A DNA stretch of 63,654 bases, counting the filler, from Folioceros fuciformis (taxonomy: Eukaryota), in the NCBI GenBank assembly GCA_049999805.1. It is 14 parts of 14 records of this genome, joined end to end, with 100 filler letters (N's around TTAATTAATTAA, not from the genome) between each part and the next. Parts side by side here need not be neighbours in the genome. Positions count along the whole stretch, not along the records: positions 45,874 to 51,593 come from JBNGIO010003723.1; 13 more parts are not named here. One strand, written 5' to 3'. The stretch's first letter is position 1; every line of letters begins with the position of its first letter. A program made the translations under genes and the position numbers. The notes under the pieces were generated by a model that did no database searches, was not told the origin of the DNA, and saw only the letters and a program-made list of their open reading frames with translations. This document shows positions 1-63,654 of this stretch, one piece after another.

Positions 1-769
1 GAGGTTCTAGATGAAGGGCACGAAGTGCAGCAATGGTGTCCTCAGTTGCAGATGCAACCAGCTCTGGGCGCAATGCTCTAGCAACTCGAGCATATTCTCC
101 ATCCCTGCCTAACATGAGACACCGCTTGAGATGCGCTTTAAATGGGTCATGGCATACCTTGTCAACCTTAGCTGACTCCAATCAAGATTTTGCTGCTAGT
201 ACATCCTCCTCCTGAAGAGCTTGCCAATCTTCGAATCGAAAACAGCGAAGTCGAGACGCCACCTCCCTATGACCTGACGGACCACCCCTAGAGCGCCGAA
301 GGCACCATCTAGGCAAGANNNNNNNNNNNNNNNNNNNNNNNNNNNNNNNNNNNNNNNNNNNNNNNNNNNNNNNNNNNNNNNNNNNNNNNNNNNNNNNNNN
401 NNNNNNNNNNNNNNNNNNGAATATCATCATGTACGAGCCTAGGGAGACGTTGGAAGAGGCAAGGACATGGAAAACGAGCATGGAAAAGAGCCAACAAGTG
501 ATCAGATTGCCCTCAAAGCCACAACCAAACCTCCAGGGATGGCCTCAGAGGATCTATTAGAAGAGGATTGGTAGCTAGTTCGGAGGAAGAAGCAAGTCGC
601 ACTCGAAGTCCTTATGCTTGTGATCAATATGGCACTTCACCTCCTTGACCCCGGAGCAAAGTTGAGAACACACTGGGCAAGGGGTGTCCTTGACAGGTAA
701 AGGTTGGGTGTCACGCGCCATGTGATAGAGGTATGTAGACATTCTTGTAAAATAATCAAAACCAAACAA
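1..769 (-). mobile_element. 5' part of the ORF of a CRE-like (restriction-like-endonuclease type) non-LTR retrotransposon, decayed
   Basis: Minus strand gives a C2H2 zinc finger (CPVCSQLCSGVKEVKCHIDHKH, ORF 575-769), then LPRWCLRRSRGGPSGHREVASRLRCFRFEDWQAL (~200-318). After a frame change it reads LGRDGEYARVARALRPELVASATEDTIAALRALH (~10-115). These blocks resemble the region upstream of RT in CRE-type elements as I recall it. Stops, frameshifts and an N gap are present; the RT lies outside the window. Confidence 0.55.
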
Positions 770-829
770 TTATACTCCTCATTATAACCCATAACCCTGT
801 AATGCCCTCCGTATGCTCCACTCTAAGCT

Positions 830-1050
830 GCTCAACCCTAGACCCATTTTCTGCATCGTGTAACTAAACCCTAAACCTGTTTAGCTCTGCCATGTCACTA
901 AACCCTAAACCCATTTTTGCTCCATAATGCTAATGAAACCCTAATACATTTTTCTCCACCATGTCACTACACCCTAAACCCACTCCACTCTGCCATGCAG
1001 TTAAACCCTAAACCTATTTTGCTCCATTATGTCGCTAAATCCTAAACGCT
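830..1050. repeat. ~34-bp minisatellite with telomere-like core (TAAACCCTAAACC), ~7 copies
   Basis: Core variants at ~833, 865, 899, 935, 968, 1002 and 1036. The intervening parts resemble each other (e.g. ctctgccatgtcac). Reads as TTTAGGG-like on the minus strand. Confidence 0.8.
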
Positions 1051-1699
1051 CCTCTAATATACCATCACATCGCTCATTCTCCTCTGGCTGTCTTGGGTCA
1101 TGTTCTACAACACTCCTACGTATACGGCCACACCCTTCCACCGTAGTGCACTGCACCGTACTGCTCCACCGTTCCACCCTAGGCCACACTACTCTACCGT
1201 AGTGCACCACACCATACTGCCCCACCGCTCCGCCCTAGGCCACACTGCTTCATCGTCCGCCCTCATTTATAATACAATATTTACACACTTTTAAAATTAC
1301 ACACTTTAATTCTTTACACCTATACGATATGCATGAGCAATTAGTCATCAAGGTCTTCTACCTAATTGACACATGAAAATGAAGTGAACTTGATTTTATT
1401 TCCCATATCACCTCTATAGATAGGCCCTTAGAACTTCATGCTCTTTACATAATGAAAAGCTTGCTTGACGCACATTCAATGGGTATGTCCAAGAAGCGAT
1501 CCTTAAAATGCGGGCTTTGTGAAGCTGCATCCAAAGTAAGATGTACAAGAGGTTGTTGACTACTTCGTTGCAGAGTATTTGTTGCATTTACATTTCTTCC
1601 TTGGGGAATATTTGATGGATTTCAACTTGGTGTATTTGCAAGTTTAGCTTACTACTAAGTTTGTTGAATTATCTGAAGCATAGGTCTACGGATTAGGTT

Positions 1700-2015
1700 T
1701 GTGGATTTATCTCAAGACTAAGTCTATTGACTAGGCTTGTGGATCTATCTCAAGACTAGGTTTATTAAACTAGGTCTAAAGATTTATCTCAAGACCTGGT
1801 TTATTAGACTAGGTTTAAGGATTTATCTCAAGACCAGGTTTACTAAACTAGGTTTAGAGATTTATCTCGAGACCAGGTTTACTAGACTAGGTTTAAAGAT
1901 TTATCTCAAGACCAAGTTTACTAGACTAGGTCTAAAGATTTATCTCAAGATTAGGTTTATTAAACTAGGTTCAAAGATTTATCTCAAGACTAGGTCTATG
2001 GACTAGGTTTGTGGA
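1700..2015. repeat. 39-bp tandem repeat, ~8 diverged copies
   Basis: Unit approx. gatttatctcaagactaggtttattaaactaggtctaaa. It produces the 13-aa periodic pseudo-ORF IYLKTRFxKLGLK (1737-2006). Confidence 0.9.
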
Positions 2016-2039
2016 TTAAGCTTGATTAAAAAGCTTGTA

Positions 2040-5000
2040 AGCTTTTGCTTCATACAAATAATTGATGAAAAGCATCTTGCAACCTTTATCATCTTACTTC
2101 TTATGAGTCTCATCCACGATGGGAGAAAAAGGAGGAATCATAAAAATGCAAAGGTGAGAAACCGTGCCAATTTACTCCTACTCCAATGCTTAAAAAGAAA
2201 TAGTACGAAGCAAATCTTTTGCAAACTATCTATTTTGAAAGTAATTAGTGGTAAATAGGACTTTGACCTAATCGCCTTTGGAAAGGCTAGCCAACTTGAA
2301 CAAGGAACATAAGATTTTGAGCAAAGAATTTGTTAAGATGTTTGGCAAAAGGATTCCAATAGAAGTGTAGGGAATTACTAGTTGATAGAAGGAAGATAAG
2401 AACAAGGCAGAATACCTTTAGATTAACAAAAAGCCTAAAGAGCAATGTTAGTATACCACGCCTTGTTGTCTTCACATGAAGCAATAATATGAAAGCCAAT
2501 GTGACGTTTATTTATGAGGATGAAATCTTATAAAAGGTTTTATCTTTTTGGCATATCTTTGAAAAATATAGTCTTCATAGGGCCATATATATCAAAATAG
2601 ATAACTTGTCTCCAAAAGTCAATAAGTTCGGGTTGGTAATGAGTTACTGAAATGTAACTCATGTAATTTTATGTATTGGTAGATTTTATTAAAAAAGTCC
2701 TTAATATGTACTTTTGAGTTTAACACTACTTAATCTCAATACATGCTAGCGTATCTAAGGTTCCTAGAGTTCATATGTCATGTTGTATAGTGTAAGAGGA
2801 GTGACTCATTTGCTGAACTAGGAAGCCTATTATCTATAAGGAAGGAAGATAAGAACAAGGTATTGAAAAACTATATATGGCTGAAAGATAAACCAATGTT
2901 AAACCAGGAGAGGATCCTTAAAATGTTAAATGATGCAATGATTATCTTAAGCTTGAAATGTGTTAAGCAAGTCGTGTTCAATACTAATTTAAGCAACCAA
3001 AAGTAGACTTATTATCATAATTGGATCTTGCCAAATCCCTCTCTAAATTGTTCAGTTTTATTACAAAGAAGAACATGTTGATGTTGTATAGAGAATATTG
3101 TGATGAATGGAGAATAATTTTTGTAATTGCATATGATTGTATATTGTGGCTCCATAATACAAGAACCTGTTAGTAGTGTTTTTCCTGAAAAGGATGAAGT
3201 TGCTAGCAAGAATTGACGTGGTTAGATTCATTTCTAAGAGCCTTCTTCCTGAATCTCTTACAATCTTTTCTTGGCACTCGTTTTCATATAGTGGCCACGT
3301 ATTGTGCATCAATTTGCACCATTTGATGTATGACCTCTTGTTATATTATCGATTGTATATACATCTATTAGTTAATTGGAGAAAACTAAGTTTGGTTCCC
3401 TAGTTGAATTTGAAGACTTTATAGAAAAAAAAAAAGATGAAAGTTCCATCTCCTCTGTGGCAAGGGGAACAACCCGCAATGAGGAAAAGCCAAGAATGGG
3501 GGGCCTAGCCCTCTCGTACGCCTAACCTATAACTCCCTATCACCTCCAAGATGTCGTATGTAGGTACAAGGTACAGCCTACTTACCACCGGGGTTGCTAC
3601 AGCCGCATCCGCCCGCGCTTGATGTTATCTGAAAAATCACATTTGCCAAGGGCTTTTGTAGCTTTTGTAGCGCAATCGAAACCCATTGTCGGATAAATGC
3701 CACCACGCCCAATAGGGGAAGCCCTATGTCGCTCATGGTGATGTGATGGGCCTTCGCGCAAGTCTTCAAAAACCTGGAAAAATCCTTACCAATGGCTCCG
3801 TGCATTTCAATAGCAAGTAGAATATGAATGGCCTTTATAAGCATTGGATTCTCCTCGCATAGAAGCCATTAGACCAAAAATTTGCTTCCAATTTGATTCT
3901 TTACATAGACGTGCATTTATGACCTTTACTAATATATAGATTTGTGTTACTCCCACTATAGTTGATTAGATGACTTGTCATAACAATAAGTTTCATCAAC
4001 TTAAAAAGGTTATGTACGATGGAAGCAAAAAGAGATCAATAATGCATCAACAACTTGGGGTTCAATGATGCTTGTTCCTTTGGAGGCAAGTTTGGCTTGT
4101 AAGTATAAAGAATATTAATGTATTATTTAACACTTTCAATATCCTTTATTTTTAGAGAGGGGCATCTTATAATGTAACATTGAGCTTTGTGTTTAGAACA
4201 TGTCTTTAAAGGTTTAAATTTTCTAGATTGTAGAAGTGGTCATTGACCTTGGGTGTCTTGGAGCATGTTCTTGTCTATGACCGAGATTAATATGTTGTAT
4301 GTTTTTTTTTCTATTCTTGGACTATGTTACAATTTCATAAGTAGTTGTAGGAAATATTGATGAAGTGGAAAGTTTGGATCAACTTCCATTAGCTATTAAC
4401 ATTAAGTTATGCTCTTCTAAGAGTACACTGATTCACATTTTCCCAATGTCAAAATTGCGTTCAATGGAGTGGTCCAATGGAGTGGTTGTGATCAACAAAA
4501 CTTGATTTAAGTTGTGTTTAATAATGACAATTTGATGAGTGTTTAGGCTAGAACATTCTAATAGTATTTTTGAAGTGTTTTGCTCTTGCAAGTACTATAC
4601 TCAAGTGGATCAAAAGCTAGCATACAACCCAATGATTCTTATAAAAATTGCTTGCCTTTCTCCTCATTTGCTCACCCTCAAAACGTATAGAGTGATGAAA
4701 GCAAACTAATTAATTAGTAGAGTAGGTGTAACCATGTTATCTCTTTATATTACATTCCCTCAAAATGTATGGGGCCTAGGAAGCAATAGTTCAGCAAATT
4801 GTAAGCATGTTAACTCTTTATCATGCTCACCTTAAAATGAAGCGATGGAAGTAGAGGTTTCATATGTCTTCATCTTGCTAGCCCTTCAAGATGTATGAAG
4901 ATGATATTTTGATTAAAGTTATCCCTCTACCTAATCCTACAACACATGTAGGCACATAAATGTTCATTCACCATGTGAGTGTGTCTTTTTCTTTCTTCAT

Positions 5001-5100
5001 GACCTATTTTTCAACAATGTGTCCCCAATCATACTAAAGAGGGTCCGATGGAGGACAATCCTCCACAAGACAGCACCAATTCTCCACTAGGGCGAAATTG
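2040..5100. mobile_element. AT-rich, heavily decayed retroelement remnants (probably Ty1/copia integrase/RT)
   Basis: Minus-strand ~3200-3310 reads HNTWPLYENECQEKIVRDSGRRLLEMNL, a very degenerate echo of copia integrase (PxxNGxAERKNRT...GRxML). No long ORF; AT-rich. Weak call with approximate limits. Confidence 0.3.
3578..3860 (-). mobile_element. 3' end of the restriction-like endonuclease domain of a CRE-like non-LTR retrotransposon
   Basis: ORF 3578-3844: LAIEMHGAIGKDFSRFLKTCA...VAFIRQWVSIALQK...ANVI. This fits the PLAxExxGxxG...F.RQRxSxALQRxxA pattern at the C-terminus of RLE-type elements. Confidence 0.6.
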
Positions 5101-6437
5101 TAGATAAAGCCTTCTCCTTTTCCCTCCATGGTTTGCAACCTTCTTTTTTATTCTTCGATAATGCCTCCTCCTCTTCCCCCCATGGTTTGCAAGCCTTTTT
5201 TTTTCATCTTGGTCTTAAGTTTTAAGAACATGAAGTACTCTTCCATAAGGTTAGTAAAAACATTTTCACCTTGACACTCATAACTTTTTCTCATCTCAAT
5301 ATTTATGCTACAAATACCACGAAAAAATATCTTCAATAATAGAGTCGAACTCTATTTCATTCTATATATGCTGCGCTGCCCAACGCCCAATACCGATTAT
5401 ATAAACGGGGCTAGCAACGTTTATGCAATTTGCAACGTGGGTGAGCGTAGGTGAGTCATTTGTACGGCATTTATGGAAAATCTTGGATATTGGTGAAATC
5501 GCCACGTGCCGACGTCACCGAGCGAATGCATACTTTGACGCGGTGATCCAGGCCATATCATAGCAAGTAGCTACTCATGTACAGTATTTGCGTCGGCTCA
5601 TCCAGAGCAGGCGTGGTACTCTCGTCTTCCTCCGCCAATACGTTCCGTGATCATATGCTGCTGGATGGAAAGGGGATACTGACATTTCTCTCCTGGAGAT
5701 AAATTGGGGCTGGCCAGGCCTGATCATTTCTGCTGTGGGGCTGATCACCGGGGGCACTCTGAGATCATAAGTGCTAAATTATTTCGGTACTGGAAACGTT
5801 GAATTCACTTTCAATTCTGGGAAGTTTCGAAAAGGCGATCAAGCCTATTCGCTGAAGTCAGCCTCCGCAGTTGGTAATGAATTGGTGCTGAGTGTGTGCT
5901 GATTTGATCTCGACAAATTTGCCTCCCACAGTTGTTTGGGCTTGGAGGCAAATTGACGTGTTTATATCATGTTGCCTCAGCTACGGACAGCTCTGGCTGG
6001 CAGAGCTTTCAGGTGACCTGGATGCTAATCTGTCGTTCTACTGTGGTATTGGCTTCGTGATTGCAACAGTGATGTGTGCCTGTTGGGAGCTAGTGAAACG
6101 GCGGTTAAGTTGGCATGCCTCCGTGATAGGTTCTCGGTTCTAGTTTTCGCACTGGTGCTGAAATGAAGCAGAATTGGGTGTGTGAATGTGTGTATGTTTT
6201 TCTTTTTTCGTTCAAAGAGAGTACAAATTGACAAGATTATCCGTGCTGGTGGATAGCAGACTCTGTTCAAGCTCCCTTGGTTATGCTGGAGGATGTTTGA
6301 GGCCACTTGCGGGCTGCTCAGCCCAACAAGTATGTGAATTTCGTGCATGCGATGCAGTAGAGGCGTTGAAGTTGGACTTCATTTCTTCGGAGGGCCAGAC
6401 AATCTCATGTCTTAAGGCGTGCTCTTCTGTGTAACAG

Positions 6438-9095
6438 AGTGTCTTTGGACCTAGGAGGTTTGGAGCGGAAGCTGCTGAAGATGATACTTCCCGCCAGGTT
6501 CGTTGTTGTCGTCTGCCCCTTCTGAAAGTCTCATGGTTGGTACTTGTTTCCAGTTTGGATAGTGGAAGTCTGATGTATCTTGTCAAGGTCCTGGGTTGCT
6601 GTTGCAGTTCAGGGACAGCGTAAAACAATTTGCCGATCAGCACATTGCTCCTCATGCTGCAGAGATTGATTCCTCAAACCATTTCCCTAAGGTAATGCCT
6701 CAAGCTGTCAAAATGTCTTACTTTAATGAAGGGTGCTGAAAGAGTTCTTTGATCTGCAGACTGTGAATCTTTGGAAGCTAATGGGAGACTTCAATCTGCA
6801 TGGCATTACCGCTCCATGTGAGTTGTTCTGTGTCATGAACATCATTTGTTTGGTGGGACAGGTTGTGATTGTCAATTCACGCTTGAATACAAGACTTCAT
6901 GTCGGGTTCATTATTATGTGCAGCTGAGTATGGGGGCATGGATTTGGGCTATGTGTACCACTGCGTGGCTATGGAGGAGATCAGCAGGGCTTCAGCTGCT
7001 GTTGGTCTATCGTATGGAGCCCATACTAATCTCTGCATTAATCAGCTGGTAATAAGTCTGAAGCTGCGAGTGTTGGCTAGGTTTGAAGCAGCTTTTGGCT
7101 TTTGATTTTGTGTTCAGTTTAGAGAATGCGTTGTTATGCCTCACGGAAGTGTGCGGTCCTGACATTCATGTGTAGGTTCGAAACGGCAATTCAGTTCAGA
7201 AGGAGAAGTATTTGGGAAAGGTTGGTTAGTAGTTCTGTAGTCGGGGGTTTTTCTGTAGGTGGGTCAGTCTACAGTTGCCGTCCTGAGGAGATCTCAAGTT
7301 ACAAGTCTGATCAGGATAGGTTTGGGGTGAAATTTTGATTGACTTTTGATGTAATCTGAAACACGTTTGGTGCATGAAGCTAATTGCTGGCGAACATGTG
7401 GGAGCGCTGGCCATGAGTGAAGCAAACTGTGAGAACCCTGAGCAGATCTAGTTCCTCTTGTCGTACTGCAATCCTCCCTATGTTTTCTTATTGATCTGTG
7501 CAATCCACCTTCAGCTGGTTCGGATGTAGTAAGCATGAAGTGCAAAGCTGCACGAACTCAAGGGGGCTATGTGATCAATGGGAACAAGATGTGGTGCACG
7601 AATGGACCTGTTGCCGACACACTGGTATACTGCCTTCACAGAGCATCTTCAAGTTTCACATCGGTTTTAACATTTGGCCAAGTTTCTTAGATCCTGATTT
7701 GGACTGATGTTCTGTTCGGCGCTCTGTAGATAGTCTACGCAAAGACTGATTTGCAGGCAGGAGCGCATGGTATAACGGCGTTTGTCATCGAGAAGGGCAT
7801 GGAAGGGTAACTTATGGTTAGCATAACATATTATGCAAGTTCACATCAACGGAAGCTATTCTAACCGCTGGATCATACAGGTTCAGCACTGCACAAAAAT
7901 TGGACAAGCTTGGAATGCGAGGAAGTGACACGTAAGTGACGATGGACGTGTCTTAGGGCCTGTAGGTTTGTGCAAGATGATTTTGGCTGTAGTCAGTTCG
8001 TTTATCTAATGCATCATGTTGTGCAGCTGTGAGCTGGTGTTTGAAAACTGCTTTGTTCCGGATGAAAATGTTCTCGGGAAAGAAGGCAAAGGTACTTTTG
8101 AATTTCTTTGTCTGGTCTAAACGTCTCCTCATACACGACGTCTGACTTCAAGTCTGATTTCGTGAATGACCTGAAGGTGTGTACATAATGATGTCCGGTC
8201 TGGACTTGGAGAGACTAGTGCTAGCAGCTGGTCCAGTTGGTATCATGCAGGCATGCATGGATGCAGTGCTCCCGTATGTTCGTGAGAGACAGCAGTTTGG
8301 TCGACCTCTTGGTGAATTCCAGCTAATGCAGGTGGTACTCCACCCTTGCAACTTGAAAGTGATTTGGGTCATAAATGAGGTTCTGACTGAAGTTTTACGT
8401 GCTACATGTGACCCAGTTTCTACCTGTTCAATTTTTGCCTGTTGCTATGCTTCAGATGAGTCAGTGGTCGTCTTATCTAATATTCTCTATTTGTGCTGTC
8501 TCTTCGTTTGCAGGGCAAGCTGGCAGACATGTATACCAAGTTGCAGGCCTCAAGGTAGGCCTGTCGGGCAGTGGACAACCAAGATATTTTACCTCATGCT
8601 CTCGCAGAGATAGGTACGAAGGTCAGGAAGTGCACTGGATTCTGACAGACTTCTGTGTGGTCCTTGTTTTGCAGGGCTCTAGTCTACTCTGTAGCAGCTG
8701 ATTGTGATGCAGGACGCGTTGACAGAAAGGTGTGTTTTAGTTAGCACTCTGTGCTCCCCTGACAAACGTGCTCTCGAATAAGACCTGCTTTTCTTGCTTG
8801 ATGTAGGACTGTGCTGCAGCTATCCTTTTCGCGGCAGAAAATGCAACCCAAAACGCATTGCAGGTACGTTTCTCTGGGCTCAAACCTCCTCATGCAGCAA
8901 GAGCTGGTTGATACTGAAGTAGGGATGTGAAAATCGGTCCAGGCCATCCAATGCTTGGGAGGCAACGGATACATGAACGAGTATTCGACGGGCAGACTTC
9001 TTCGCGATGCAAAGCTGTACGAAATTGGAGCCGGCACAAGTGAAATACGTAGGATGATAATTGGACGCCAACTATTCGAAGTGGGGATGAATTGA
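6438..9095 (+). CDS. IVD: Isovaleryl-CoA dehydrogenase, mitochondrial (multi-exon; targeting-peptide exons probably further upstream, ~6070-6330)
   Basis: GT-AG spliced exons give [141 protein letters not shown]-like [15 protein letters not shown], and [45 protein letters not shown] at 9093-9095. Start codon not resolved. Confidence 0.93.
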
Positions 9096-9296
9096 TTCCT
9101 GCAGCAAATTATAAATCAGAAAGGAAGGTTCTTTGGATGGTGGTCTTTTCTCTGTAATCCCCCATGGCTGCAAGGCCTCGGGCGATTGCAAGCCTTCTCG
9201 ATGTGCCAGAGCAAAATCCGTGTTTGATGTATGGGAAATAGACGCATTTTACTGGTTTCATGTGCTTGCACGCGTGGCGTATCCTAAGTTGATGCC

Positions 9297-10655
9297 ATGG
9301 CCACTCGCACCAACTTCTACAAGAACACTGCGTACTCCTACGCACAGGAATTTGACCTGACCTCTACCATTGAAAATCTTGAGAACTACAACATCGCCAC
9401 CGGAGCTGCGTCGATTCCAAGGTTGGATGCATCTGGAAGGGAAGTGAGGAGCGGAAGAGAGCGATTCATTGCGCAGGGGAGCGCGAAGAGGCAAAAGTTT
9501 GAGTCCAAGGACACCAGACCACCCATTGACGAACCTCCCGCAGTGGTATCGCACGAAGAGTACGTTGAGCAAGCCAGGACGAGGTTGCGGGAGACCAGGT
9601 CGCTGCGCAGAACTGAAGGAAGTGATGGAGAAGCTTATGTTTCGGGCGGGAATGAGAGAGTAGAGGGGAGATTAGGGGGGAGAGTCTCGCCTGAACACAG
9701 GGCCGACGAGGACGAGTCGGCAGGGAGGGATAGGTATACGAGCAGTGGCGTATTGAAACGGAGGACGGATCAGCGGTTCGCAGGTCCTGGAGAGCCTGTC
9801 TGTGTGGTTTGTGGAAGGTACGGTGAATATGTTTGTGCAGAGACGGACGAAGATGTATGCAGCGCGGAGTGTAAGGATGAGCATCTACAAGTGCGGGCGG
9901 ACGCAGAAGTTGAAAGTCTGGCAGGTAGTGGAAACTCTTTCACGGTCCCTACTCTGCATGCAGAAGCTTTGCAACCACTGGAGCTGGAAGCGAGTGGTGG
10001 GGAGAACGTTGACCATTGGGAGGGCATCATACAGAGCAGTCTCTCCACTTACCGATGCTGGAAATGCATGCGACCTGGTCACCTAGCCATTGATTGCACA
10101 GCGGCGGCTAGACTTCCACCACCGTTTGCTGCTCAACCAACAGCTCAGAACAGTCGAGGACAGCAGGATGACTATGAGCACACCCGCAGGAGGGACTTGT
10201 CCAAGCTCTACAAGCGATGCAAGGAGATAACGTCAGCATCCCTTTCAGCAAAGTGTAGCTTGTGCACGGAGACAGCAAATTTAGGGTTTTGCTTGGAATG
10301 CTCCAGCATTTTGTGTGACAGTGCTGGTCACCTTGCTCGGCATGCACTGGAAAACCCGTGGCACAGGCAATACTATTCGTACAAACTGCAACGGCTCATC
10401 AAGTGCTCTAAGGGGACCTGCCCTGTGACGGATATAGGGGAGCTCTTCCCATGCAGCTACTGTATGAGCAAGGCCTTCGACAAAAATTACAACATGTACC
10501 AAGCCAGTTGGAATCCAAGAGGGTTGAAAATCATCTACAACTCCATCTGCTGTGAGGATCACTTCGAGTGGCACCGCATGAACTGTCCCAGCGCTGCCAC
10601 TGTGGAAATTGGTTTGGACCTTGGCAGCAAACATCTAACGGAGCTCCTCTTCTGA
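9297..10655 (+). CDS. Intronless 452-aa multi-zinc-finger protein (HIT-type ZnF, CCHC knuckle, further Cys/His clusters), function unknown
   Basis: Uninterrupted ORF with gccATGG start context. Contains CVVCGRYGEYVCAETDEDVCSAEC (zf-HIT-like), CWKCMRPGHLAIDC (CCHC), CSLC...CLECSSILCDSAGHLARH and a C-terminal CCEDHFEWHRMNC. Confidence 0.85.
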   Translation: MATRTNFYKNTAYSYAQEFDLTSTIENLENYNIATGAASIPRLDASGREVRSGRERFIAQGSAKRQKFESKDTRPPIDEPPAVVSHEEYVEQARTRLRETRSLRRTEGSDGEAYVSGGNERVEGRLGGRVSPEHRADEDESAGRDRYTSSGVLKRRTDQRFAGPGEPVCVVCGRYGEYVCAETDEDVCSAECKDEHLQVRADAEVESLAGSGNSFTVPTLHAEALQPLELEASGGENVDHWEGIIQSSLSTYRCWKCMRPGHLAIDCTAAARLPPPFAAQPTAQNSRGQQDDYEHTRRRDLSKLYKRCKEITSASLSAKCSLCTETANLGFCLECSSILCDSAGHLARHALENPWHRQYYSYKLQRLIKCSKGTCPVTDIGELFPCSYCMSKAFDKNYNMYQASWNPRGLKIIYNSICCEDHFEWHRMNCPSAATVEIGLDLGSKHLTELLF

Positions 10656-11682
10656 AACCTCTCTGCACGTCGGGGAGCTCGAAACTCCCTCAGGCTGTTG
10701 CTGGCAGTCATTTAGCATTACCCAATGTCTTGCAGATATCATGTCAGCGAGCTCAGTGAATGACATGAATCTGCAGAATCTCGTCGCATGAGGCTGCCAC
10801 GGTGCAGGACTTCTGAACTCTCTGTCTTGCTAAACCCGAATTAGTCCCCAATTCCCAAAGCGATTCACTACCATTCGAAGCCACTTCTTTCAGGGAACCA
10901 GTCCGTCCTGCAGGCAGCTGTAATTTTTCAAGATGTGTATAAGGGCAAAGTGTTATTTTCCCGGGTAATGACACAAAGATGATACCGTTGGCCCACTGGC
11001 TTTCTGGCTTTCAACACAAGCAAGCTGGCCCAGCGTGCCTTCATCATAGCAACCCTCGTAGCGTCACATAACTATTACAACTGACGTGAGTGAGAATATT
11101 CATTGTGTAAAATCATTATGATAAGTAGAATAAGTTTGTCAACTAAAATAATAATATCTAAAAAATATTCAAAAGTTATATTTTTGGAATATTATTACAT
11201 AGTTGTTGATCATCTTAATATCACTTAGTATTTATACTGGTCTTTATAAGACTTGATATTTTGTATAATAATTTACCTATATTAATATTTTAGTGATGAT
11301 TTGATTATATCACTCATGTTATAATGTTACGCTAATTTCTCATTGGTATAATATCATTTTAATAATATAAATATTACAGATTATTATTGGTCTAAATTCA
11401 TAGGGTTTCTTACAACCAATTGACTCATGCTCATTTGATTGCTAAATGATTATGACGGTTTACTCATGTTCATTTAATTGCTAGATAGTTATGAAATCTT
11501 TGAAACTTACAATTAGTCCACAAACACAACACAAAAAATCAATCATCTAGCAATATCAAGGATAATGAGTAGACAATGGAGATGTAAGTTGATCATAGCA
11601 ATATGTCTAGGCCTTCAAGAATTGGCAAATGGGTATCCNNNNNNNNNNNNNNNNNNNNNNNNNNNNNNNNNNNNNNNNNNNN

Positions 11683-11694
11683 TTAATTAATTAA
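11683..11694. other. Artificial six-frame-stop contig linker TTAATTAATTAA inside N runs (first of 13)
   Basis: The same 12-mer flanked by ~44 N on each side occurs at 11683, 16884, 20672, 24220, 27922, 37224, 39987, 42381, 44569, 45818, 51638, 59035 and 60986. Confidence 0.97.
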
Positions 11695-13147
11695 NNNNNN
11701 NNNNNNNNNNNNNNNNNNNNNNNNNNNNNNNNNNNNNNCGGCGGGGCCGTGTCGTGCCGTCGCTAAATGAGGGACGGGCGTTGACCACGGACATGCCGGG
11801 TGCCGGGTGCCGGGTGCCGGGTGGGTGCACTGCCGGACAGCGCAGCTTCCTGGGCTTGGATTGTCATGCGTATATAACATGCCCACCCCACATACTCATA
11901 CATGAGTACACATGATGCAAATCTGAGCATCTCGCATTTTTACAATAAAATAATATTCATGTGAGGATCTTGTGTTATAATAATAATAATAATATAAATA
12001 CTCGATGTATGCTACGTGAGGATCGTACACCCTTGGAATCAAGCAATACAATAAGCTATCTACTTTCGTTGCCGTTAATGTAGGAGGTATTGAAGAATAC
12101 TGGTTTTTTTACACAACATATGTATCAAATTAAACACAATGATATGTTTCAATTGTAGGAAAATCCGTGCTTAACGGACTCGAATAAGACGACTTCTTCT
12201 TCGTCGTCGTGTTGCTTCCTGGACGGGTCGAGGTCCTGACTCAGGGGCTCGCGGANNNNNNNNNNNNNNNNNNNNNNNNNNNNNNNNNNNNNNNNNNNNN
12301 NNNNNNNNNNNNNNNNNNNNNNNNNNNNNNNNNNNNNNNNNNNNNNNNNNNNNNNGTGTGAGCCCGAGCCCGAGCCCGAGTCCGAGTGCGAGTGGGAGAC
12401 CGAGTGGGAGAGGAAGTCCGATGAGGTGGGCAAGGGGGAAGGAGGCCAGGTTGGCTTGGATTGGCTCGCGTGATGGGGCGATGCACACACACAATGCTGG
12501 TCGCCACGTGCCTGGCCCTTTCAACTTGGCTGCGAAGGACGTTACGGACAGGCAGCAACTTGCCCCAGGCCGGGCCGCCCCCTCTCTTTCTACCATATCA
12601 CTTGCAGAGAATGACAGCCTGCCCGCCTGCATCCCTGCATTTGCGCCTGCAACTGTGGATTCCTTCCTTCCACACACCTTGCGGTGGAAGGTGCTCAGGA
12701 AGGTCGCAGCTAGCAACTTGGCCATCATATGGATGGGACTCGGCCCAGGGCTCTGCACCTTCCTGCCTTTGCCTTTGCCTTTGCCTTTTGCCTTGCCTTG
12801 CCTGCCCCTGATGATGTTATTATCTCCTGGCGCTGGCCCCCTTGCCTTGTGCTGCTCTGCACCAGTCCAGCCCCTCAGGGGCCCACAATTGCATATCTTA
12901 GGGGAGAGATACTTATGTTTCTTCTCCTTCCTTTCTTTATTGGTAACCCACTGTGTGAGCATAGGCGGGTGGATTAGATACAGATGCTAACAACAGGCAA
13001 CAAGAGGCCAGGGACCTGGCCCTGCCCCTGGTCCGGGGGCCTGGGGCCTGGACTCTGAAGAATGGGCACCTACCTGGCAGTACCACCAACAACACCGCCT
13101 GTCTTTGTATCATAACATGTGAATAATATTATTAATATAAGCAAGTG

Positions 13148-13272
13148 CAGGTTCAGGTCGAGCAGGGGCACGTCGAGAAGGGGCAGGTCCAGGTCGCGCA
13201 GGTCGAGCAGGGACAGGTCCAGGCCGCGCAGGTCGAGTAGGAGCAGGATCAGAGAGAGCAGGAGCAGCAGCA
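13148..13272. repeat. Degenerate 15-bp tandem repeat (caggtcgagcagggg-like)
   Basis: Repeated caggtc/gagcag units. It translates as an RS-rich tract on + and an LLDL-periodic tract on -. Confidence 0.6.
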
Positions 13273-14147
13273 GATCCCAAATCCCATATCTCCTGCCACC
13301 GCCACCTGCAACTTCCTTCACTTTGGATTATCCGCACGGCCAAGCCACGACATACCCGCAAACATTGTTTGTTCTTTGATGCCTTGCCGCTGTGGTGTCT
13401 ACATATCGACACCCACATGCATGTGTGCACAAATGACATAGCCTTGTGTGTGAGAGATCACGATGGGATTCATCTGTCCCTCCATCTGTCTCTGTCACTG
13501 TCTGATACCGGGACCACAAGCAAAAGCAACAGGACTATGGCACTACTACAACACATGTGGTGCACTGCACTGCCTATGACAGCGTCTCCTCTTCACACTC
13601 TTCGTACACAACGCGGACGCACATACAGTCACACACAGGAACAGATAGATATGTAGCAGCAGAGGCAGCAGCATGCAGCCTCCTTCCCTGTCCTGCCGGC
13701 TCCATCCCTGCACTACGGGTACTAGCCCACATATACATGTAGAGCTCAACAAGATGCGGATGCCGCGCGGCCTGACCTGGCCGCCTGGCCTGGCTGCCAC
13801 CTCAAGTGCCACCGTCACACATACCTGCCACTGCACGTCACTCACATCACCCTTGTCGGCAACCGGCAACAACAACGCACTCGTGATGCACACTCATCGC
13901 TCCACTCTCAACTGGCCAGACTCTCTATTCTGTATGAATGAATGGAACCCGAGAATGCAGCCACGCCGCACCCTGGGCCAGCTTGTTTGCTTGTGTCGCG
14001 CTTTGTACAAATTAATCTGACACAGCCCACAGCAAAAATCTGGGGGTGTGGCACAGGGGATCTCTTCCTACAGTTACAACGGGTTTCAATTCCTTCCCTA
14101 CCCTCCCTACATTCGGATGCATCCATCACGAAATACGAAATCCCACA

Positions 14148-16839
14148 TTAACTTGCCGTGCTCTCCCCTTTTGTTCCACTACCAGCACCACTACCAGACG
14201 CAGCAGGCTTGGGGCCTGGAGATTTGGTTGGGGAGCAATGCCTCTTGGACGTTGGTTCAGCGCTGGGGCTTTGTATGCTGCCCTCTGCATCTGCACCCAG
14301 CTCCACCTCTAACCTAGTTGGACCATCGTCTAGTTTCCTGCTACTACTCTGGCCATCCACTTGAGACCCCTCCGACTCCTCCGTTTCTCTTGTGGGCGAA
14401 GAGGTCTCATTCCCGCTGCTACTGGATTCCCCACCTGCTGCTTCTGCTGCTGTTGCTGCCCCACTACCTCTCCTCTCCAGGACATCCGCCGACGCCGACT
14501 GAGTCAGTGCAAGGGAGAAACCTGGCACAGTTATTCCTCCCACTTTCCTCTTCCTGTTTACTGACCCAGTGTTTGGGCTGCCGACCAAACTGGGTGCCTT
14601 GGTTGAATCACTCTCGCCGCTTGTTGCCCTCCCGACAGGACTACCTTGATCCTGCTCCCTGGTATCTCGGACGCCCGACGACTCGCAAGCACCACCGGAG
14701 GGCCGCCTCAAATCCGAACCCAGGCTCTGGGCTTGCTCTGCTGCCTGCTGCTGCTGCTGCTGCTGCTGCTGGCTACTAGCCCCCGTTGCTACAAGTGGGG
14801 GTCTTGAGAAACTAGCGCCCATTCCATCACTAGTACGTTGCAACTGCACCTCCTTGGATCCGTTTCCAGCATCCTTAGCCCTGAAGTCCATTGCGCTCAT
14901 GAAGTTATAGCTTCCGGACACTGGTGGCTCATGGGTCGAGGGACAAGAATTGTTGCCATTACCATTACCATTCCCATTCCACAGAGACAGCTGAAAGGAT
15001 AGGCTCAAACCACTCGTGAAGCTGTCGGACGCATAGCCCCTTTGAGTCCTCTTGCCCTCCTCCTCCTCCTTGGAGGTCGCGGAGGCAGCTTTCGCACAAG
15101 CTTCAAGGTTCACCCCAAACAGCCTAGTACCAGAAGCAGTGGCTCCTCCAGAAGCTGTACTGGACTCGGCAGTAAGGCGTCTGTGCAAGCCAGAGCCCCC
15201 GTCAGCAGCATTAGCATTGTTGCCCAAAGATCCAACGCTGCCAAGGGAACCCTGAGGCTCCATCACTTCGTCCGAGGAAACGGACACCGCCCCTGGCCGA
15301 GAGTACCTGCTCACTGCTGAAAGTTGGGCCTCTGCCAAGAGCGCTGCTTCAGCGCCATTGGAACCTTTGAATGGTCCAATTTGGAACTGGCTGCCGCCAT
15401 GCGGCCTGAATCCAGCTCCAGCGCCATGAGAGAAAAGACGGGCGAACTGGGCAGCACCCGAGCTTGACCCTGGGTCGGCCGCTATGCCACCACCTTGCAG
15501 TTGCTTGCCGCTTTGGCCTTGAATAGGCCTCGACAACAAGGGAGCCCAGGGCATCGCGCCGGATGTCATCTTGGACGTGTAAGCAGAGTTGGCCTGAGAC
15601 GCGAGCAGGTGATGGTTGTTGCTGGTAGGAGCCGCCGCAGCATGACTGTTTTGGTTGAGCAGGCCTGCTGCTCCCAGCAGAGGAGGGTGTTGTAGTTGCG
15701 GGTTCTGCTGCGGAATCCCAATCCCCCAAGGGCGCAGCGCACTCCTGTCCGTCATCATATTCATGTTCGTCTGAGGGGGACGGCGACGGAAGTCGATATA
15801 GAGCTCCTGGTTAGGCCCCCTCTGGAAAGACACGATGTCTCCCGCATCCAGCTTCTTCTCCTTCACGAATCTGCTCCACCCTTTGGTAAGCACGTAGCTC
15901 TGGCTGCTGTTCCAATACGAGTACCTGAACCTCCATTGCTTGCCCGTCGCGTCCTCGAACGCCAGAGTCTGGCCAGGAGAATTGGTGGAGAGATCCAGCG
16001 GGAAGCACCTCTCAGCGTGCTGCTTTGGAATAACAAGCCTGTTCAGCTTCCCCACGTCACTGGGAGTGACTGCCTTGTCGAAGAGATTTTCCCGCACCCA
16101 GTGGGATCTGGAGGGTGGCATGGCAACCGGATCCGCAGCACCATCCTCTGCGCTGATCCGCGAGAGGCCTGCAGCCTCGGCTGCCCCTCCCTCAACTCCG
16201 GGGTAAGACAAGTGCGAGGGACTGGCAGCTGAATCAAGGGTGGAGACAAGGAAGCACAAATCAGCACTAGCTCACCAGGCATGACGTAGCGCACCGGCAC
16301 CAACACCACGGACGGACCTTGCCAGGCAAAATGAGGAAGGAGGCGTGTGTTACCTAGGAAGGAAGGCGCTGCAGTTGCACGAGAAGAAGAAGAAGAAAGA
16401 TCCTTGCTGTGGTGATGCAGCAGGAGCTGCTGCTGCTGTTGCTGCTGCTGAGCAACAAGAGACGCGCTATGGCTGTGGCTCAGCTGAAGTTGATGTTGCG
16501 TTGCTGCCCTCATGCAGAGGGCTGCCCGGCGGCTATGCTCCAGTTCCTCGTCGTAGGTGTGGCGACGGAGCATGTCCACAATCTGCTCCTTGCTATGAGA
16601 CCTGAGGAACGCTGCCTCGGGATTGGAATCGGGAACAAGAGGGAAGTTGGTCATGGCGTCCCGGCCCCGGAATTTCATGGCAGCACGATCGTAAGCCTTG
16701 GCCGCCTCCTCCTCCCTGTTGAAGGTCCCCAGCCAAACCCGCTGATGCTTCTCGTAGATTTGCGCCCCCCAGCGACCATTCGGCTGGGGCACCACCCCCC
16801 GGTACTGCGACGACGGCAGCTTCCCGTGCTCTGCCTTTC
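14148..16839 (-). CDS. RAV: RAV-family AP2 + B3 transcription factor (5' end lost in gap; one intron 16229-16353)
   Basis: AP2 domain [60 protein letters not shown]3 domain [33 protein letters not shown]...[39 protein letters not shown]; repression motif RLFGVNL. A 125-nt GT..AG phase-1 intron joins the two ORF-track frames in register. Confidence 0.93.
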
Positions 16840-16939
16840 NNNNNNNNNNNNNNNNNNNNNNNNNNNNNNNNNNNNNNNNNNNNTTAATTAATTAANNNNN
16901 NNNNNNNNNNNNNNNNNNNNNNNNNNNNNNNNNNNNNNN

Positions 16940-19830
16940 TGCTTTTGAGTGTATAGCAACCTGGATTCCTATGGTACAGAAACAAACTGGCAATTTTGTG
17001 AAGTGTTTTCGCACTGACAACGGTGGGGAGTTCATTGGACATCGATATGATGAGCTTTTTTCAGCGCATGGGATTATCCGTCATTTAGCCATTCCATGTA
17101 CTCAACAACAAAACGGTGTTGCTGAGCGTAAGAACCAGACCCTGATGGGTATGACTAGGAATATGCTTGGATGGGCAGGTTTGCCCAAACACTACTGGGC
17201 AGAAGCTATCTCAACTGCTACCTACATACTTAATAGAGTGCTNNNNNNNNNNNNNNNNNNNNNNNNNNNNNNNNNNNNNNNNNNNNNNNNNNNNNNNNNN
17301 NNNNNNNNNNNNNNNNNNNNNNNNNNNNNNNNNNNNNNNNNNGAGCTCTTTTCAAAGCATGGGATCATCCGTCAGTTAGCCATTCCATATACTCAACAAC
17401 AAAACGGTGTTGCTGAGCATAAAAACCAAACCCTAATGGGTATGACTAAGAGTATGCTTGGATGGGCAGGTTTGCCCAAACACTATTGGGCATAAGCTAT
17501 CTCAACTGCTACCTACATACTTAATAGAGTGCTGAATAATGCAGTACCTAGAAAAACTCTATATGAGGTGTTCTGGAGGAAGAAGCCGAGCTTGTTGCAC
17601 TGGCGGGCGTTTGGCTCCACAGCATATGCTTATGTCCCTAAACAGAAGAGGCGCAAGTTAGATGATAGGGCTAGACCCCTGCTTTTCCTTGGCTATTCAG
17701 AAGTCTCAAAGGCTTACAAGCTGTTTGATCCTGCAACCTATAAAGCGATTGTGGCACGAAGTGTAACCTTTGATGAACTTACTACTCCTAGAAGGCAGGC
17801 TTCCACGCAGTTTGGGACAGAGTCCACAGTTCCAGTGATTGATGAGTCACGTATATCATATGAAGAAAATAACATAGGCCCCCTACAACAAGTTGTTCGC
17901 CAACCATTAGTGCATTACCCTGATTCTGATGGCGAGAATGATCTACCCACCTTGGTTGGAGATGAGACTGGTGAAGAGACTGCAGTTGCACCACATGTTG
18001 CTCACGGTGCCTTCGATCTGAATGATGAACACTCAGAGTCCACTGGTTCTCTCCAGGATACTGATGAGATAATTGAACTGTCAGATGGTGAGTTCCCGGA
18101 TGACCGAGCAGGGAGTAGCTGCAGACGAGCTTGTTGTGGTCTCTGAGCCTAGATATCCTACATGGGAGAGGCGTTCCCGTGAACATTGAACAGAACCACC
18201 TTATAAGGCAATTGATTTTAGACAAGGTTCTCGGGCTCATGTTGCAGACTTCATAGTACCTATAGTTCGTCTGGATCCACAAACTTATGACGAGGCTGTT
18301 AATGGCCCTGACGGTTCTCACTGGCGTGCGTCCATAGACGATGAATATGCTTCTCTCATAAAAAAACAACACCTAGGAGCTTATGGATTTGCCTGTAGGA
18401 CGGAAACCTATTAGCTGCAAATGGGTGTTCAAAACAAAGTTGAAAGCAAATGGGACAATCGCCAGATACAAGTCTCGCCTAATTGCTCGTGGTTTCAGTC
18501 AAATTCCTAGCATTAACTATGGTGACACATCTTCTCTAGTGGTGAAGCCTCCCTTTTATCGGTTTCTCTTGGCGATGGCCGCAGAGTATGATCTGGAAGT
18601 TCAGCAAATCGACGTTTATACTGCCTTTCTGTATGGAGAGCTCAAGGAGACCCTGTATATGCAACAACCACTAGGGTACATTAGTCCAGAGAATGCCAAT
18701 AAAGTGTCAAGCTGCTGAAAACGATTTATGGTCTTAAGCAGTCACCTCGAGCATGGTATAAGCGGATAATGAAGTAGTTGCACCAACTTGGTTTCCTGCA
18801 GTCGCCAGCAGACACCAATGTCTTTTATTCTGCTGTTGATTCGCTGTTTGTCATCCTTGCCCTGTATGTCGATGATTGTGTGCTTCTAAGCAACAACCCT
18901 AATCAACTTCAGAAGGTGAAGGCTATGCTGCGTCAGGAGTTTGAGATGAATGACCAAGGTGATTTACCGTTTTGCTTGGGTATTCAGATCCTGCGCAACC
19001 GTTCCCATGGTCAGATCATTTTGCATCAAACAAAGTATATTAAGGAGATTCTGAAACAATTTAATTTGGATGAGGCCCGACCAGTTGCCACTCCCTCTGT
19101 AATGGGGGAGAAACTTACCTCTTCTATGTCTCCTCAGAGTGATTGTGAACTTGAGAACATGCAACTTGTTCCATATGCAGCGGCAGCTGGGTGCCTGATC
19201 TTTTTGGCAAACTGGACACGACCTGGTATCAGTTACTCTGTCTCAATTGTCTCCCAGTTCTTGAAGCCTTCTGGACGGCAGCACTGGGCAGCAGTTAAGA
19301 GGATTTACCGATATCTTAAAGGCACCATTTCTTATGGTTTGCAACACACCAATAGTGGGAGTAATAGATGTGAACTTACCTCCTTCGCTGATGTTGATTG
19401 GGCCTTTGATGCTGACACCAGGAAGAGTTTGTCTGCATATTGTTTTCTCTTGGCTTCTGGTACTGTTAGTTGGAGCTGCAAGAAGCAGACTTCTTTGGCA
19501 CTTTTGTCCACTGAAGCTAAATATAGAGCTCTCAATGATGCCTATAAAGAAGCTGAGTGGGGAAGACAATTTCTGGAGTCAGTTAATCAAGCTCAGACAA
19601 GTCCAACACTACTGCTATGTGACAATATGAGCACAATTGCCCTTGTCTCCAACCCTAGGTTTCATGCCAGAACCAAGCATATAGAACTCTATCATCACTA
19701 TATAAGGGATGCAGCTGAATGAGGCATAGTCAAGGTCGAGTATGTTAGCACACATTTAAATACTGTAGACATACTTACTAAAGGGCTCTCCAAAGCCAAA
19801 CACTTTCAACACATGGCTGCTTTAGGTCTC
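16940..19830 (+). mobile_element. Ty1/copia pol fragment (integrase-RT-RNase H), pseudogenised
   Basis: Integrase FRTDNGGEF...QQNGVAERKNQTL...YWAEA; RT KPISCKWVFKTK...YKSRLIARGFSQ, QIDVYTAFLYG, LALYVDD; RNase H FADVDWA...[31 protein letters not shown]. Several stops and frameshifts. Confidence 0.95.
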
Positions 19831-20015
19831 AGGGAGTTCAGCTATCCCCAGCCTGGCACATTGTCTATTTACTGTGCAAAATTGGTATTGGGGTTCTCTA
19901 GGGTTTTGTGCACACCACACAGGGAGGTCAACACCTTGGTGGCTCATGCCACAACTTCAGTCAGGCTTCAAACTTTATATGAAGTAGCCTTAGGCTCAGG
20001 ACTACCTTGCACAGG

Positions 20016-20627
20016 TTATAGCCAGTTGTCAGTGACATGCCTGTTTAGAGGATGAAGCTCAACAGAAGTTCTAGACGTAAGCAGTGCATGGCTAGGTAGT
20101 TGTTTACTTAAAGGGCAGAGTTTCTTGCCGCACAGGGGGCACAACCTGCTCCTGTAAGCACAAACACCACAATCTTTAGTAGCGTTACGTTTTGCCTTGT
20201 TTACCTCAATGTCATCAAGAACGTTGTCAGCAGCTAAAGTAGCTCTTCTCACAGACTCCTCTACTAGCTCTGCTTGCTGCCTGGCCACCTCGGCCCTTTT
20301 TGTGTCCAATAGTTTCTCCATCTCTGCAAGCGTCGCGAACACTATCCCCACTTGGTCGGCTAGCAGGGGAGTAGTGGGAAGCCCTCTAGGAGCATGGGTT
20401 CTGCGAGGAGGGATACTCGCCACTTCGTCCTCCTCGTCAGTTGAGTTGGGCACATGAGACAAGTTTGTGATGCTTGGCTTAGAAGCTCCGGAGGATTCTT
20501 CCAAGTCCAGCTCTATCACTGGAACGCTAGCAGGGCAGTGAGGCAGGTCGGCATGCGCTGAGGCGTTGGTCACAGGCGCAAGCGTCACAGCTGGAGTCAC
20601 TCTTTTGGCTGTTGAGCGCCTATGCTT
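20016..20627 (-). CDS. Unknown ORF antisense to and just downstream of copia pol (coiled-coil + Cys cluster), 5' end in gap
   Basis: The frame is open from the gap (KHRRSTAKRVTP...) for ~200 codons. It has a helical EMEKLLDTKRAEVARQQAELVEE segment and CGVCAYRSRLCPLCGKKLCPL. Confidence 0.45.
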   Translation of the reverse strand, partial: KHRRSTAKRVTPAVTLAPVTNASAHADLPHCPASVPVIELDLEESSGASKPSITNLSHVPNSTDEEDEVASIPPRRTHAPRGLPTTPLLADQVGIVFATLAEMEKLLDTKRAEVARQQAELVEESVRRATLAADNVLDDIEVNKAKRNATKDCGVCAYRSRLCPLCGKKLCPLSKQLPSHALLTSRTSVELHPLNRHVTDNWL

Positions 20628-20727
20628 NNNNNNNNNNNNNNNNNNNNNNNNNNNNNNNNNNNNNNNNNNNNTTAATTAATTAANNNNNNNNNNNNNNNNN
20701 NNNNNNNNNNNNNNNNNNNNNNNNNNN

Positions 20728-23700
20728 TCATAACCCTAAACCTAACTCCGACCTAATTCTAACCCTGACCTAGCCCTAACCCCGACTTATGCCCTGGTTA
20801 CTCTTATCAAAATTAATCGACCTCTCAAAACTACCAAAACTCACAAGTGCCTCTCGACACTCTCTTCCCCCCTCCGATCCTCTCCTTAGATCATCTGCAA
20901 CCCTTCAGAGACCCCACTGTCTTCAAATCCTTTCCTCCATTCTGCTGGCCAAGGCCCATGACCCGGTAGACCTACTCATCTAGTGCCCTGCAGCTCGTCC
21001 CCAGATCCCGCTGAGCCAACCGCCAGCCGCTAGGCGAGAACCTGGCTCTGGCAGTGCCCCCTGCACCTCGCCCTGCCGGCCAGGATTTCCTCCACAACGG
21101 CCGCCAATCTGGCTCTTGCTGCCTGTCCCTCAATCGTCCCTCCTCATCCGACCGACCTGTTTCCCCCTGCCGGANNNNNNNNNNNNNNNNNNNNNNNNNN
21201 NNNNNNNNNNNNNNNNNNNNNNNNNNNNNNNNNNNNNNNNNNNNNNNNNNNNNNNNNNNNNNNNNNNNNNNNNNTCTAACCAGGCCAACCCGCCTCCGAC
21301 AGAACCCTCCACTTGTCAAAACCCTAAACCTAACTCCGACCTAATCCTAACCCTGACCTAGCCCTAACCCCGACTTTTGCCCTGGTTGCTCTTATCAAAA
21401 TTAATCGACCACTCAAAACTACCAAAGCTCACGAGTGCCTCTCAACACTCTCTTCCCCCCTCTGATCCTCTCCTTAGATCATATGCAACCCTTTAGAGAC
21501 CCCACTGTCTTCAGATCCTTTCCTCCATTCTGGTAGCCAAGGCCCATGACCCGGTAGACCTACTCATCTAGTGCCCTGCAGCCCGTCCCCAGCCCCCGCT
21601 GAGCCAACCGCCAGCCGCTAGGCGGGAACCTGGCTCTGGCAGTGCCCCCTGCACCTCGTCCTGCCGGCCAGGATTTCCTCCACAGCGGCCGCCGATCCGG
21701 CTCTTGCTGCCTGTCCCTCGATGGTCCCTCCTCATTCGACCGACCTGTTCCCCCCCCTCGGCTTGGCTGGCCGGCCTAGGGTGGATCGTCGCCTGCTTGC
21801 CCAGGTCGACTGGCCAGTGGTCGCCAACCGGCCTCCAGATTCAGCCAGGCAACCAGCATGTCCAGCTGGCTGACTACTGGCTTCACCCTCCCAACGCCTG
21901 GTAGCTTGGGCTCCTTCTTCGAACAACTCCTGAAAGGTCTTCCGCAGATCCAATGCCACCCTCCTGACCTCCAATTGTTCTAACTTTTCCTTCAACTCCA
22001 GTTCACCCTTAGCGAGGACCTTCTCCCTGCCAACGAAGGCATTCCCCAGCTGCTGCCATAGCTGCCTATAGAGGTCCCCTGGCTCAGCCCCAGCTTGATC
22101 CTACAAGCGCCACCTTGATGCCTGCTTGTCTGCCAGCCTGCCGCAATCCAGCCCAACCTCCTTGCCAACCAGTCCGCCTGTCTACGCAACCGCGATTCCA
22201 CCTAGCTAATCGGTACCAAAAACACAAGCACACAAACAAGAGTTGCTTGGATTTCACCAAGTCTCCGCAATTCCATCCCCAATCCAAATCACCCGCCTAC
22301 TTGCCGATCCGGCCAACCCATCTGGTCTCCGGCCCTCGGCCTACGCAACCGCCTACCTGCTACTGGCCAGCCAGCCAGACCCTCGGCGTGGATCCTGGTT
22401 CAAGTTTAGCTCAGATCCACCCTGCCCAGCCACCGATCCGCCCGCCGTTTGTTGAGCCCGGAGCACCCTCCTACTAGCTGCCGATTTGGCCATCCTGCCT
22501 ACTGTCGGCCTGTTGCTGCTGCTTGGTTGCCTAGCCACGGTTTAGCCAGCTTGCCGACTAACCACGATCTAGCCAGCCAGCCTGGATCCGGCGAGTGCCT
22601 AGATCTGGCGCCTCTCGGCCTGCCTGGATCCGTCTCCTGCAGCCATAGCCTGGATGCCAGCCCGTCATCTAAAGCCCGGCTTGCCTGCCAATCCGGCCAG
22701 GTCTGCCTGGCGGGATCCCACCCGGCCAGTCGCCAACCAGCCTGGCTGGCTGCTGGATTCGCCACCTCCGTTGCTTGGAGTCCACCACCAGGCCTCTGCT
22801 TGGGTCCTGCAGCCAGGCCGCTGCCTGGCTTCAAGGTCCAACCCCGGCCGCCCAGATTTGGCACCGCTCACTGGCTTGCCCGGGTGCTTGCCAATCTGCC
22901 AGGATCTGCTTGCAGCCCGCCTAGCCTAGATCTATCGTCGCCCGCCTGGCCTGGATCTAGCGCCGCCCGCCTGGCTCCAACTCCGACCAGCCCTGCCGCC
23001 CAGCCATCCCTGTGTTGGCTCTGAGCTTGGCGCGCAAGTCTTGCAGCCTATCTGGCTGTCTACCTGCTTGCCTCTTGATCCGGCAAGCCAGCTAGCCGCC
23101 GAGCCGGCTGCTCCTGCTGCACTTCGGGCTGCTTGGCTGCTGACGGGCCCGGCTACCTGCTGTCCCTCTTGCCTGCAGCCAGCCGACCCGCTGGATCCAG
23201 CTAGGACCCCAGCCCAGACCCGGACCCGGCCTGCTACACCTGTGGATCCCGGCTAGGCCGCCGCCAACGCGGCCTACCTCAGCCCCGCTTCACACCTGCC
23301 TGGGCCTGCCATAGACTGCCCCGGCGACCTGCACAGGCCGCCGGGGCACCTTGCCCCCATTTGGTCTACCTCCACCACTACGGGGCTGCATGCATATCCT
23401 GTCCAGGGGTCGCAACCCGACCATTCGCCTTCCAGACCCGGTAGCTGTGGAGCCGCTTGCTGACTCCCCGATCCGGCCCCGTCCTCAACCAGCCATTAGC
23501 CACCAGCCTACCTGGATGCCAAATCGCCCACTGCCCAGTTGCTCGGCTCTAGGATCGGCCAGCTAGGTCGCCACCAGACTTGCCTTCGAATCCGCTAGCA
23601 GCCAACTGAATCAGGCCCCAGCTTGGATGGCTCCTGCTTTGATTTGCCCACCTTTGCCTGGATGGTCTGCTGCTGCTGCCAGCCTGCCAACTGGTCACAG

Positions 23701-24175
23701 TCCAGCCGACCAGGCGGACTACTTGGACCCCCACAGCTTGCCGGCTGTTGGATCACCCGGCTGCTGCTCAGCAGCCGACCTCTATTGGCCAGCCCCTGCC
23801 AAGCCGATTCACCCAGGCCGCCCACCTGCCTAGCCTGTGCCGATCTGGACCAGCCGCAGCCAGCCCGCAAGCCACCTGCAACCTGGCTAGCTGGTCAGTT
23901 GGCCCGCCTGCTTAGCCTTATCAGTCAGCCTCCCCTGCCAGCCAGCTCACATGGATCAGCCCTAGGCCCACCTAGCTTGGATCCAGCACCGTCTCTGGCT
24001 GCCTGCCTGGAGCTGGGCCGGGCTGGGTTGCGGGCTAGGCTCCTCAGCAGCCCGCCAACCCGCCATCCGACCTTGGCCCTGCTAGCCAAACAGCCGGGCC
24101 GCTGCTGGCCCCATCCTGATTCCTGCTGCCGCTGGTGGCCTGCTTACTGCCGAGTTGCCAGGCTGCTCCCCAGCT
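20728..24175 (-). mobile_element. LTR-retroelement family A: two copies of PPT + LTR start with telomere-like tract, and GC-rich non-coding internal region
   Basis: On the minus strand a polypurine tract (GGAGGGGGGAAGAGAG) is directly followed by TGTCGAGAGG/TGTTGAGAGG at 20859 and 21447. Near-identical blocks occur at ~61022-61320 and, more diverged, ~37990-38200. The internal region is CCAGCC/GGCTGG-rich with no recognisable protein. Confidence 0.7.
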
Positions 24176-24423
24176 NNNNNNNNNNNNNNNNNNNNNNNNN
24201 NNNNNNNNNNNNNNNNNNNTTAATTAATTAANNNNNNNNNNNNNNNNNNNNNNNNNNNNNNNNNNNNNNNNNNNNGAACAGGTATGACCCATCAAGCAAG
24301 CCTATCAACAAGCAAGAGATGCCGATCAGTGGGGCGACACAACCTGAAACATGACGGTTGATATCTGACCAGGTCTCCTGCACCTCTGCTGGGCACCCTC
24401 CTGCCTTCGAGCAGCGGAAATGA

Positions 24424-25055
24424 TCAGGCTTCAGAGCCGTCACCAGAAGACAAGATTGACAAGCATCCTTCGTCTTGAGGTAAATCTGGCATGCTCCCTC
24501 GCAATCTGATGTTAAAATTTTGCAATTTCTGCACAAGTTTGTCCACCAGGTTATGGGACGCATGCAATTTGGCCTTGTAGAGCCAAGGGATCTGATTTCT
24601 TGTTTCTGGCAGCAAGTCCTCAACTTTGTTCTCCAACAATCTTTGGCTGTCCAGCACCAGGGACAGCAATTTCTCCACGCGTTGAACAGCAACAAAGGTC
24701 GTGTCTTCCGTACTTTGTGCTTTCGGTGTGTTTGTTTGAAAATGCCTCTTGTTGGTGGACTGATCACGTTGAGTTGGAATAGCCTGACGTTCCTGGCGTT
24801 CTGCCAAATACTTTGCGCACAAATGAGGAAGAGGTGGAGCAAAGTTTCTCCTGTTGGGCCGGAATGCTGGCTGTGACTTATAAATTCTGTGAGCCAGAAT
24901 CTGGTCAATTTCCTTTTGTCTCGCAATTTGATTGGCAATGCTGTCAACGTACACACACTGACCAGTCCTTCTCCGCGGCATGCTTGCAAAATCACTGGTG
25001 AATGTCTCCTTTTCTGCTGAGAGCAACCAGTATGTAGAGATGTATAGGTATGGGC
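24424..25055 (-). CDS. Possible coding fragment, product unknown
   Basis: Open frame of ~200 codons (MPRRRTGQCVYVDSIANQIARQKEIDQIL...VEKLLSLVLDSQRLLENKVEDLL) between N gaps. No motif recognised. Confidence 0.25.
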
Positions 25056-25561
25056 NNNNNNNNNNNNNNNNNNNNNNNNNNNNNNNNNNNNNNNNNNNNN
25101 NNNNNNNNNNNNNNNNNNNNNNNNNNNNNNNNNNNNNNNNNNNNNNNNNNNNNNNAAAACGTTCTAGGCGGAACGTGAACGGAGAATGCATGGCAAAAAG
25201 ATTGAATTAATTAAATGGCAATGGTCTCATTTGTTTATATTCCTAAACCTAATTACAAAAGGTCACTTATTTAATGGGCATAAACTGTCATCTATCGTTA
25301 ACCTAAGCAAGTATAGCTAAATAAATATATACGACAATATTTAACATCCTACGCCTGATCGGAGCTGGAGGGGAGCCCTCGAATCCATCATCGAGTTGAT
25401 TGAGTCTGACCCTCCATCCATAGCAGCAAGGAACCCCATCGCTCCTTCGTGGGACCGAAACCCAATGTCTCAACGATAGTGAGATAAGTGTGGCCACTAA
25501 AGGTGGAACCCGTCGGCAATCAGTGCCCAGGGTTTTGCCTCCATAACAGGAGACAAGATGG

Positions 25562-26505
25562 AAGATAAGGATGGCCAATGGAGGTTTTGAGGCAGTGATG
25601 GGAGAGACTAGGGAAAAATTGCAATTATGTTTTAAGCCTAGAACAGAAGAAGAGACAATGATTGATGTAAAATGCTTGATTGTTAAATCTAGAAATTTTG
25701 ATGTCATTTTGGGGACATAAGCTTTGTTCATGCATGAAGAAGGAGTGGATTTATGGACAGAGGAGTTTTACTATCGTCTAGGGTGGCGACAAGGTGAAGG
25801 AATGAGAGTAGCGACAATTCCAGTTAAGTTGCAGTTACAAGAGGACATGCAAGATGCGGTTGTAGTGAATATGACGACTTCTTGGGATGAATAGGATGAA
25901 GAAGATGAAGATGATAGATTGTGAGTTGAGCGTCATATGGATAAGTTATGTTTAAACAAATATAGTCATAACAGAGTGGGAGAAGATGCAATGAGAGAAA
26001 ATGTTGGTAGAGCATTAGCTGAAATTTTTAGAGAGCTTGAAAAACGACAAATATAGTTTCAGCTAGATGATAAAATTTGACCTTGTACAAAGGAAGCAGT
26101 TTGTAAACTTGAACCTGTGTGTAATAAACTTGTAACATTGAGTTCGTCTAAGTATGGATTGGTTGTGGTTGAGTTGTTTGCTGGAATTACATTTGGTTTG
26201 GAGGCTGTGTTGGCTGCTAGGTATGTGGTTAGATGTTACATTTATTGTGATCCAGATGAAGTTTGTTAGGCAATTGCGAAGGCAAGAGTTTTCAAATTAT
26301 GTAAAAAGTATCCTGAACAATTAAAGGTTGAAGTTGTGAAGCAAGCGTTTTCTGTCTGGTCACAGGATGTTAGGCTTACTGGATTGATACAATTTTGAGT
26401 GGAAGAGGAAATTGATCTGATAGTAGCCGGTTGGGAATGTCAAGGGCATTCAATGGCATGCAAGGGAAAGGGCTTGTTAGATTATAGGTCGGTGTTATTT
26501 TTGAC
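25562..26505 (+). pseudogene. Decayed retrotransposon pol fragment: aspartic protease C-terminal half fused in frame to a C5-cytosine DNA methyltransferase domain
   Basis: One frame with no frameshift: KIRMANGGFEAVMGET...CLIVKSRNFDVILGT (retropepsin flap and ILG motifs), an acidic linker, then GLVVVELFAGITFGLEAVLAA (motif I, 26171-26188), YIYCD (II), QDVR (III), IDLIVAGWECQGHSMA (IV, catalytic Cys 26438-26440) and GKGLLDYRSVLF (V). Seven in-frame stops at 25718, 25892, 25922, 26054, 26078, 26267 and 26396. Confidence 0.85.
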
Positions 26506-26506
26506 A

Positions 26507-27877
26507 TGTTCGCGTGAGCATAGAGAAGTGATTAGATTAGATTGAGCGTCACGGGACATGTCTTGTGAACTTGACTAGGCGACGGTTATTAGTTGTAACC
26601 GTCACCTAATCCTCTAACCTTAACCTGAACTAATAAAAGGTAATTAAATATGACCTGTCACTCCCACTCAGGTGTAGGGTTAGTGTAGTTAAGATATATA
26701 TATATATATATAAATTGCTCTCGCCTATAAACTTAAAGAAAAAGAAACTTAGAATAAGAAACTTAGAACCCTAATCTAAAGAAGTTCAACTCAAAGGGTC
26801 GTCTTCATCTTCGTCTTCGTCCTCGCGCGCCGCCACTGCCTTGCCCTTGCCGATTGCTGGATCAGGAGCTGTACTCCACTTCAGGTCCTTGCCCGACGCG
26901 CGGAGCCCGAGCCCAGCTGCGTGTTAGTAGTGCTTCACACGTCCAAGCCCCTTCGTCAAGATATCTGCGGTCATCAGCTCCGTAGGACAGTATTCCACTC
27001 TGACTGTTCCAGCATTCACCACTTCTCTGATGTAGTGGTGCTGGACTTCAACATGTTTGGTGCGCGCGTGGAACCTGGGATTCATAGTCAGTGCTATCGC
27101 ACTTTGATTATCAAGAACAGGATCACCGGCATGGTTTGTGGCACTCCAAGCTCTGTGAGAGCTCCCACTGTCCAGGTGACCTCCTTGCATGCCTCTGTGA
27201 GGCTCTTGTACTCAACTTTGGTTGAGGACAGCGCAATTGTGGGCTGCCTCCTGCTGCTCCAGCCAATGGCGCCTCCAGCAAGCAAAGTCACATAGCTGGA
27301 GATACTCTTCCTGCTATCAGAGTCTCCGGCCCAGTCTGCATCGTTGTAAGCCACCATTTGCAAAGCTTTGTGTGCTTTTGAATTGTAAAGGATGCCCCAG
27401 TCCACAGTGGCTGCAATATACCGGTACAGCCTCGTCATGAGATCATTATGCTTTGCATTCGGGTTGGAGACGAATCTTGAGGTCAGTCCATTGGTGAAGG
27501 CCAGGTCAGGCCTCGAGCCTATCATTAGATGCATGACTGACCCATTCTTGGAGGGATACTGCTCCACAATTGCTGCTTCCTCCTCAGGTATACTCCCTAC
27601 TTGAGCCACATATTTCGTGTTTTGTTCTACAGGAGTAGAAATAGGCTTGCATTTAGTCATTCCATAGCGTTCTAATATTTGCATTGCATATTTTGTTTGA
27701 TGCAGGAAGATGGTTCCTGCTTCCCGATCTCGCTGCAACTGCATGCCTAAACAAAAAGTAAGTGCCCCTGCTGCTGTTATCTTAAACTCGCTGCTCAACT
27801 GACCCTTTAGGATGAAGATCATTCTAGGCAAGTTGCTTAAGATAATAATATCATCTACATAAATGGCTAACGCCAAG
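26507..27877 (-). mobile_element. Ty1/copia 3' part: RT-RNase H, PPT and probable short 3' LTR
   Basis: LAIYVDDII...SRPDLAF...YNDADWAGDSDSRKSISSY...ALSSTKVEY; after a frameshift, [30 protein letters not shown]...TADILTKGL. Minus-strand PPT TGAGTGGGAG (26670-26661) is followed by TG at 26660. The LTR end is tentatively AACA at 26510-26507. Confidence 0.9.
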
Positions 27878-27977
27878 NNNNNNNNNNNNNNNNNNNNNNN
27901 NNNNNNNNNNNNNNNNNNNNNTTAATTAATTAANNNNNNNNNNNNNNNNNNNNNNNNNNNNNNNNNNNNNNNNNNNN

Positions 27978-30900
27978 GACATGGAGAGTGCGGAGGGCCG
28001 GGAATTGGGGATGTGGAGACATGGCGAGCATGACGGAGGCAGGGCAGGAGGAGGGAGAAAGGCGTAGCTTACCGGTGGTCATGAGCGCGGATTTGATGGC
28101 GGCAGGGCTCCAGGAAGGATGGATAGATCGGAGCAGCGCGGCAACGCCGGCGACGTGGGGACATGACATGGACGTGCCCGACTGGATGTTGAAGTTGGCC
28201 CTTTCGTCCACATCGTAGTCTGCCTGGAAGTTGACGAAGGGTGACCACGCGGCCAGGATTTGAACCCCTGGGGCCGTTAAGTCGGGCTGGGACACACGCA
28301 GAGCAGAGANNNNNNNNNNNNNNNNNNNNNNNNNNNNNNNNNNNNNNNNNNNNNNNNNNNNNNNNNNNNNNNNNNNNNNNNNNNNNNNNNNNNNNNNNNN
28401 NNNNNNNNNAGCAGGAGAAGCAGCAGAGGATGGAAACGAAGAAAGCAAGTCAACAAAACAAAGCAGGTCCAGATTCCAACAAAGCAGGGCGAGGGACGGG
28501 GCTTTTGAGGGGAGAGCGTCTCTCTCACCTTTAAGATGTCAGGAGTGAGGGAATTGGGTCCTCTGGACGAGAATCCGGCTATGAGCGGGGCTGGCGCGCC
28601 TCCCAACCGCGACGTCGGCCGGATCAATGTTGCAGATGCGGCCCTGGATTGGCGACACGCAGCGGGATCAGTGACTGAAAGTGGAACCACATCTGTCCTT
28701 CTGGAAGGGAAGTGAGCCAACGGTAGAGAGGCGGGTCGGAAGGCTGGCTACCTGGAGGTGCGGATGTAGGCGTAGATGGTGTCGCCGGTTTTCTGGTCCA
28801 CGGCGGTGGCCGGGAAGAGAATGCTGGGCGATGGCACGTCGATGAGGTCGAAGGAGAGGACGAAGATGAGCCCAAGAGCTCCTGTGATGGAGTTGGTGGA
28901 GGGAAAGCCTTGGTTGGCGTCGAAGCTGCATAGGATGATCTTGCCCTTAATTTTGTTCGGATCCAGGAACTGACAGGTTTGACTGCACACATTTTCACAA
29001 ACAAGCGCAGAGAGTGAGGGTGAGTTGAGTCAAGTGAGGGAGAAAGGTGCCTCATCTGTGCAAAACTCCGTTCCAGCTTCCGGAAGCATGTCAGAGATAC
29101 TTCCAAAACGGGAGTGGAGTGATGGATAGGTAGAGTACCTGAAGCTTTCCGCTCCCGCGGAGAAAGCATCTGCTCCGAAGATCAACGGGCTCGATTGCAG
29201 AGGCCATTCATTAGCTATGGCGGGGCTGGAGAGGAGGGTGCCCTGCACAGAGCCCGGTCGCAGAATATATCTCAGAACAGTGTCCGCCACTGGCGGAAGA
29301 AAGGAAACGAGGGAGAAAAACAAACTTACCTTCACAACGATGCCGTTACCAAGCGCAATGTCCGCAGCAAAGGTCCGATCTGTGGAACTGGCTGCCACAG
29401 TAGCGATCCAGGGAGGCAGATTGCTGAGAGATGCAGCTCCCTGCTGCCCAGCATTCCCTCCCGCACAGGCCACGAAGATGCCCTTCTGCACGGCGTGGAA
29501 CGCGCCGATGGCGATCACGTCTTGGTCATACGGGGGCTGGGGATTTGTCTGCAAACAGCCGATCCAGGCAAACAGAGCCGCTTAAGCATACGGTGCAACG
29601 CTGGTGGGTAGACGGGAAACTGCAGGAGATGAGAAGAGACAGAGATGCTGGCAGCGATCACTCACGCACCTTGACAATGGAGAGGGAGATGACGTCCACT
29701 CCGTCCGCCACTGCAGCGTCCAGAGCAGCAAGCACGTCGGCGTCGTTGCAGTCCACGGCAATGGACGAAGTCCAGCAGACCTTGTACATGGCGAGGTGGG
29801 CGTGAGGGGCGCCGCCTCTGGCAATGCCCTTGGCGATGCCATTGAAATTGGCCCTCCGCACGGACTGGCCGGCAGCGATGGAGGAAACGTGAGAGCCGTG
29901 GCCCTGGTCGTCCCTGGCCGATCTGAACCCCACCACCTTGCCCAGTCCAGCTTCGAATCCCTTGAGGAAGTATCTGCCTCCGATCAACTTCCTGATCATC
30001 ACAATGACAGCGCCGTGTCAAGCACGATTTCCTCGCTCGCGCCCTCACCCGCGCTGGAGCAATGTGTGGGATAGGCAGCGAATCGATTATTATGATGAAA
30101 TGCGTCCGTCTTCTAGTACCACCTACCTGTTGCAGGATGATGTGTTGAAGGAGTCGCCGACTTCGCAGGCGCCTTTCCAGCGCGCGGGAACGGCCGGCAT
30201 GCCGTGATCTCGAAAGCTGGCTGCCTCAGGCCACACTCCTGCAGCGCGCAACGGAACGGGGCGCAACGGCAACGGAACGCAACCCAACTGAGTGCGGTGA
30301 GCGCACAAATTGCAAGCGATATGGGGTATTTGGTTTCAGGCGACGGGGCGGGAGACGGAGGGGGCCTCACCTGTATCAATGACGCCGATGATGACCCTCT
30401 TTCCATAGCGAGATTTGGCCCAGATGCCCGACCTGTCTTTGGCATTGAGCCCCATGAAGCTCATGGAATGCGTGGTGGCGGGCTGGCGATTGGCGGCGGG
30501 GAATACAGACAACACCTCCTCCATTTCTGCTCGTTCAAACAACCACGCCCGCGACATACACGAAATGAGAATGAGCCCCAAGGCGCCGTGCCGTCCTGTC
30601 GGCGCCGCCATCAGCATTGCTGAGAAACACGGTGGGTGAGAAAAGGAAAACATACGGGACAATGCCGACGCCTGATCGCTGTTGAGCAGCGCCGCAAATC
30701 CGTTGAACGCATTGTTGTAGCTGTAGACGAGCTTTCTCTCCGCCTGCAGCAAGCTGCACGACACAAAAACAAAACGCGACGACTCGAGCATGAGCAGAAT
30801 GCAGAAGCTGCCGGTGGGTTGCACGGACTTTCAATCGAAACGCCAAGGAGCGAAACGAAATGACGCAAGCCCTGGCCGACCTGTGTCCCAAGACGGAGCT

Positions 30901-31196
30901 GAGAGCGGCAAGGTGCTGACTTGCGAGAAGCGCTCCAGGCACGCTCACGGGCCTGTTGCCCAGATACACCACATACAACTGCACGCCGTGATCACGCTCC
31001 ACCCTCAGACCTATCGCAAGCGGAAGCGGAAGCGAGCCTCCAAGGCCAAGCTTAATTGCCCAGAAGACGGGGAAGCAACAAAGAGCAGTACCTTGGAGTC
31101 GGGGTCGGTGGTGGGTTGCGCGGAAACTGGCAGAGGCCGGATGTGCAACAGCGGCAGCAGCAGCAGCAGTAGCAGGACGCTGCAGGGTCTCCCCAT
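27978..31196 (-). CDS. Subtilisin-like serine protease (plant subtilase, S8A), multi-exon, 3' end lost in gap
   Basis: Signal peptide [18 protein letters not shown]9 prodomain LYVVYLG / [16 protein letters not shown]; catalytic D in [10 protein letters not shown] in [16 protein letters not shown] in [20 protein letters not shown] region [24 protein letters not shown]. Confidence 0.93.
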
Positions 31197-34185
31197 GGCG
31201 CCCGCTTTTCCGATCGGATTTCACCTGTGCAGCGCGGGAAAGGGATGCGGCGAGGTCCAGCAGAGCGGAGCCGGAAATTGGTCAGCTACATTGGCGCCGG
31301 CATCCCCCGGTGGAATTGTTGCCTGCCTGCCCACCCACTACACGAAGAGGGGGGCAGAAACCGCGGCCTGTTTCAGGATCCAAGTCGTGGCTGCCACGCC
31401 CACATTGGTCTTCAAGAGCCTCCTGCTGGCTACAGCTCCAGAATTGAAGCGGGGTGCCGGTGGCAGACTGCGAACGCAGAGCAGAGCAGAGAGGTTGGGT
31501 TGCACCGCAATAGCTACAGCAACACCAGCAGCAGCAGCAACGAGGAGGAGGAATAGAGAAGAGAGAAGGCAAAGGGAGCAGCAGCAGCGGGAAGAGGGAT
31601 GGGAAGGCAAGGCAGAGCAAAGGAAAGGAAGGGAAGGGGGAGGAGCGGGAGAGAGCTGGCAGGGTCGCGAGCACATCAAGGGAAAATCGTTTTATATACT
31701 CTCAGCTGGTTCCTCCTCTTCCGGGCTGCTTGTACGTTGGGGCAACGCAAGCCAACTTGGGGCATGCACTGGGCTTCCTGCTCCTGCACTGTAGTTGGAA
31801 GCAGACTTTGGTTATTATGGTGAACTTTTAACACAAGGCAAGCAAGCAAGCCGGCCTCTACGCACCGGACTTGTGCGTGGAACGTGTGGGCCCGAGCCCT
31901 TGTAGGCCGCAGCACGCACGCCACCGGCAACCGGCGGCTGGCGGTGCGGCCGGTGGCCTGCCATCTGGCCACATGCTCCATCCTTTCCCTTCTAGCGGCG
32001 AGCAGGCGGAGGCAGGACGGGGATTTGGGGAAGGGAGCGCACGGCCCTGGCCCGGGCCCCGCCGCTGCCCGACCCCTGCCCGAGATGACCTGCCCGGACA
32101 GACGAAGCACAGTGTGGTGCCAACAGGATTCTCAACAAGCGGACGGATACTCCACCGTTCCCTGCCTTCGACGCCTCGCCTGGCCTCGCCTCGCCAGGCC
32201 TCGCCATGCCTCGCTTGTGTGGCTCGCAAGTCACAAAAGTTGCGAGCCACAGCATCCCTGTCCCCTCCCGCTACCGGCTCCGGGGCCGGGAAGGCCTTTC
32301 ACCTTTCCTTGCTTGCGCATAAAGGCGGCATGGGGCCCGCACGAATCATGGGGCTGGCCTCTGAGCTGGCTGCAGGCAAGGGAGACACAGCGTCACACAC
32401 ACACTGGAAGGAGATCACAGGATTCCGGACATGCAAGTCGGAAATCGGAGGCAGATAAAGGGAGGATAATTCGCGCGGCTCAAACCCTACCAAACCCTAC
32501 CAATTTCCTGATGCAGGGCCCAGCGGCCAATTCCCAGCTGCCGTTCTTGCTCCTGCTGCTGCTCCTGCTGCTGCTGTTGCAAGATCTCGGATGACCCTGC
32601 AGCATCCCGTCAGCAGCGACCCAACAACTGTCTTGACGTAGGCACGGGAAAAACGGCAGGGCCCAGCCAGATTCGGAGGGCCCCAAAGAGGATGAGATGG
32701 GCCCATGCCGCCATGGGGACCTGCGTGGGGCGAAGGCGCAGGAGGAGAGGCCAAGCCAGGCCAGGCCAGGCTATGTCCAGCCGAGCCCCTAGCCCACAAA
32801 CAAGAACCAAGAACCAAGAACCCAGAACCCTGGCCTCAAGCAACAGCCCATCCTCCTGTGACATGTCAGCGCATGCATTACAATACCACGCCCATTTCAG
32901 GCCGCACAAGCAACATAACAGCTGCCGCCGTTCCGGAATCCGGACACACGGACTGGCACCGGCTCTGGCTCTGGCACTGGCTCTGCCTCTGGCTCTGGCA
33001 GTGCCGTAGGACTCTGCCATGGCAGCGGAAAAATGCCTGGTGCATGCTGCATCTGCCATCACAACCCTCTGTAGGCTCTCTCTCTCTCTCTCTCTCCTCA
33101 TCAGGCATCTGGCCATGAGTGAATCGCCTCATCATCTCACAGCTCGGCTCAGCGCGCAATTCTTCCCCCTGCAGACGGGCAGACAGCAGGCAGGCAGCCT
33201 CATGACCTCATCACCAGCGGCAGCAACTCGGGGGGCGTGACCTGGAGAAGGCACTGGCAGTGGCACGCACCCAGCTTGCTCTTTGTGCGCGTACCTGGTC
33301 AGGCTGCGTCCGCTTCTGCACCTGCGGCGTCACATTGCAGTCTACGGGTCCCAGCTTTCCAGGCCCGTTGCTCAGCACACAGGGCGACACTTGGGAGATT
33401 GCGGCATGCCCACAGCAGGAGATTCGGGCGGGTGGGCTGGAACATGGAACAGGACCCACATCCCAACGGAAACCTGTCAAACGCTTCGACCGGACCTCAC
33501 ATTTACACCTGCTTGTGTCAAATTAGAACGGCCCGTTCGAACGGCTTCGCACCACGCACCTGACACTTGTTATTACAACCTTGGCTGGCCTGGTCTGCCC
33601 TGCCCTGCCCTTCCCTTCCCTTTCTGCTTCTGCACTTGTTCTCTGTCCCTTCCTTCTCCCACTCGATCACCGCATGACTGGTGCATTTCCGACATGTGCG
33701 ATGACGCACCTCATGATCATCACACCACACTTCCTCCACACATGAGTTACAACCAATCAACAACATGTTCAACATGTTTGCACCTCCGCCTCCTTCTTCT
33801 CCAGCTTCTGCTTCATCATCAACGCCATCAACTACAGCAATCAGCATTTTACTCAACAACAGTTTTCAGTTTACACAACACCCGGCCGGTTCTTTCAGCT
33901 TCCCAGCCTCATCTCTGAGACAGACAACCACCCGGCTCGGTAGGTACAGTGAATCACTCACTCGAGTGCTCTCAATTTCGATAGCTCTAGAGCACACCAT
34001 GGCAGGCAGGAGACAGACAAACCCACAACATACTGTAGATTTAAGTCACCTCTCAGACGGTACTTCGTTGCATAGGTGACGGGAGGGAAAGTAAAAGCGA
34101 AGTGGGTGCCACTCCCTTTCCGGAATTAAGAGAACCCCAACCCAAAATTTTACGCAGCTACGTAAGGATGCTTGTATACACCTCC

Positions 34186-37179
34186 TTAGACTGTACGTTT
34201 CCTCTTGGACCTTTTGCTCTTCTTTGCAGGTGCGGTCGGATAAGATCCTGCGGCGGCGGTGCCATTGCTTGCATACGCTCCTTCCAACGAGTCCTGCACA
34301 AGGAGGACGTGAGGCGAGACGGACTGGTGCGCGCTTCTAGGACCAGGCGTCACGGCAGCGTCACCTACCTTGGCAGCAGCCACATCTGGAGTGCTGTCAT
34401 CCTCCTCTCCTTCTTCCTCCTCCTCGTCAGAACTGGGTTTGCTCTCCGGGACTTCTGCCGTCGCTAGCTTCTCCTTTGCCAGTCTTTCTCTCTCTCTCTC
34501 TCTCTCTTCGGCGGCAGCCTTCGATGCGGCAGCAGCAGCGGCAGCGGACGCCTGTTCCGCAGCCACCCTGGCTGCCTCCTTTCTCTTGAGCTCTTCTTCC
34601 TTCAGCCTTTTGAATCTGTCAACACCACAACACTTCCATCAACACCATACTGCAGGCCTGTGAGCAGATAAGATGCAGTCTGCAAGCTGAGATTGCTGCA
34701 TACTTCTCTCCACGTTTCTCTTTCTCCTCCTTAACTTCTGGTGCTGCAGTGGCGGCGGCAGGTAGTGCTGAGGCAGAGGGTGACGACCGCTTCGCCTGAC
34801 CAGCACTGATTATTCCTGCACCGTCTTTCCCAACGACTGGCTTCGCACCACCCAGATTTCGCAACCACACTTGTTGAGCTGTGCTCAGCAAGTTGTTGGT
34901 AAACCTTCAAGACGAGATACACGTTGTTAACCCACGAATCAATTCTGGCACACAAGCAACATTTCAGGAAGCGCACGTACGCAAGGACACGGGAGGTCTG
35001 AAAATTTTGAAAAAAGCCTCATCTGATACACGCGTACACTTCTGACGTCCGTACCAGTACAGACTCAGTCCCGATGGAACTGAAAGTGAGAAGTATCCGA
35101 TCATCAGAGGAAGGAACTTAAGAATCAGCTGAGTGTTCTTCTGGCTCTCGTCAGTCTGCAGCAAACACATACGCCAGTTCAGATTTGTCACAAAAAACTC
35201 GCGATTCCAAACCTACGACCTGAAAGAATATAAAAGCACAAATAGCACAAACATTTATTTCACCGCAACGTACCGTTGGTGGTTGCATCATCTGCATGGA
35301 GGCGAACTGGGAGGCCACAAGCAATACAGGCAATACTAAATACGCAATCGTGTCTGGCCAGCCCAGAGGAGGGTGACCATCCTGTAATCCAAAATAATAC
35401 AAAGGCTCTTCAGAAAAGAATTCCAGAGTTCACGCACAAGTCATGCAGAACCACAAGGTACAAAACGGCTACCACAAGATACCATACCACAAAAGGGAAA
35501 AGCCAGGAGATTCCAGAACCCGACTCTCTTGTGAGGAGAGTGGTTGGACCCGCAAGGGACGGAATCCAGAAAAATCCCTCTGTCAAAAGGCCCTGTCAAC
35601 CCGAGACACCAAACCACATCAGACTATACATCCATGTTTCGGCAAATCGAGGAATCCCCGGAAGATATATGTGCTCAACGAGAATACCTCATTCGCTACA
35701 TTAGAAAGAGCTCTATAAAGACCGATCCAAACAGGTAAAGTCGCTAGCGTTGGTAGACATCCTGTCCGAGCATTCAGAGTCAGCTTTCCTGGATGAATCA
35801 CATCGTATTTACAGACAATCGAAAAGCTCCCAAAACAGACAAAGGCAGAATGTCAACACTGGTGCCATGCGACCTGCAAGAGGATTGACACCAGCTTGTT
35901 TGTATAGTCGAGCAGTCTCAAGTTGTATTCTCTCCTGTGAGTTGTTCCCAAGGCTTAACCATCAGAACTTGGACTAAAGGCTGAAAGGAGTAGATAACAA
36001 GCAATCCGGACCGACCATGAAAATTTTGTTGCTTGTCAGAACAAGCAATCCAGCCTATAAAGCTGAAAAGGAAGCGTACCTGGTCTCCAGCATATCTCTG
36101 TTGGATGGCCTTCAACTTTGGTTGCAAGTTTTGCATCGCTAGAGTCGATTCAACCTGCGGAGGGACAGATCACCTCAGCTCAGCATAAATTACTGCAGCC
36201 TGGAACGACAAGAGGGCAGCAACAACGGGGCCGTTGCCCAAGCTCCCAACATGAGCCATAAACAGAGCCCACACTTCGACCGGAATGCACAAGTGCCCAA
36301 ACAAACTGGAGAAAAAGCCCACGTACCTGTTGCTTGGTCAAGGGATATGTAGCTGCCTTCACAAGAATAGTAAGCAAGATGATGGCAAATCCATACGAGT
36401 AGGGAACATTGAGAGAAGCAAGTCCATCCTTGAGAAACTGCAACATCAAAAACAATGAAAATACATCTTAGTACTAGCACGAGGGGTAAACGTAGGTCAC
36501 ACGAAACGCACTGCTGTCAGGTCATCTACGGTTCTGCACATGTATCCAACGGTGTCAACACCAGTATGGCATTAAACGCTTTCAAAGGAACTCGTTCCTT
36601 ACAGAAATGCACAGCAGGCCCCTGCCAGCTTCACTCCTAACAAACAACCTGCGTGCTGTCACGGTGCTTCCGCACGTGAATAAATCTGTTACATGTTTGC
36701 TCGAGGTTACAAGTCAGATGTTTCGTTCTGTCATGCCATTTTCTCCTTCCAAGTCAGACGTTCTTTGCAACAGCTTGAGCACTCTTTATCCAGTCGAAAA
36801 CTTCATTATCCGCCAGGCTAACATCGCTCATTTCACCCATCCGGTCAAACCATCACACACGCAATCTCACCTTCAAAACATACTCCAACGCATTGGTCAG
36901 GCCCCCGAGCCACCCCCCATCGTCCTTCTCAATAGCAGCATCCGCCGCCACAGTCGCGTCCGCTAACGTATACAATACACCCTCGAGCCTAGACAACACA
37001 TGTTGCACAGAGCCACCGTGCGCGAGGAAACCTGCAACTGCATCTACCTGCCCCGGGTCCGGGAGCTGCCCCAGGTGAGCCCTAACCACGGCCCCCCGCC
37101 TCACTCGCCTGGAATTCCCCAGCGGATTCCACCGCTGCTGCCACAGCACCGGGGAGCTCCTCAACCCCGTCCCCGCCTC
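34186..37179 (-). CDS. ALB3: Chloroplast thylakoid membrane insertase ALBINO3 (YidC/Oxa1 family), multi-exon, start codon in gap
   Basis: Exons give LEGVLYTLADA...GGWLGGLTNALEYVLK, VPYSYGFAIILLTILVKAATYPLTKQQ, MQNLQPKLKAIQQRYAGDQ, LYKQAGVNPLAG, CLPTLATLPVWIGLYRALSNVANE, GFFWIPSLAGPT, DGHPPLGW and LKFLPLMIGYFSLSVPSGLSLYW. The C-terminus SKRSKRKRTV is the ALB3-type basic motif. Confidence 0.95.
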
Positions 37180-37279
37180 NNNNNNNNNNNNNNNNNNNNN
37201 NNNNNNNNNNNNNNNNNNNNNNNTTAATTAATTAANNNNNNNNNNNNNNNNNNNNNNNNNNNNNNNNNNNNNNNNNNNN

Positions 37280-39942
37280 AAGGGAGTGAACTAATGTCAA
37301 GGTTACCTACATCTCCCTAATCTCACTCTATCTATCAGCATATACCAAGTGCTATAGCAATAGGTCAGAAGTCTCGGTCCTGTCTTTGTCTCCTACCACA
37401 ACACCAACCCCAGCCTCAACAAAATGAGAACTCCAGNNNNNNNNNNNNNNNNNNNNNNNNNNNNNNNNNNNNNNNNNNNNNNNNNNNNNNNNNNNNNNNN
37501 NNNNNNNNNNNNNNNNNNNNNNNNNNNNNNNNNNNNCTTCAACACTTCCACTTCCAAAATCTGCAACTCAACCCTTCTCTCCTGCAATTTGGAACACAAC
37601 AGCCTTCCCTCTTGCAGCCTTCAAGGCAGAGGCGAGGCCTAGGGCTGGGTAGCCTCCTTGGCTCACAGCCCTGCAACCTCACCTTAGCCAGCATGCAAGG
37701 TGGTCAGCCATTGCGGATCCGACCACACGAATCTTGGCAGTCTTGGGATCCTCCACGTTCCCCTAGTGGCAAGGGAAATCAAGACCTTGGTTTAGTCTCA
37801 ACCAGCTCAACGCCCTAAGCCAGGAGTTCTGCACCCAAGGTCCAGGGAAATCGCACCATAGACAGCCCCCTCCTCAATGGCAGGTCTAGCCTCTTATACT
37901 ACCTTGGCCCAAACCTCCATCTCTATCTATTAGGGTTAGCCTCAGTCAACCACCCAGAAATCTCTCTCTAACCTAAGCCGCCCCTAATTCTGACCTAAAC
38001 CTAACTCTGACCTAACCCTAACTTTGACCCAAACCTAGTTCTGACCTAATAGGGGTTGTGTCCTATGGACACCATTGGGTGCCCTTACCAAAATTGACCA
38101 ACCTCTCAAGACTACCAAAATGGTCAGTGCCTCTCAACACTCTCCCTCCTCTCTCAAATCATTCCATCCCTTCTCTCAGATCATTCCAGCAACCCTTCAA
38201 AGATGCGTCTCGCCTCACCATTAATCTAGCTACTAATCTAACCTAATCTTTTAACCATTTCACCACAGGGTTCACTTAGAGATTCCCAAAAAGAGAAATC
38301 CTACCATTTTCCAAGGACCTATTCAGCATGTGGAGTCCACACCTTGTCACACTGCTGCTTATTGCGGGACAACCCAACAGCGCTTGCAGTTCTTCCTGCT
38401 TCCACACTCGCAATTGTGGCTCTTGTAGACCCCGTGGTACCAATCTTTTGGTGTCTTCACTCGGGGTGCTTTTGGAAGCACACAATAACCACGTGTCCAT
38501 TCTTTTGGCAATGGGTGTAGTAGAATCCCTTCGGAGGACACTTGCATGCAGGGGACATGTGCTTAGGGTTGCCACAATGGTTACACATGGCTACCACTGC
38601 TGCCGTTGGAGCTGCTGCTGAACCTACCTGAACTGGCTTAGTTTGACCAGTCTTGGCTCCTGCACCTGTGTTAGCTGCCCCCTTGCTAGAGAACATGGAT
38701 TGGTAGTGCGTGAAGGCCTTGGAATACCGAGAGGCATAGGCCGAGAAGGCTACCTACTTCTTCTCAGCTTCTTCATGCACTTGCTCCAAAGTGTACTTGT
38801 CCCCATATTTGTCCACCAAGGACGACGTAACCAGCTGGAAATGAAACAACGGGTCTCCTTCAAGTGCATTCAAAAACCTCTGCACCGCTTCCTGATTTGT
38901 TAACATCCTTGTACCTTTCCTCAATTTCTGTAGCCTCTTGAAGCACATCTGGACTGTCTCCCCCTTTTTGCGAGCAAAGGCAGCAAATTCTGCAATTTTC
39001 TATGGGGTCTTCATCGGGAATGCCCTCTCCAAAACAGCTAGGAACTCCTCCACTGGGTTCAAGTACTTGCAGGTGTGTAGAAACTCTTGCACACCAGCTG
39101 TGGGAGTAGCCCGCTCTGCTAGTGTCAAATTCACCACTGTTGGAGGTGGTGTGGTGGTGGAGATGGTCTTGGCTACAATCTCCGCCTGATGGTCATACAA
39201 ATCTAATACCTCATTTGCTAAGTAGCTGGACGGCTTTTCAAACATGTACTGTGGTTGTAGGCAGCACCATGTTTGAACTTCACCCTGCTGATGACTGCAT
39301 TGATGAACAAGCGAAAGTCCCTTAAGGATTGGGTGTTTGGTCTACTTGAGAATTTCTCTGGCCTAAGCCCTGATGAACCACCCTCCATGGTGTCTGACCC
39401 TTCAGACAGGTCACCCTGGCCTTGCCCTACACCAAGGACAAACCCAGCAAACCCCGGATGTGTTTGCTATGACCTCATAAATGACAGCTGTGAATTGAGA
39501 GACCCTTGTTGTCCAGGTTCCTCGTGACAAACTAGCTGACCCCCTAAATCTGAGTTGGTTAGCACAACAATCCTGCCCAGGTCTAAGAGGGGTGACCAGC
39601 TGGGTTGCCCAATGGATGTTGCTGGTTCCAAGTCCTCTCTCAAGTCTTCGTCACTTGCAAGTTGGCGTCGTCAAGCTGCCCACCTTCTCCTCCGTTTTGC
39701 ACGCTCCGGTGATGCCCTAATAGGAATGTCTTGACTCCTCAATCGCTAATGTGGGCTGGCCTCTTGCTTATCTGGTTGCATACCCCATGCACCCATGTTA
39801 CACCTACAGCTGGTGCTTGGCAAAGATAGTGAGGTGTTGTGCTGCAAATGATAGCAACGGGCCTGGAGAAGTGACTCTCGCTGGGATGCCACACACTGCT
39901 TCAGCTATACCCACAGGACCCTTCTACTGGCTGTTGCTGGCC
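37280..39942 (-). mobile_element. LTR-retroelement family A copy: decayed gag with zinc knuckles directly followed by PPT and 3' LTR
   Basis: Minus-strand gag-like pieces (QEAVQRFLNALEGDP...YTLEQVHEEAEKK; CNHCGNPKHMSPAC and THCQKNGHVVIVC). PPT GAGAGAGGAGGGAGAG at 38155-38140, then TGTTGAGAGG from 38139. The region 37280-38050 is colinear with ~55375-56270. Confidence 0.7.
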
Positions 39943-40147
39943 NNNNNNNNNNNNNNNNNNNNNNNNNNNNNNNNNNNNNNNNNNNNTTAATTAATTAANN
40001 NNNNNNNNNNNNNNNNNNNNNNNNNNNNNNNNNNNNNNNNNNAAAATTAATTAACTTCATACTAGTGCCAAACATACATATGTCATCAATATATAAAGCT
40101 AAAATGATAAAGTTGGAGCCGTCAGCTAGATAATAAACATTACTATC

Positions 40148-42336
40148 TGTAGGGTTATTAAAGCCCAATGTGCTTAGGCTAATGTGTTTAGTCTAAGATT
40201 AGTGTCTAGTTAATGTGCTTAGACTAATGTTTTAGTCTAAAGATTAGTGTCTAGTTAAGTATCATTAGTTTAGATTAGCTTAAGCTAATCTGTAGGAAGC
40301 TTCTTGCGCAGCTTCCTGTGAGCTTCTCGTGAAGCTTCATAGGGAGCTCTTCTAGAGGGTATAAATACCCCCTTGAGCTCCCTTGCCAACCACTCTCAAT
40401 GTGACCTCTTTTTCTCCTCTCCTCTCTGCCTCCTCTTCTCCTCTCCTCCACCATGCTCCTCTAGTGATCCTACAAGTGGTATTAGAGCAGCTTGTGGAGC
40501 AAGACCATGAAGATGGTCATCTAAGAGGGGAAGGGGCGCCACGCAGGCGCCACCTCAATGCCATGCAGGTGCCACCTAGGCACCATGTGAGAGCCACTCG
40601 GGCGCCACCTCGGCGCCACCCAGGCACCCCTTGGGCGCCACGCGGGCTCCACCTGGGCGCCATCAGGNNNNNNNNNNNNNNNNNNNNNNNNNNNNNNNNN
40701 NNNNNNNNNNNNNNNNNNNNNNNNNNNNNNNNNNNNNNNNNNNNNNNNNNNNNNNNNNNNNNNNNNNCGATTGACGAGTGCCGGAAAGTGAACAAATCGT
40801 AGACGCCGGGAGCGAGTGTGTGGGCGCCGTATTGACCGCTGCTAAAGAAGTCAGGATCTCGATCAGACGTAGGAGGACATTCCTGTTATGAGCGACAGAG
40901 GCCCAAGTGGTGGACATACGATTCGGAAGAAGTTGTGAGGGTAACATGTAGAATCTACATTTCATTTCGACCAATTTCAAACTAGCCTTTTGGTTGATTT
41001 GGATCGATTTTGAAGCATGATGTCCTCAGAAAACGTCATGTTCAATATCGAGAAGTTAGATGGTACTAACTTCCCATTCTGGAAAGAACAAGTGTATAAT
41101 GTTCTAGTACAGAAGAAGCAGATCAAGCCCATCAAGCTGCTAGGAGTGAAACCTGTTAGCATGACTCAGGATGAGTGGCAGGATCTATATGAGCTTGCTA
41201 GGTCTACCATCATGCTAACAGTGTCGAAGTCGGTCTACTTCAACGTGAAAGACAAGACCACAAGTTTCGAGCTATGGCAGAAGCTGTGTGACTTGTATGA
41301 GAAGCAAAGTGCAGCTTCTCAGGTGTATTGGTTGAAACAACTGGTGGACTTGAAGATGAAGGAAGGGACGAGGATGTCCGATCATCTGAATGAGTTCAAT
41401 ACCATTTTCAGCCAGCTCTCATCTCAAGGTATCTCGTTCCTAGATTCCGTGAGAGCTATGTTTCTGTTGGTCACATTACCAGAGAGCTGGGACACCTTCC
41501 GTACGGCTCTGAGTAATTCCGCTCCTGCCAGTGGTCTTACCGTTGTAAATGTAGAAGGTAGCCTGTTAACAGAGGAGGTGAACAGGAAGAATATGGAACC
41601 TTCGAAAGGTTCTAATGCCCTCATGGTGAGAGGAAGGTCCACTTCAAAGGGGAAGTACGAGGAGCGAAGTTCTTCCCGTAGCAAATCTCGTAGTCGTAAC
41701 AATGTTGAGTGTTACCATTGTCACAAGAAGGGTCACATCAGAAGGGACTGCGAGAAGTTCAAGAAGGAAAAAGGCAAGGAGAAGAAGCAGAGCGACAACA
41801 AGGCAGATTCGAGTATCGAACGTGATGAGGTGAACTCTGTTGACGATGAAGATGTTCTTATCTCTTCTTCTTTTGGTTTTGCACAACTGACAGCCATTGA
41901 GAGTCACTTATTCTCTAATTGGATAATTGACTCTGGAGCATCTTTCCATGTTACTCCGCATAGGAAGTGGTTTAGCACTTATGATGCTACTAGGAAAGGA
42001 TGTGTTCGGCTTGGAAATAACTACGCGTGCGAGATAGCAGGCGTTGGTGATGTGCAGCTGAAGTTCGACAACGGATCTTCATTCACACTAAAGGATGTCA
42101 GGCATGTTCCGAAGTTGACCAAAAGCATGATTAGCGCAGGGCAGTTGGATGACGCTGGCTACCATTGGTGGTTTGGAGATCGTTCTTGGAAGACCTCCAA
42201 AGGTTCTCTTGTGATAGCTCGTGGATCGAAGTGTGGCACTTTGTACTCACTTCAGGTAACCACTGTCAAGGATCATGTGATTTGTGTAGGGGAACAGCCA
42301 AGTGTTTCCTTGTGGCATAGTCGGTTAGGACATATG
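40148..42336 (+). mobile_element. Ty1/copia element, 5' part: LTR, tRNA-iMet PBS and gag-pol
   Basis: The LTR ends ...CCTACA at 40474 (start TGTAGG at 40148 or TGTAGGA at 40291). TATAAATA at ~40360; PBS TGGTATTAGAGC at 40477-40488, one mismatch to the canonical TGGTATCAGAGC. Confidence 0.9.
41017..42336 (+). CDS. Copia gag-pol polyprotein, intact up to the gap
   Basis: IEKLDGTNFPFWK; gag core; CYHCHKKGHIRRDC knuckle; protease WIIDSGASFH; pre-integrase LWHSRLGHM. No stops in 440 codons. Confidence 0.93.
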
Positions 42337-42436
42337 NNNNNNNNNNNNNNNNNNNNNNNNNNNNNNNNNNNNNNNNNNNNTTAATTAATTAANNNNNNNN
42401 NNNNNNNNNNNNNNNNNNNNNNNNNNNNNNNNNNNN

Positions 42437-42602
42437 GTATCACTTTCAGAAATCGTCTAGAAAAAAAATGTATCACTTTCAGAAATCGTCTAGAAAAAAA
42501 ATGTATCACTTTCAGAAATCGTCTAGAAAAAAAATGTATCACTTTCAGAAATCGTCTAGAAAAAAAATGTATCACTTTCAGAAATCGTCTAGAAAAAAAA
42601 TG
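42437..42602. repeat. Perfect 33-bp tandem repeat, 5 copies (runs into gap)
   Basis: Unit gtatcactttcagaaatcgtctagaaaaaaaat, no spacers. Confidence 0.95.
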
Positions 42603-44624
42603 TGTCTATACAATTCATAAATATTTATATTAGTTTATTTTAAAGAACTTACATATGTAGTAATTATATGAACGAATAATTTATTTACAAAGTTTTATGT
42701 TCTAGATTATTTAAAAAATAGTCCTACCTATTTGACATATAATTATCACATACATGGTGTATACTTCAAAAGTGATATATAACTACAACATAGATGACTT
42801 CATATTTCATGCATATTCATAACATGATTCATTCAGATTTGACACCTATTTTTAAGTAGATAAGGACAAATCTTATGATCTATATTACCATGACTTACAT
42901 GGACTNNNNNNNNNNNNNNNNNNNNNNNNNNNNNNNNNNNNNNNNNNNNNNNNNNNNNNNNNNNNNNNNNNNNNNNNNNNNNNNNNNNNNNNNNNNNNNN
43001 NNNNNATATTACCATGACTTACATGGACTCTCCTAAGGTGTCCTTGGGTAGATAAGTTTGTTTATCATGTTTATTGTATGGCGTACTCACAATGTTTCTT
43101 TATGTATGGTTTTAGAGAACTCAACTAAATTGGAAGTTAAAAGCCCAAGATCACTTCAAGCGTGCCTACAAATGGGCATAGATCCCAAGGAATTGATCCA
43201 CAGGTAATCAATTATATGATATAGAATCAAAGTATAATATATTGCCTTTGTGCCATAGACAAATAGATCAATTGTAGTTAAGAAGGCAAGCTATGTATGG
43301 CTATTTGTCCTATAATAGGATGCCCATGTATTAGAAACTACGATTTTTTTGGTGAAAAAGGATTGTCCAGCGAACTTCAAAAATTGAAGTACACACATTA
43401 CGAAAGCCAGAGAAGAGGTAACAGATATTTTTATAACAAATTTGATAGTATTTCAAAGATATAAATATACTATATTGTTCAACTATGCATGTGTTTGGCT
43501 TGTATTATAAAATCATGAAGCCCTCCTAAACTTTTTTGACTTAGGTAGAGAAATAGGAGACTATCATTGAACTTATATAATTTGTAAGTCAAAAGTCCCA
43601 TGTCTATCATTGAGGCTCCTCTTGTTGTCTCCTCTTTGACTAATTTGGTACGCCAATTCTATAATTGATCCTCCCACCCTCCTTCTCTCTCTTCTTTTTC
43701 CTTCTCTATTTAATCCAAAATTCATCATGGTAGTGTTGTATAGGTAAGAACTAGACATTATGAGTCCTAATGCTTAAGTTATTGACATAAGAATAAAATA
43801 AGATTGGCTTATCATGGAGAGCCTCAAAGGGAGGAGGTAGGCCATTGTAGACTTTTCTTTTTTGGTGATTTTTGTTTTTCCTTTTTTGTGAGAATTGAGG
43901 GACGAGAGGGAATGAAGTTGCTATAGTATATAGGATACATGGAACCAATAAACCAAAAGTGACAATACAGGAGGAATAAGATAAAAAGTCAAGGAGAGAT
44001 AGGTAACGCATTAAGGTTCACCATCCAGAGAACCACTTTAATACACCACATTGATGTGTCAAGCTTCTCTCATTCAAGGGCACTCCAAAGGCATCGGTAG
44101 GAAGGTCCGAGGCACGACAAGTGCAAACAAAGTACATGGGATCCAATAGCATTAGAAATTCCCCATTTGGGCTATTCTAATGTCGCTTGATTCTGCAGGC
44201 CTCTATAGTTTGGGGGCCCAAAGTAAGAAGAGATTTGGCCTCTGCCACTCTTGGCAACCCAATAGAGAGAGATCACTAGCGCTCCAGATCATTTCGTCGA
44301 AGGAGGAGCAAGCAAGAGATTAGAACAGCATGGGACCAAGAGGAAATCGCATGAAGCGTAGAAGTTGAGGAAAATCCCAAAAGCAGCGGCAAGAACGATG
44401 CACATGCTGAGGGGATTGGGGGCTGCATTTGACTCATGTGCTCTTGATGTTGAGATTGGGGGCTGCATTTGACTGCATCACACTCCTATTTGTTAGATAC
44501 ACAGCAGTTGCAATAGCCTCACCCNNNNNNNNNNNNNNNNNNNNNNNNNNNNNNNNNNNNNNNNNNNNTTAATTAATTAANNNNNNNNNNNNNNNNNNNN
44601 NNNNNNNNNNNNNNNNNNNNNNNN

Positions 44625-45773
44625 CTCCATCTGTCCATACACAACAAGGGCCTCTTGGCCGAGTCCTTGCTGTGCATACCCNNNNNNNNNNNNNNNNNNN
44701 NNNNNNNNNNNNNNNNNNNNNNNNNNNNNNNNNNNNNNNNNNNNNNNNNNNNNNNNNNNNNNNNNNNNNNNNNNNNNNNNNGGCTGTCCATGTCACCACA
44801 TCCTTCGAGGCCATGCCGTCGAAAACCTGGCGGGCATCTTCCAGCTCACCACATTTTGCATACATGTCCACCAGGCAGTTTCCCACGACTACATCATCCA
44901 GGAGTTCTCTCTTGACAATCTGTGAGTGAAGCTCCCTGCCCTTCTGCAACGCACCAGTGCTTGAACACGCCTTCAGAAGGCAAGCAAAAGTAACACGGTC
45001 AGCCAAAACGAGGCCCGCCTTCTCCATTTGTGCATATACAACAAGCGCCTCTTGGCCGAGTCCTTGCTTTGCATACCCAGCAATCAGGGCATTCCATGTC
45101 ACCACATCCTTCGCATCCATCCTGTCAAAAACCTGGCGTGCATATTCCAGCTCACCACATTTTGCATACATGTCCACCAGGCAGGTTCCCACCAGTACAT
45201 CATCCAGCAGACCTCTGTGGACAATCTGTGAGTGAAGCTCCCTGCCTTTCTGCAAGGCACCAGTACTTGCACACGCCTTCAAAAGGCAGGCAAAAGTAAC
45301 ACGGTCAGCCACCACCAGGCCCGCCTCCTCCATTTGTCCATACACAACAAGTGCCTCTTGGCCGAGTCCTTGCTGTGCATACCCAGCGATCAGGACCGTC
45401 CATGTCACCACATCCTTCGTGTTCATGCTATCAAAAACCTGGCGTGCATCTTTCATTCGGCCACATTTTGCATACATGTCCACCAAAGAGCTGTTAACAA
45501 ACAAGTCAGTACGGAAGCCACTGCGCAACACGTCGCGGTGCACTGTTCTGCCAGATTCTAAGTCGCCAGCAAATGCACAAGCTTGAAGGGCGGCTACAAA
45601 GATATAACCATTCGCCTTCACTTCTGACCTACGCATTTCATGGTACAGTTGTATGGCCTCCTTCGGCTTCCCGTGCTTCGCATGTGCAGAGATTATGGAA
45701 AACCACATGAAGACATCCGGTTTCCATACCCTGTTGAACACATCCATCGCCTCCTTTAGCCTACCTCCACATG
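44625..45773 (-). CDS. PLS-class PPR protein fragment, close paralogue of 47309-50257 (both ends in gaps)
   Basis: Repeating P-L-S triplets VVTWxxLIAGYAQQGLGQEAL / VTFACLLKAC.STGALQKGRELHSQI / LVDMYAKCG in an open frame. Confidence 0.9.
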
Positions 45774-47308
45774 NNNNNNNNNNNNNNNNNNNNNNNNNNN
45801 NNNNNNNNNNNNNNNNNTTAATTAATTAANNNNNNNNNNNNNNNNNNNNNNNNNNNNNNNNNNNNNNNNNNNNAGGTAATCGAGTGTAATATAATATATA
45901 AATATATACATAAGTTATATACATAAAAATTTACTTTTCTCTTATGGTATTTTTCATTAATACCGAAAATATATATAAACATATGTATATATTGGTTTAG
46001 ATCTGATATTAAATCTCAAGTGATGTTAAAATAATATTACGGACGGAGGTTCCATTATTGTACTCAATACTCTGTTCTATCTCACATGGTCTTCAATATC
46101 CCATATTTGTATGATTATATTATTTAAAATTAATAAATATTTATGAAACTCTATTTTATGAGTTTATTTTATTACTTGTATTTTTANNNNNNNNNNNNNN
46201 NNNNNNNNNNNNNNNNNNNNNNNNNNNNNNNNNNNNNNNNNNNNNNNNNNNNNNNNNNNNNNNNNNNNNNNNNNNNNNNNNNNNNNGTATTGTTGGGATC
46301 ACTTTATCACCAAACAGCAGTACTGTACGTGGATCATATCCATGGCGAGCTATGTCCTCCAATCACGTTCGGGGGCATCGCCAGGTGAACAAAGTTGGAG
46401 ATCCTCTCCATAATTGAATAAAAAGGTGTTTCCTTCCTCCAGACCACCTCTGGCGCCTGAAGCAAGCTGGCCTGCCGGATTGGCCGACCAGGAGCATGAA
46501 GCGCATCCAGAGGCCCAGCGGATCAGCTGACGTTTTCTGGCCTTCGGAAAGCGCCAGTGAAGAATTGGAGGAAGAGACCGCGGTACAGGATCGGGCTCAA
46601 AACATAGGCCTCGGCGATGGCAGGCGAGCTGCCTGGTGGACGTGCACGCAAAGTGAGTAAGTTAGGCCAAGCGGGTAGGAAGGGTGTCAGTCAAGCCAAG
46701 CGGTCAGGGAGGGTGAGTAAGTCAGGCATATCGGTTAGGAAGGAAGGAAGGACGGGACTCCCTTTGCAGAGCGTGTCTGCTACGCAATCTCAGCGGCCGC
46801 GCGCTCCCTCCAGACTCATCTTCCCTCCGCTTTGGACTGGCTACGGCCTCAGTCCTTCGTCCCGCTTCCCGCGTTCCCTTTGCCACTCGAGATTTGACGG
46901 CGGATGGATGCTTACAGTCGTCGTAGCTGGTCTTCTGGCTGCGCGTCTGTTGCGGACGTGAGATCAACGAGGGAAGGGAAGCATCCTGCTGCCGCCGTTG
47001 GTGCGCGGGGATCCCTGGCAGGGAGTGGTCTTCGGTGCGCTGCCTGGATGTTAGGGCACGTCGATCGGGTCGGGCAATGTGCCAGTTTAAGTTATCCCTG
47101 TCGGAAACGGAACCTTTTCCTCGCCATGAAAACGAACAGCTCGACCTACACCACTCGACGAAAGGAAACTTGGACGTGGAGAGAAATGAATATGGCGCAA
47201 ACTCAGATTCCCATCTGTAGCCCGTTCGTGCTCTCCTTCTTGCTCCATCTACGAGAATTTATGAGGTGAATTTCCGTGACCGTGGAGCCCGTTAGCGATG
47301 CCTGAACC

Positions 47309-50257
47309 ATGGCCACAGCGAAGGTGGAAGCTTCGTTACTCCTCTTTGCACGACATTGGCTTTCGGGCCAGACTCAACAAATAGGTGCGTGTACGGGGAT
47401 TGAAAGTCGAGATGCTGCGAACCTCATCTTAGGGAGTCGATCCCTGGCAAGCAAAGCCTCCAGGTGCAGCAGTGTCAGGCGGCCAGCACTTCCACCTCTA
47501 AGAGATTCCGTGAGCAGGGACGGGTTCCCCAGCGATGGTCGTTGCCATGAGCGGGATCAGGAGCACTTGTGGCAGCAGTTTTTCTTGGACCCTACCATGT
47601 GGTGGGACAACAGGCGAGATAACAAGCGATTCCATTCTCCTCACTTCCGGCGCAAGGGGTCCGGCGAGGTGCTGTTGTTGGACAACATGTTTAAGCCAAC
47701 TTGGGTTGATGAGCAGCTCATTTCCTTGGATATGCAAGTTGGCCGTGACGCCTCTCCTTCCGAGTGGAGCACTGAAGATAATTTTGAACCTGGAAGGCGT
47801 GCAGGCTCGGGAATGGGGGCCAGGTGTAGCAGTGTTACCGTGAGCACGTTGTGTCGGCAGGGGAGGCTTTCTGCTGACGTTCGGGTCCCCGAAACTCTAG
47901 CGGACACAGACTCTCCCGTTTCTCAGTTTTTTTTTTTTTTTGTCCTGAAACTGTGTACGGCCAAGAAGGATTTGGTTTTGGGGCGGCGAGTTCATGATCT
48001 CATTATTAAACTTGGATACGAGTCGAATGCATACCTGGGGAACCATATCTTGCGCATGTACGCATGTGGGGGCAGACTAGAGGAGGCCAAGGATGTGCTC
48101 ACCAGGGTGGGGAAACCAGATGCCTTCATGTGGTCTTCCATAATATCCGCATACGCTAAGCAAGGGAAACCCAATGAAGCAATGCAACTTTATCATGAGA
48201 TGCGTAGGTCAGGAGTTAAGGCGGATGCCCACGTCTTCGTAGCTGCCCTTCAGGCTTGTGCATTCGCTGCTGACTTGGAATCTGGAAGAAAAGTGCACCA
48301 CGATGTGGAACACAGTGGCATTCCAACTAACTTGTTTATCGGGAGCTGCCTGGTGGACATGTATGCAAAATGTGGAAAAATGAAAGATGCACAGAAGGTC
48401 TTTGATAGCATGACCACAAAGGATGTGGTGATATGGAATGCCCTGATTGCTGGGTATGCACAGCAAGGACTGGGCCGAGAGGCGCTTCTAGTGTATGGGC
48501 AAATGGGCGAGGGGTGCCGCATTTTGGCTAACCATGTTACTTTTGCTTGCCTTCTGAAGGCCTGCGGAAGCACGGGTGCCTTACAGAAGGGCATGCAATT
48601 GCATTCACAGATTGTGGAAAAGGGACTGCTGGATGATGTCGTGGTGGGCAACAGCCTGGTGGACATGTATGCAAAATGTGGCAAAATGGAAGATGCACGC
48701 AAGGTTTTTGACAGCGTGAAGAGAAAGGATGTGGTGACATGGACTGCCCTGATATCTGGCTATGCACAGCAAGGACTCGGCCAAGAGGCTCTTGTTGTGT
48801 ATGAAAGAATGGAACAGGAGGGCCTGGTTGTGGCTAACCCTGTTACGTTTGCTTGCCTCTTGAAGGCCTGTGGAAGCACTGGTGCCTTACAGAAGGGCAG
48901 GAACCTGCACTCACAGATAGTGGGAAAAGGACTGCTGGATAACGTAGTTTTAGGCAACTGCCTGGTCGATATGTATGCTAAATGTGGTGAACTGGAAGAA
49001 GCACGCCAGGTTTTTGACAGCATGAACACAAAGAATGTGGTGACGTGGAATACACTCTTAACTGGATATGCACAGCAAGGACTTGGCCATGAGGCGCTTG
49101 CTGTGTACGAGCGGATGGAGCAGGAGGGCCTGATTGTGTCTGACGATGTTACCTTTGCCTGCCTCTTGAAGGCCTGTGGAAGCACTGGTGCCCTACAGAA
49201 GGGGAGGCAGCTGCACTCACAGATAGTGGAGAAAGGACTGCTGGATAACGTAGTCTTAGGCAACTGCCTGGTTGATATGTACGCAAAATGTGGCGATTTG
49301 GAAGATGCACGCCAGGCCTTCGAAAGCATGAACACAAAGGATGTGGTGACATGGAATGCCCTGATATCTGGATATGGCACTTGTGATGAAGGTCACAGGG
49401 CGCTAGCTTGTTTTGAGGAGATGTTGGCCGCCGGCATTCAGCCTAATGCAGTTACTTTCACTTGCCTTTTAGTAGCCTGCAGTCACGGGGGACTTGTCCA
49501 TGACGGTCGCAAGCACTTCAATTCCATGGCGGAACAGCATGGCATCACACCTACTCTTGAGCATTATAATTGCATGATTGATCTCCTTGGACGTGCAGGC
49601 CAGTTAGATGCGGCACAGAAGAAGCTATTGCAATGTGAGGGCCAAAGTAATGTTGTGGGTTTAATGTCTCTGTTGAACGCCTGTAAAATTCACGGGGATT
49701 TGGAGAGGGCGATGTGGTGTTTTCAAAGCATTCTTAGGCTGGACCCCAAGCAGGCGTCCGCATATGTGCTTATGGCCAACGCCTTTGCAGATGCTGGCAG
49801 GTGGACCGATGTAGACAGGATTGAAGCACAAAGATCAGCAGCAGGAGCTAACAAGAAGCCTGCAATGGCAACCATTGAGGTGAAAAATCAGGTACACAGA
49901 TTCTTGGTGGGAGAAAGGAGAGAGGATATTGCGCTTAAGGTAGAGAGTACGAATGCACGCCTGAAGCAGGAAGGAGGCCACGTACCAATCACAAAGTTGG
50001 TGCTGAAGCCAATGTCAGAGAAGGAAAAGGAAGATGTGCTATGTGGGCACGCTGAAAAGCTAGCTCTGGCGTTTGGTCTTTTGAACACTCCGAGTGGGAC
50101 CCCTCTGGTGGTGACCAAGAATCTGCGCATGTGCAGTGACTGCCACAGTTCCACGGAGATCATGTCAAGGCTTGGACAAAGAGACATCGTGGTGAGGGAT
50201 GGGTACCGTGTGCATCGATTCGCTGCTGGTTGTTGCAGTTGTAAAGGTCGACCGTGA
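47309..50257 (+). CDS. 982-aa PLS-PPR protein with E1/E2 and KP-type DYW domain ending in GRP (candidate organellar U-to-C editing factor), with N-terminal OSB-like PDF motif
   Basis: Intronless ORF with a transit-peptide-like N-terminus and ~17 PLS motifs (VDMYAKCG every 306 nt). DYW domain: KKPAMATIEV (49853), HAEKLA (50048), KNLRMCSDCH, CSCKGRP*. Confidence 0.95.
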   Translation: MATAKVEASLLLFARHWLSGQTQQIGACTGIESRDAANLILGSRSLASKASRCSSVRRPALPPLRDSVSRDGFPSDGRCHERDQEHLWQQFFLDPTMWWDNRRDNKRFHSPHFRRKGSGEVLLLDNMFKPTWVDEQLISLDMQVGRDASPSEWSTEDNFEPGRRAGSGMGARCSSVTVSTLCRQGRLSADVRVPETLADTDSPVSQFFFFFVLKLCTAKKDLVLGRRVHDLIIKLGYESNAYLGNHILRMYACGGRLEEAKDVLTRVGKPDAFMWSSIISAYAKQGKPNEAMQLYHEMRRSGVKADAHVFVAALQACAFAADLESGRKVHHDVEHSGIPTNLFIGSCLVDMYAKCGKMKDAQKVFDSMTTKDVVIWNALIAGYAQQGLGREALLVYGQMGEGCRILANHVTFACLLKACGSTGALQKGMQLHSQIVEKGLLDDVVVGNSLVDMYAKCGKMEDARKVFDSVKRKDVVTWTALISGYAQQGLGQEALVVYERMEQEGLVVANPVTFACLLKACGSTGALQKGRNLHSQIVGKGLLDNVVLGNCLVDMYAKCGELEEARQVFDSMNTKNVVTWNTLLTGYAQQGLGHEALAVYERMEQEGLIVSDDVTFACLLKACGSTGALQKGRQLHSQIVEKGLLDNVVLGNCLVDMYAKCGDLEDARQAFESMNTKDVVTWNALISGYGTCDEGHRALACFEEMLAAGIQPNAVTFTCLLVACSHGGLVHDGRKHFNSMAEQHGITPTLEHYNCMIDLLGRAGQLDAAQKKLLQCEGQSNVVGLMSLLNACKIHGDLERAMWCFQSILRLDPKQASAYVLMANAFADAGRWTDVDRIEAQRSAAGANKKPAMATIEVKNQVHRFLVGERREDIALKVESTNARLKQEGGHVPITKLVLKPMSEKEKEDVLCGHAEKLALAFGLLNTPSGTPLVVTKNLRMCSDCHSSTEIMSRLGQRDIVVRDGYRVHRFAAGCCSCKGRP

Positions 50258-50709
50258 GAATTATGCAGGGGTACCCAGAGCCCGAGTGTGTACGCCAAAG
50301 AACTTTGAATCTTCTTTTCCGGCTGAATGTGCTTGCTTAATCCGATGGAAAATATCCTAGATCGGGATTTCGAACCCAGCATATTTAACGCATCGCGTTC
50401 ACCCCAAATCCGGACGTTTAAAAGGAAAAAGCCACGTATATAAAAAGTGACAGCGACTGAGAAGATATTGTTTCAATTCATGGCACAATCTTTCGCAACC
50501 GTCTCAACCGGCCGAGCCCGCTGCTGCTGTCTTTGCTCCTTCACTGTCTCCGCAGATGACTGTGATCTCTAGCGTCTCTTCCTGTAAGCCCAGAAATCCA
50601 GATTTCTAGGCCACGAGGCGAGCTTTCTCCAGGGTGACATGAATGATCTCTTCTGCATAATAAAAAAATTCTCGACGTTGCATGTCATGATCGCCTCTGT
50701 CCGGGGTGG

Positions 50710-51593
50710 CTAGTCGAGTATACACTTCAAGTCCTTGGCAACTTCCGCAATTTTAGGGGCCAACGACGTCAAAGAGGCATTTATAATGCTGGCCACGTCG
50801 AGGTCCACCGCAGCGTTCCTTACCAATCCAATATGCATCTGCGCATAGACCAGAATGAGAACCGAAGAAACACATGGCCATATATCGCATGAAGTACAAG
50901 AAATGCAGGGACACAGAGATGAGAAAGGCGACATACAAGAGACCCGACGGAGACGAGTGCACGAAACCTGACATCCACATCGTCCTCTGTTGGCCCTGCC
51001 ATCTGCCAACCAACCAACCATAGGGCTTGTAACGGGATACTGCTAGGAAGACGAGATACTTAATGAAAGAGTTGAATGAAGTTTACCTCTAACGCGGCGG
51101 ATAAGACCTGAATCTGTCCAGGTTCATCTTTTCGGTCGATGAGCAAAACAGCGTAGCTGCATCATCCACTAACGTCTCAATAAAACTTGTCAAAGAGAAA
51201 AGTACAACAGATAGGTGGCACATGAATGCGTTGTAAAGCTGGATCGTTGATTTAGAGCTGGAACTCACTTCAGAACAAGGGTGGCATAGGCCAATCTCAC
51301 ATTCTTGCTAGTTGCAGTGCAGCAATCAGCAAACAAGTCCAAAACCTGAAAGCATGAGCTCGCAACGGTAAATAACATCTCAACACAGTGCTGACCTCCT
51401 CGTGTATTTCAAGGAAATATTCAAAAGCCTTGCTCACCAGTTACGACCCATACACAGCACTACTATTAAACATATGAAACTCCAGCACTAACCTCACTGC
51501 GATGTTCGACAACCCATGCCCTGAGGGCTGAGTGCCTGAAGGTGTTGACAGCAAGCCGGGTACTTGTCAGCTGGTTTGCAGAAATAACTGGAG
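50710..51593 (-). CDS. 3' exons of a PLAA/DOA1(UFD3)-like gene (PUL domain)
   Basis: Spliced exons read PVISANQLTSTRLAVNTFRHSALRAWVVEHRSE | VLDLFADCCTATSKNVRLAYATLVLN | YAVLLIDRKDEPGQIQVLSAALE | MAGPTEDDVDVRFRALVSVGSL | MHIGLVRNAAVDLDVASII...KIAEVAKDLKCILD*. This matches the PUL-domain C-terminus of plant PLAA homologues as I recall it. Confidence 0.85.
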
Positions 51594-51940
51594 NNNNNNN
51601 NNNNNNNNNNNNNNNNNNNNNNNNNNNNNNNNNNNNNTTAATTAATTAANNNNNNNNNNNNNNNNNNNNNNNNNNNNNNNNNNNNNNNNNNNNCAAGGAA
51701 GAAACAGGAAGGGAAGATTGAGAAGGAAGGGAGGAAGAAGAGGAAGGGGGCAAGAAGGGAATGGAGGAGGAAGGGAGAAAGGGAGGAAAGGGGATGGGGG
51801 CGGCTGCAGCCCCTGCCTCTAGCTCTAGCTAGGGCATGGCCTCCACAACCGTTCATGCCAGCCAAGCAATCAGCCAGCCTATCGTCAGACCCTGACCCCT
51901 GACACTGACACACCCAGATACCCATTCCTATGTTCAAACC

Positions 51941-52006
51941 ATTATTATATTATTATATTATTATTATATTATTATATTATTATTATATTATTATATTATT
52001 ATATAT
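51941..52006. repeat. AT-only microsatellite (attat/tatt units)
   Basis: attattatattattatatt... run of ~65 nt. Confidence 0.85.
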
Positions 52007-54326
52007 CTTTAATTAATATTAAACTAATCACCCAACCCTATGGCCTGGTACCGAACCTAAACCTTCCCAGGTCTGGGACCAAACCTATACCCACTCTTAT
52101 AACCAAACCAACTATTTCCTGGTCAATTAACTTAATTAGCACAAAGAAAAATAGGAAAAATGACCAGAAAATCAAGGAAAATTAGGGAAAATAAGTTGAA
52201 AAAGAAAACCAAACCATACCACTATTAACCCTTTTTCAACCAAAACAAACTACTACCCCAAACTTTGGAGGTTCACAACTACCTAGTGGTTACAACAGCT
52301 TATGGTTGCAACCACTTAACCACCTAACCACCTAGCCTATATAAAGGCTTGTACTCTTTACTTTCTTAATTTAATTCTCATTGTAGCACTTCATGCCTAA
52401 GAGCTATGATTCTCATCAGCTTCCCCCGCACGTAATGCCACAAGATCCTGGACCATCACGGGAGACTAGGTGTTCCAAGGGAACTGGAATAATCTGAGCT
52501 CCCATTGCTCCATTAAATACCCCGTTGCCACGATGTAGGGCGCAGAGTTGGGGTAGGCCGTAGTCCAGATGTGTTCCTCACTCAACTTCCAAGGAGTCCC
52601 TTCCTCAAGAAATCTTCTCGGCGCNNNNNNNNNNNNNNNNNNNNNNNNNNNNNNNNNNNNNNNNNNNNNNNNNNNNNNNNNNNNNNNNNNNNNNNNNNNN
52701 NNNNNNNNNNNNNNNNNNNNNNNNTATGCTGCAATCGTTTGAAGTCTATTACACCCACGATTGCTTATGATGCTGGGTTGCGGCGGCTAGATTTTGGGGA
52801 GTGGGACTCCCTAAGCTCCGTCCTATAGTGGCCACACTTATCCCATTGTCGTTAGTATAGAATGGGTTTCGATCCCACCAAAGAGTGGCTGGTGTTCCCA
52901 ATCTATAGTGTATGATATGACTCCTCTTGACTTCACAACCCCACAACTCTTACATTTGACCCAACAACTCTTGTCCATCCAACTGCTGACTCTCTACTCC
53001 TAACCATGCGACCCCTAGTTAGGACTTGTTTAGCTGCAAACAGATAAGGTCTATCACCCCTGACCTGACCACACAACCTCCCACTTCACACTTCTCATGC
53101 CTCACAACCAACTTCCATCCAAATCACTTTTGACCTTGCTACCTTCGGTCAGAGGTACTACTCAACTTTCGACAGACTTGCTGTGGAGTGAAATATTGTG
53201 TCCAGGGACGCCATGAGGTCCACATTCACTCTCTATGTCGTTGTAGTCGTGGGATTCGCTCCCAAGGGAATGATTTGTGCCAAGTAACATGGGCTTCTAC
53301 TACTATTGACTCTTACCTAGGTCAGGATTCATCCACTACCGTCCCTACTACCTACTAGCTCAACTACCACTACCCTCAGGTAGCCCAGCTACCTCGGTCC
53401 CTACTCTACGACTCCGATTCCTACTCCACGACTACGTTCATTGGCTCCACGACCGAAAGTGACCTCCACGACTGTGGTGGGTCCCACCCAAAACCCTAAC
53501 TAATGTTTTTCAGCGCATGCGCCGCCGCAGGTTTCCGCTCCGGGTTCTTGCTCCAGGGCTTCTAGACTCACAGTTCTGGTCTTATTGGGTGATAAACACA
53601 CATACAGAGACCAACCCTTGGGAAGCAAGGCCTCGTACGAATATTTATTGATAAATAAATATTAATTATAGTTCATTGTTATATACCAATGGTTAATTAC
53701 GTAAGCAAACCCTAGTGACAGTTATTTCCGGTTGTAACCGTTCATGGGACTTAGATTCAATATCCTTGTTTCCCCTTCATTGTAATGTATTCTGTTTTGT
53801 AAGTTCAGCCGAACATGTGATTTGCCAATCTCATTTCCACAAACGTATCAGCATTACTCCCTACACATACAACGCACACACAAGAACTCTAATACACATT
53901 CCTTTCTCCTAGACCGGGTTCCAAATGCTTCTAATCCCCCAGCAACGGTCACAGATCTCTAGAAATCTCTCAGCTACTCTTCACAATCTCTTGCACTCTC
54001 CAACAATCCTCTACGGTCTTTCACAACCATCCAGAAAACACTTGAAAACCCTTCAACGTTCCGGCCAAATCCCGACGATCCTCCACAACCTTCCTGAATC
54101 TTCCAACAAGCTCATACAGTTTTCCAATTAGTTCAGTTAGCTCTTTGTCTCCATCTCAGTCCTCTGCCTCACACCTCATTCCGCATTCAGTGCTTGGGCC
54201 ACGCTTTTCTCTCTTTCTCTTCTTCTCTTCTCAACTCCCTCAACTCACTCAGCTCACTCGTTCAATCTTGCTCACACGCTTACTCAATTTGAATTTTGGA
54301 ATGCAGCAGTTAGCTCAAGGAATAGG

Positions 54327-54671
54327 GGAGGAGAAAACCTCCCGTGTCTCAGTTCTTGCGGATTCGTCCCCCTCACCACCAGCTACGGAGCAATGTTCTT
54401 GACTCCTTCTAAGAGCTTCTCGCGCATGCTACCCTCCTAGGCAACGCAGGGATCTCAACCGGAAGGCAGTTCTGCACACACACTCAAATTCCAATCACGA
54501 CGGATGACTCAGGGAATATTGGAGGAGAAAACCTCCCATGCCGCGGTCCTTGCGGAATCGTCCCCCTCACCACCGGCCACGGAGCAATGCTCGCAACTCT
54601 CCCTAGGAGCTTCTCGCACACACTGCCCTCCTCGACAGCGCGGGAATCTCAATCGAGGAGTGTCTCCAACA
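54327..54671. repeat. Diverged ~145-bp direct repeat pair, probably within an LTR
   Basis: ggaggagaaaacctccc...ttgcgga.tcgtccccctcaccacc.gc.acggagcaatg...gagcttctcgc...ccctcct...atctcaa starts at ~54327 and again at ~54521. Confidence 0.75.
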
Positions 54672-55174
54672 TTGGCTGATTAGAGAGGCCCTAACATGCC
54701 TCTTTGTACAAAGCGTTCAGAGTGGGAGTCACAGCCTGCCATAAAGTCTGGTCTAAAACGGTCAAGCTGTAGAGTCCTCTTAATTGCAAGCGGCATCAGG
54801 TCCAAGACAACATCTTTATCAAACCTTAACTAAGCTCTATTTTAAGATGCAATAAATTCTGGCCCTATCTCAGCGTCACGCTCGCCTTCTATTCACCCTT
54901 TGCTTCCTCCTTCCTCGGCCGCCAAACCCCTGGGCTCTCCTCCCCCTCTGCTGGTCAGGCAAGTCTTCACATAAAACCTTCACCTCGCTTTCACTACTGT
55001 CTGACTTTCACCTAGGTAGGCATGGGTGGGGTCCGCCAGGGAGCCCTCTCTCCTCCCCCTAGTTGCCTGTTACTAAGGACCATCACGGGTTCCTGTTCCA
55101 CCCAGGCCTGTGCCTCTTCCTCGGTGAGCTCCTCCCAAACTGCCTCCGAATAACAGGGGGTTAACCCCCACACT

Positions 55175-57240
55175 TGAAAGCAATAGGAGAAGCATCCCCT
55201 ACGAGTCCTCACTTGCAGACGGTAGGCCCTGGTCCCTCCTATTCACACACACGCACATGGACAGTAAGGTTAAGTACATGGTCTCCATTCATGTGGAATG
55301 ATTTCTTGCACCCAAGAACCACCAAAGGGCCACACATCCCCTTATTATCGTTGCAGTACTATGATTCGCTCCCAAGGGAGTGAACTAGTGTCAAGGTTTT
55401 CTACAATCTTCCCACACTACCCTAATCTAATCCTATCTATCAGCCGGCTCCTAGCCCTAGCCTCACTACAGCAAAAAAGATCAGAATCCTTAGCCCTGTC
55501 TTCAACGCCAACCACAGCTCCAGCTGAATGAGAACCAGCATCATCTTCAGCTCCCACTTACAGCTCCAAGTATCAGCCACCTCAGCAACTGAGAGGAGGT
55601 CCCAACCCTAGCCTTGGCCTCCACTCTTAGCCCTAAATGCCAGCCACCTCAGCAGCTGATTGAGAACTTTAGCACCTAAGCTCCTCACCTCAACACACCA
55701 ACTCCACACTCCAGCACTTCAAATCTCTTCTCCAACACTTCAGCTTTTCAACCCTTCATCCCTTCACCCTCACGGTTCACTCCTAGATTTTGGAACACAA
55801 CAGCCCCTCACTTGCAGTCCTTGAGGCAGGGAAGTGCAGACCCAAGCTGCATAGCCTCCTTGGCTCACAGCCCTGCAATCCGTCGCCTTGGAAACCCCTT
55901 AGGGACATCAAGGTACCCCAACCACCCAACCAGCATGCAAGAAAGGTCAGCCCTTGCGGATCTGGCCACCCAAATCTCAGCAATTTTGGGAGCCGCAACG
56001 TTCCCCTAGTGGCATGGGGAATCAAGGCAAAGGTGCATCTGCACACTGGATTAACCCTCTAACCCAGCAGCCTGCACACAAGGTCAAGGGAGCTCTCACC
56101 AAAAAAACCTCCCCCCTCAATAACAGGCCTGGCCTCTTATACTCCCTTGGCCCGGAACCCCTGTCACTGCCTAACCAGGTCAGCACACCTTAGACAGAAC
56201 CCTCCACTCGTCAAAACCCTAAACCTAAGTCTGACCTAATCCTAACCCTAACTCTGATCTAACTCTAATCTAACCGAGTCTTCTAACCTTTCGTCTACAA
56301 CACTCACTCACATATCCAAAAAAAAGGGAGAACCCATCCTTTCCCAGGGGTCTGTTCAGCATGTGGAGTCCACAATTCACATAGAGGCCAGGAATATAAG
56401 ATTCCTCATCCACGTGCTTTAATACAATCTGGCCTCTTAATCTGCACATGAGGTACTTACCCCCTCCTCCCGTGGGCTACCCTTGACTGTCTGCTCTCTG
56501 CGTTCCAAGGGTGTTGGGGAGCCTCATGTCCCATTGGCTGCTGCCGTCTCCAGTTCGGTCCTCTTGGCGCGAGTAGGAATTCCAACCACCCCGATTGCTG
56601 GCTCCACGACTTTCGTTGCTTCCCCGACCATGGTAAGGCTTTCTTCTATTGGTGTTGTTTCTCTCCGACCGGTAGTGGCTTCCGCTACCTTGGTCGTGGA
56701 CTTGTTGTTCCGTTTGATTTTCCCTTTCCCCTTGACTCGGCTACAGGCCTCATCCCGTTCCTGTTTGTAATGGTCCACGAGCTTCTGGATCTTCTCCACC
56801 GCGGATGCCTCCTGCTCTTGCGCCCGCAGCAACTCTTGTTGCATTTCCTGATTCGCTTCATGTACTTCCTTAACTTGGGTCTGAAGCAGTTCCTACTAAT
56901 CCTTCATGGCCTGCACTTCTTCCCGAGCCCGACGTAATTCTTCCTGTACCTGTGCTTTCACTACATCCAAGGCATGTTGGGCTTCCTCTAATTATTCCCG
57001 CCTTGCCTCCGCTTCAATGAGGTTGGCTTGCGCCTCCTCTTCTCGCTGTCCCTGCATACTCAACCAAGTAAGCGCCAATGCGGCCTGATCCAGCATGTCC
57101 GGTTGTGCTTGGACCATGGCCACTGTCAGGCCCGGTAAATCCACCTACTAAGGTGCTCCGCCTGTAGCCATCCCTCTTGTGGAGGCAAAACACTGGGCAG
57201 TGATTGTCGATGGGTTTCACCTTTAGTGGGTGATGTCTAG
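55175..57240 (-). mobile_element. LTR-retroelement family A copy: ~1.1-kb LTR and part of internal region
   Basis: Shares in order with 37280-38345: aagggagtgaacta.tgtcaaggtt, ccttggctcacagccctgcaa, cgttcccctagtggca, cctcttatac (TATAAG on minus strand), the telomere-like tract and ttcagcatgtggagtccaca. Putative LTR end CTTTCA at 55175. A decayed coiled-coil frame lies at 56524-57080. Confidence 0.65.
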
Positions 57241-57364
57241 GCATGATTTATTTAGGGATAAGCTACCACACTTTTCACAGACTCCTCCGTTATGTGAACC
57301 TTGTATCTATGCTAAACAACGTAGCTTCCCCTATCCTACTCTCCCTGCCCGTTGGGCTACTTAG

Positions 57365-58990
57365 CCCTTGGAGTTGGTCCATGTTGATCTTTGTGGTCCA
57401 CTCCTTGTCCCTTCACTTGGCGGCACCTTGCACTTTATGACTATTGTTGATGACTATAGTTGCTATACCTTTGCTATTCTGCTCAAGTTGAAGAGTGATT
57501 CCTTTGGCTCCTTTACTCCTTTTGTCACTATGGCTGAGCTGCAAACCGGTTGCAAGCTTCGGTGCATTAGATCTTACAATGCAGGAGAATTAAATAACCA
57601 GCAATTTAAGGACTTCTGTCTTGAGAGGGGGATTATACGTCAGCTTATGGTTCCCATTACTTCTCAGCAGAATGGGGTTGTTGAAAAGGCCAACGACGAT
57701 CTGCTCACCATGGTCCGCACCATGCTAGCCCGCGCTCAGCTCCCCAAACCCTTCTGGGCCGAAGCGGTTAATACTGTGGCATATCTCTGCAACAGGGTTC
57801 TTTCCAAGACAAATCCTGGCCAGACACCCTTTGAGTCTTGGCATGGATGTAAGCCTCTTATTTCTCATCTTCGAATTTTCGGCTGCCCCGCCTATGCTAA
57901 TATTCCTTCTTAGCTTCGCGACAAGCTTTCTGCTCGTGCTCGTAAGCTAGTATTTGTTGGCTATGGCAAAGACCGTAAGCCTTATAAACTGGTTGACTTG
58001 GATACCCATGCCGTTGTATATGCTCGCACTGTCACTTTTGATGAGGCTCGGTTAGCATTTGCTCGTTTTGAGTCCATGGATTCTTCTTTGGCTCCTTCAG
58101 ACGACAATGCTTCTTCCGACCCGAGTGACCTTATGCCTGAGTTTTTGACTAAGCCCTTTGTTTTCCCGGACTCTGGTCCTGCACCTTCTGCTCCATCCCT
58201 AGCCTCTTCACCTCAAACAACACCTACCCCTATTGTTCCTGCTCAAGAGGGGGAAGATGAACAGGCCATTGTTGATTCTTATGAAAACAGAGAAGACTTT
58301 GGTGCTCTTAATCCACAAGACCCAGGGACTGTTCCTGCTCCACCTTCTCCTGTGATACTTGATCCAGCCCCTGAGCGAAGATATCCTTTGCGTCATCATC
58401 AACCGAGACACCTCTGGAATGAGATCCCCTTTGATTTAGAGTTCAATCAAGCTTGCTACACCACTACTGCTGCAGGTTACTTCGACGCCTTCGGTGTTGC
58501 CTCTTCAGAGGGAGATCCTCTCACTTTGCAAGAGGCATATTCGCGACCCGATGCAGCTAAGTAGAAGTTTGCTATTGATGATGAATATGATTCTCTTATC
58601 AAAAATAATACTTGGACTCTAGTAAACTTGCCGAAAGGCAGAACTGTCAAATGCAAGTGGGTTTTCAATACTAAATTTCAGGAGGTTGAACCTCGTATTT
58701 GCTATAAGGCGAGACTAGTGGCTAAGGGTTATAGTCAGAAAGAGGGAGTGGACTATCAAGGCGATAAGGTTTATTCATTTGTAGTCAAGGCTGCTTTCGT
58801 GAGAATGCTCCTAGCTTTATGTGTCGAGCTTAATGTGAAAATTTATCAACTTGATGTTTGTACTGCTTTTCTTTATGGTCATCTGCAAGAAGAGATCTAT
58901 ATGGATCAACCAGAAGGCTATGAAGATAAGCAATACCCAAACAAGGTGTGTAAACTTATTCGTTCTATTTACGGACTAAAGCAAAGCCCA
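57365..58990 (+). mobile_element. Ty1/copia integrase-RT fragment, pseudogenised
   Basis: LELVHVDLCGP...TIVDDYS...QQNGVVEK...FWAEAVNTVAYLCNR...LRIFGCPAY; VKCKWVFNTK...YKARLVAKGYSQKEGVDY...QLDVCTAFLYG...SIYGLKQSP. In-frame TAG stops. Confidence 0.95.
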
Positions 58991-59090
58991 NNNNNNNNNN
59001 NNNNNNNNNNNNNNNNNNNNNNNNNNNNNNNNNNTTAATTAATTAANNNNNNNNNNNNNNNNNNNNNNNNNNNNNNNNNNNNNNNNNNNN

Positions 59091-60941
59091 TCCCTCGGCA
59101 TCCCCTTCAGGGCCTGGAACACCTCATCAGCAGTTATCAGCTTATCCAGAGCCCTGCTCTGGTCCTTGCACACTTTAGCCGAAAGTGCGCCATATGAAGA
59201 AGACCAAAGCCGTTCCCATCCTGCCACCTTCCCAACACTGGAGAAATGCCAACAAAGAACAGGGTAATAAGAGTTTTAAACCTCCGAGCGATTCTTGCAC
59301 CACGCCTTGCACGTCTGGGAGGGCAGGGATTCGCGTCCTATGTCGGTTAGAGGCCACCTTATCAAAGAAGAATTTAGAAGGGTTGTCCCCCTCCCTCACC
59401 CACTTAACTTTGGCCCGCTTAAACTAACCTCTAGCCCTATCTTCTTCCAACTTTGCCAAGGTGTAGTGCACCTCCGTTTTCCGGGCCTCTTCCGCACTTG
59501 TGAAGTCCCGGCCCTCGCAGCTCCTTTGNNNNNNNNNNNNNNNNNNNNNNNNNNNNNNNNNNNNNNNNNNNNNNNNNNNNNNNNNNNNNNNNNNNNNNNN
59601 NNNNNNNNNNNNNNNNNNNNNNNNNNNNCGGGCCTCTTCCGCACTTGTGAAGTCCCGGCCCTCGCAGCTCCTTTGTAACCACCACAGGTCCTCCCTCAAA
59701 AAACTTTCTTGCTGGCGTTGTTCTCTTGCACGCTGAAGTTCACCCCTCGCCTCCTCAAATACCTAGTCACCTCATTGTTAGCACACATCAACTTGACCGC
59801 CGCATGTTCTTCCCCCTGTTCAACTCCTTGCCAGATGTTTTTGATATCTTCAAAGACACCTTTTTCCTTAGTAAGGAAGTGTTCATCCGAAAATTTTGCA
59901 TATGCCTCCTTGTGCGCCCAAACTTAGGAGCAAGTCTCAAGTGCAAGCTAATGGGGTGGTGGTTGGAAAGGATCGTACCAGCGAGAATACTATATGACTG
60001 TATGAAAGTCAACCACCGTGAAGGTAAATAGAACCTGTCCAACCTGCGCGCTCCCAGATTCTATTGTTGTTGGTTGGATAAGCTGAATATCAAGGATTGT
60101 GGTTGACGATGTGCTGGGAGGGCCACCCAAGGATCCTGCATAGCCAAGATCGTGTCTCTCAGCTCCTGCCAAGACATAGGCACCACCCGGATATCAACTG
60201 AGCTATCCCCTCGAATGTCCTCACGGCGTTCAACAAAGTTGAAGTCACTAGCCAGCATCCATGGGATCCTTTCATCAAGCTGATCACCCAGCCTACACCA
60301 AAGGCTACTCCTATCAATGGCAGCATTAGGCGCGTACATATTGCAGATTCCAATTGGACCTTGAGGAGTTTGCAGTACCAGCCACACAAACCTCTCATCC
60401 TCATCTTGCCCCGATTCCAGGATGTTTTGAGTTTGTTTTGGGTGAACTGTAATGGACACACCTCCACGGGTCACTAAGCCTTGTTGAGAAGAGATTTCTC
60501 CACCTCTTATATCCTTTGCTCTAGCTGCTGCCCATTCTGTTCTACCAGGAAGAAAGATCTTCTTCACTTTCCGAATGTGCTCCAGAGATAGTTTATGTTC
60601 TTGTAAGCACACAATGTCCCATGTGACTTCCTCTTCTAGTAGATTCTTCAGTCTTGTACACTTCGACGCCGTCTTCGACCATCCCCCAAAACCCCTAACA
60701 TTCCAGGAAATGATCTGCAGGTGAGACCCCCTCTTGTAGTTCTTCAGAGTGTCAATACCCATTTAGTGGGACTTGCTTGAGAGATTCGGGATAGCAAAAG
60801 GCTTGGGCATCCTAGCCCCAGACACGGGCCTGGGCTGTGCCAGATGGTCCTTACCTTTGAGCTCAAGGGACAATCTTTGAAGCCTTTCAGACTTGCGAAT
60901 AGCAGGAGCAGACCTTAGATGGCTAGTCGGGGAAGGGTCAC
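59091..60941 (-). mobile_element. L1-like LINE fragment: ORF2 AP-endonuclease and downstream linker
   Basis: IISWNVRG, DIVCLQEHK, NMYAP, SDFN, LDRFYL, SNHHPI (SDH motif), later REGDNPSKFFF. Interrupted by a stop at 60061 and by frameshifts. Confidence 0.9.
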
Positions 60942-61021
60942 NNNNNNNNNNNNNNNNNNNNNNNNNNNNNNNNNNNNNNNNNNNNTTAATTAATTAANNN
61001 NNNNNNNNNNNNNNNNNNNNN

Positions 61022-63654
61022 NNNNNNNNNNNNNNNNNNNNACAGAACCCTCCACTCGTCAAAACCCTAAACCTAACTCTGACCTAATCGTAACTCTAAC
61101 TTGTGGCCCTGGTTGCTCTTATCAAAATTAATCAACCTCTCAAAACTACCGAAACTCACAAGTGCCTCTCGACACTCTCTTCCCCCCTCCGATCCCCTCC
61201 TTTCCCTTAGATCATTTGCAATCCTTTAGAGACCCCAGTGTCTTCAGATCCTTCCCTCCATTCCGCTGGCCAAGGCCCATGACCCGGCAGATCTACTCAT
61301 CTAGTGCCTTGCAGCCCGTATCAAACATCTAACAGCCCGTATCAAACATTTAACAGCCCGTATCAAACAGCTAACCATCAGCCAGGGCCCGGGCACCTTC
61401 CCTTGCATCTGCAGTTAGCCGGATCCGCCCGAGAGCACAGCCCAAATCCTGCTGCCTCTGTTGCTTAGGACCTTGTAGCCAGGCCACTGCCTGGCTCCCG
61501 AATCCAGCCCCTAGCCGTCTCACGAGGGCCACACCTTGCTCCCCGCTTGGTAGGCCTGGCCACGATCCAGCCAGCTGCTGCTAGGCCAGCCACCTGCCGG
61601 GATCCCCCCCCCCGGCCAGGTTTTGTAGTTTCCTCACTAACTTAGCAGTGAGGTTGAAATGTGTCGCCACAACTTCATTCCGTCCCCAGTGATGTTACCT
61701 TGTGAGTTGCTGTGACGCCATCTTGCATTGCATGAAGAGCCGGCGTTGTTTGCGATCTTGCTTCACAGCTAGCACCAGGCAATTAGAGTGCTTCATACAA
61801 TACTTGGGAGTATCTTCTTTCCCCGGGATCCTCCATAATAGTCCTCGTTTGCGCTGTCCTAGGATTTTTGCAGAGGCTTCCAACTTCTTGGTCACCGACA
61901 TTAGGTAGGGCCTTGATCACCTTCAACAACTATGATCTCCACTCTTGCCTCAAGATTTTGAGGGTCACACAACTCCTTGACAGACAGAGCAAGCTGATAC
62001 CCTTCGAGTCGGAGGAGCCTGTGAGTCTTGTCCACAACCTTGGCCCCGCCCTTAAGCAGGCATGTTGCACTATGAACGGAGGAAGAACGGGTAGGGATAG
62101 AGGGGTGCACATGCAGCAAGGTGATATTGAGCATGGCCCACCGTAATGCAGCCCTTGCAGGCTTCACATCATCCACCACCATCCTCCTCGCCTCCTGCCC
62201 ATTCGCCTGAGGCTGCCAACACCCGCTTTTATCCCATTCCATACACCCCACTCTCCTACCTCGGCCTCCCCATCCACCTTCAATTCCCCTGGCCAGTTGG
62301 TCACCCCAAGCGGCCCCAGCTCAACCAGCCGCAGCCAGCCTGCCATGTGCCACAAGCCGGCCTCCTGCACCAAGACCTCGGCCACAACTCAGCTAGCCCA
62401 CCTACTGACTGAATTCTCCTGCAGCCAGTCTACCTGCCAACCAGCCCGGGCGCGCCCGATACTGACTGAATTCTCCTGCAGCCAGTCTACCTGCCAACCA
62501 GCCCGGGCGCCCGATACTGACTGAATTCTCCTGCAGCCAGTCTACCTGCCAACCAGCCCGGGCGCGCCCGATACTGACTGAATTCTCCTGCAGCCAGTCT
62601 ACCTGCCAACNNNNNNNNNNNNNNNNNNNNNNNNNNNNNNNNNNNNNNNNNNNNNNNNNNNNNNNNNNNNNNNNNNNNNNNNNNNNNNNNNNNNNNNNNN
62701 NNNNNNNNNNGTCTGGCCCAGCTGCAACCAGCTCGCCCAGAGGCCGCACACCGGCCTTCCGTCCTCACAAATCTGGCCAGGCGACTAGCCCCCCCAAAAT
62801 CCCATTGAGCCAACCGCCAGCCGCCAAGCAGGTACCTGCTCTGGCAGCGCCCCTTGCTCCTCGCCCTGCCGCGAGGATCTCCTCCAGCCAGCCGCCAGCC
62901 GTCAGGCGGCAGCCTGGCTGCCTGGCGATCCGACCATCTACCAGGCCACCTGCCAACCTCCTGATCCGGCCTCGGCTAGCTAGCCAGATCTACCACCGCC
63001 TGCCTAGATCCGGTCCGCCCGCTAGACCCAGCCCGCAGGCTGCCTCTTCCAGCTGCCTGCTCTGCTGGGTCGCCCGGCTGCTGCTCAGCAACCGGTCTCT
63101 ACTGGCTAGCCCCTGCCAGGCCGCCTGCAAGGCCTGGTGGCTCCTCAGCAGCTGGCCGCTGCTGGGCCAACCACCTGCCTGGCTCCGTCTCGACCAGCAG
63201 ACCACAGCGCCCCGCGGCTCAGCCACTTGCGCGGCCGCTATGGCCCGGCCTGGCTGACCTCTCCGCAGCAGCCGCTGATCCGGCTCCTGCTGCCTGGTCG
63301 GGTCTGCCCGCCTGGATCTGGACCCAGTGCTCCCCTGTCCCTGCTGCCGCTACGAGGTCGCCTGCTTTTAGTGGCTGGCTGGCTGGATCCGCCAGCCCTT
63401 CCTTTCCCCAGCCATCTTCATTGCTGCCCTGGCCTGCCATGCCCGGGGTGTCCTGCCAGCCAGGATCTGGCCCGCCCTGGTTCTGAGCCTGGCGTCCCCG
63501 GCTGTTTCTAGACGCAACCAGCCGGTCAGGCCAACTGGTCACGCAGCTGCCGCCTGGCTTCTCCGCCGTCAGCCCACCACTGACCGACCACCTCCAGCCG
63601 CTTGCCGGCAGCCCGCAAGCCTAGCTGCCTAGCACCCATGACCAGCCAGCCAGC
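61022..63654 (-). mobile_element. LTR-retroelement family A copy (PPT + LTR start at 61174, GC-rich internal region)
   Basis: 61022-61320 is near-identical to ~21298-21585; 62800-63200 resembles 21600-21720 and 23740-23860. Confidence 0.7.
62403..62610. repeat. ~57-bp tandem repeat, ~3.6 copies (runs into gap)
   Basis: Unit tactgactgaattctcctgcagccagtctacctgccaaccagcccgggcgcgcccga; one copy lacks 2 nt. Confidence 0.95.

Follow-up and report, generated by a model that had tools for sequence, protein, structure and literature searches.

The window analysed here, a stretch of DNA of 63,654 nucleotides, is made up of 14 unplaced scaffolds with N44-TTAATTAATTAA-N44 spacers between them, each scaffold carrying one 100-N gap. 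The locus of interest is situated on a 3.6 kb scaffold that extends from 24276 to 27877 according to the table of spacers and N-runs; its gap at 25056..25155 leaves contiguous DNA of 2.7 kb (25156-27877) around the sequence under study. Translation of 25562-26505 on the plus strand gives 314 codons in a single frame with seven stops (at 25718, 25892, 25922, 26054, 26078, 26267 and 26396) and no frameshift. The first-pass annotation had described one unshifted frame of about 315 codons with seven stops, in which a protease half is followed by an acidic linker and by C5-methyltransferase motifs in canonical order, and a check for the strings that it quoted located all of them in this frame. In the protease part these are IRMANGG (25565-25585) and FDVILGT (25697-25717), followed by an acidic run at 25886-25915. 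In the methyltransferase part they are VELFAGITFG (motif I, 26168-26197), YIYCD (motif II, 26237-26251), SQDVR (motif III, 26360-26374), IVAGWECQGHS (motif IV, 26420-26452), where the catalytic cysteine occurs as WECQ, and GLLDYRSVLF (26471-26500), the helix after motif IV spanning 26471-26539. The order of the parts is borne out by homology as well, which in the methyltransferase covers motifs I to IV/V, and the methyltransferase region is intron-free as had been proposed, the protease and methyltransferase parts being read in one frame.

Fragments of several transposons are nested here, and the relic is one of them, since it is bordered by a high-copy repeat on the left and by a copia fragment on the right. 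The left boundary is formed by a fragment of a very high-copy repeat (25347..25543), recognised by contig depth, which ends exactly at the start of the relic and does not belong to the element. The contig depth summed over two DNA runs amounts to approximately 7.5e4-2.7e5 in the bins of 25338-25519, drops to 2.0e4-3.5e4 in 25520-25610, and is 1e2-5e2 over the remainder of the contig, and loose contig ends are numerous at 25347 and 25543. Another scaffold carries partial copies of this repeat, at 52822-52898 and 57180-57229, and nothing meaningful in the way of an Rfam family or tRNA was detected in 25156-25700. Because the junction at 25543/25544 adjoins the high-copy repeat, it may conceivably represent an assembly chimera. 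On the right, homology to methyltransferases ends at 26539 and is followed by unassigned DNA of about 380 bases with a (TA)n run (26540..26920). One contig of run X1 is continuous over 26569-27184, into the copia part, and 26540..26920 is probably the 3' untranslated or LTR side of the neighbouring copia fragment, the LTR assignment being presumptive. This neighbour, at 26921..27877 on the minus strand, is a Ty1/copia reverse transcriptase-RNase H fragment of an unrelated element that is cut at the scaffold end, as judged from Pfam and ORFs; Pfam RVT_2 matches 27097-27876(-) with an E-value of 2.3e-12 over profile positions 164-243 of 244. The contigs of run X4, which we guess to be an RNA run, align solely to the high-copy repeat and to parts of the copia fragment.

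Comparison with related proteins by tblastn revealed a single copy in the window, with homology over 25559-26539, slightly past 26505, and allowed us to delimit three parts. The first (25559..25831, plus strand, with one stop at 25718) comprises the C-terminal half of a retropepsin-like protease and the conserved stretch that follows it. Residues 1055-1144 of the related protein P0004 align to 25559-25831 and residues 702-799 of P0060 to 25565-25858, while residues 306-597 of P0002 align in a single frame to 25562-26476. Pfam places Asp_protease_2 at residues 263-358 of P0002, and therefore only the second half of the protease domain is present in the window. The catalytic D(T/S)G of the protease is absent, the homology beginning at 25559, downstream of the DTGAQ or DSGAQ of the relatives. 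In A1, an alignment of the protease and methyltransferase parts, MAFFT placed the string LNDSEIS under DTGAQ; we rejected it as a decayed active site, because it lies inside the unrelated high-copy repeat at 25347-25543 and the match is spurious. The second part is a variable acidic linker (25832..26107, plus strand) with four stops (25892, 25922, 26054 and 26078), for which the relatives in A1 show no conserved columns and differing lengths. The third part, at 26108..26539 on the plus strand with stops at 26267 and 26396, corresponds to the N-terminal ~130 of the ~340 residues of a DNMT3-type C5 methyltransferase domain. Residues 1272-1403 of P0004 match 26108-26500 with 44% identity, and residues 972-1093 of P0044 and 670-801 of P0016 reach as far as 26539. 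Motif I (F-x-G-x-x-x-G) and the catalytic cysteine of motif IV are present in the relic and aligned to the family columns; motifs VI-X, which are found in the relatives, are absent from it, the homology stopping at 26539.

There is no reverse transcriptase (RT), RNase H (RH), integrase (IN) or LTR on the contig of the relic. This lack, together with the seven stops, makes the relic non-functional. The copy in the window is dead, as the first-pass annotation had stated, and is in addition truncated at both ends. The observed/expected CpG ratio of the relic is 0.52, a depletion that is unspecific because the copia fragments (0.43-0.61) and the host genes (0.56-0.57) are similar in this respect.

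For protein searches we used a read-through of 25400-26620 with X for every stop (P0001). When searched with phmmer against 1.84e9 representative proteins, it gave 359 matches at E<=1e-3, of which 81 reached E<=1e-10 and 2 reached <=1e-30, the best being 1.7e-32; the matches listed are the best 150 of the 359. Six of the listed matches cover the protease part of the query only, for example P0046 at 7.5e-13. Residues 247-372 of P0001 were aligned by hhalign to columns 66-195 of the 523 columns of A2, an alignment of 18 full methyltransferase domains from intact copies, with 99.8% probability and an E-value of 5.5e-28. A Pfam comparison, which the first-pass annotation had proposed for both parts, gave a mixed outcome: the relic alone matches DNA_methylase (PF00145) over motifs IV-V only, with 17.3 bits (E 0.0034) against a gathering cut-off of 22, and it matches no protease family in Pfam. 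In a phmmer search of the PDB with the relic alone, the best entry was M.HhaI at E 0.52, and no DNMT3A or DRM2 chain was obtained. The resemblance lies far beyond chance, and the original observation is confirmed.

Because no RT, IN or LTR is present on the contig, the retrotransposon context of the relic is derived from its relatives only. In the relic itself, a methyltransferase shares one frame with a Ty3/gypsy Pol domain, namely the protease half. Of the 155 fetched proteins that match P0001, 29 contain the two parts and keep their order, the parts being taken as query residues ~50-150 (upstream) and ~240-372 (downstream). The link of the methyltransferase to protease, whose absence from related copies the first-pass annotation had named as a refutation, does recur in relatives, and the junction is a real and conserved feature of retrotransposon architecture. 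The upstream part of P0002, P0021, P0044 and P0060 is recognised by Pfam as Asp_protease_2 or gag-asp_proteas. In P0060 a protease is combined with a DNA_methylase domain matched over its full length (3-322 of 324 profile positions, E 3.5e-15), and intact relatives pass the Pfam threshold for this family (P0060 with 56.7, P0044 with 46.1 and P0004 with 45.5 bits). The most complete picture is provided by P0044 and P0157, proteins of 2188 and 2327 residues encoded on contigs of 6.8-11.9 kb, for which Pfam gives the order zf-CCHC (530-547), Asp_protease_2 (796-888), DNA_methylase (978-1226), RVT_1 (1421-1575), RNase H (1638-1766) and integrase (1895-2061). By this domain order they are Ty3/gypsy Pol proteins in which the methyltransferase is inserted between protease and RT, and the same order agrees with the earlier proposal of an LTR lineage, probably Ty3/gypsy.

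A census of architectures was made for 212 fetched family proteins, with the domains of P0044 and P0016 as phmmer queries. Thirty-eight proteins have the methyltransferase (MT) on the protease (PR) side, with the orders PR-MT (26), PR-MT-RT-RH-IN (4), PR-MT-RT (1), MT-RT (4), MT-RT-RH (2) and MT-RT-RH-IN (1). In a second architecture, observed in 63 proteins, the methyltransferase lies behind RNase H and ahead of integrase, in many cases with a PHD finger after the integrase; P0016, P0049, P0053, P0070 and P0075 are examples (RT-RH-MT-IN-PHD). The methyltransferase occurs alone in 100 proteins, and the remaining 11 comprise protease alone (8), MT-RH (1), IN-PHD (1) and one without a match. In a FastTree analysis of 172 N-terminal methyltransferase segments, which is poorly resolved because it was built on 132 columns, the change between PR-side and RH-side architectures is needed once. 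One clade of 102 rows (SH-like 90) unites the 54 RH-side rows without exception, whereas each of the 31 PR-side rows falls outside it. The relic falls outside this clade and belongs to no well-supported small clade; its highest identity in the tree set, 45%, is to P0004, a PR-side protein. In two Closterium gene models, P0024 and P0278, the methyltransferase is joined to RVT_2, and this copia linkage more likely reflects nested or chimeric gene models. Attempts to extend the family were of limited success. Word-index searches for further relatives gave a limited yield of at least six long family proteins. Neither A1 nor A2 contains a conserved stretch of 7-10 columns. A scan of metagenome DNA with P0004 matched 26 pattern stretches, none of which was confirmed, and one with a degenerate DNA pattern for V-A-G-W-E-C-Q-G-x-S-x-A-G matched none. 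The ESM Atlas, queried with residues 1050-1650 of P0004, returned best scores of 0.82, a range that is reached by shuffled proteins, and included one DNA_methylase cluster described as 'commonest Streptophyta'.

To which type of methyltransferase the family belongs was judged at the level of the family. When the profile of A2 was searched against PDB sequences, DNMT3A was found at 3.8e-22 and DNMT3B/3C at ~1e-19 to 1e-16, followed by plant DRM (2.6e-11 to 1.9e-8) and M.HhaI (~1e-8), with no DNMT1 chain at E<=0.01. P0033, modelled by AlphaFold2 on the basis of A2, reached a mean pLDDT of 81.9, and the top Foldseek matches of this model are all catalytic domains of DNMT3A/B/C (E 8.5e-16, target TM 0.77-0.82). 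Profile and model thus classify the family as DNMT3-type, in a comparison that covered DNMT1, DRM and M.HhaI. Across the 18 sequences of A2, the cysteine and glutamine of motif IV do not vary, nor does the motif VI glutamate, and the family alignments display motifs I, IV, VI (ENV-like) and VIII (AHRLR) as well as a C-terminal ERE..G..MD block. This conservation of catalytic residues suggests that intact copies may encode working enzymes. Motif IV was readable in 166 of the 212 family proteins, in the forms WECQ (87), WPCQ (49), FECQ (9), FPCQ (9), WSCQ (5) and others (7). The relic, with WECQ, is like the 96 of these proteins, the majority, in which glutamate takes the place of the canonical proline before the catalytic cysteine (WECQ or FECQ). 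The enzymatic activity of the family, and that of the Glu-Cys form in particular, is putative. DNMT3 and DRM enzymes presumably carry PC-N at motif IV, unlike the WECQ or WPCQ of the retrotransposon family.

Several lines of evidence bear on the question of whose genome contains the relic. The window includes, on a scaffold other than that of the relic, a DYW-type PPR gene of the PLS type (983 codons, 47306-50257), whose relatives in a lycophyte, ferns, conifers and mosses are up to ~50% identical, the best of all relatives being 64% identical. This gene marks the assembly as embryophyte. Two DNA runs with the same coded species label contain 0.46 and 0.42 of the sampled words of the stretch, and no RNA run is among those listed for it. 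The data from these runs are assembled contigs, which were aligned to the contig of the relic only. At single sites of the methyltransferase part, 7-10 different contigs that are 80-99% alike were observed, which points to a family of several diverged copies in the sample. Long diverged contigs, 79-89% identical, are one of 2344 bases over 25673-25805 and 26155-26287, one of 602 bases over 25548-26051, and one of 882 bases over 26007-26276. At sites such as 25958, 25980 and 26459 no contig of run X1 has the letter of the window. The depth of the three long diverged contigs is 6.4-9.5, compared to 36-68 for contigs of the right flank; in view of this lower depth, the copies may not all share one genome.

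The most serious alternative is that the same retrotransposon relic is located on a scaffold from a contaminating green alga, such as a zygnematophyte. All family proteins with an organism name come from green algae (Closterium NIES-53/54, Cymbomonas tetramitiformis and Monoraphidium neglectum), and no land-plant protein with an organism name occurs among the 212 fetched family proteins, a set drawn from the best 150 of 359 matches and from word-index searches of limited reach in a collection that includes fern, lycophyte, conifer and moss proteomes. The scaffold of the relic is small, unplaced and without a host gene, and such scaffolds collect contaminants; moreover, the diverged copies are found at 4-8 times lower depth than the flank contigs. 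Against this, no other sequence aligned in the two DNA runs comes near the abundance of the repeat that adjoins the relic, and this repeat recurs on a second scaffold of the window as well as in a run from a different study with the same species label. Furthermore, the flank contigs have an ordinary depth of 36-68, identity to the nearest proteins, algal ones included, is only ~40-45%, and TE fragments that are nested and decayed are a typical sight in large repeat-rich genomes. On balance, we regard contamination as unlikely and residence of the relic in an embryophyte genome as likely, this being unproven because the PPR marker is located on another scaffold and the relatives with an organism name are all green algae. 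The placement 'in a land plant' by the first-pass annotation has its basis in other scaffolds of the window and in the coded sequencing runs, and not in the 2.7 kb contig itself.

A second alternative takes the sequence for a processed pseudogene, derived from a DNMT3 or DRM gene of the host, that has come to lie next to a protease fragment by coincidence. It would account for a domain that is DNMT3-type and intron-free, but it is very hard to reconcile with a protease and a methyltransferase that share one frame, with the same junction and order in the 29 of 155 relatives, with matches to retrotransposon polyproteins down to 1e-32 where the relic alone retrieves no DNMT3A or DRM2 chain from the PDB, and with a WECQ form like that of the 96 of 166 family members with WECQ or FECQ, as opposed to the PC form; we consider it highly improbable. 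Chance resemblance in decayed AT-rich DNA, to which the seven stops and the Pfam score below threshold might be attributed, is refuted by an E-value of 1.7e-32 against 1.84e9 proteins, an hhalign probability of 99.8% and two independent parts that match in conserved order. The sequence at 25559-26539 is thus almost certainly a Pol remnant of a Gypsy-DNMT3 element, a kind of Ty3/gypsy LTR retrotransposon, and the joint statement that such a relic resides in an embryophyte genome is probable, marginally less so than residence taken by itself.

Elements of this kind have been published before. De Mendoza et al. (2018, PMC5890265) described Gypsy-Dnmt3 for the charophyte Klebsormidium nitens, and their paper also covers Symbiodinium. 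The novelty of the present finding is accordingly smaller than that annotation had implied, the kind of element being already contained in PMC5890265. As described in PMC5890265, KnitGypsy-Dnmt3 resembles the family of the relic in having an intron-free DNMT3-type domain in a Gypsy Pol and a streptophyte host, in a motif order that is not rearranged, unlike that of DRM, and in catalytic residues that are kept in intact copies. Compared with that account, the relic differs in being a dead fragment with an apparently embryophyte host, and the fetched family members mostly have Glu, not Pro, before the catalytic cysteine. No K. nitens sequence was present among the matches listed in our protein searches, and the likeness to KnitGypsy-Dnmt3 is one to its description. 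In the only published assay of KnitGypsy-Dnmt3 no methylation was seen, a result from which its authors drew no conclusion on activity; SymbioDIRS-Dnmt3 was shown to methylate CG de novo in yeast (PMC5890265). SymbioDIRS-Dnmt3 and SymbioLINE-Dnmt of Symbiodinium are likewise retrotransposon-encoded C5 methyltransferases, but, according to the same text, they belong to other element classes (DIRS and LINE) and another host kingdom and were acquired independently (PMC5890265).

The DNMT3 and DRM enzymes of animal and plant hosts have the same catalytic fold and are the best match in sequence and structure; in contrast to them, the family of the relic has no PWWP, ADD or UBA companions, its neighbours being protease and RT. 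A further group, the EpiLTRs (bioRxiv 10.64898/2026.05.21.726589), are LTR retrotransposons with a cytosine methyltransferase that are reported from Euglena and Cymbomonas, and Cymbomonas tetramitiformis is a host in both cases. The DNMTs of EpiLTRs are described in that preprint as sister to DNMT4, and their partners are a chromodomain and an adenine methyltransferase, whereas the methyltransferase of the family studied here is DNMT3-like and has as its partner a protease, or else an integrase and a PHD finger. In passages of PMC12344493 and bioRxiv 10.64898/2026.05.21.726589, TE-embedded DNMT3 is cited only 'in streptophytes and dinoflagellates', with PMC5890265 as the source. We found no report of a DNMT3-type retrotransposon from an embryophyte in the full-text literature searched, a scope that comprised articles apart from their supplements and in which such elements are recorded from dinoflagellates and the charophyte Klebsormidium only. 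The relic may thus be the first DNMT3-type gypsy relic from a land plant. The family is wide in green algae, in two architectures (PR-MT-RT and RT-RH-MT-IN-PHD), and its catalytic loop mostly has Glu-Cys where Pro-Cys would be usual; for neither trait did we find an earlier description.

In the reading that we prefer, that of a Gypsy-DNMT3 remnant, the single polyprotein of intact relatives comprises gag with a zinc knuckle, aspartic protease, DNMT3-type methyltransferase, RT, RNase H and integrase in this order. The methyltransferase would most likely be made within Pol, because motif I, the catalytic cysteine, the ENV glutamate and later motifs are kept, and it would then either be freed by the protease or be active inside Pol. 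Its putative role would be the cytosine methylation of the new DNA of the element or of nearby host DNA. Methylation of element or host DNA, by which the treatment of the element by the host epigenome would be shaped, was proposed by de Mendoza et al. (PMC5890265). The relic itself most likely sits in repeat-rich DNA of an embryophyte, between the high-copy repeat and the copia fragment. Homology, the domain order of the relatives, the DNMT3 type and the decay of the copy are shown by the data; enzymatic activity, biological role and host are inferred, as is the packaging of the methyltransferase that the first-pass annotation had proposed. A wider scenario, which we regard as possible if rather doubtful, is that the embryophyte lineage has a multi-copy PR-MT-RT gypsy family with intact, possibly active copies elsewhere, which either descended to it from its streptophyte-algal ancestors or came in from algae, and that WECQ is a working variant of a catalytic loop that is Pro-Cys almost everywhere else.

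Retrotransposons with a cytosine methyltransferase of their own reverse the usual picture in which the host silences the transposon. The copy in the window is no active system, and its value is that of a marker. If the land-plant relic is genuine, such elements crossed the boundary between algae and land plants, or entered land plants later, and a concrete sequence family would be available to be sought in the genomes of hornworts, lycophytes, ferns and mosses. If, moreover, an intact embryophyte family exists, TE-encoded de novo methylation would operate inside land plants.

The proteins related to the relic (the dead Ty3/gypsy Pol fragment at window positions 25559-26539 on the plus strand) fall into two architectures, and a single change on the methyltransferase tree separates them. 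Whereas on the relic's side the methyltransferase lies between protease and reverse transcriptase, in the second and larger group of relatives the DNMT3-type domain is located between RNase H and integrase and is often followed by a PHD finger. This second group lies outside the window and includes P0016, P0049, P0053, P0070 and P0075, among others; P0070 carries a G-patch in addition to the PHD finger, and the named members of the group come from the chlorophytes Cymbomonas and Monoraphidium. A Pro before the catalytic Cys of motif IV is otherwise near-universal. Among the 166 family members whose motif IV could be read, we observed Glu in place of this residue in 96 (WECQ in 87, FECQ in 9), as in the relic, where the motif IV site spans 26420-26452; the Pro is kept in 58 of the 166. 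Two Closterium gene models, P0024 and P0278 (also outside the window), combine the protease-methyltransferase segment with copia-type rve and RVT_2 domains. These models probably represent nested insertions that were fused by gene prediction, while a copia-borne version of the segment is possible.

The window is made up of 14 unplaced scaffolds of 1.1-11.6 kb, each containing a 100-N gap, and the joints between them are N44-TTAATTAATTAA-N44 spacers (for example at 24176-24275 and 27878-27977). Because these are separate unplaced scaffolds joined by spacers, adjacency across a spacer has no meaning. Beside the relic, positions 25347-25543 are the 3' terminus of a repeat present in very high copy number, with a summed contig depth of ~7.5e4-2.7e5 over most of its length in two DNA runs. 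The repeat, which was also found in a run tentatively taken as RNA, terminates in ...CCTCCA, and other copies extend 5' beyond 25347; partial copies are present at 52822-52898 and 57180-57229. An Rfam search of the repeat returned no family and a tRNA scan no match, and the sequence could be the end of an LTR or of a SINE.

On scaffolds other than that of the relic, translations suggest more Ty1/copia pieces (integrase-RT-RNase H, gag-protease and integrase-RT). Together with an ORF that looks like the endonuclease of a LINE-type element, they occupy 16971-19722, 41014-42384 and 57365-59038 on the plus strand and 60061-60762 on the minus strand. The window also contains a PLS-type PPR gene (47306-50257, plus strand) of 983 uninterrupted codons, whose DYW-type deaminase domain ends in ...CSCKGRP, not in ...DYW, and, on a different scaffold, a second PPR fragment (44569-45825, minus strand). 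The top named relatives are proteins from a lycophyte, ferns, conifers and mosses. Two adjacent minus-strand ORFs (14148-16891) with long low-complexity tails encode, as judged from conceptual translation, a putative AP2 domain and then a B3 domain, and appear to resemble a RAV-like transcription factor.

When contigs of the sequencing run X3 were compared with the relic's contig (25156-27877), most differences were C>T changes, at 132 places, or G>A changes, at 116; often every X3 contig at a given site carried the change. X3 thus has the appearance of a library made from the same sample after bisulfite or enzymatic conversion, from which the methylation state of the relics in 25156-27877 could be read.

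Follow-up and report, generated by a model that had tools for sequence, protein, structure and literature searches.

What does a DNA-binding motif of OSB proteins do at the front of an RNA editing factor? This question is raised by a gene of Folioceros fuciformis found in the stretch of assembly GCA_049999805.1 analysed here (63,654 nucleotides, hereafter the window). We consider it rather probable that this is a nuclear gene for an organelle-targeted PPR protein of the PLS class with a DYW:KP domain, whose mature form carries at its N-terminus a genuine OSB-type PDF module that folds independently, as a putative accessory single-strand binder. From homology we infer that the module would serve as such an accessory binder of single-stranded nucleic acid.

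A PLS-class PPR gene with a DYW:KP domain

The gene occupies 47,309-50,257 (+) as a single open reading frame (ORF) of 982 codons and a stop, recognised by translation and Pfam. Since the frame opens only at 47,306, straight after a stop codon, the ATG at 47,309 is its first codon; and since one uninterrupted ORF joins the PDF motif to the PPR-E-DYW part, splicing is unnecessary. The protein consists, in order, of a presequence-like N-terminus, the PDF module, a linker, a PLS PPR array, an E motif and a DYW:KP domain. Pfam identifies PPR (9.3e-89, in 10 stretches), PPR_2 (3.4e-86), E_motif (5.4e-16, aa 795-857) and DYW_deaminase, PF14432 (1.2e-31, aa 890-980) in the 982-aa protein, and the succession of tandem PPR motifs and E motif is the architecture of a PLS-class PPR editing factor.

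The first 74 residues (47,309-47,530, +) are poorly conserved and predicted to be disordered (pLDDT <50), and are presumed to be an organellar targeting sequence; in an alignment with five relatives, none of the columns preceding the PDF motif is conserved. The linker that connects the module to the PPR superhelix (aa 148-170; 47,750-47,818, +) is likewise flexible (pLDDT <50) and non-conserved in the alignment, and the bin that contains it (47,747-47,867) is covered by similar contigs far less than the bins of the motif are. The PLS-type helical repeats extend through the E motif (aa 174-857; 47,828-49,879, +), as delimited by Pfam and the AlphaFold2 model; in a 350-aa AlphaFold2 model the helical hairpins start at aa 174, with pLDDT >90 from about aa 210. 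Within the PPR tract lies a tandem array (48,346-49,376, +) of 3.4 copies of a 306-nt unit, that is, one 102-aa PLS triplet, with 84% matches, and the triplets are also visible in the translation.

A run of 15 T (47,927-47,941, +) is read in the coding frame as FFFFF; the first PPR-like helix, 'LKLC...G..VH', follows shortly after, and a wrong length of this run would disrupt the frame. Reads or contigs are apparently cut at 47,919-47,947, around the run. An intron at this place was considered and rejected, as the run falls inside a helix typical of a first PPR, with the frame remaining open. Among Logan contigs, run X1 provides exact pieces on 46,900-47,459, 49,405-49,719 and 50,232-50,500, and no exact X1 piece spans the PDF motif to the PPR array (library type unrecorded, four runs compared).

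The DYW:KP-type domain comprises the last 133 residues (aa 850-982; 49,856-50,254, +), recognised by Pfam and by comparison with PMC9478123. In this domain 'KPAMA' replaces the PG box, the HxE(x)nCxxC signature reads HAE...CSDC, Lys and Met stand at positions 88 and 92, and the last residues are GRP; the numbering is our own count from the K of KP, which places the Met at 92 as PMC9478123 states. According to the same source, hornwort DYW:KP domains form the subgroups GRP and DRH, HAE is specific to KP, and M92 and a length of 133 aa are characteristic (PMC9478123, which cites Gerke 2020 and Gutmann 2020); Lys88 has been termed essential (PMC11845758). With KP, the Ala in HAE, M92, Lys88, 133 aa and the GRP end all present, the domain is assignable by sequence to the GRP subgroup. 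The catalytic end appears intact (HAE, CxxC, K88, M92, GRP), and the protein is a candidate U-to-C RNA editing factor. Its DYW domain is 68% identical to that of P0122, the closest full-length relative, which ends in GGRP. Hornwort factors of the GRP subgroup thus resemble the window protein in their PPR repeats, E motif and 133-aa domain, with KP for PG and the same diagnostic residues; unlike them as described in the excerpted text of PMC9478123, which mentions no such element, the window protein possesses an additional folded N-terminal module.

Identity and predicted fold of the PDF module

The preliminary description of this DNA recognised a PDF-like motif in 51 residues, at 47,567-47,719 (+), which are exactly aa 87-137 of the ORF, and proposed that a profile of OSB PDF motifs be used to examine it. 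We built such a hidden Markov model (HMM) from 60 motifs in 40 proteins bearing the PF00436 SSB/OB-fold domain. This OSB-only profile matches aa 85-137 of the window protein (47,561-47,719, +; the PDF motif proper) at 55.7 bits (E 2e-19, Z=1), whereas 2000 shuffles of the first 200 aa reach 6.7 bits at best. It is important to note that the member motifs were gathered as matches to the window motif; their OSB identity, however, rests on the independent SSB domains and on the source names. A phmmer search with aa 81-144 against 1.84 billion cluster representatives returned 298 proteins at E<=1e-3, 42 of them at E<=1e-10. The OSB architecture, with an N-terminal PF00436 SSB/OB-fold and the match C-terminal of the OB fold, was present in 42 of the 136 phmmer matches scanned, and many matches bear the source names 'protein OSB1/OSB2/OSB3'. 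Judged by sequence, the resemblance goes far beyond chance and reflects true homology with the OSB PDF motif, and the preliminary identification holds. The segment's placement in a PPR-E-DYW protein, after a presequence-like N-terminus and before the first PPR helices, is also borne out, as disorder prediction and Pfam agree on it.

The PDF motif of OSB1-OSB4 is attributed to Zaegel et al. 2006 (via PMC6963530, PMC13393729). The window motif shares with it a length of about 53 aa and the skeleton W..F..P..WWDNR..K.....P.F..K.....L.......P.WV...L, and differs in reading PHF for PDF, LL for LW and N for a conserved K. In OSBs and in the PPR fusions described below alike, the motif occurs in one to three tandem copies; in OSBs it lies C-terminal of the OB fold, whereas in the window protein it lies N-terminal of the PPR array. 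Pfam, which has no model for the PDF motif, finds no family in aa 1-214, PF00436 included, even at E up to 10, and the window protein is not an OSB, because the OB fold is absent. With tblastn, no second PDF motif was found in the unmasked part of the window, and word-index homologue searches with the 51-aa motif and with aa 60-230 gave no matches.

Among the five aligned relatives, 14 columns of the PDF motif are invariant and both flanks have essentially none. AlphaFold2 predicts a folded module at aa 77-147 (47,537-47,749, +) with the order α-β3-α: a helix at 77-93, strands at 98-100 (WWD), 113-115 (FRR) and about 121-122, and a helix at 131-147. The pLDDT is 86.2 in a 64-aa model of the module and about 84-93 in the 350-aa model, but 74 in the loop block aa 101-110. 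The module is predicted to be separate from the PPR superhelix, being preceded by the disordered aa 1-74 and followed by the flexible linker. Searches of the PDB gave no matches by sequence at E<=10, a best Foldseek E of 2.8 by fold, and, with VIA-align over 48,161 chains, a best Z of 3.6 and none at Z >=5. These searches name no known fold for the predicted structure, and neither novelty nor difference of fold follows from them. No solved nucleic-acid-binding fold corresponds to the prediction, so the proposed function draws no independent support from structure.

Recurrence of the fusion and divergence of the window copy

At least 46 distinct cluster representatives besides the window protein carry one to three PDF motifs ahead of a PPR array. 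Altogether, PDF and PPR occur jointly in 57 of the 267 proteins collected, namely 46 cluster representatives (one of which, P0088, was recognised by Pfam and not by blast), 10 further cluster members and the window protein; in 56 of these 57, no PDF copy lies beyond residue 340, and all precede the array. Fifteen of the 150 phmmer matches listed match the PPR part by blastp, and P0088 by Pfam. Among the 120 profile-query matches listed, PPR Pfam families are present in 31, of which 27 have an E motif and 4 a DYW domain. Named sources are Diphasiastrum complanatum, Selaginella moellendorffii, Sphagnum compactum, S. jensenii, Adiantum capillus-veneris and Ceratopteris richardii. The fusion is also carried by ORFs of a Pteridium aquilinum transcript assembly, and therefore exists in mRNA.

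Most of the fused proteins end in E and lack DYW; a canonical ...DYW end is found in six clusters, and among those collected the KP/GRP end is confined to the window protein and P0122. With E-only, canonical DYW and DYW:KP ends all represented, the fusion is not restricted to DYW:KP proteins. The preliminary view of it as a peculiarity of this gene or of the DYW:KP class has to be given up in light of the other examples in ferns, lycophytes and Sphagnum, most of them E-only. The same recurrence, together with motif columns that are conserved where the flanks are not, also speaks against the possibility raised there of a one-off fusion under no constraint. Among the matches listed, the fusion is seen in seed-free lineages only (hornwort-type, Sphagnum, lycophytes and ferns), and we regard the combination of one to three PDF motifs, a flexible linker and an editing-type PPR array as an architecture that is old and widespread among seed-free land plants. 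Our literature search, which did not extend to Zaegel 2006, Gerke 2020 or Gutmann 2020, found no published description of a PDF-PPR fusion, and none was known to the preliminary description either.

PPR-linked motifs have a signature of their own, FF.DP, that sets them apart from most OSB motifs: position 7 is F in 81% (L in 73% of OSB motifs), F8 is present in 93% versus 45%, and position 10 is D in 83% (N in 58% of OSB motifs). They also group together in trees, apart from most OSB motifs, the trees being quick ones from 56 columns and poorly resolved. A single clade of all PPR-linked motifs was not rejected by the AU test (p 0.63), in which the constrained tree was 8.44 lnL better than the free quick tree and nine fragment rows had been added to the clade group after inspection of the first tree; this result does not show a single origin of the PPR-linked motifs.

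Within this family the window copy is an outlier in sequence. Column frequencies were taken from 667 other motifs, of which 86 are PPR-linked and 581 are not. The PPR-linked motifs have W4, P11, W14, D16, R18, K21, P27, D28, F29, L38, W39, P46 and W48 at 94-99%. The window copy keeps W4, P11, W14, D16, R18, P27, F29, L38, P46 and W48, that is, 10 of the 13 most conserved positions, and has changed K21 to N (N105), D28 to H (H112) and W39 to L (L123). The expected K, D and W are present in 94-99% of the 667 motifs, and the N, H and L of the window in 0-1%. In place of Pro-Asp-Phe the window reads P-H-F, with P and F kept; the D is found in 97% of the 86 PPR-linked motifs and 94% of the 581 others, and H in 0%. 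The preliminary remark that PDF reads PHF was correct, and concerns one of three departures at near-invariant positions.

Canonical residues are present in dozens of paralogous contigs across four runs. Contigs at least 85% alike are many on the motif in these runs and few on the linker. A Trp at 47,676 is read by 29, 56, 48 and 41 such contigs (X1, X2, X3 and X11, respectively), and the loose-end consensus of X1 contigs at 47,626 is P-D-F-R-R-K. The motif of P0122 is likewise degenerate (RDF, CW, DIR). Because of the changes of K to N, D to H and W to L, the window module is probably weaker than the many canonical ones of its paralogues, or altered, and with the loss of D, W and K it may bind no nucleic acid whatever.

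Possible roles of the module and their implications

The PDF motif of AtOSB1 suffices for ssDNA binding (PMC6963530). In the reading that we favour, the PDF module would, like that motif, grip single strands of nucleic acid irrespective of their sequence. PPR tracts lie parallel to their RNA, so that the 5'-most base is bound by the N-terminal repeat; given this polarity and a tether of about 25 residues at the N-terminus, the PDF module would sit 5' of the PPR footprint. From the 5' side it could hold either a part of the transcript lying upstream of the cis-element or, in a transcribing nucleoid, the DNA strand that has been displaced, and either contact would raise the affinity or dwell time at the target.

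OSB1 prefers ssDNA to RNA, which would favour a role in the nucleoid over one on RNA. In such a role the PDF module would bind ssDNA at transcription bubbles, R-loops or replication/recombination intermediates, the editing factor would thereby be concentrated at the nucleoid and editing would be co-transcriptional, and the RNA substrate would not be contacted. Tethering to nucleoids, R-loops or transcription bubbles, as proposed in the preliminary description, may reasonably be inferred from OSB biochemistry. OSB2 is the plastid pTAC9 component. The PDF motif is the ssDNA-binding part of OSB proteins (PMC6963530, PMC13393729), and in the window protein the module is placed on a flexible tether apart from the PPR superhelix. 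An architecture conserved whatever the catalytic end would suit a general localisation device, and it is indeed kept across E-only, DYW and DYW:KP ends. But three hallmark residues are gone in the window copy, and the evidence does not tell DNA from RNA as ligand; we consider this exclusive DNA-tethering role rather unlikely.

The divergent residues suggest another explanation: the PDF module would be functional in the family and decaying in this paralogue, and the gene, if it works, would be an ordinary PPR-DYW:KP factor. The rarity of the window's N, H and L at near-invariant columns, the paralogous contigs with canonical residues and the degenerate motif of P0122 all point in this direction, as does the under-representation of GRP-type proteins in transcriptomes (PMC9478123). 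Against decay stand the conserved positions that are kept, the motif's freedom from frameshifts, stops and indels in an ORF intact across 982 codons, a profile score that is still 55.7 bits, and a confident, though alignment-driven, fold prediction; we hold a relic to be rather improbable.

A broader proposal concerns the history of the fusion. In seed plants, MORF/RIP proteins act as editing cofactors and bind L motifs, and their distribution would be complementary to that of the PDF-PPR fusion. The PDF module may be analogous to them as an accessory element that raises the target engagement of PLS-type PPR proteins; MORFs, in contrast, are separate proteins unrelated to it in sequence, and functional equivalence is speculation. 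If the fusion were an ancestral land-plant device, a cis-linked non-specific single-strand binder supplying the affinity that seed plants obtain in trans from MORF/RIP, this would explain the sightings in seed-free plants only (among the matches listed), the spread over E, DYW:PG and DYW:KP ends and the dispensability in seed plants. We regard this proposal as doubtful.

The PDF fold could also have been re-used as an assembly module that docks OSBs, other nucleoid proteins or editing factors instead of nucleic acid. The distinct signature of the PPR-linked motifs (F7, F8, D10) and their grouping in trees are consistent with this, as is the scarcity of DYW among the fused matches listed (E motif in 27 and DYW in 4 of 31), since E-class factors need a partner that supplies catalysis in trans. 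However, most of the residues that the PPR-linked motifs have in common with those of OSBs are aromatic or basic (W, W, D, R, K, F, W, W), as is typical of nucleic-acid-binding surfaces, and docking is in our judgement very unlikely. Chance resemblance, an assembly or gene-model artefact, or loss of the segment with the transit peptide is largely refuted and most improbable: the in-frame T15 run would be compatible with an artefact, but the OSB-only profile score lies far above that of any shuffle, a single ORF makes splicing unneeded, six named genera as well as ORFs of fern transcripts show the same architecture, and the module is conserved and predicted to be folded, unlike the true N-terminus.

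Intensive mining of PLS-class PPR editing factors has been directed chiefly at their repeats and C-terminal domains, and a 2026 survey of OSBs retained only proteins with both the OB fold and the PDF motif (PMC13393729). The PDF-PPR class would escape both approaches, because Pfam is without a PDF model and the survey required the two domains together. If the module binds ssDNA or ssRNA, sequence-specific editing factors would be physically linked to nucleoids or to unstructured upstream RNA, and this link would fall in just those lineages whose C-to-U and U-to-C editing is heaviest. It would also provide designer PPR editors, PMC9478123's among them, with a natural accessory domain for testing. 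In view of the fusion, the PDF motif would be a mobile module and no longer 'OSB-specific'.

The fusion can be set beside other PPR proteins, given that it joins a PPR tract to a second nucleic-acid-related domain. PPR proteins with accessory domains include PRORP with NYN, PPR-SMR, and OTP51 with LAGLIDADG. In these, the additional domains are C-terminal, catalytic or catalytic-derived, and attached to P-class tracts, whereas the PDF module is small, non-catalytic, N-terminal and attached to a PLS-class tract. The PDF motif was also observed in multi-repeat proteins of a dinoflagellate.

The PDF motif of the window protein

The 51 residues quoted in the preliminary description are the exact translation of 47567-47719 (+), and they form aa 87-137 of a single unbroken 982-codon open reading frame (ORF) at 47309..50257. 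A stop codon immediately precedes the opening of the reading frame at 47306, which makes the ATG at 47309 the first codon of the ORF. Pfam assigns the window protein a DYW deaminase domain at aa 890-980 (E 1.2e-31), preceded by ten PPR stretches and an E motif at aa 795-857; for its first 214 residues, and for the motif alone, no family was matched at E up to 10. A T15 homopolymer (47927-47941) is read in frame as FFFFF just ahead of the first PPR helix, and a one-base length error there would disrupt the ORF.

When aa 81-144 were used as a phmmer query against 1.84 billion cluster representatives, 298 proteins matched at E<=1e-3; of these, 42 reached E<=1e-10 and 2 reached E<=1e-30. Multiple matched stretches per protein were common. 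Among the best 150 of the 298 matches, 14 already known as PPR proteins by blastp were left out and 136 were scanned with Pfam. The SSB/OB fold (PF00436) lay N-terminal of the PDF match in 42 of these 136 proteins, the same layout as the OSB architecture of an OB fold followed by a C-terminal PDF motif, as outlined in passages of PMC6963530 and PMC13393729. In a profile search of 90%-identity clusters, 8000 candidates were scored, 1359 matched at E<=1e-3 and the best 120 were examined; the source names "protein OSB1/OSB2/OSB3" were frequent among its rows. An OSB-only HMM, built from 60 motifs of 40 SSB-bearing proteins, gave one match in the window protein (aa 85-137, 55.7 bits, E 2e-19 at Z=1), compared with 6.7 bits for the best of 2000 shuffled N-terminal 200-residue sequences. 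The 60 motifs were initially gathered as matches to the window motif; because their OSB identity comes from independent OB-fold domains and source names, the homology of aa 85-137 to the OSB PDF motif is established, which bears out the OSB-type motif that had been proposed. The window protein has no OB fold and is thus not itself an OSB.

The PPR tract includes a tandem array at 48346-49376 (+) with 3.4 copies of a 306-nt PLS triplet (84% matches). On the opposite strand, a neighboring partial PPR ORF (44569-45747, -) has near-identical triplets and is interrupted by N runs. Together, these suggest a head-to-head pair in which triplets and genes were duplicated recently. In its 133 aa, the DYW domain carries KPAMA, HAE, CSDC, K88, M92 and a terminal GRP. 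Parts of PMC9478123 describe two hornwort DYW:KP subgroups named for their last three residues (DRH and GRP), KP domains of 133 aa, the alanine of HAE as KP-domain-specific and M92 as typical of DYW:KP domains, and the abstract of PMC11845758 terms Lys88 essential. Compared with these accounts, the window gene appears to be intact and to encode a candidate hornwort GRP-type factor for U-to-C editing. Judged by these features, a hornwort is the probable source of the window.

The window (49.6% G+C) is plant nuclear DNA. It holds an ordinary plant nuclear context: an ORF with a B3 DNA-binding domain (14151-16121, -, E 3.9e-26) and, by domain matches, a zf-HIT ORF (9297-10652, +), a copia-type gag/pol fragment (41017-42381, +) and two RVT_2 fragments (18925-19719, + and 27097-27822, -). 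Its 20 groups of N runs (2544 N in total; e.g., 11639-11738, 12256-12355 and 44525-44781) are masked stretches, with a regular layout of 44 N, 12 bases and 44 N, then a 100-N run hundreds of bases on.

A family of PDF-PPR proteins

The window PPR part was matched by blastp (E<=1e-5) in 15 of the 150 listed phmmer representatives (best 150 of 298), and P0088 is one further PDF-PPR protein whose PPR was recognized by Pfam. PPR families were found in 31 of the best 120 of the 1359 profile matches, 27 of these 31 with the E motif PF20431 and four with DYW PF14432. Overall, PDF and PPR occur together in 57 of 267 collected proteins, namely 46 distinct cluster representatives (P0088 included), ten cluster members and the window protein. 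The representatives come from Diphasiastrum complanatum (32), Pteridium aquilinum (4), Logan assemblies (4), Sphagnum (2), Adiantum capillus-veneris (2), Selaginella moellendorffii (1) and Ceratopteris richardii (1); no PPR-bearing row among the best 150 of 298 phmmer and the best 120 of 1359 profile rows has a seed-plant source. Because the ORFs from Pteridium derive from transcript assemblies, the fusion exists at the mRNA level. With 46 other cluster representatives carrying both parts, the possibility of a one-off fusion was not borne out; judged by these sequences, the fusion is a family.

In 56 of the 57 fusions, the PPR array is preceded by all of the one to three PDF copies, none of them beyond residue 340. 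The sole exception, P0185 (Diphasiastrum, 1362 aa), has PDF pairs at 98-195 and 636-733 with PPR repeats after each, and its gene model seems to have merged a tandem pair of PDF-PPR genes; if so, tandem arrays of the family are indicated in Diphasiastrum. A KP/GRP-type DYW end was found in the window protein and P0122, and the canonical DYW end in P0118 (Sphagnum) and in P0146, P0179, P0205, P0235 and P0237 (all Diphasiastrum), while most of the remaining proteins terminate after the E motif. Since the C-terminal ends vary in this way, this sample lends no support to the suggested enrichment of the PDF fusion in DYW:KP proteins.

Motif trees were built on 56 columns, and most of their forks are open. 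In a FastTree of 424 motif rows (from 668, after dropping rows >80% identical to one kept), the "PPR-linked" label required 10 changes, compared with an average of 52.4 after shuffling (0/500 shuffles as low). One 60-row clade held 50 of the 55 PPR-linked rows; besides these it contained P0136, an OSB with an OB fold, and short fragments, several of which extend into a PPR helix. A quick IQ-TREE (LG+C20 PMSF) of 110 rows, from which eleven long-branch multi-repeat proteins had been removed beforehand, comprised the 55 PPR-linked rows, ten "fragment" rows (nine short fragments and P0136) and 45 randomly drawn others. In this tree the label changes 14 times, compared with 37.0 on average after shuffling, and the window motif groups with P0122 and P0048 (SH-aLRT 87). 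In an AU test, the 64 PPR-linked and fragment rows as one group, with P0136 out, were not rejected (p-AU 0.63; constrained tree 8.44 lnL better), the fragments having been joined to the PPR-linked group only after a tree was inspected; the data are therefore compatible with a single ancient PDF-PPR fusion, and no more than that. A signature common to the PPR-linked motifs (F7, F8 and D10) is also present in the window motif: F at position 7 in 81% (L in 73% of others), F at position 8 in 93% (45% of others) and D at position 10 in 83% (N in 58% of others).

In a search that most subscription papers lay outside, no paper was found to connect PPR proteins with OSB or with the PDF motif, and two hits proved unrelated. 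The terms OSB, "PDF motif", DYW and GRP were all absent from the hornwort genome paper PMC7027989. An OSB survey, as described in part of PMC13393729, retained only proteins with both the OB fold and PDF, so PDF-PPR fusions would have been discarded by design. In the window protein, both the editing-factor class and the motif are known, whereas we did not find their combination described.

Predicted fold and possible roles

AlphaFold2 on a 17-sequence motif alignment predicted, at pLDDT 86.2, a helix, three short strands and a helix. In a 350-residue model the PDF module forms a separate confident unit (helix 77-93; strands 98-100, 113-115 and ~121-122; helix 131-147), with pLDDT < 50 at aa 1-74 and again at aa 148-170, and PPR hairpins from aa 174. 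When the window protein and four relatives were aligned, 14 invariant columns lay within the motif and essentially none in either flank. The modelled strands hold WWD, F-R-R (canonical F-K-H) and V-L (canonical A-L, directly ahead of the conserved Trp); the first and second strands flank the basic NR..K loop. The aromatic and basic face of this modelled sheet is a plausible nucleic-acid surface.

RNA binding by PPR tracts is in parallel orientation, so a module tethered at the N-terminus by ~25 residues would lie 5' of the PPR footprint. From this position it could either grip the transcript on the 5' side of the cis-element or keep the factor on the single-stranded DNA of the transcribing nucleoid. 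According to a passage of PMC6963530 (citing Zaegel 2006), the PDF motif of AtOSB1 suffices for ssDNA binding; the PPR-linked module is therefore most likely a single-strand binder, presumably with no sequence specificity. We somewhat favor a generic role as an accessory single-strand binder, whose ligand may be RNA or DNA. That the module acts purely as a nucleoid tether seems unlikely. These readings and the one discussed below overlap, and their probabilities are not meant to sum to one.

The atypical window copy and other PDF-bearing proteins

The window motif was compared by column with 86 PPR-linked and 581 other motifs. It retains W4, P11, W14, D16, R18, P27, F29, L38, P46 and W48, and it departs at three columns: N replaces K (99% of PPR-linked, 96% of other motifs), H replaces the D of "PDF" (97% and 94%) and L replaces W (95% and 95%). 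These three residues occur in 0-1% of the compared motifs; two of them, H112 and L123, are at the borders of modelled strands 2 and 3. P0122, the closest full-length relative (51% identical, collinear from the N-terminus to the GGRP end), has a likewise degenerate motif (RDF, CW, DIR). That the module is a relic in the window copy, as the three replacements might suggest beside the ten retained positions, we consider doubtful.

Contigs from the public runs X1, X2, X3 and X11 that were at least 85% alike were aligned to the locus. T>G at 47676 (Leu to Trp) was seen in 29, 56, 48 and 41 contigs, respectively, and A>G at 47699 in 47, 82, 60 and 54; in X1, the loose-end consensus at 47626 reads Pro-Asp-Phe-Arg-Arg-Lys. 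As similar contigs carry the canonical residues, the atypical ones are a property of the window copy. Cover was high across the motif bins (47505-47746) and fell sharply in the linker bin (47747-47867). This pattern is consistent with dozens of paralogues, across four organisms, in which the motif is canonical and conserved and the linker free to vary, with contig counts being only a rough proxy for gene number. Run contigs are also apparently cut at the T15 homopolymer.

PDF-like stretches were also seen elsewhere. Proteins of the dinoflagellate Effrenium voratum, together with ENA, JGI and Logan proteins, have 7-12 of them and lack an OB fold, so the motif is not strictly plant-specific. This set comprises P0016 (E as low as 2e-17) and its cluster members, as well as P0004, P0029, P0090 and P0166. 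Three N-terminal PDF stretches occur in the kinesin-motor protein P0052 (Coptis chinensis, 1526 aa), and three PDF stretches in P0065 (Striga hermonthica, 1063 aa), which is named "Interactor of constitutive active ROPs 2" and matches SSB weakly (E 8.5e-5, short of the Pfam cut-off). Each could be a merged gene model or a further fusion.
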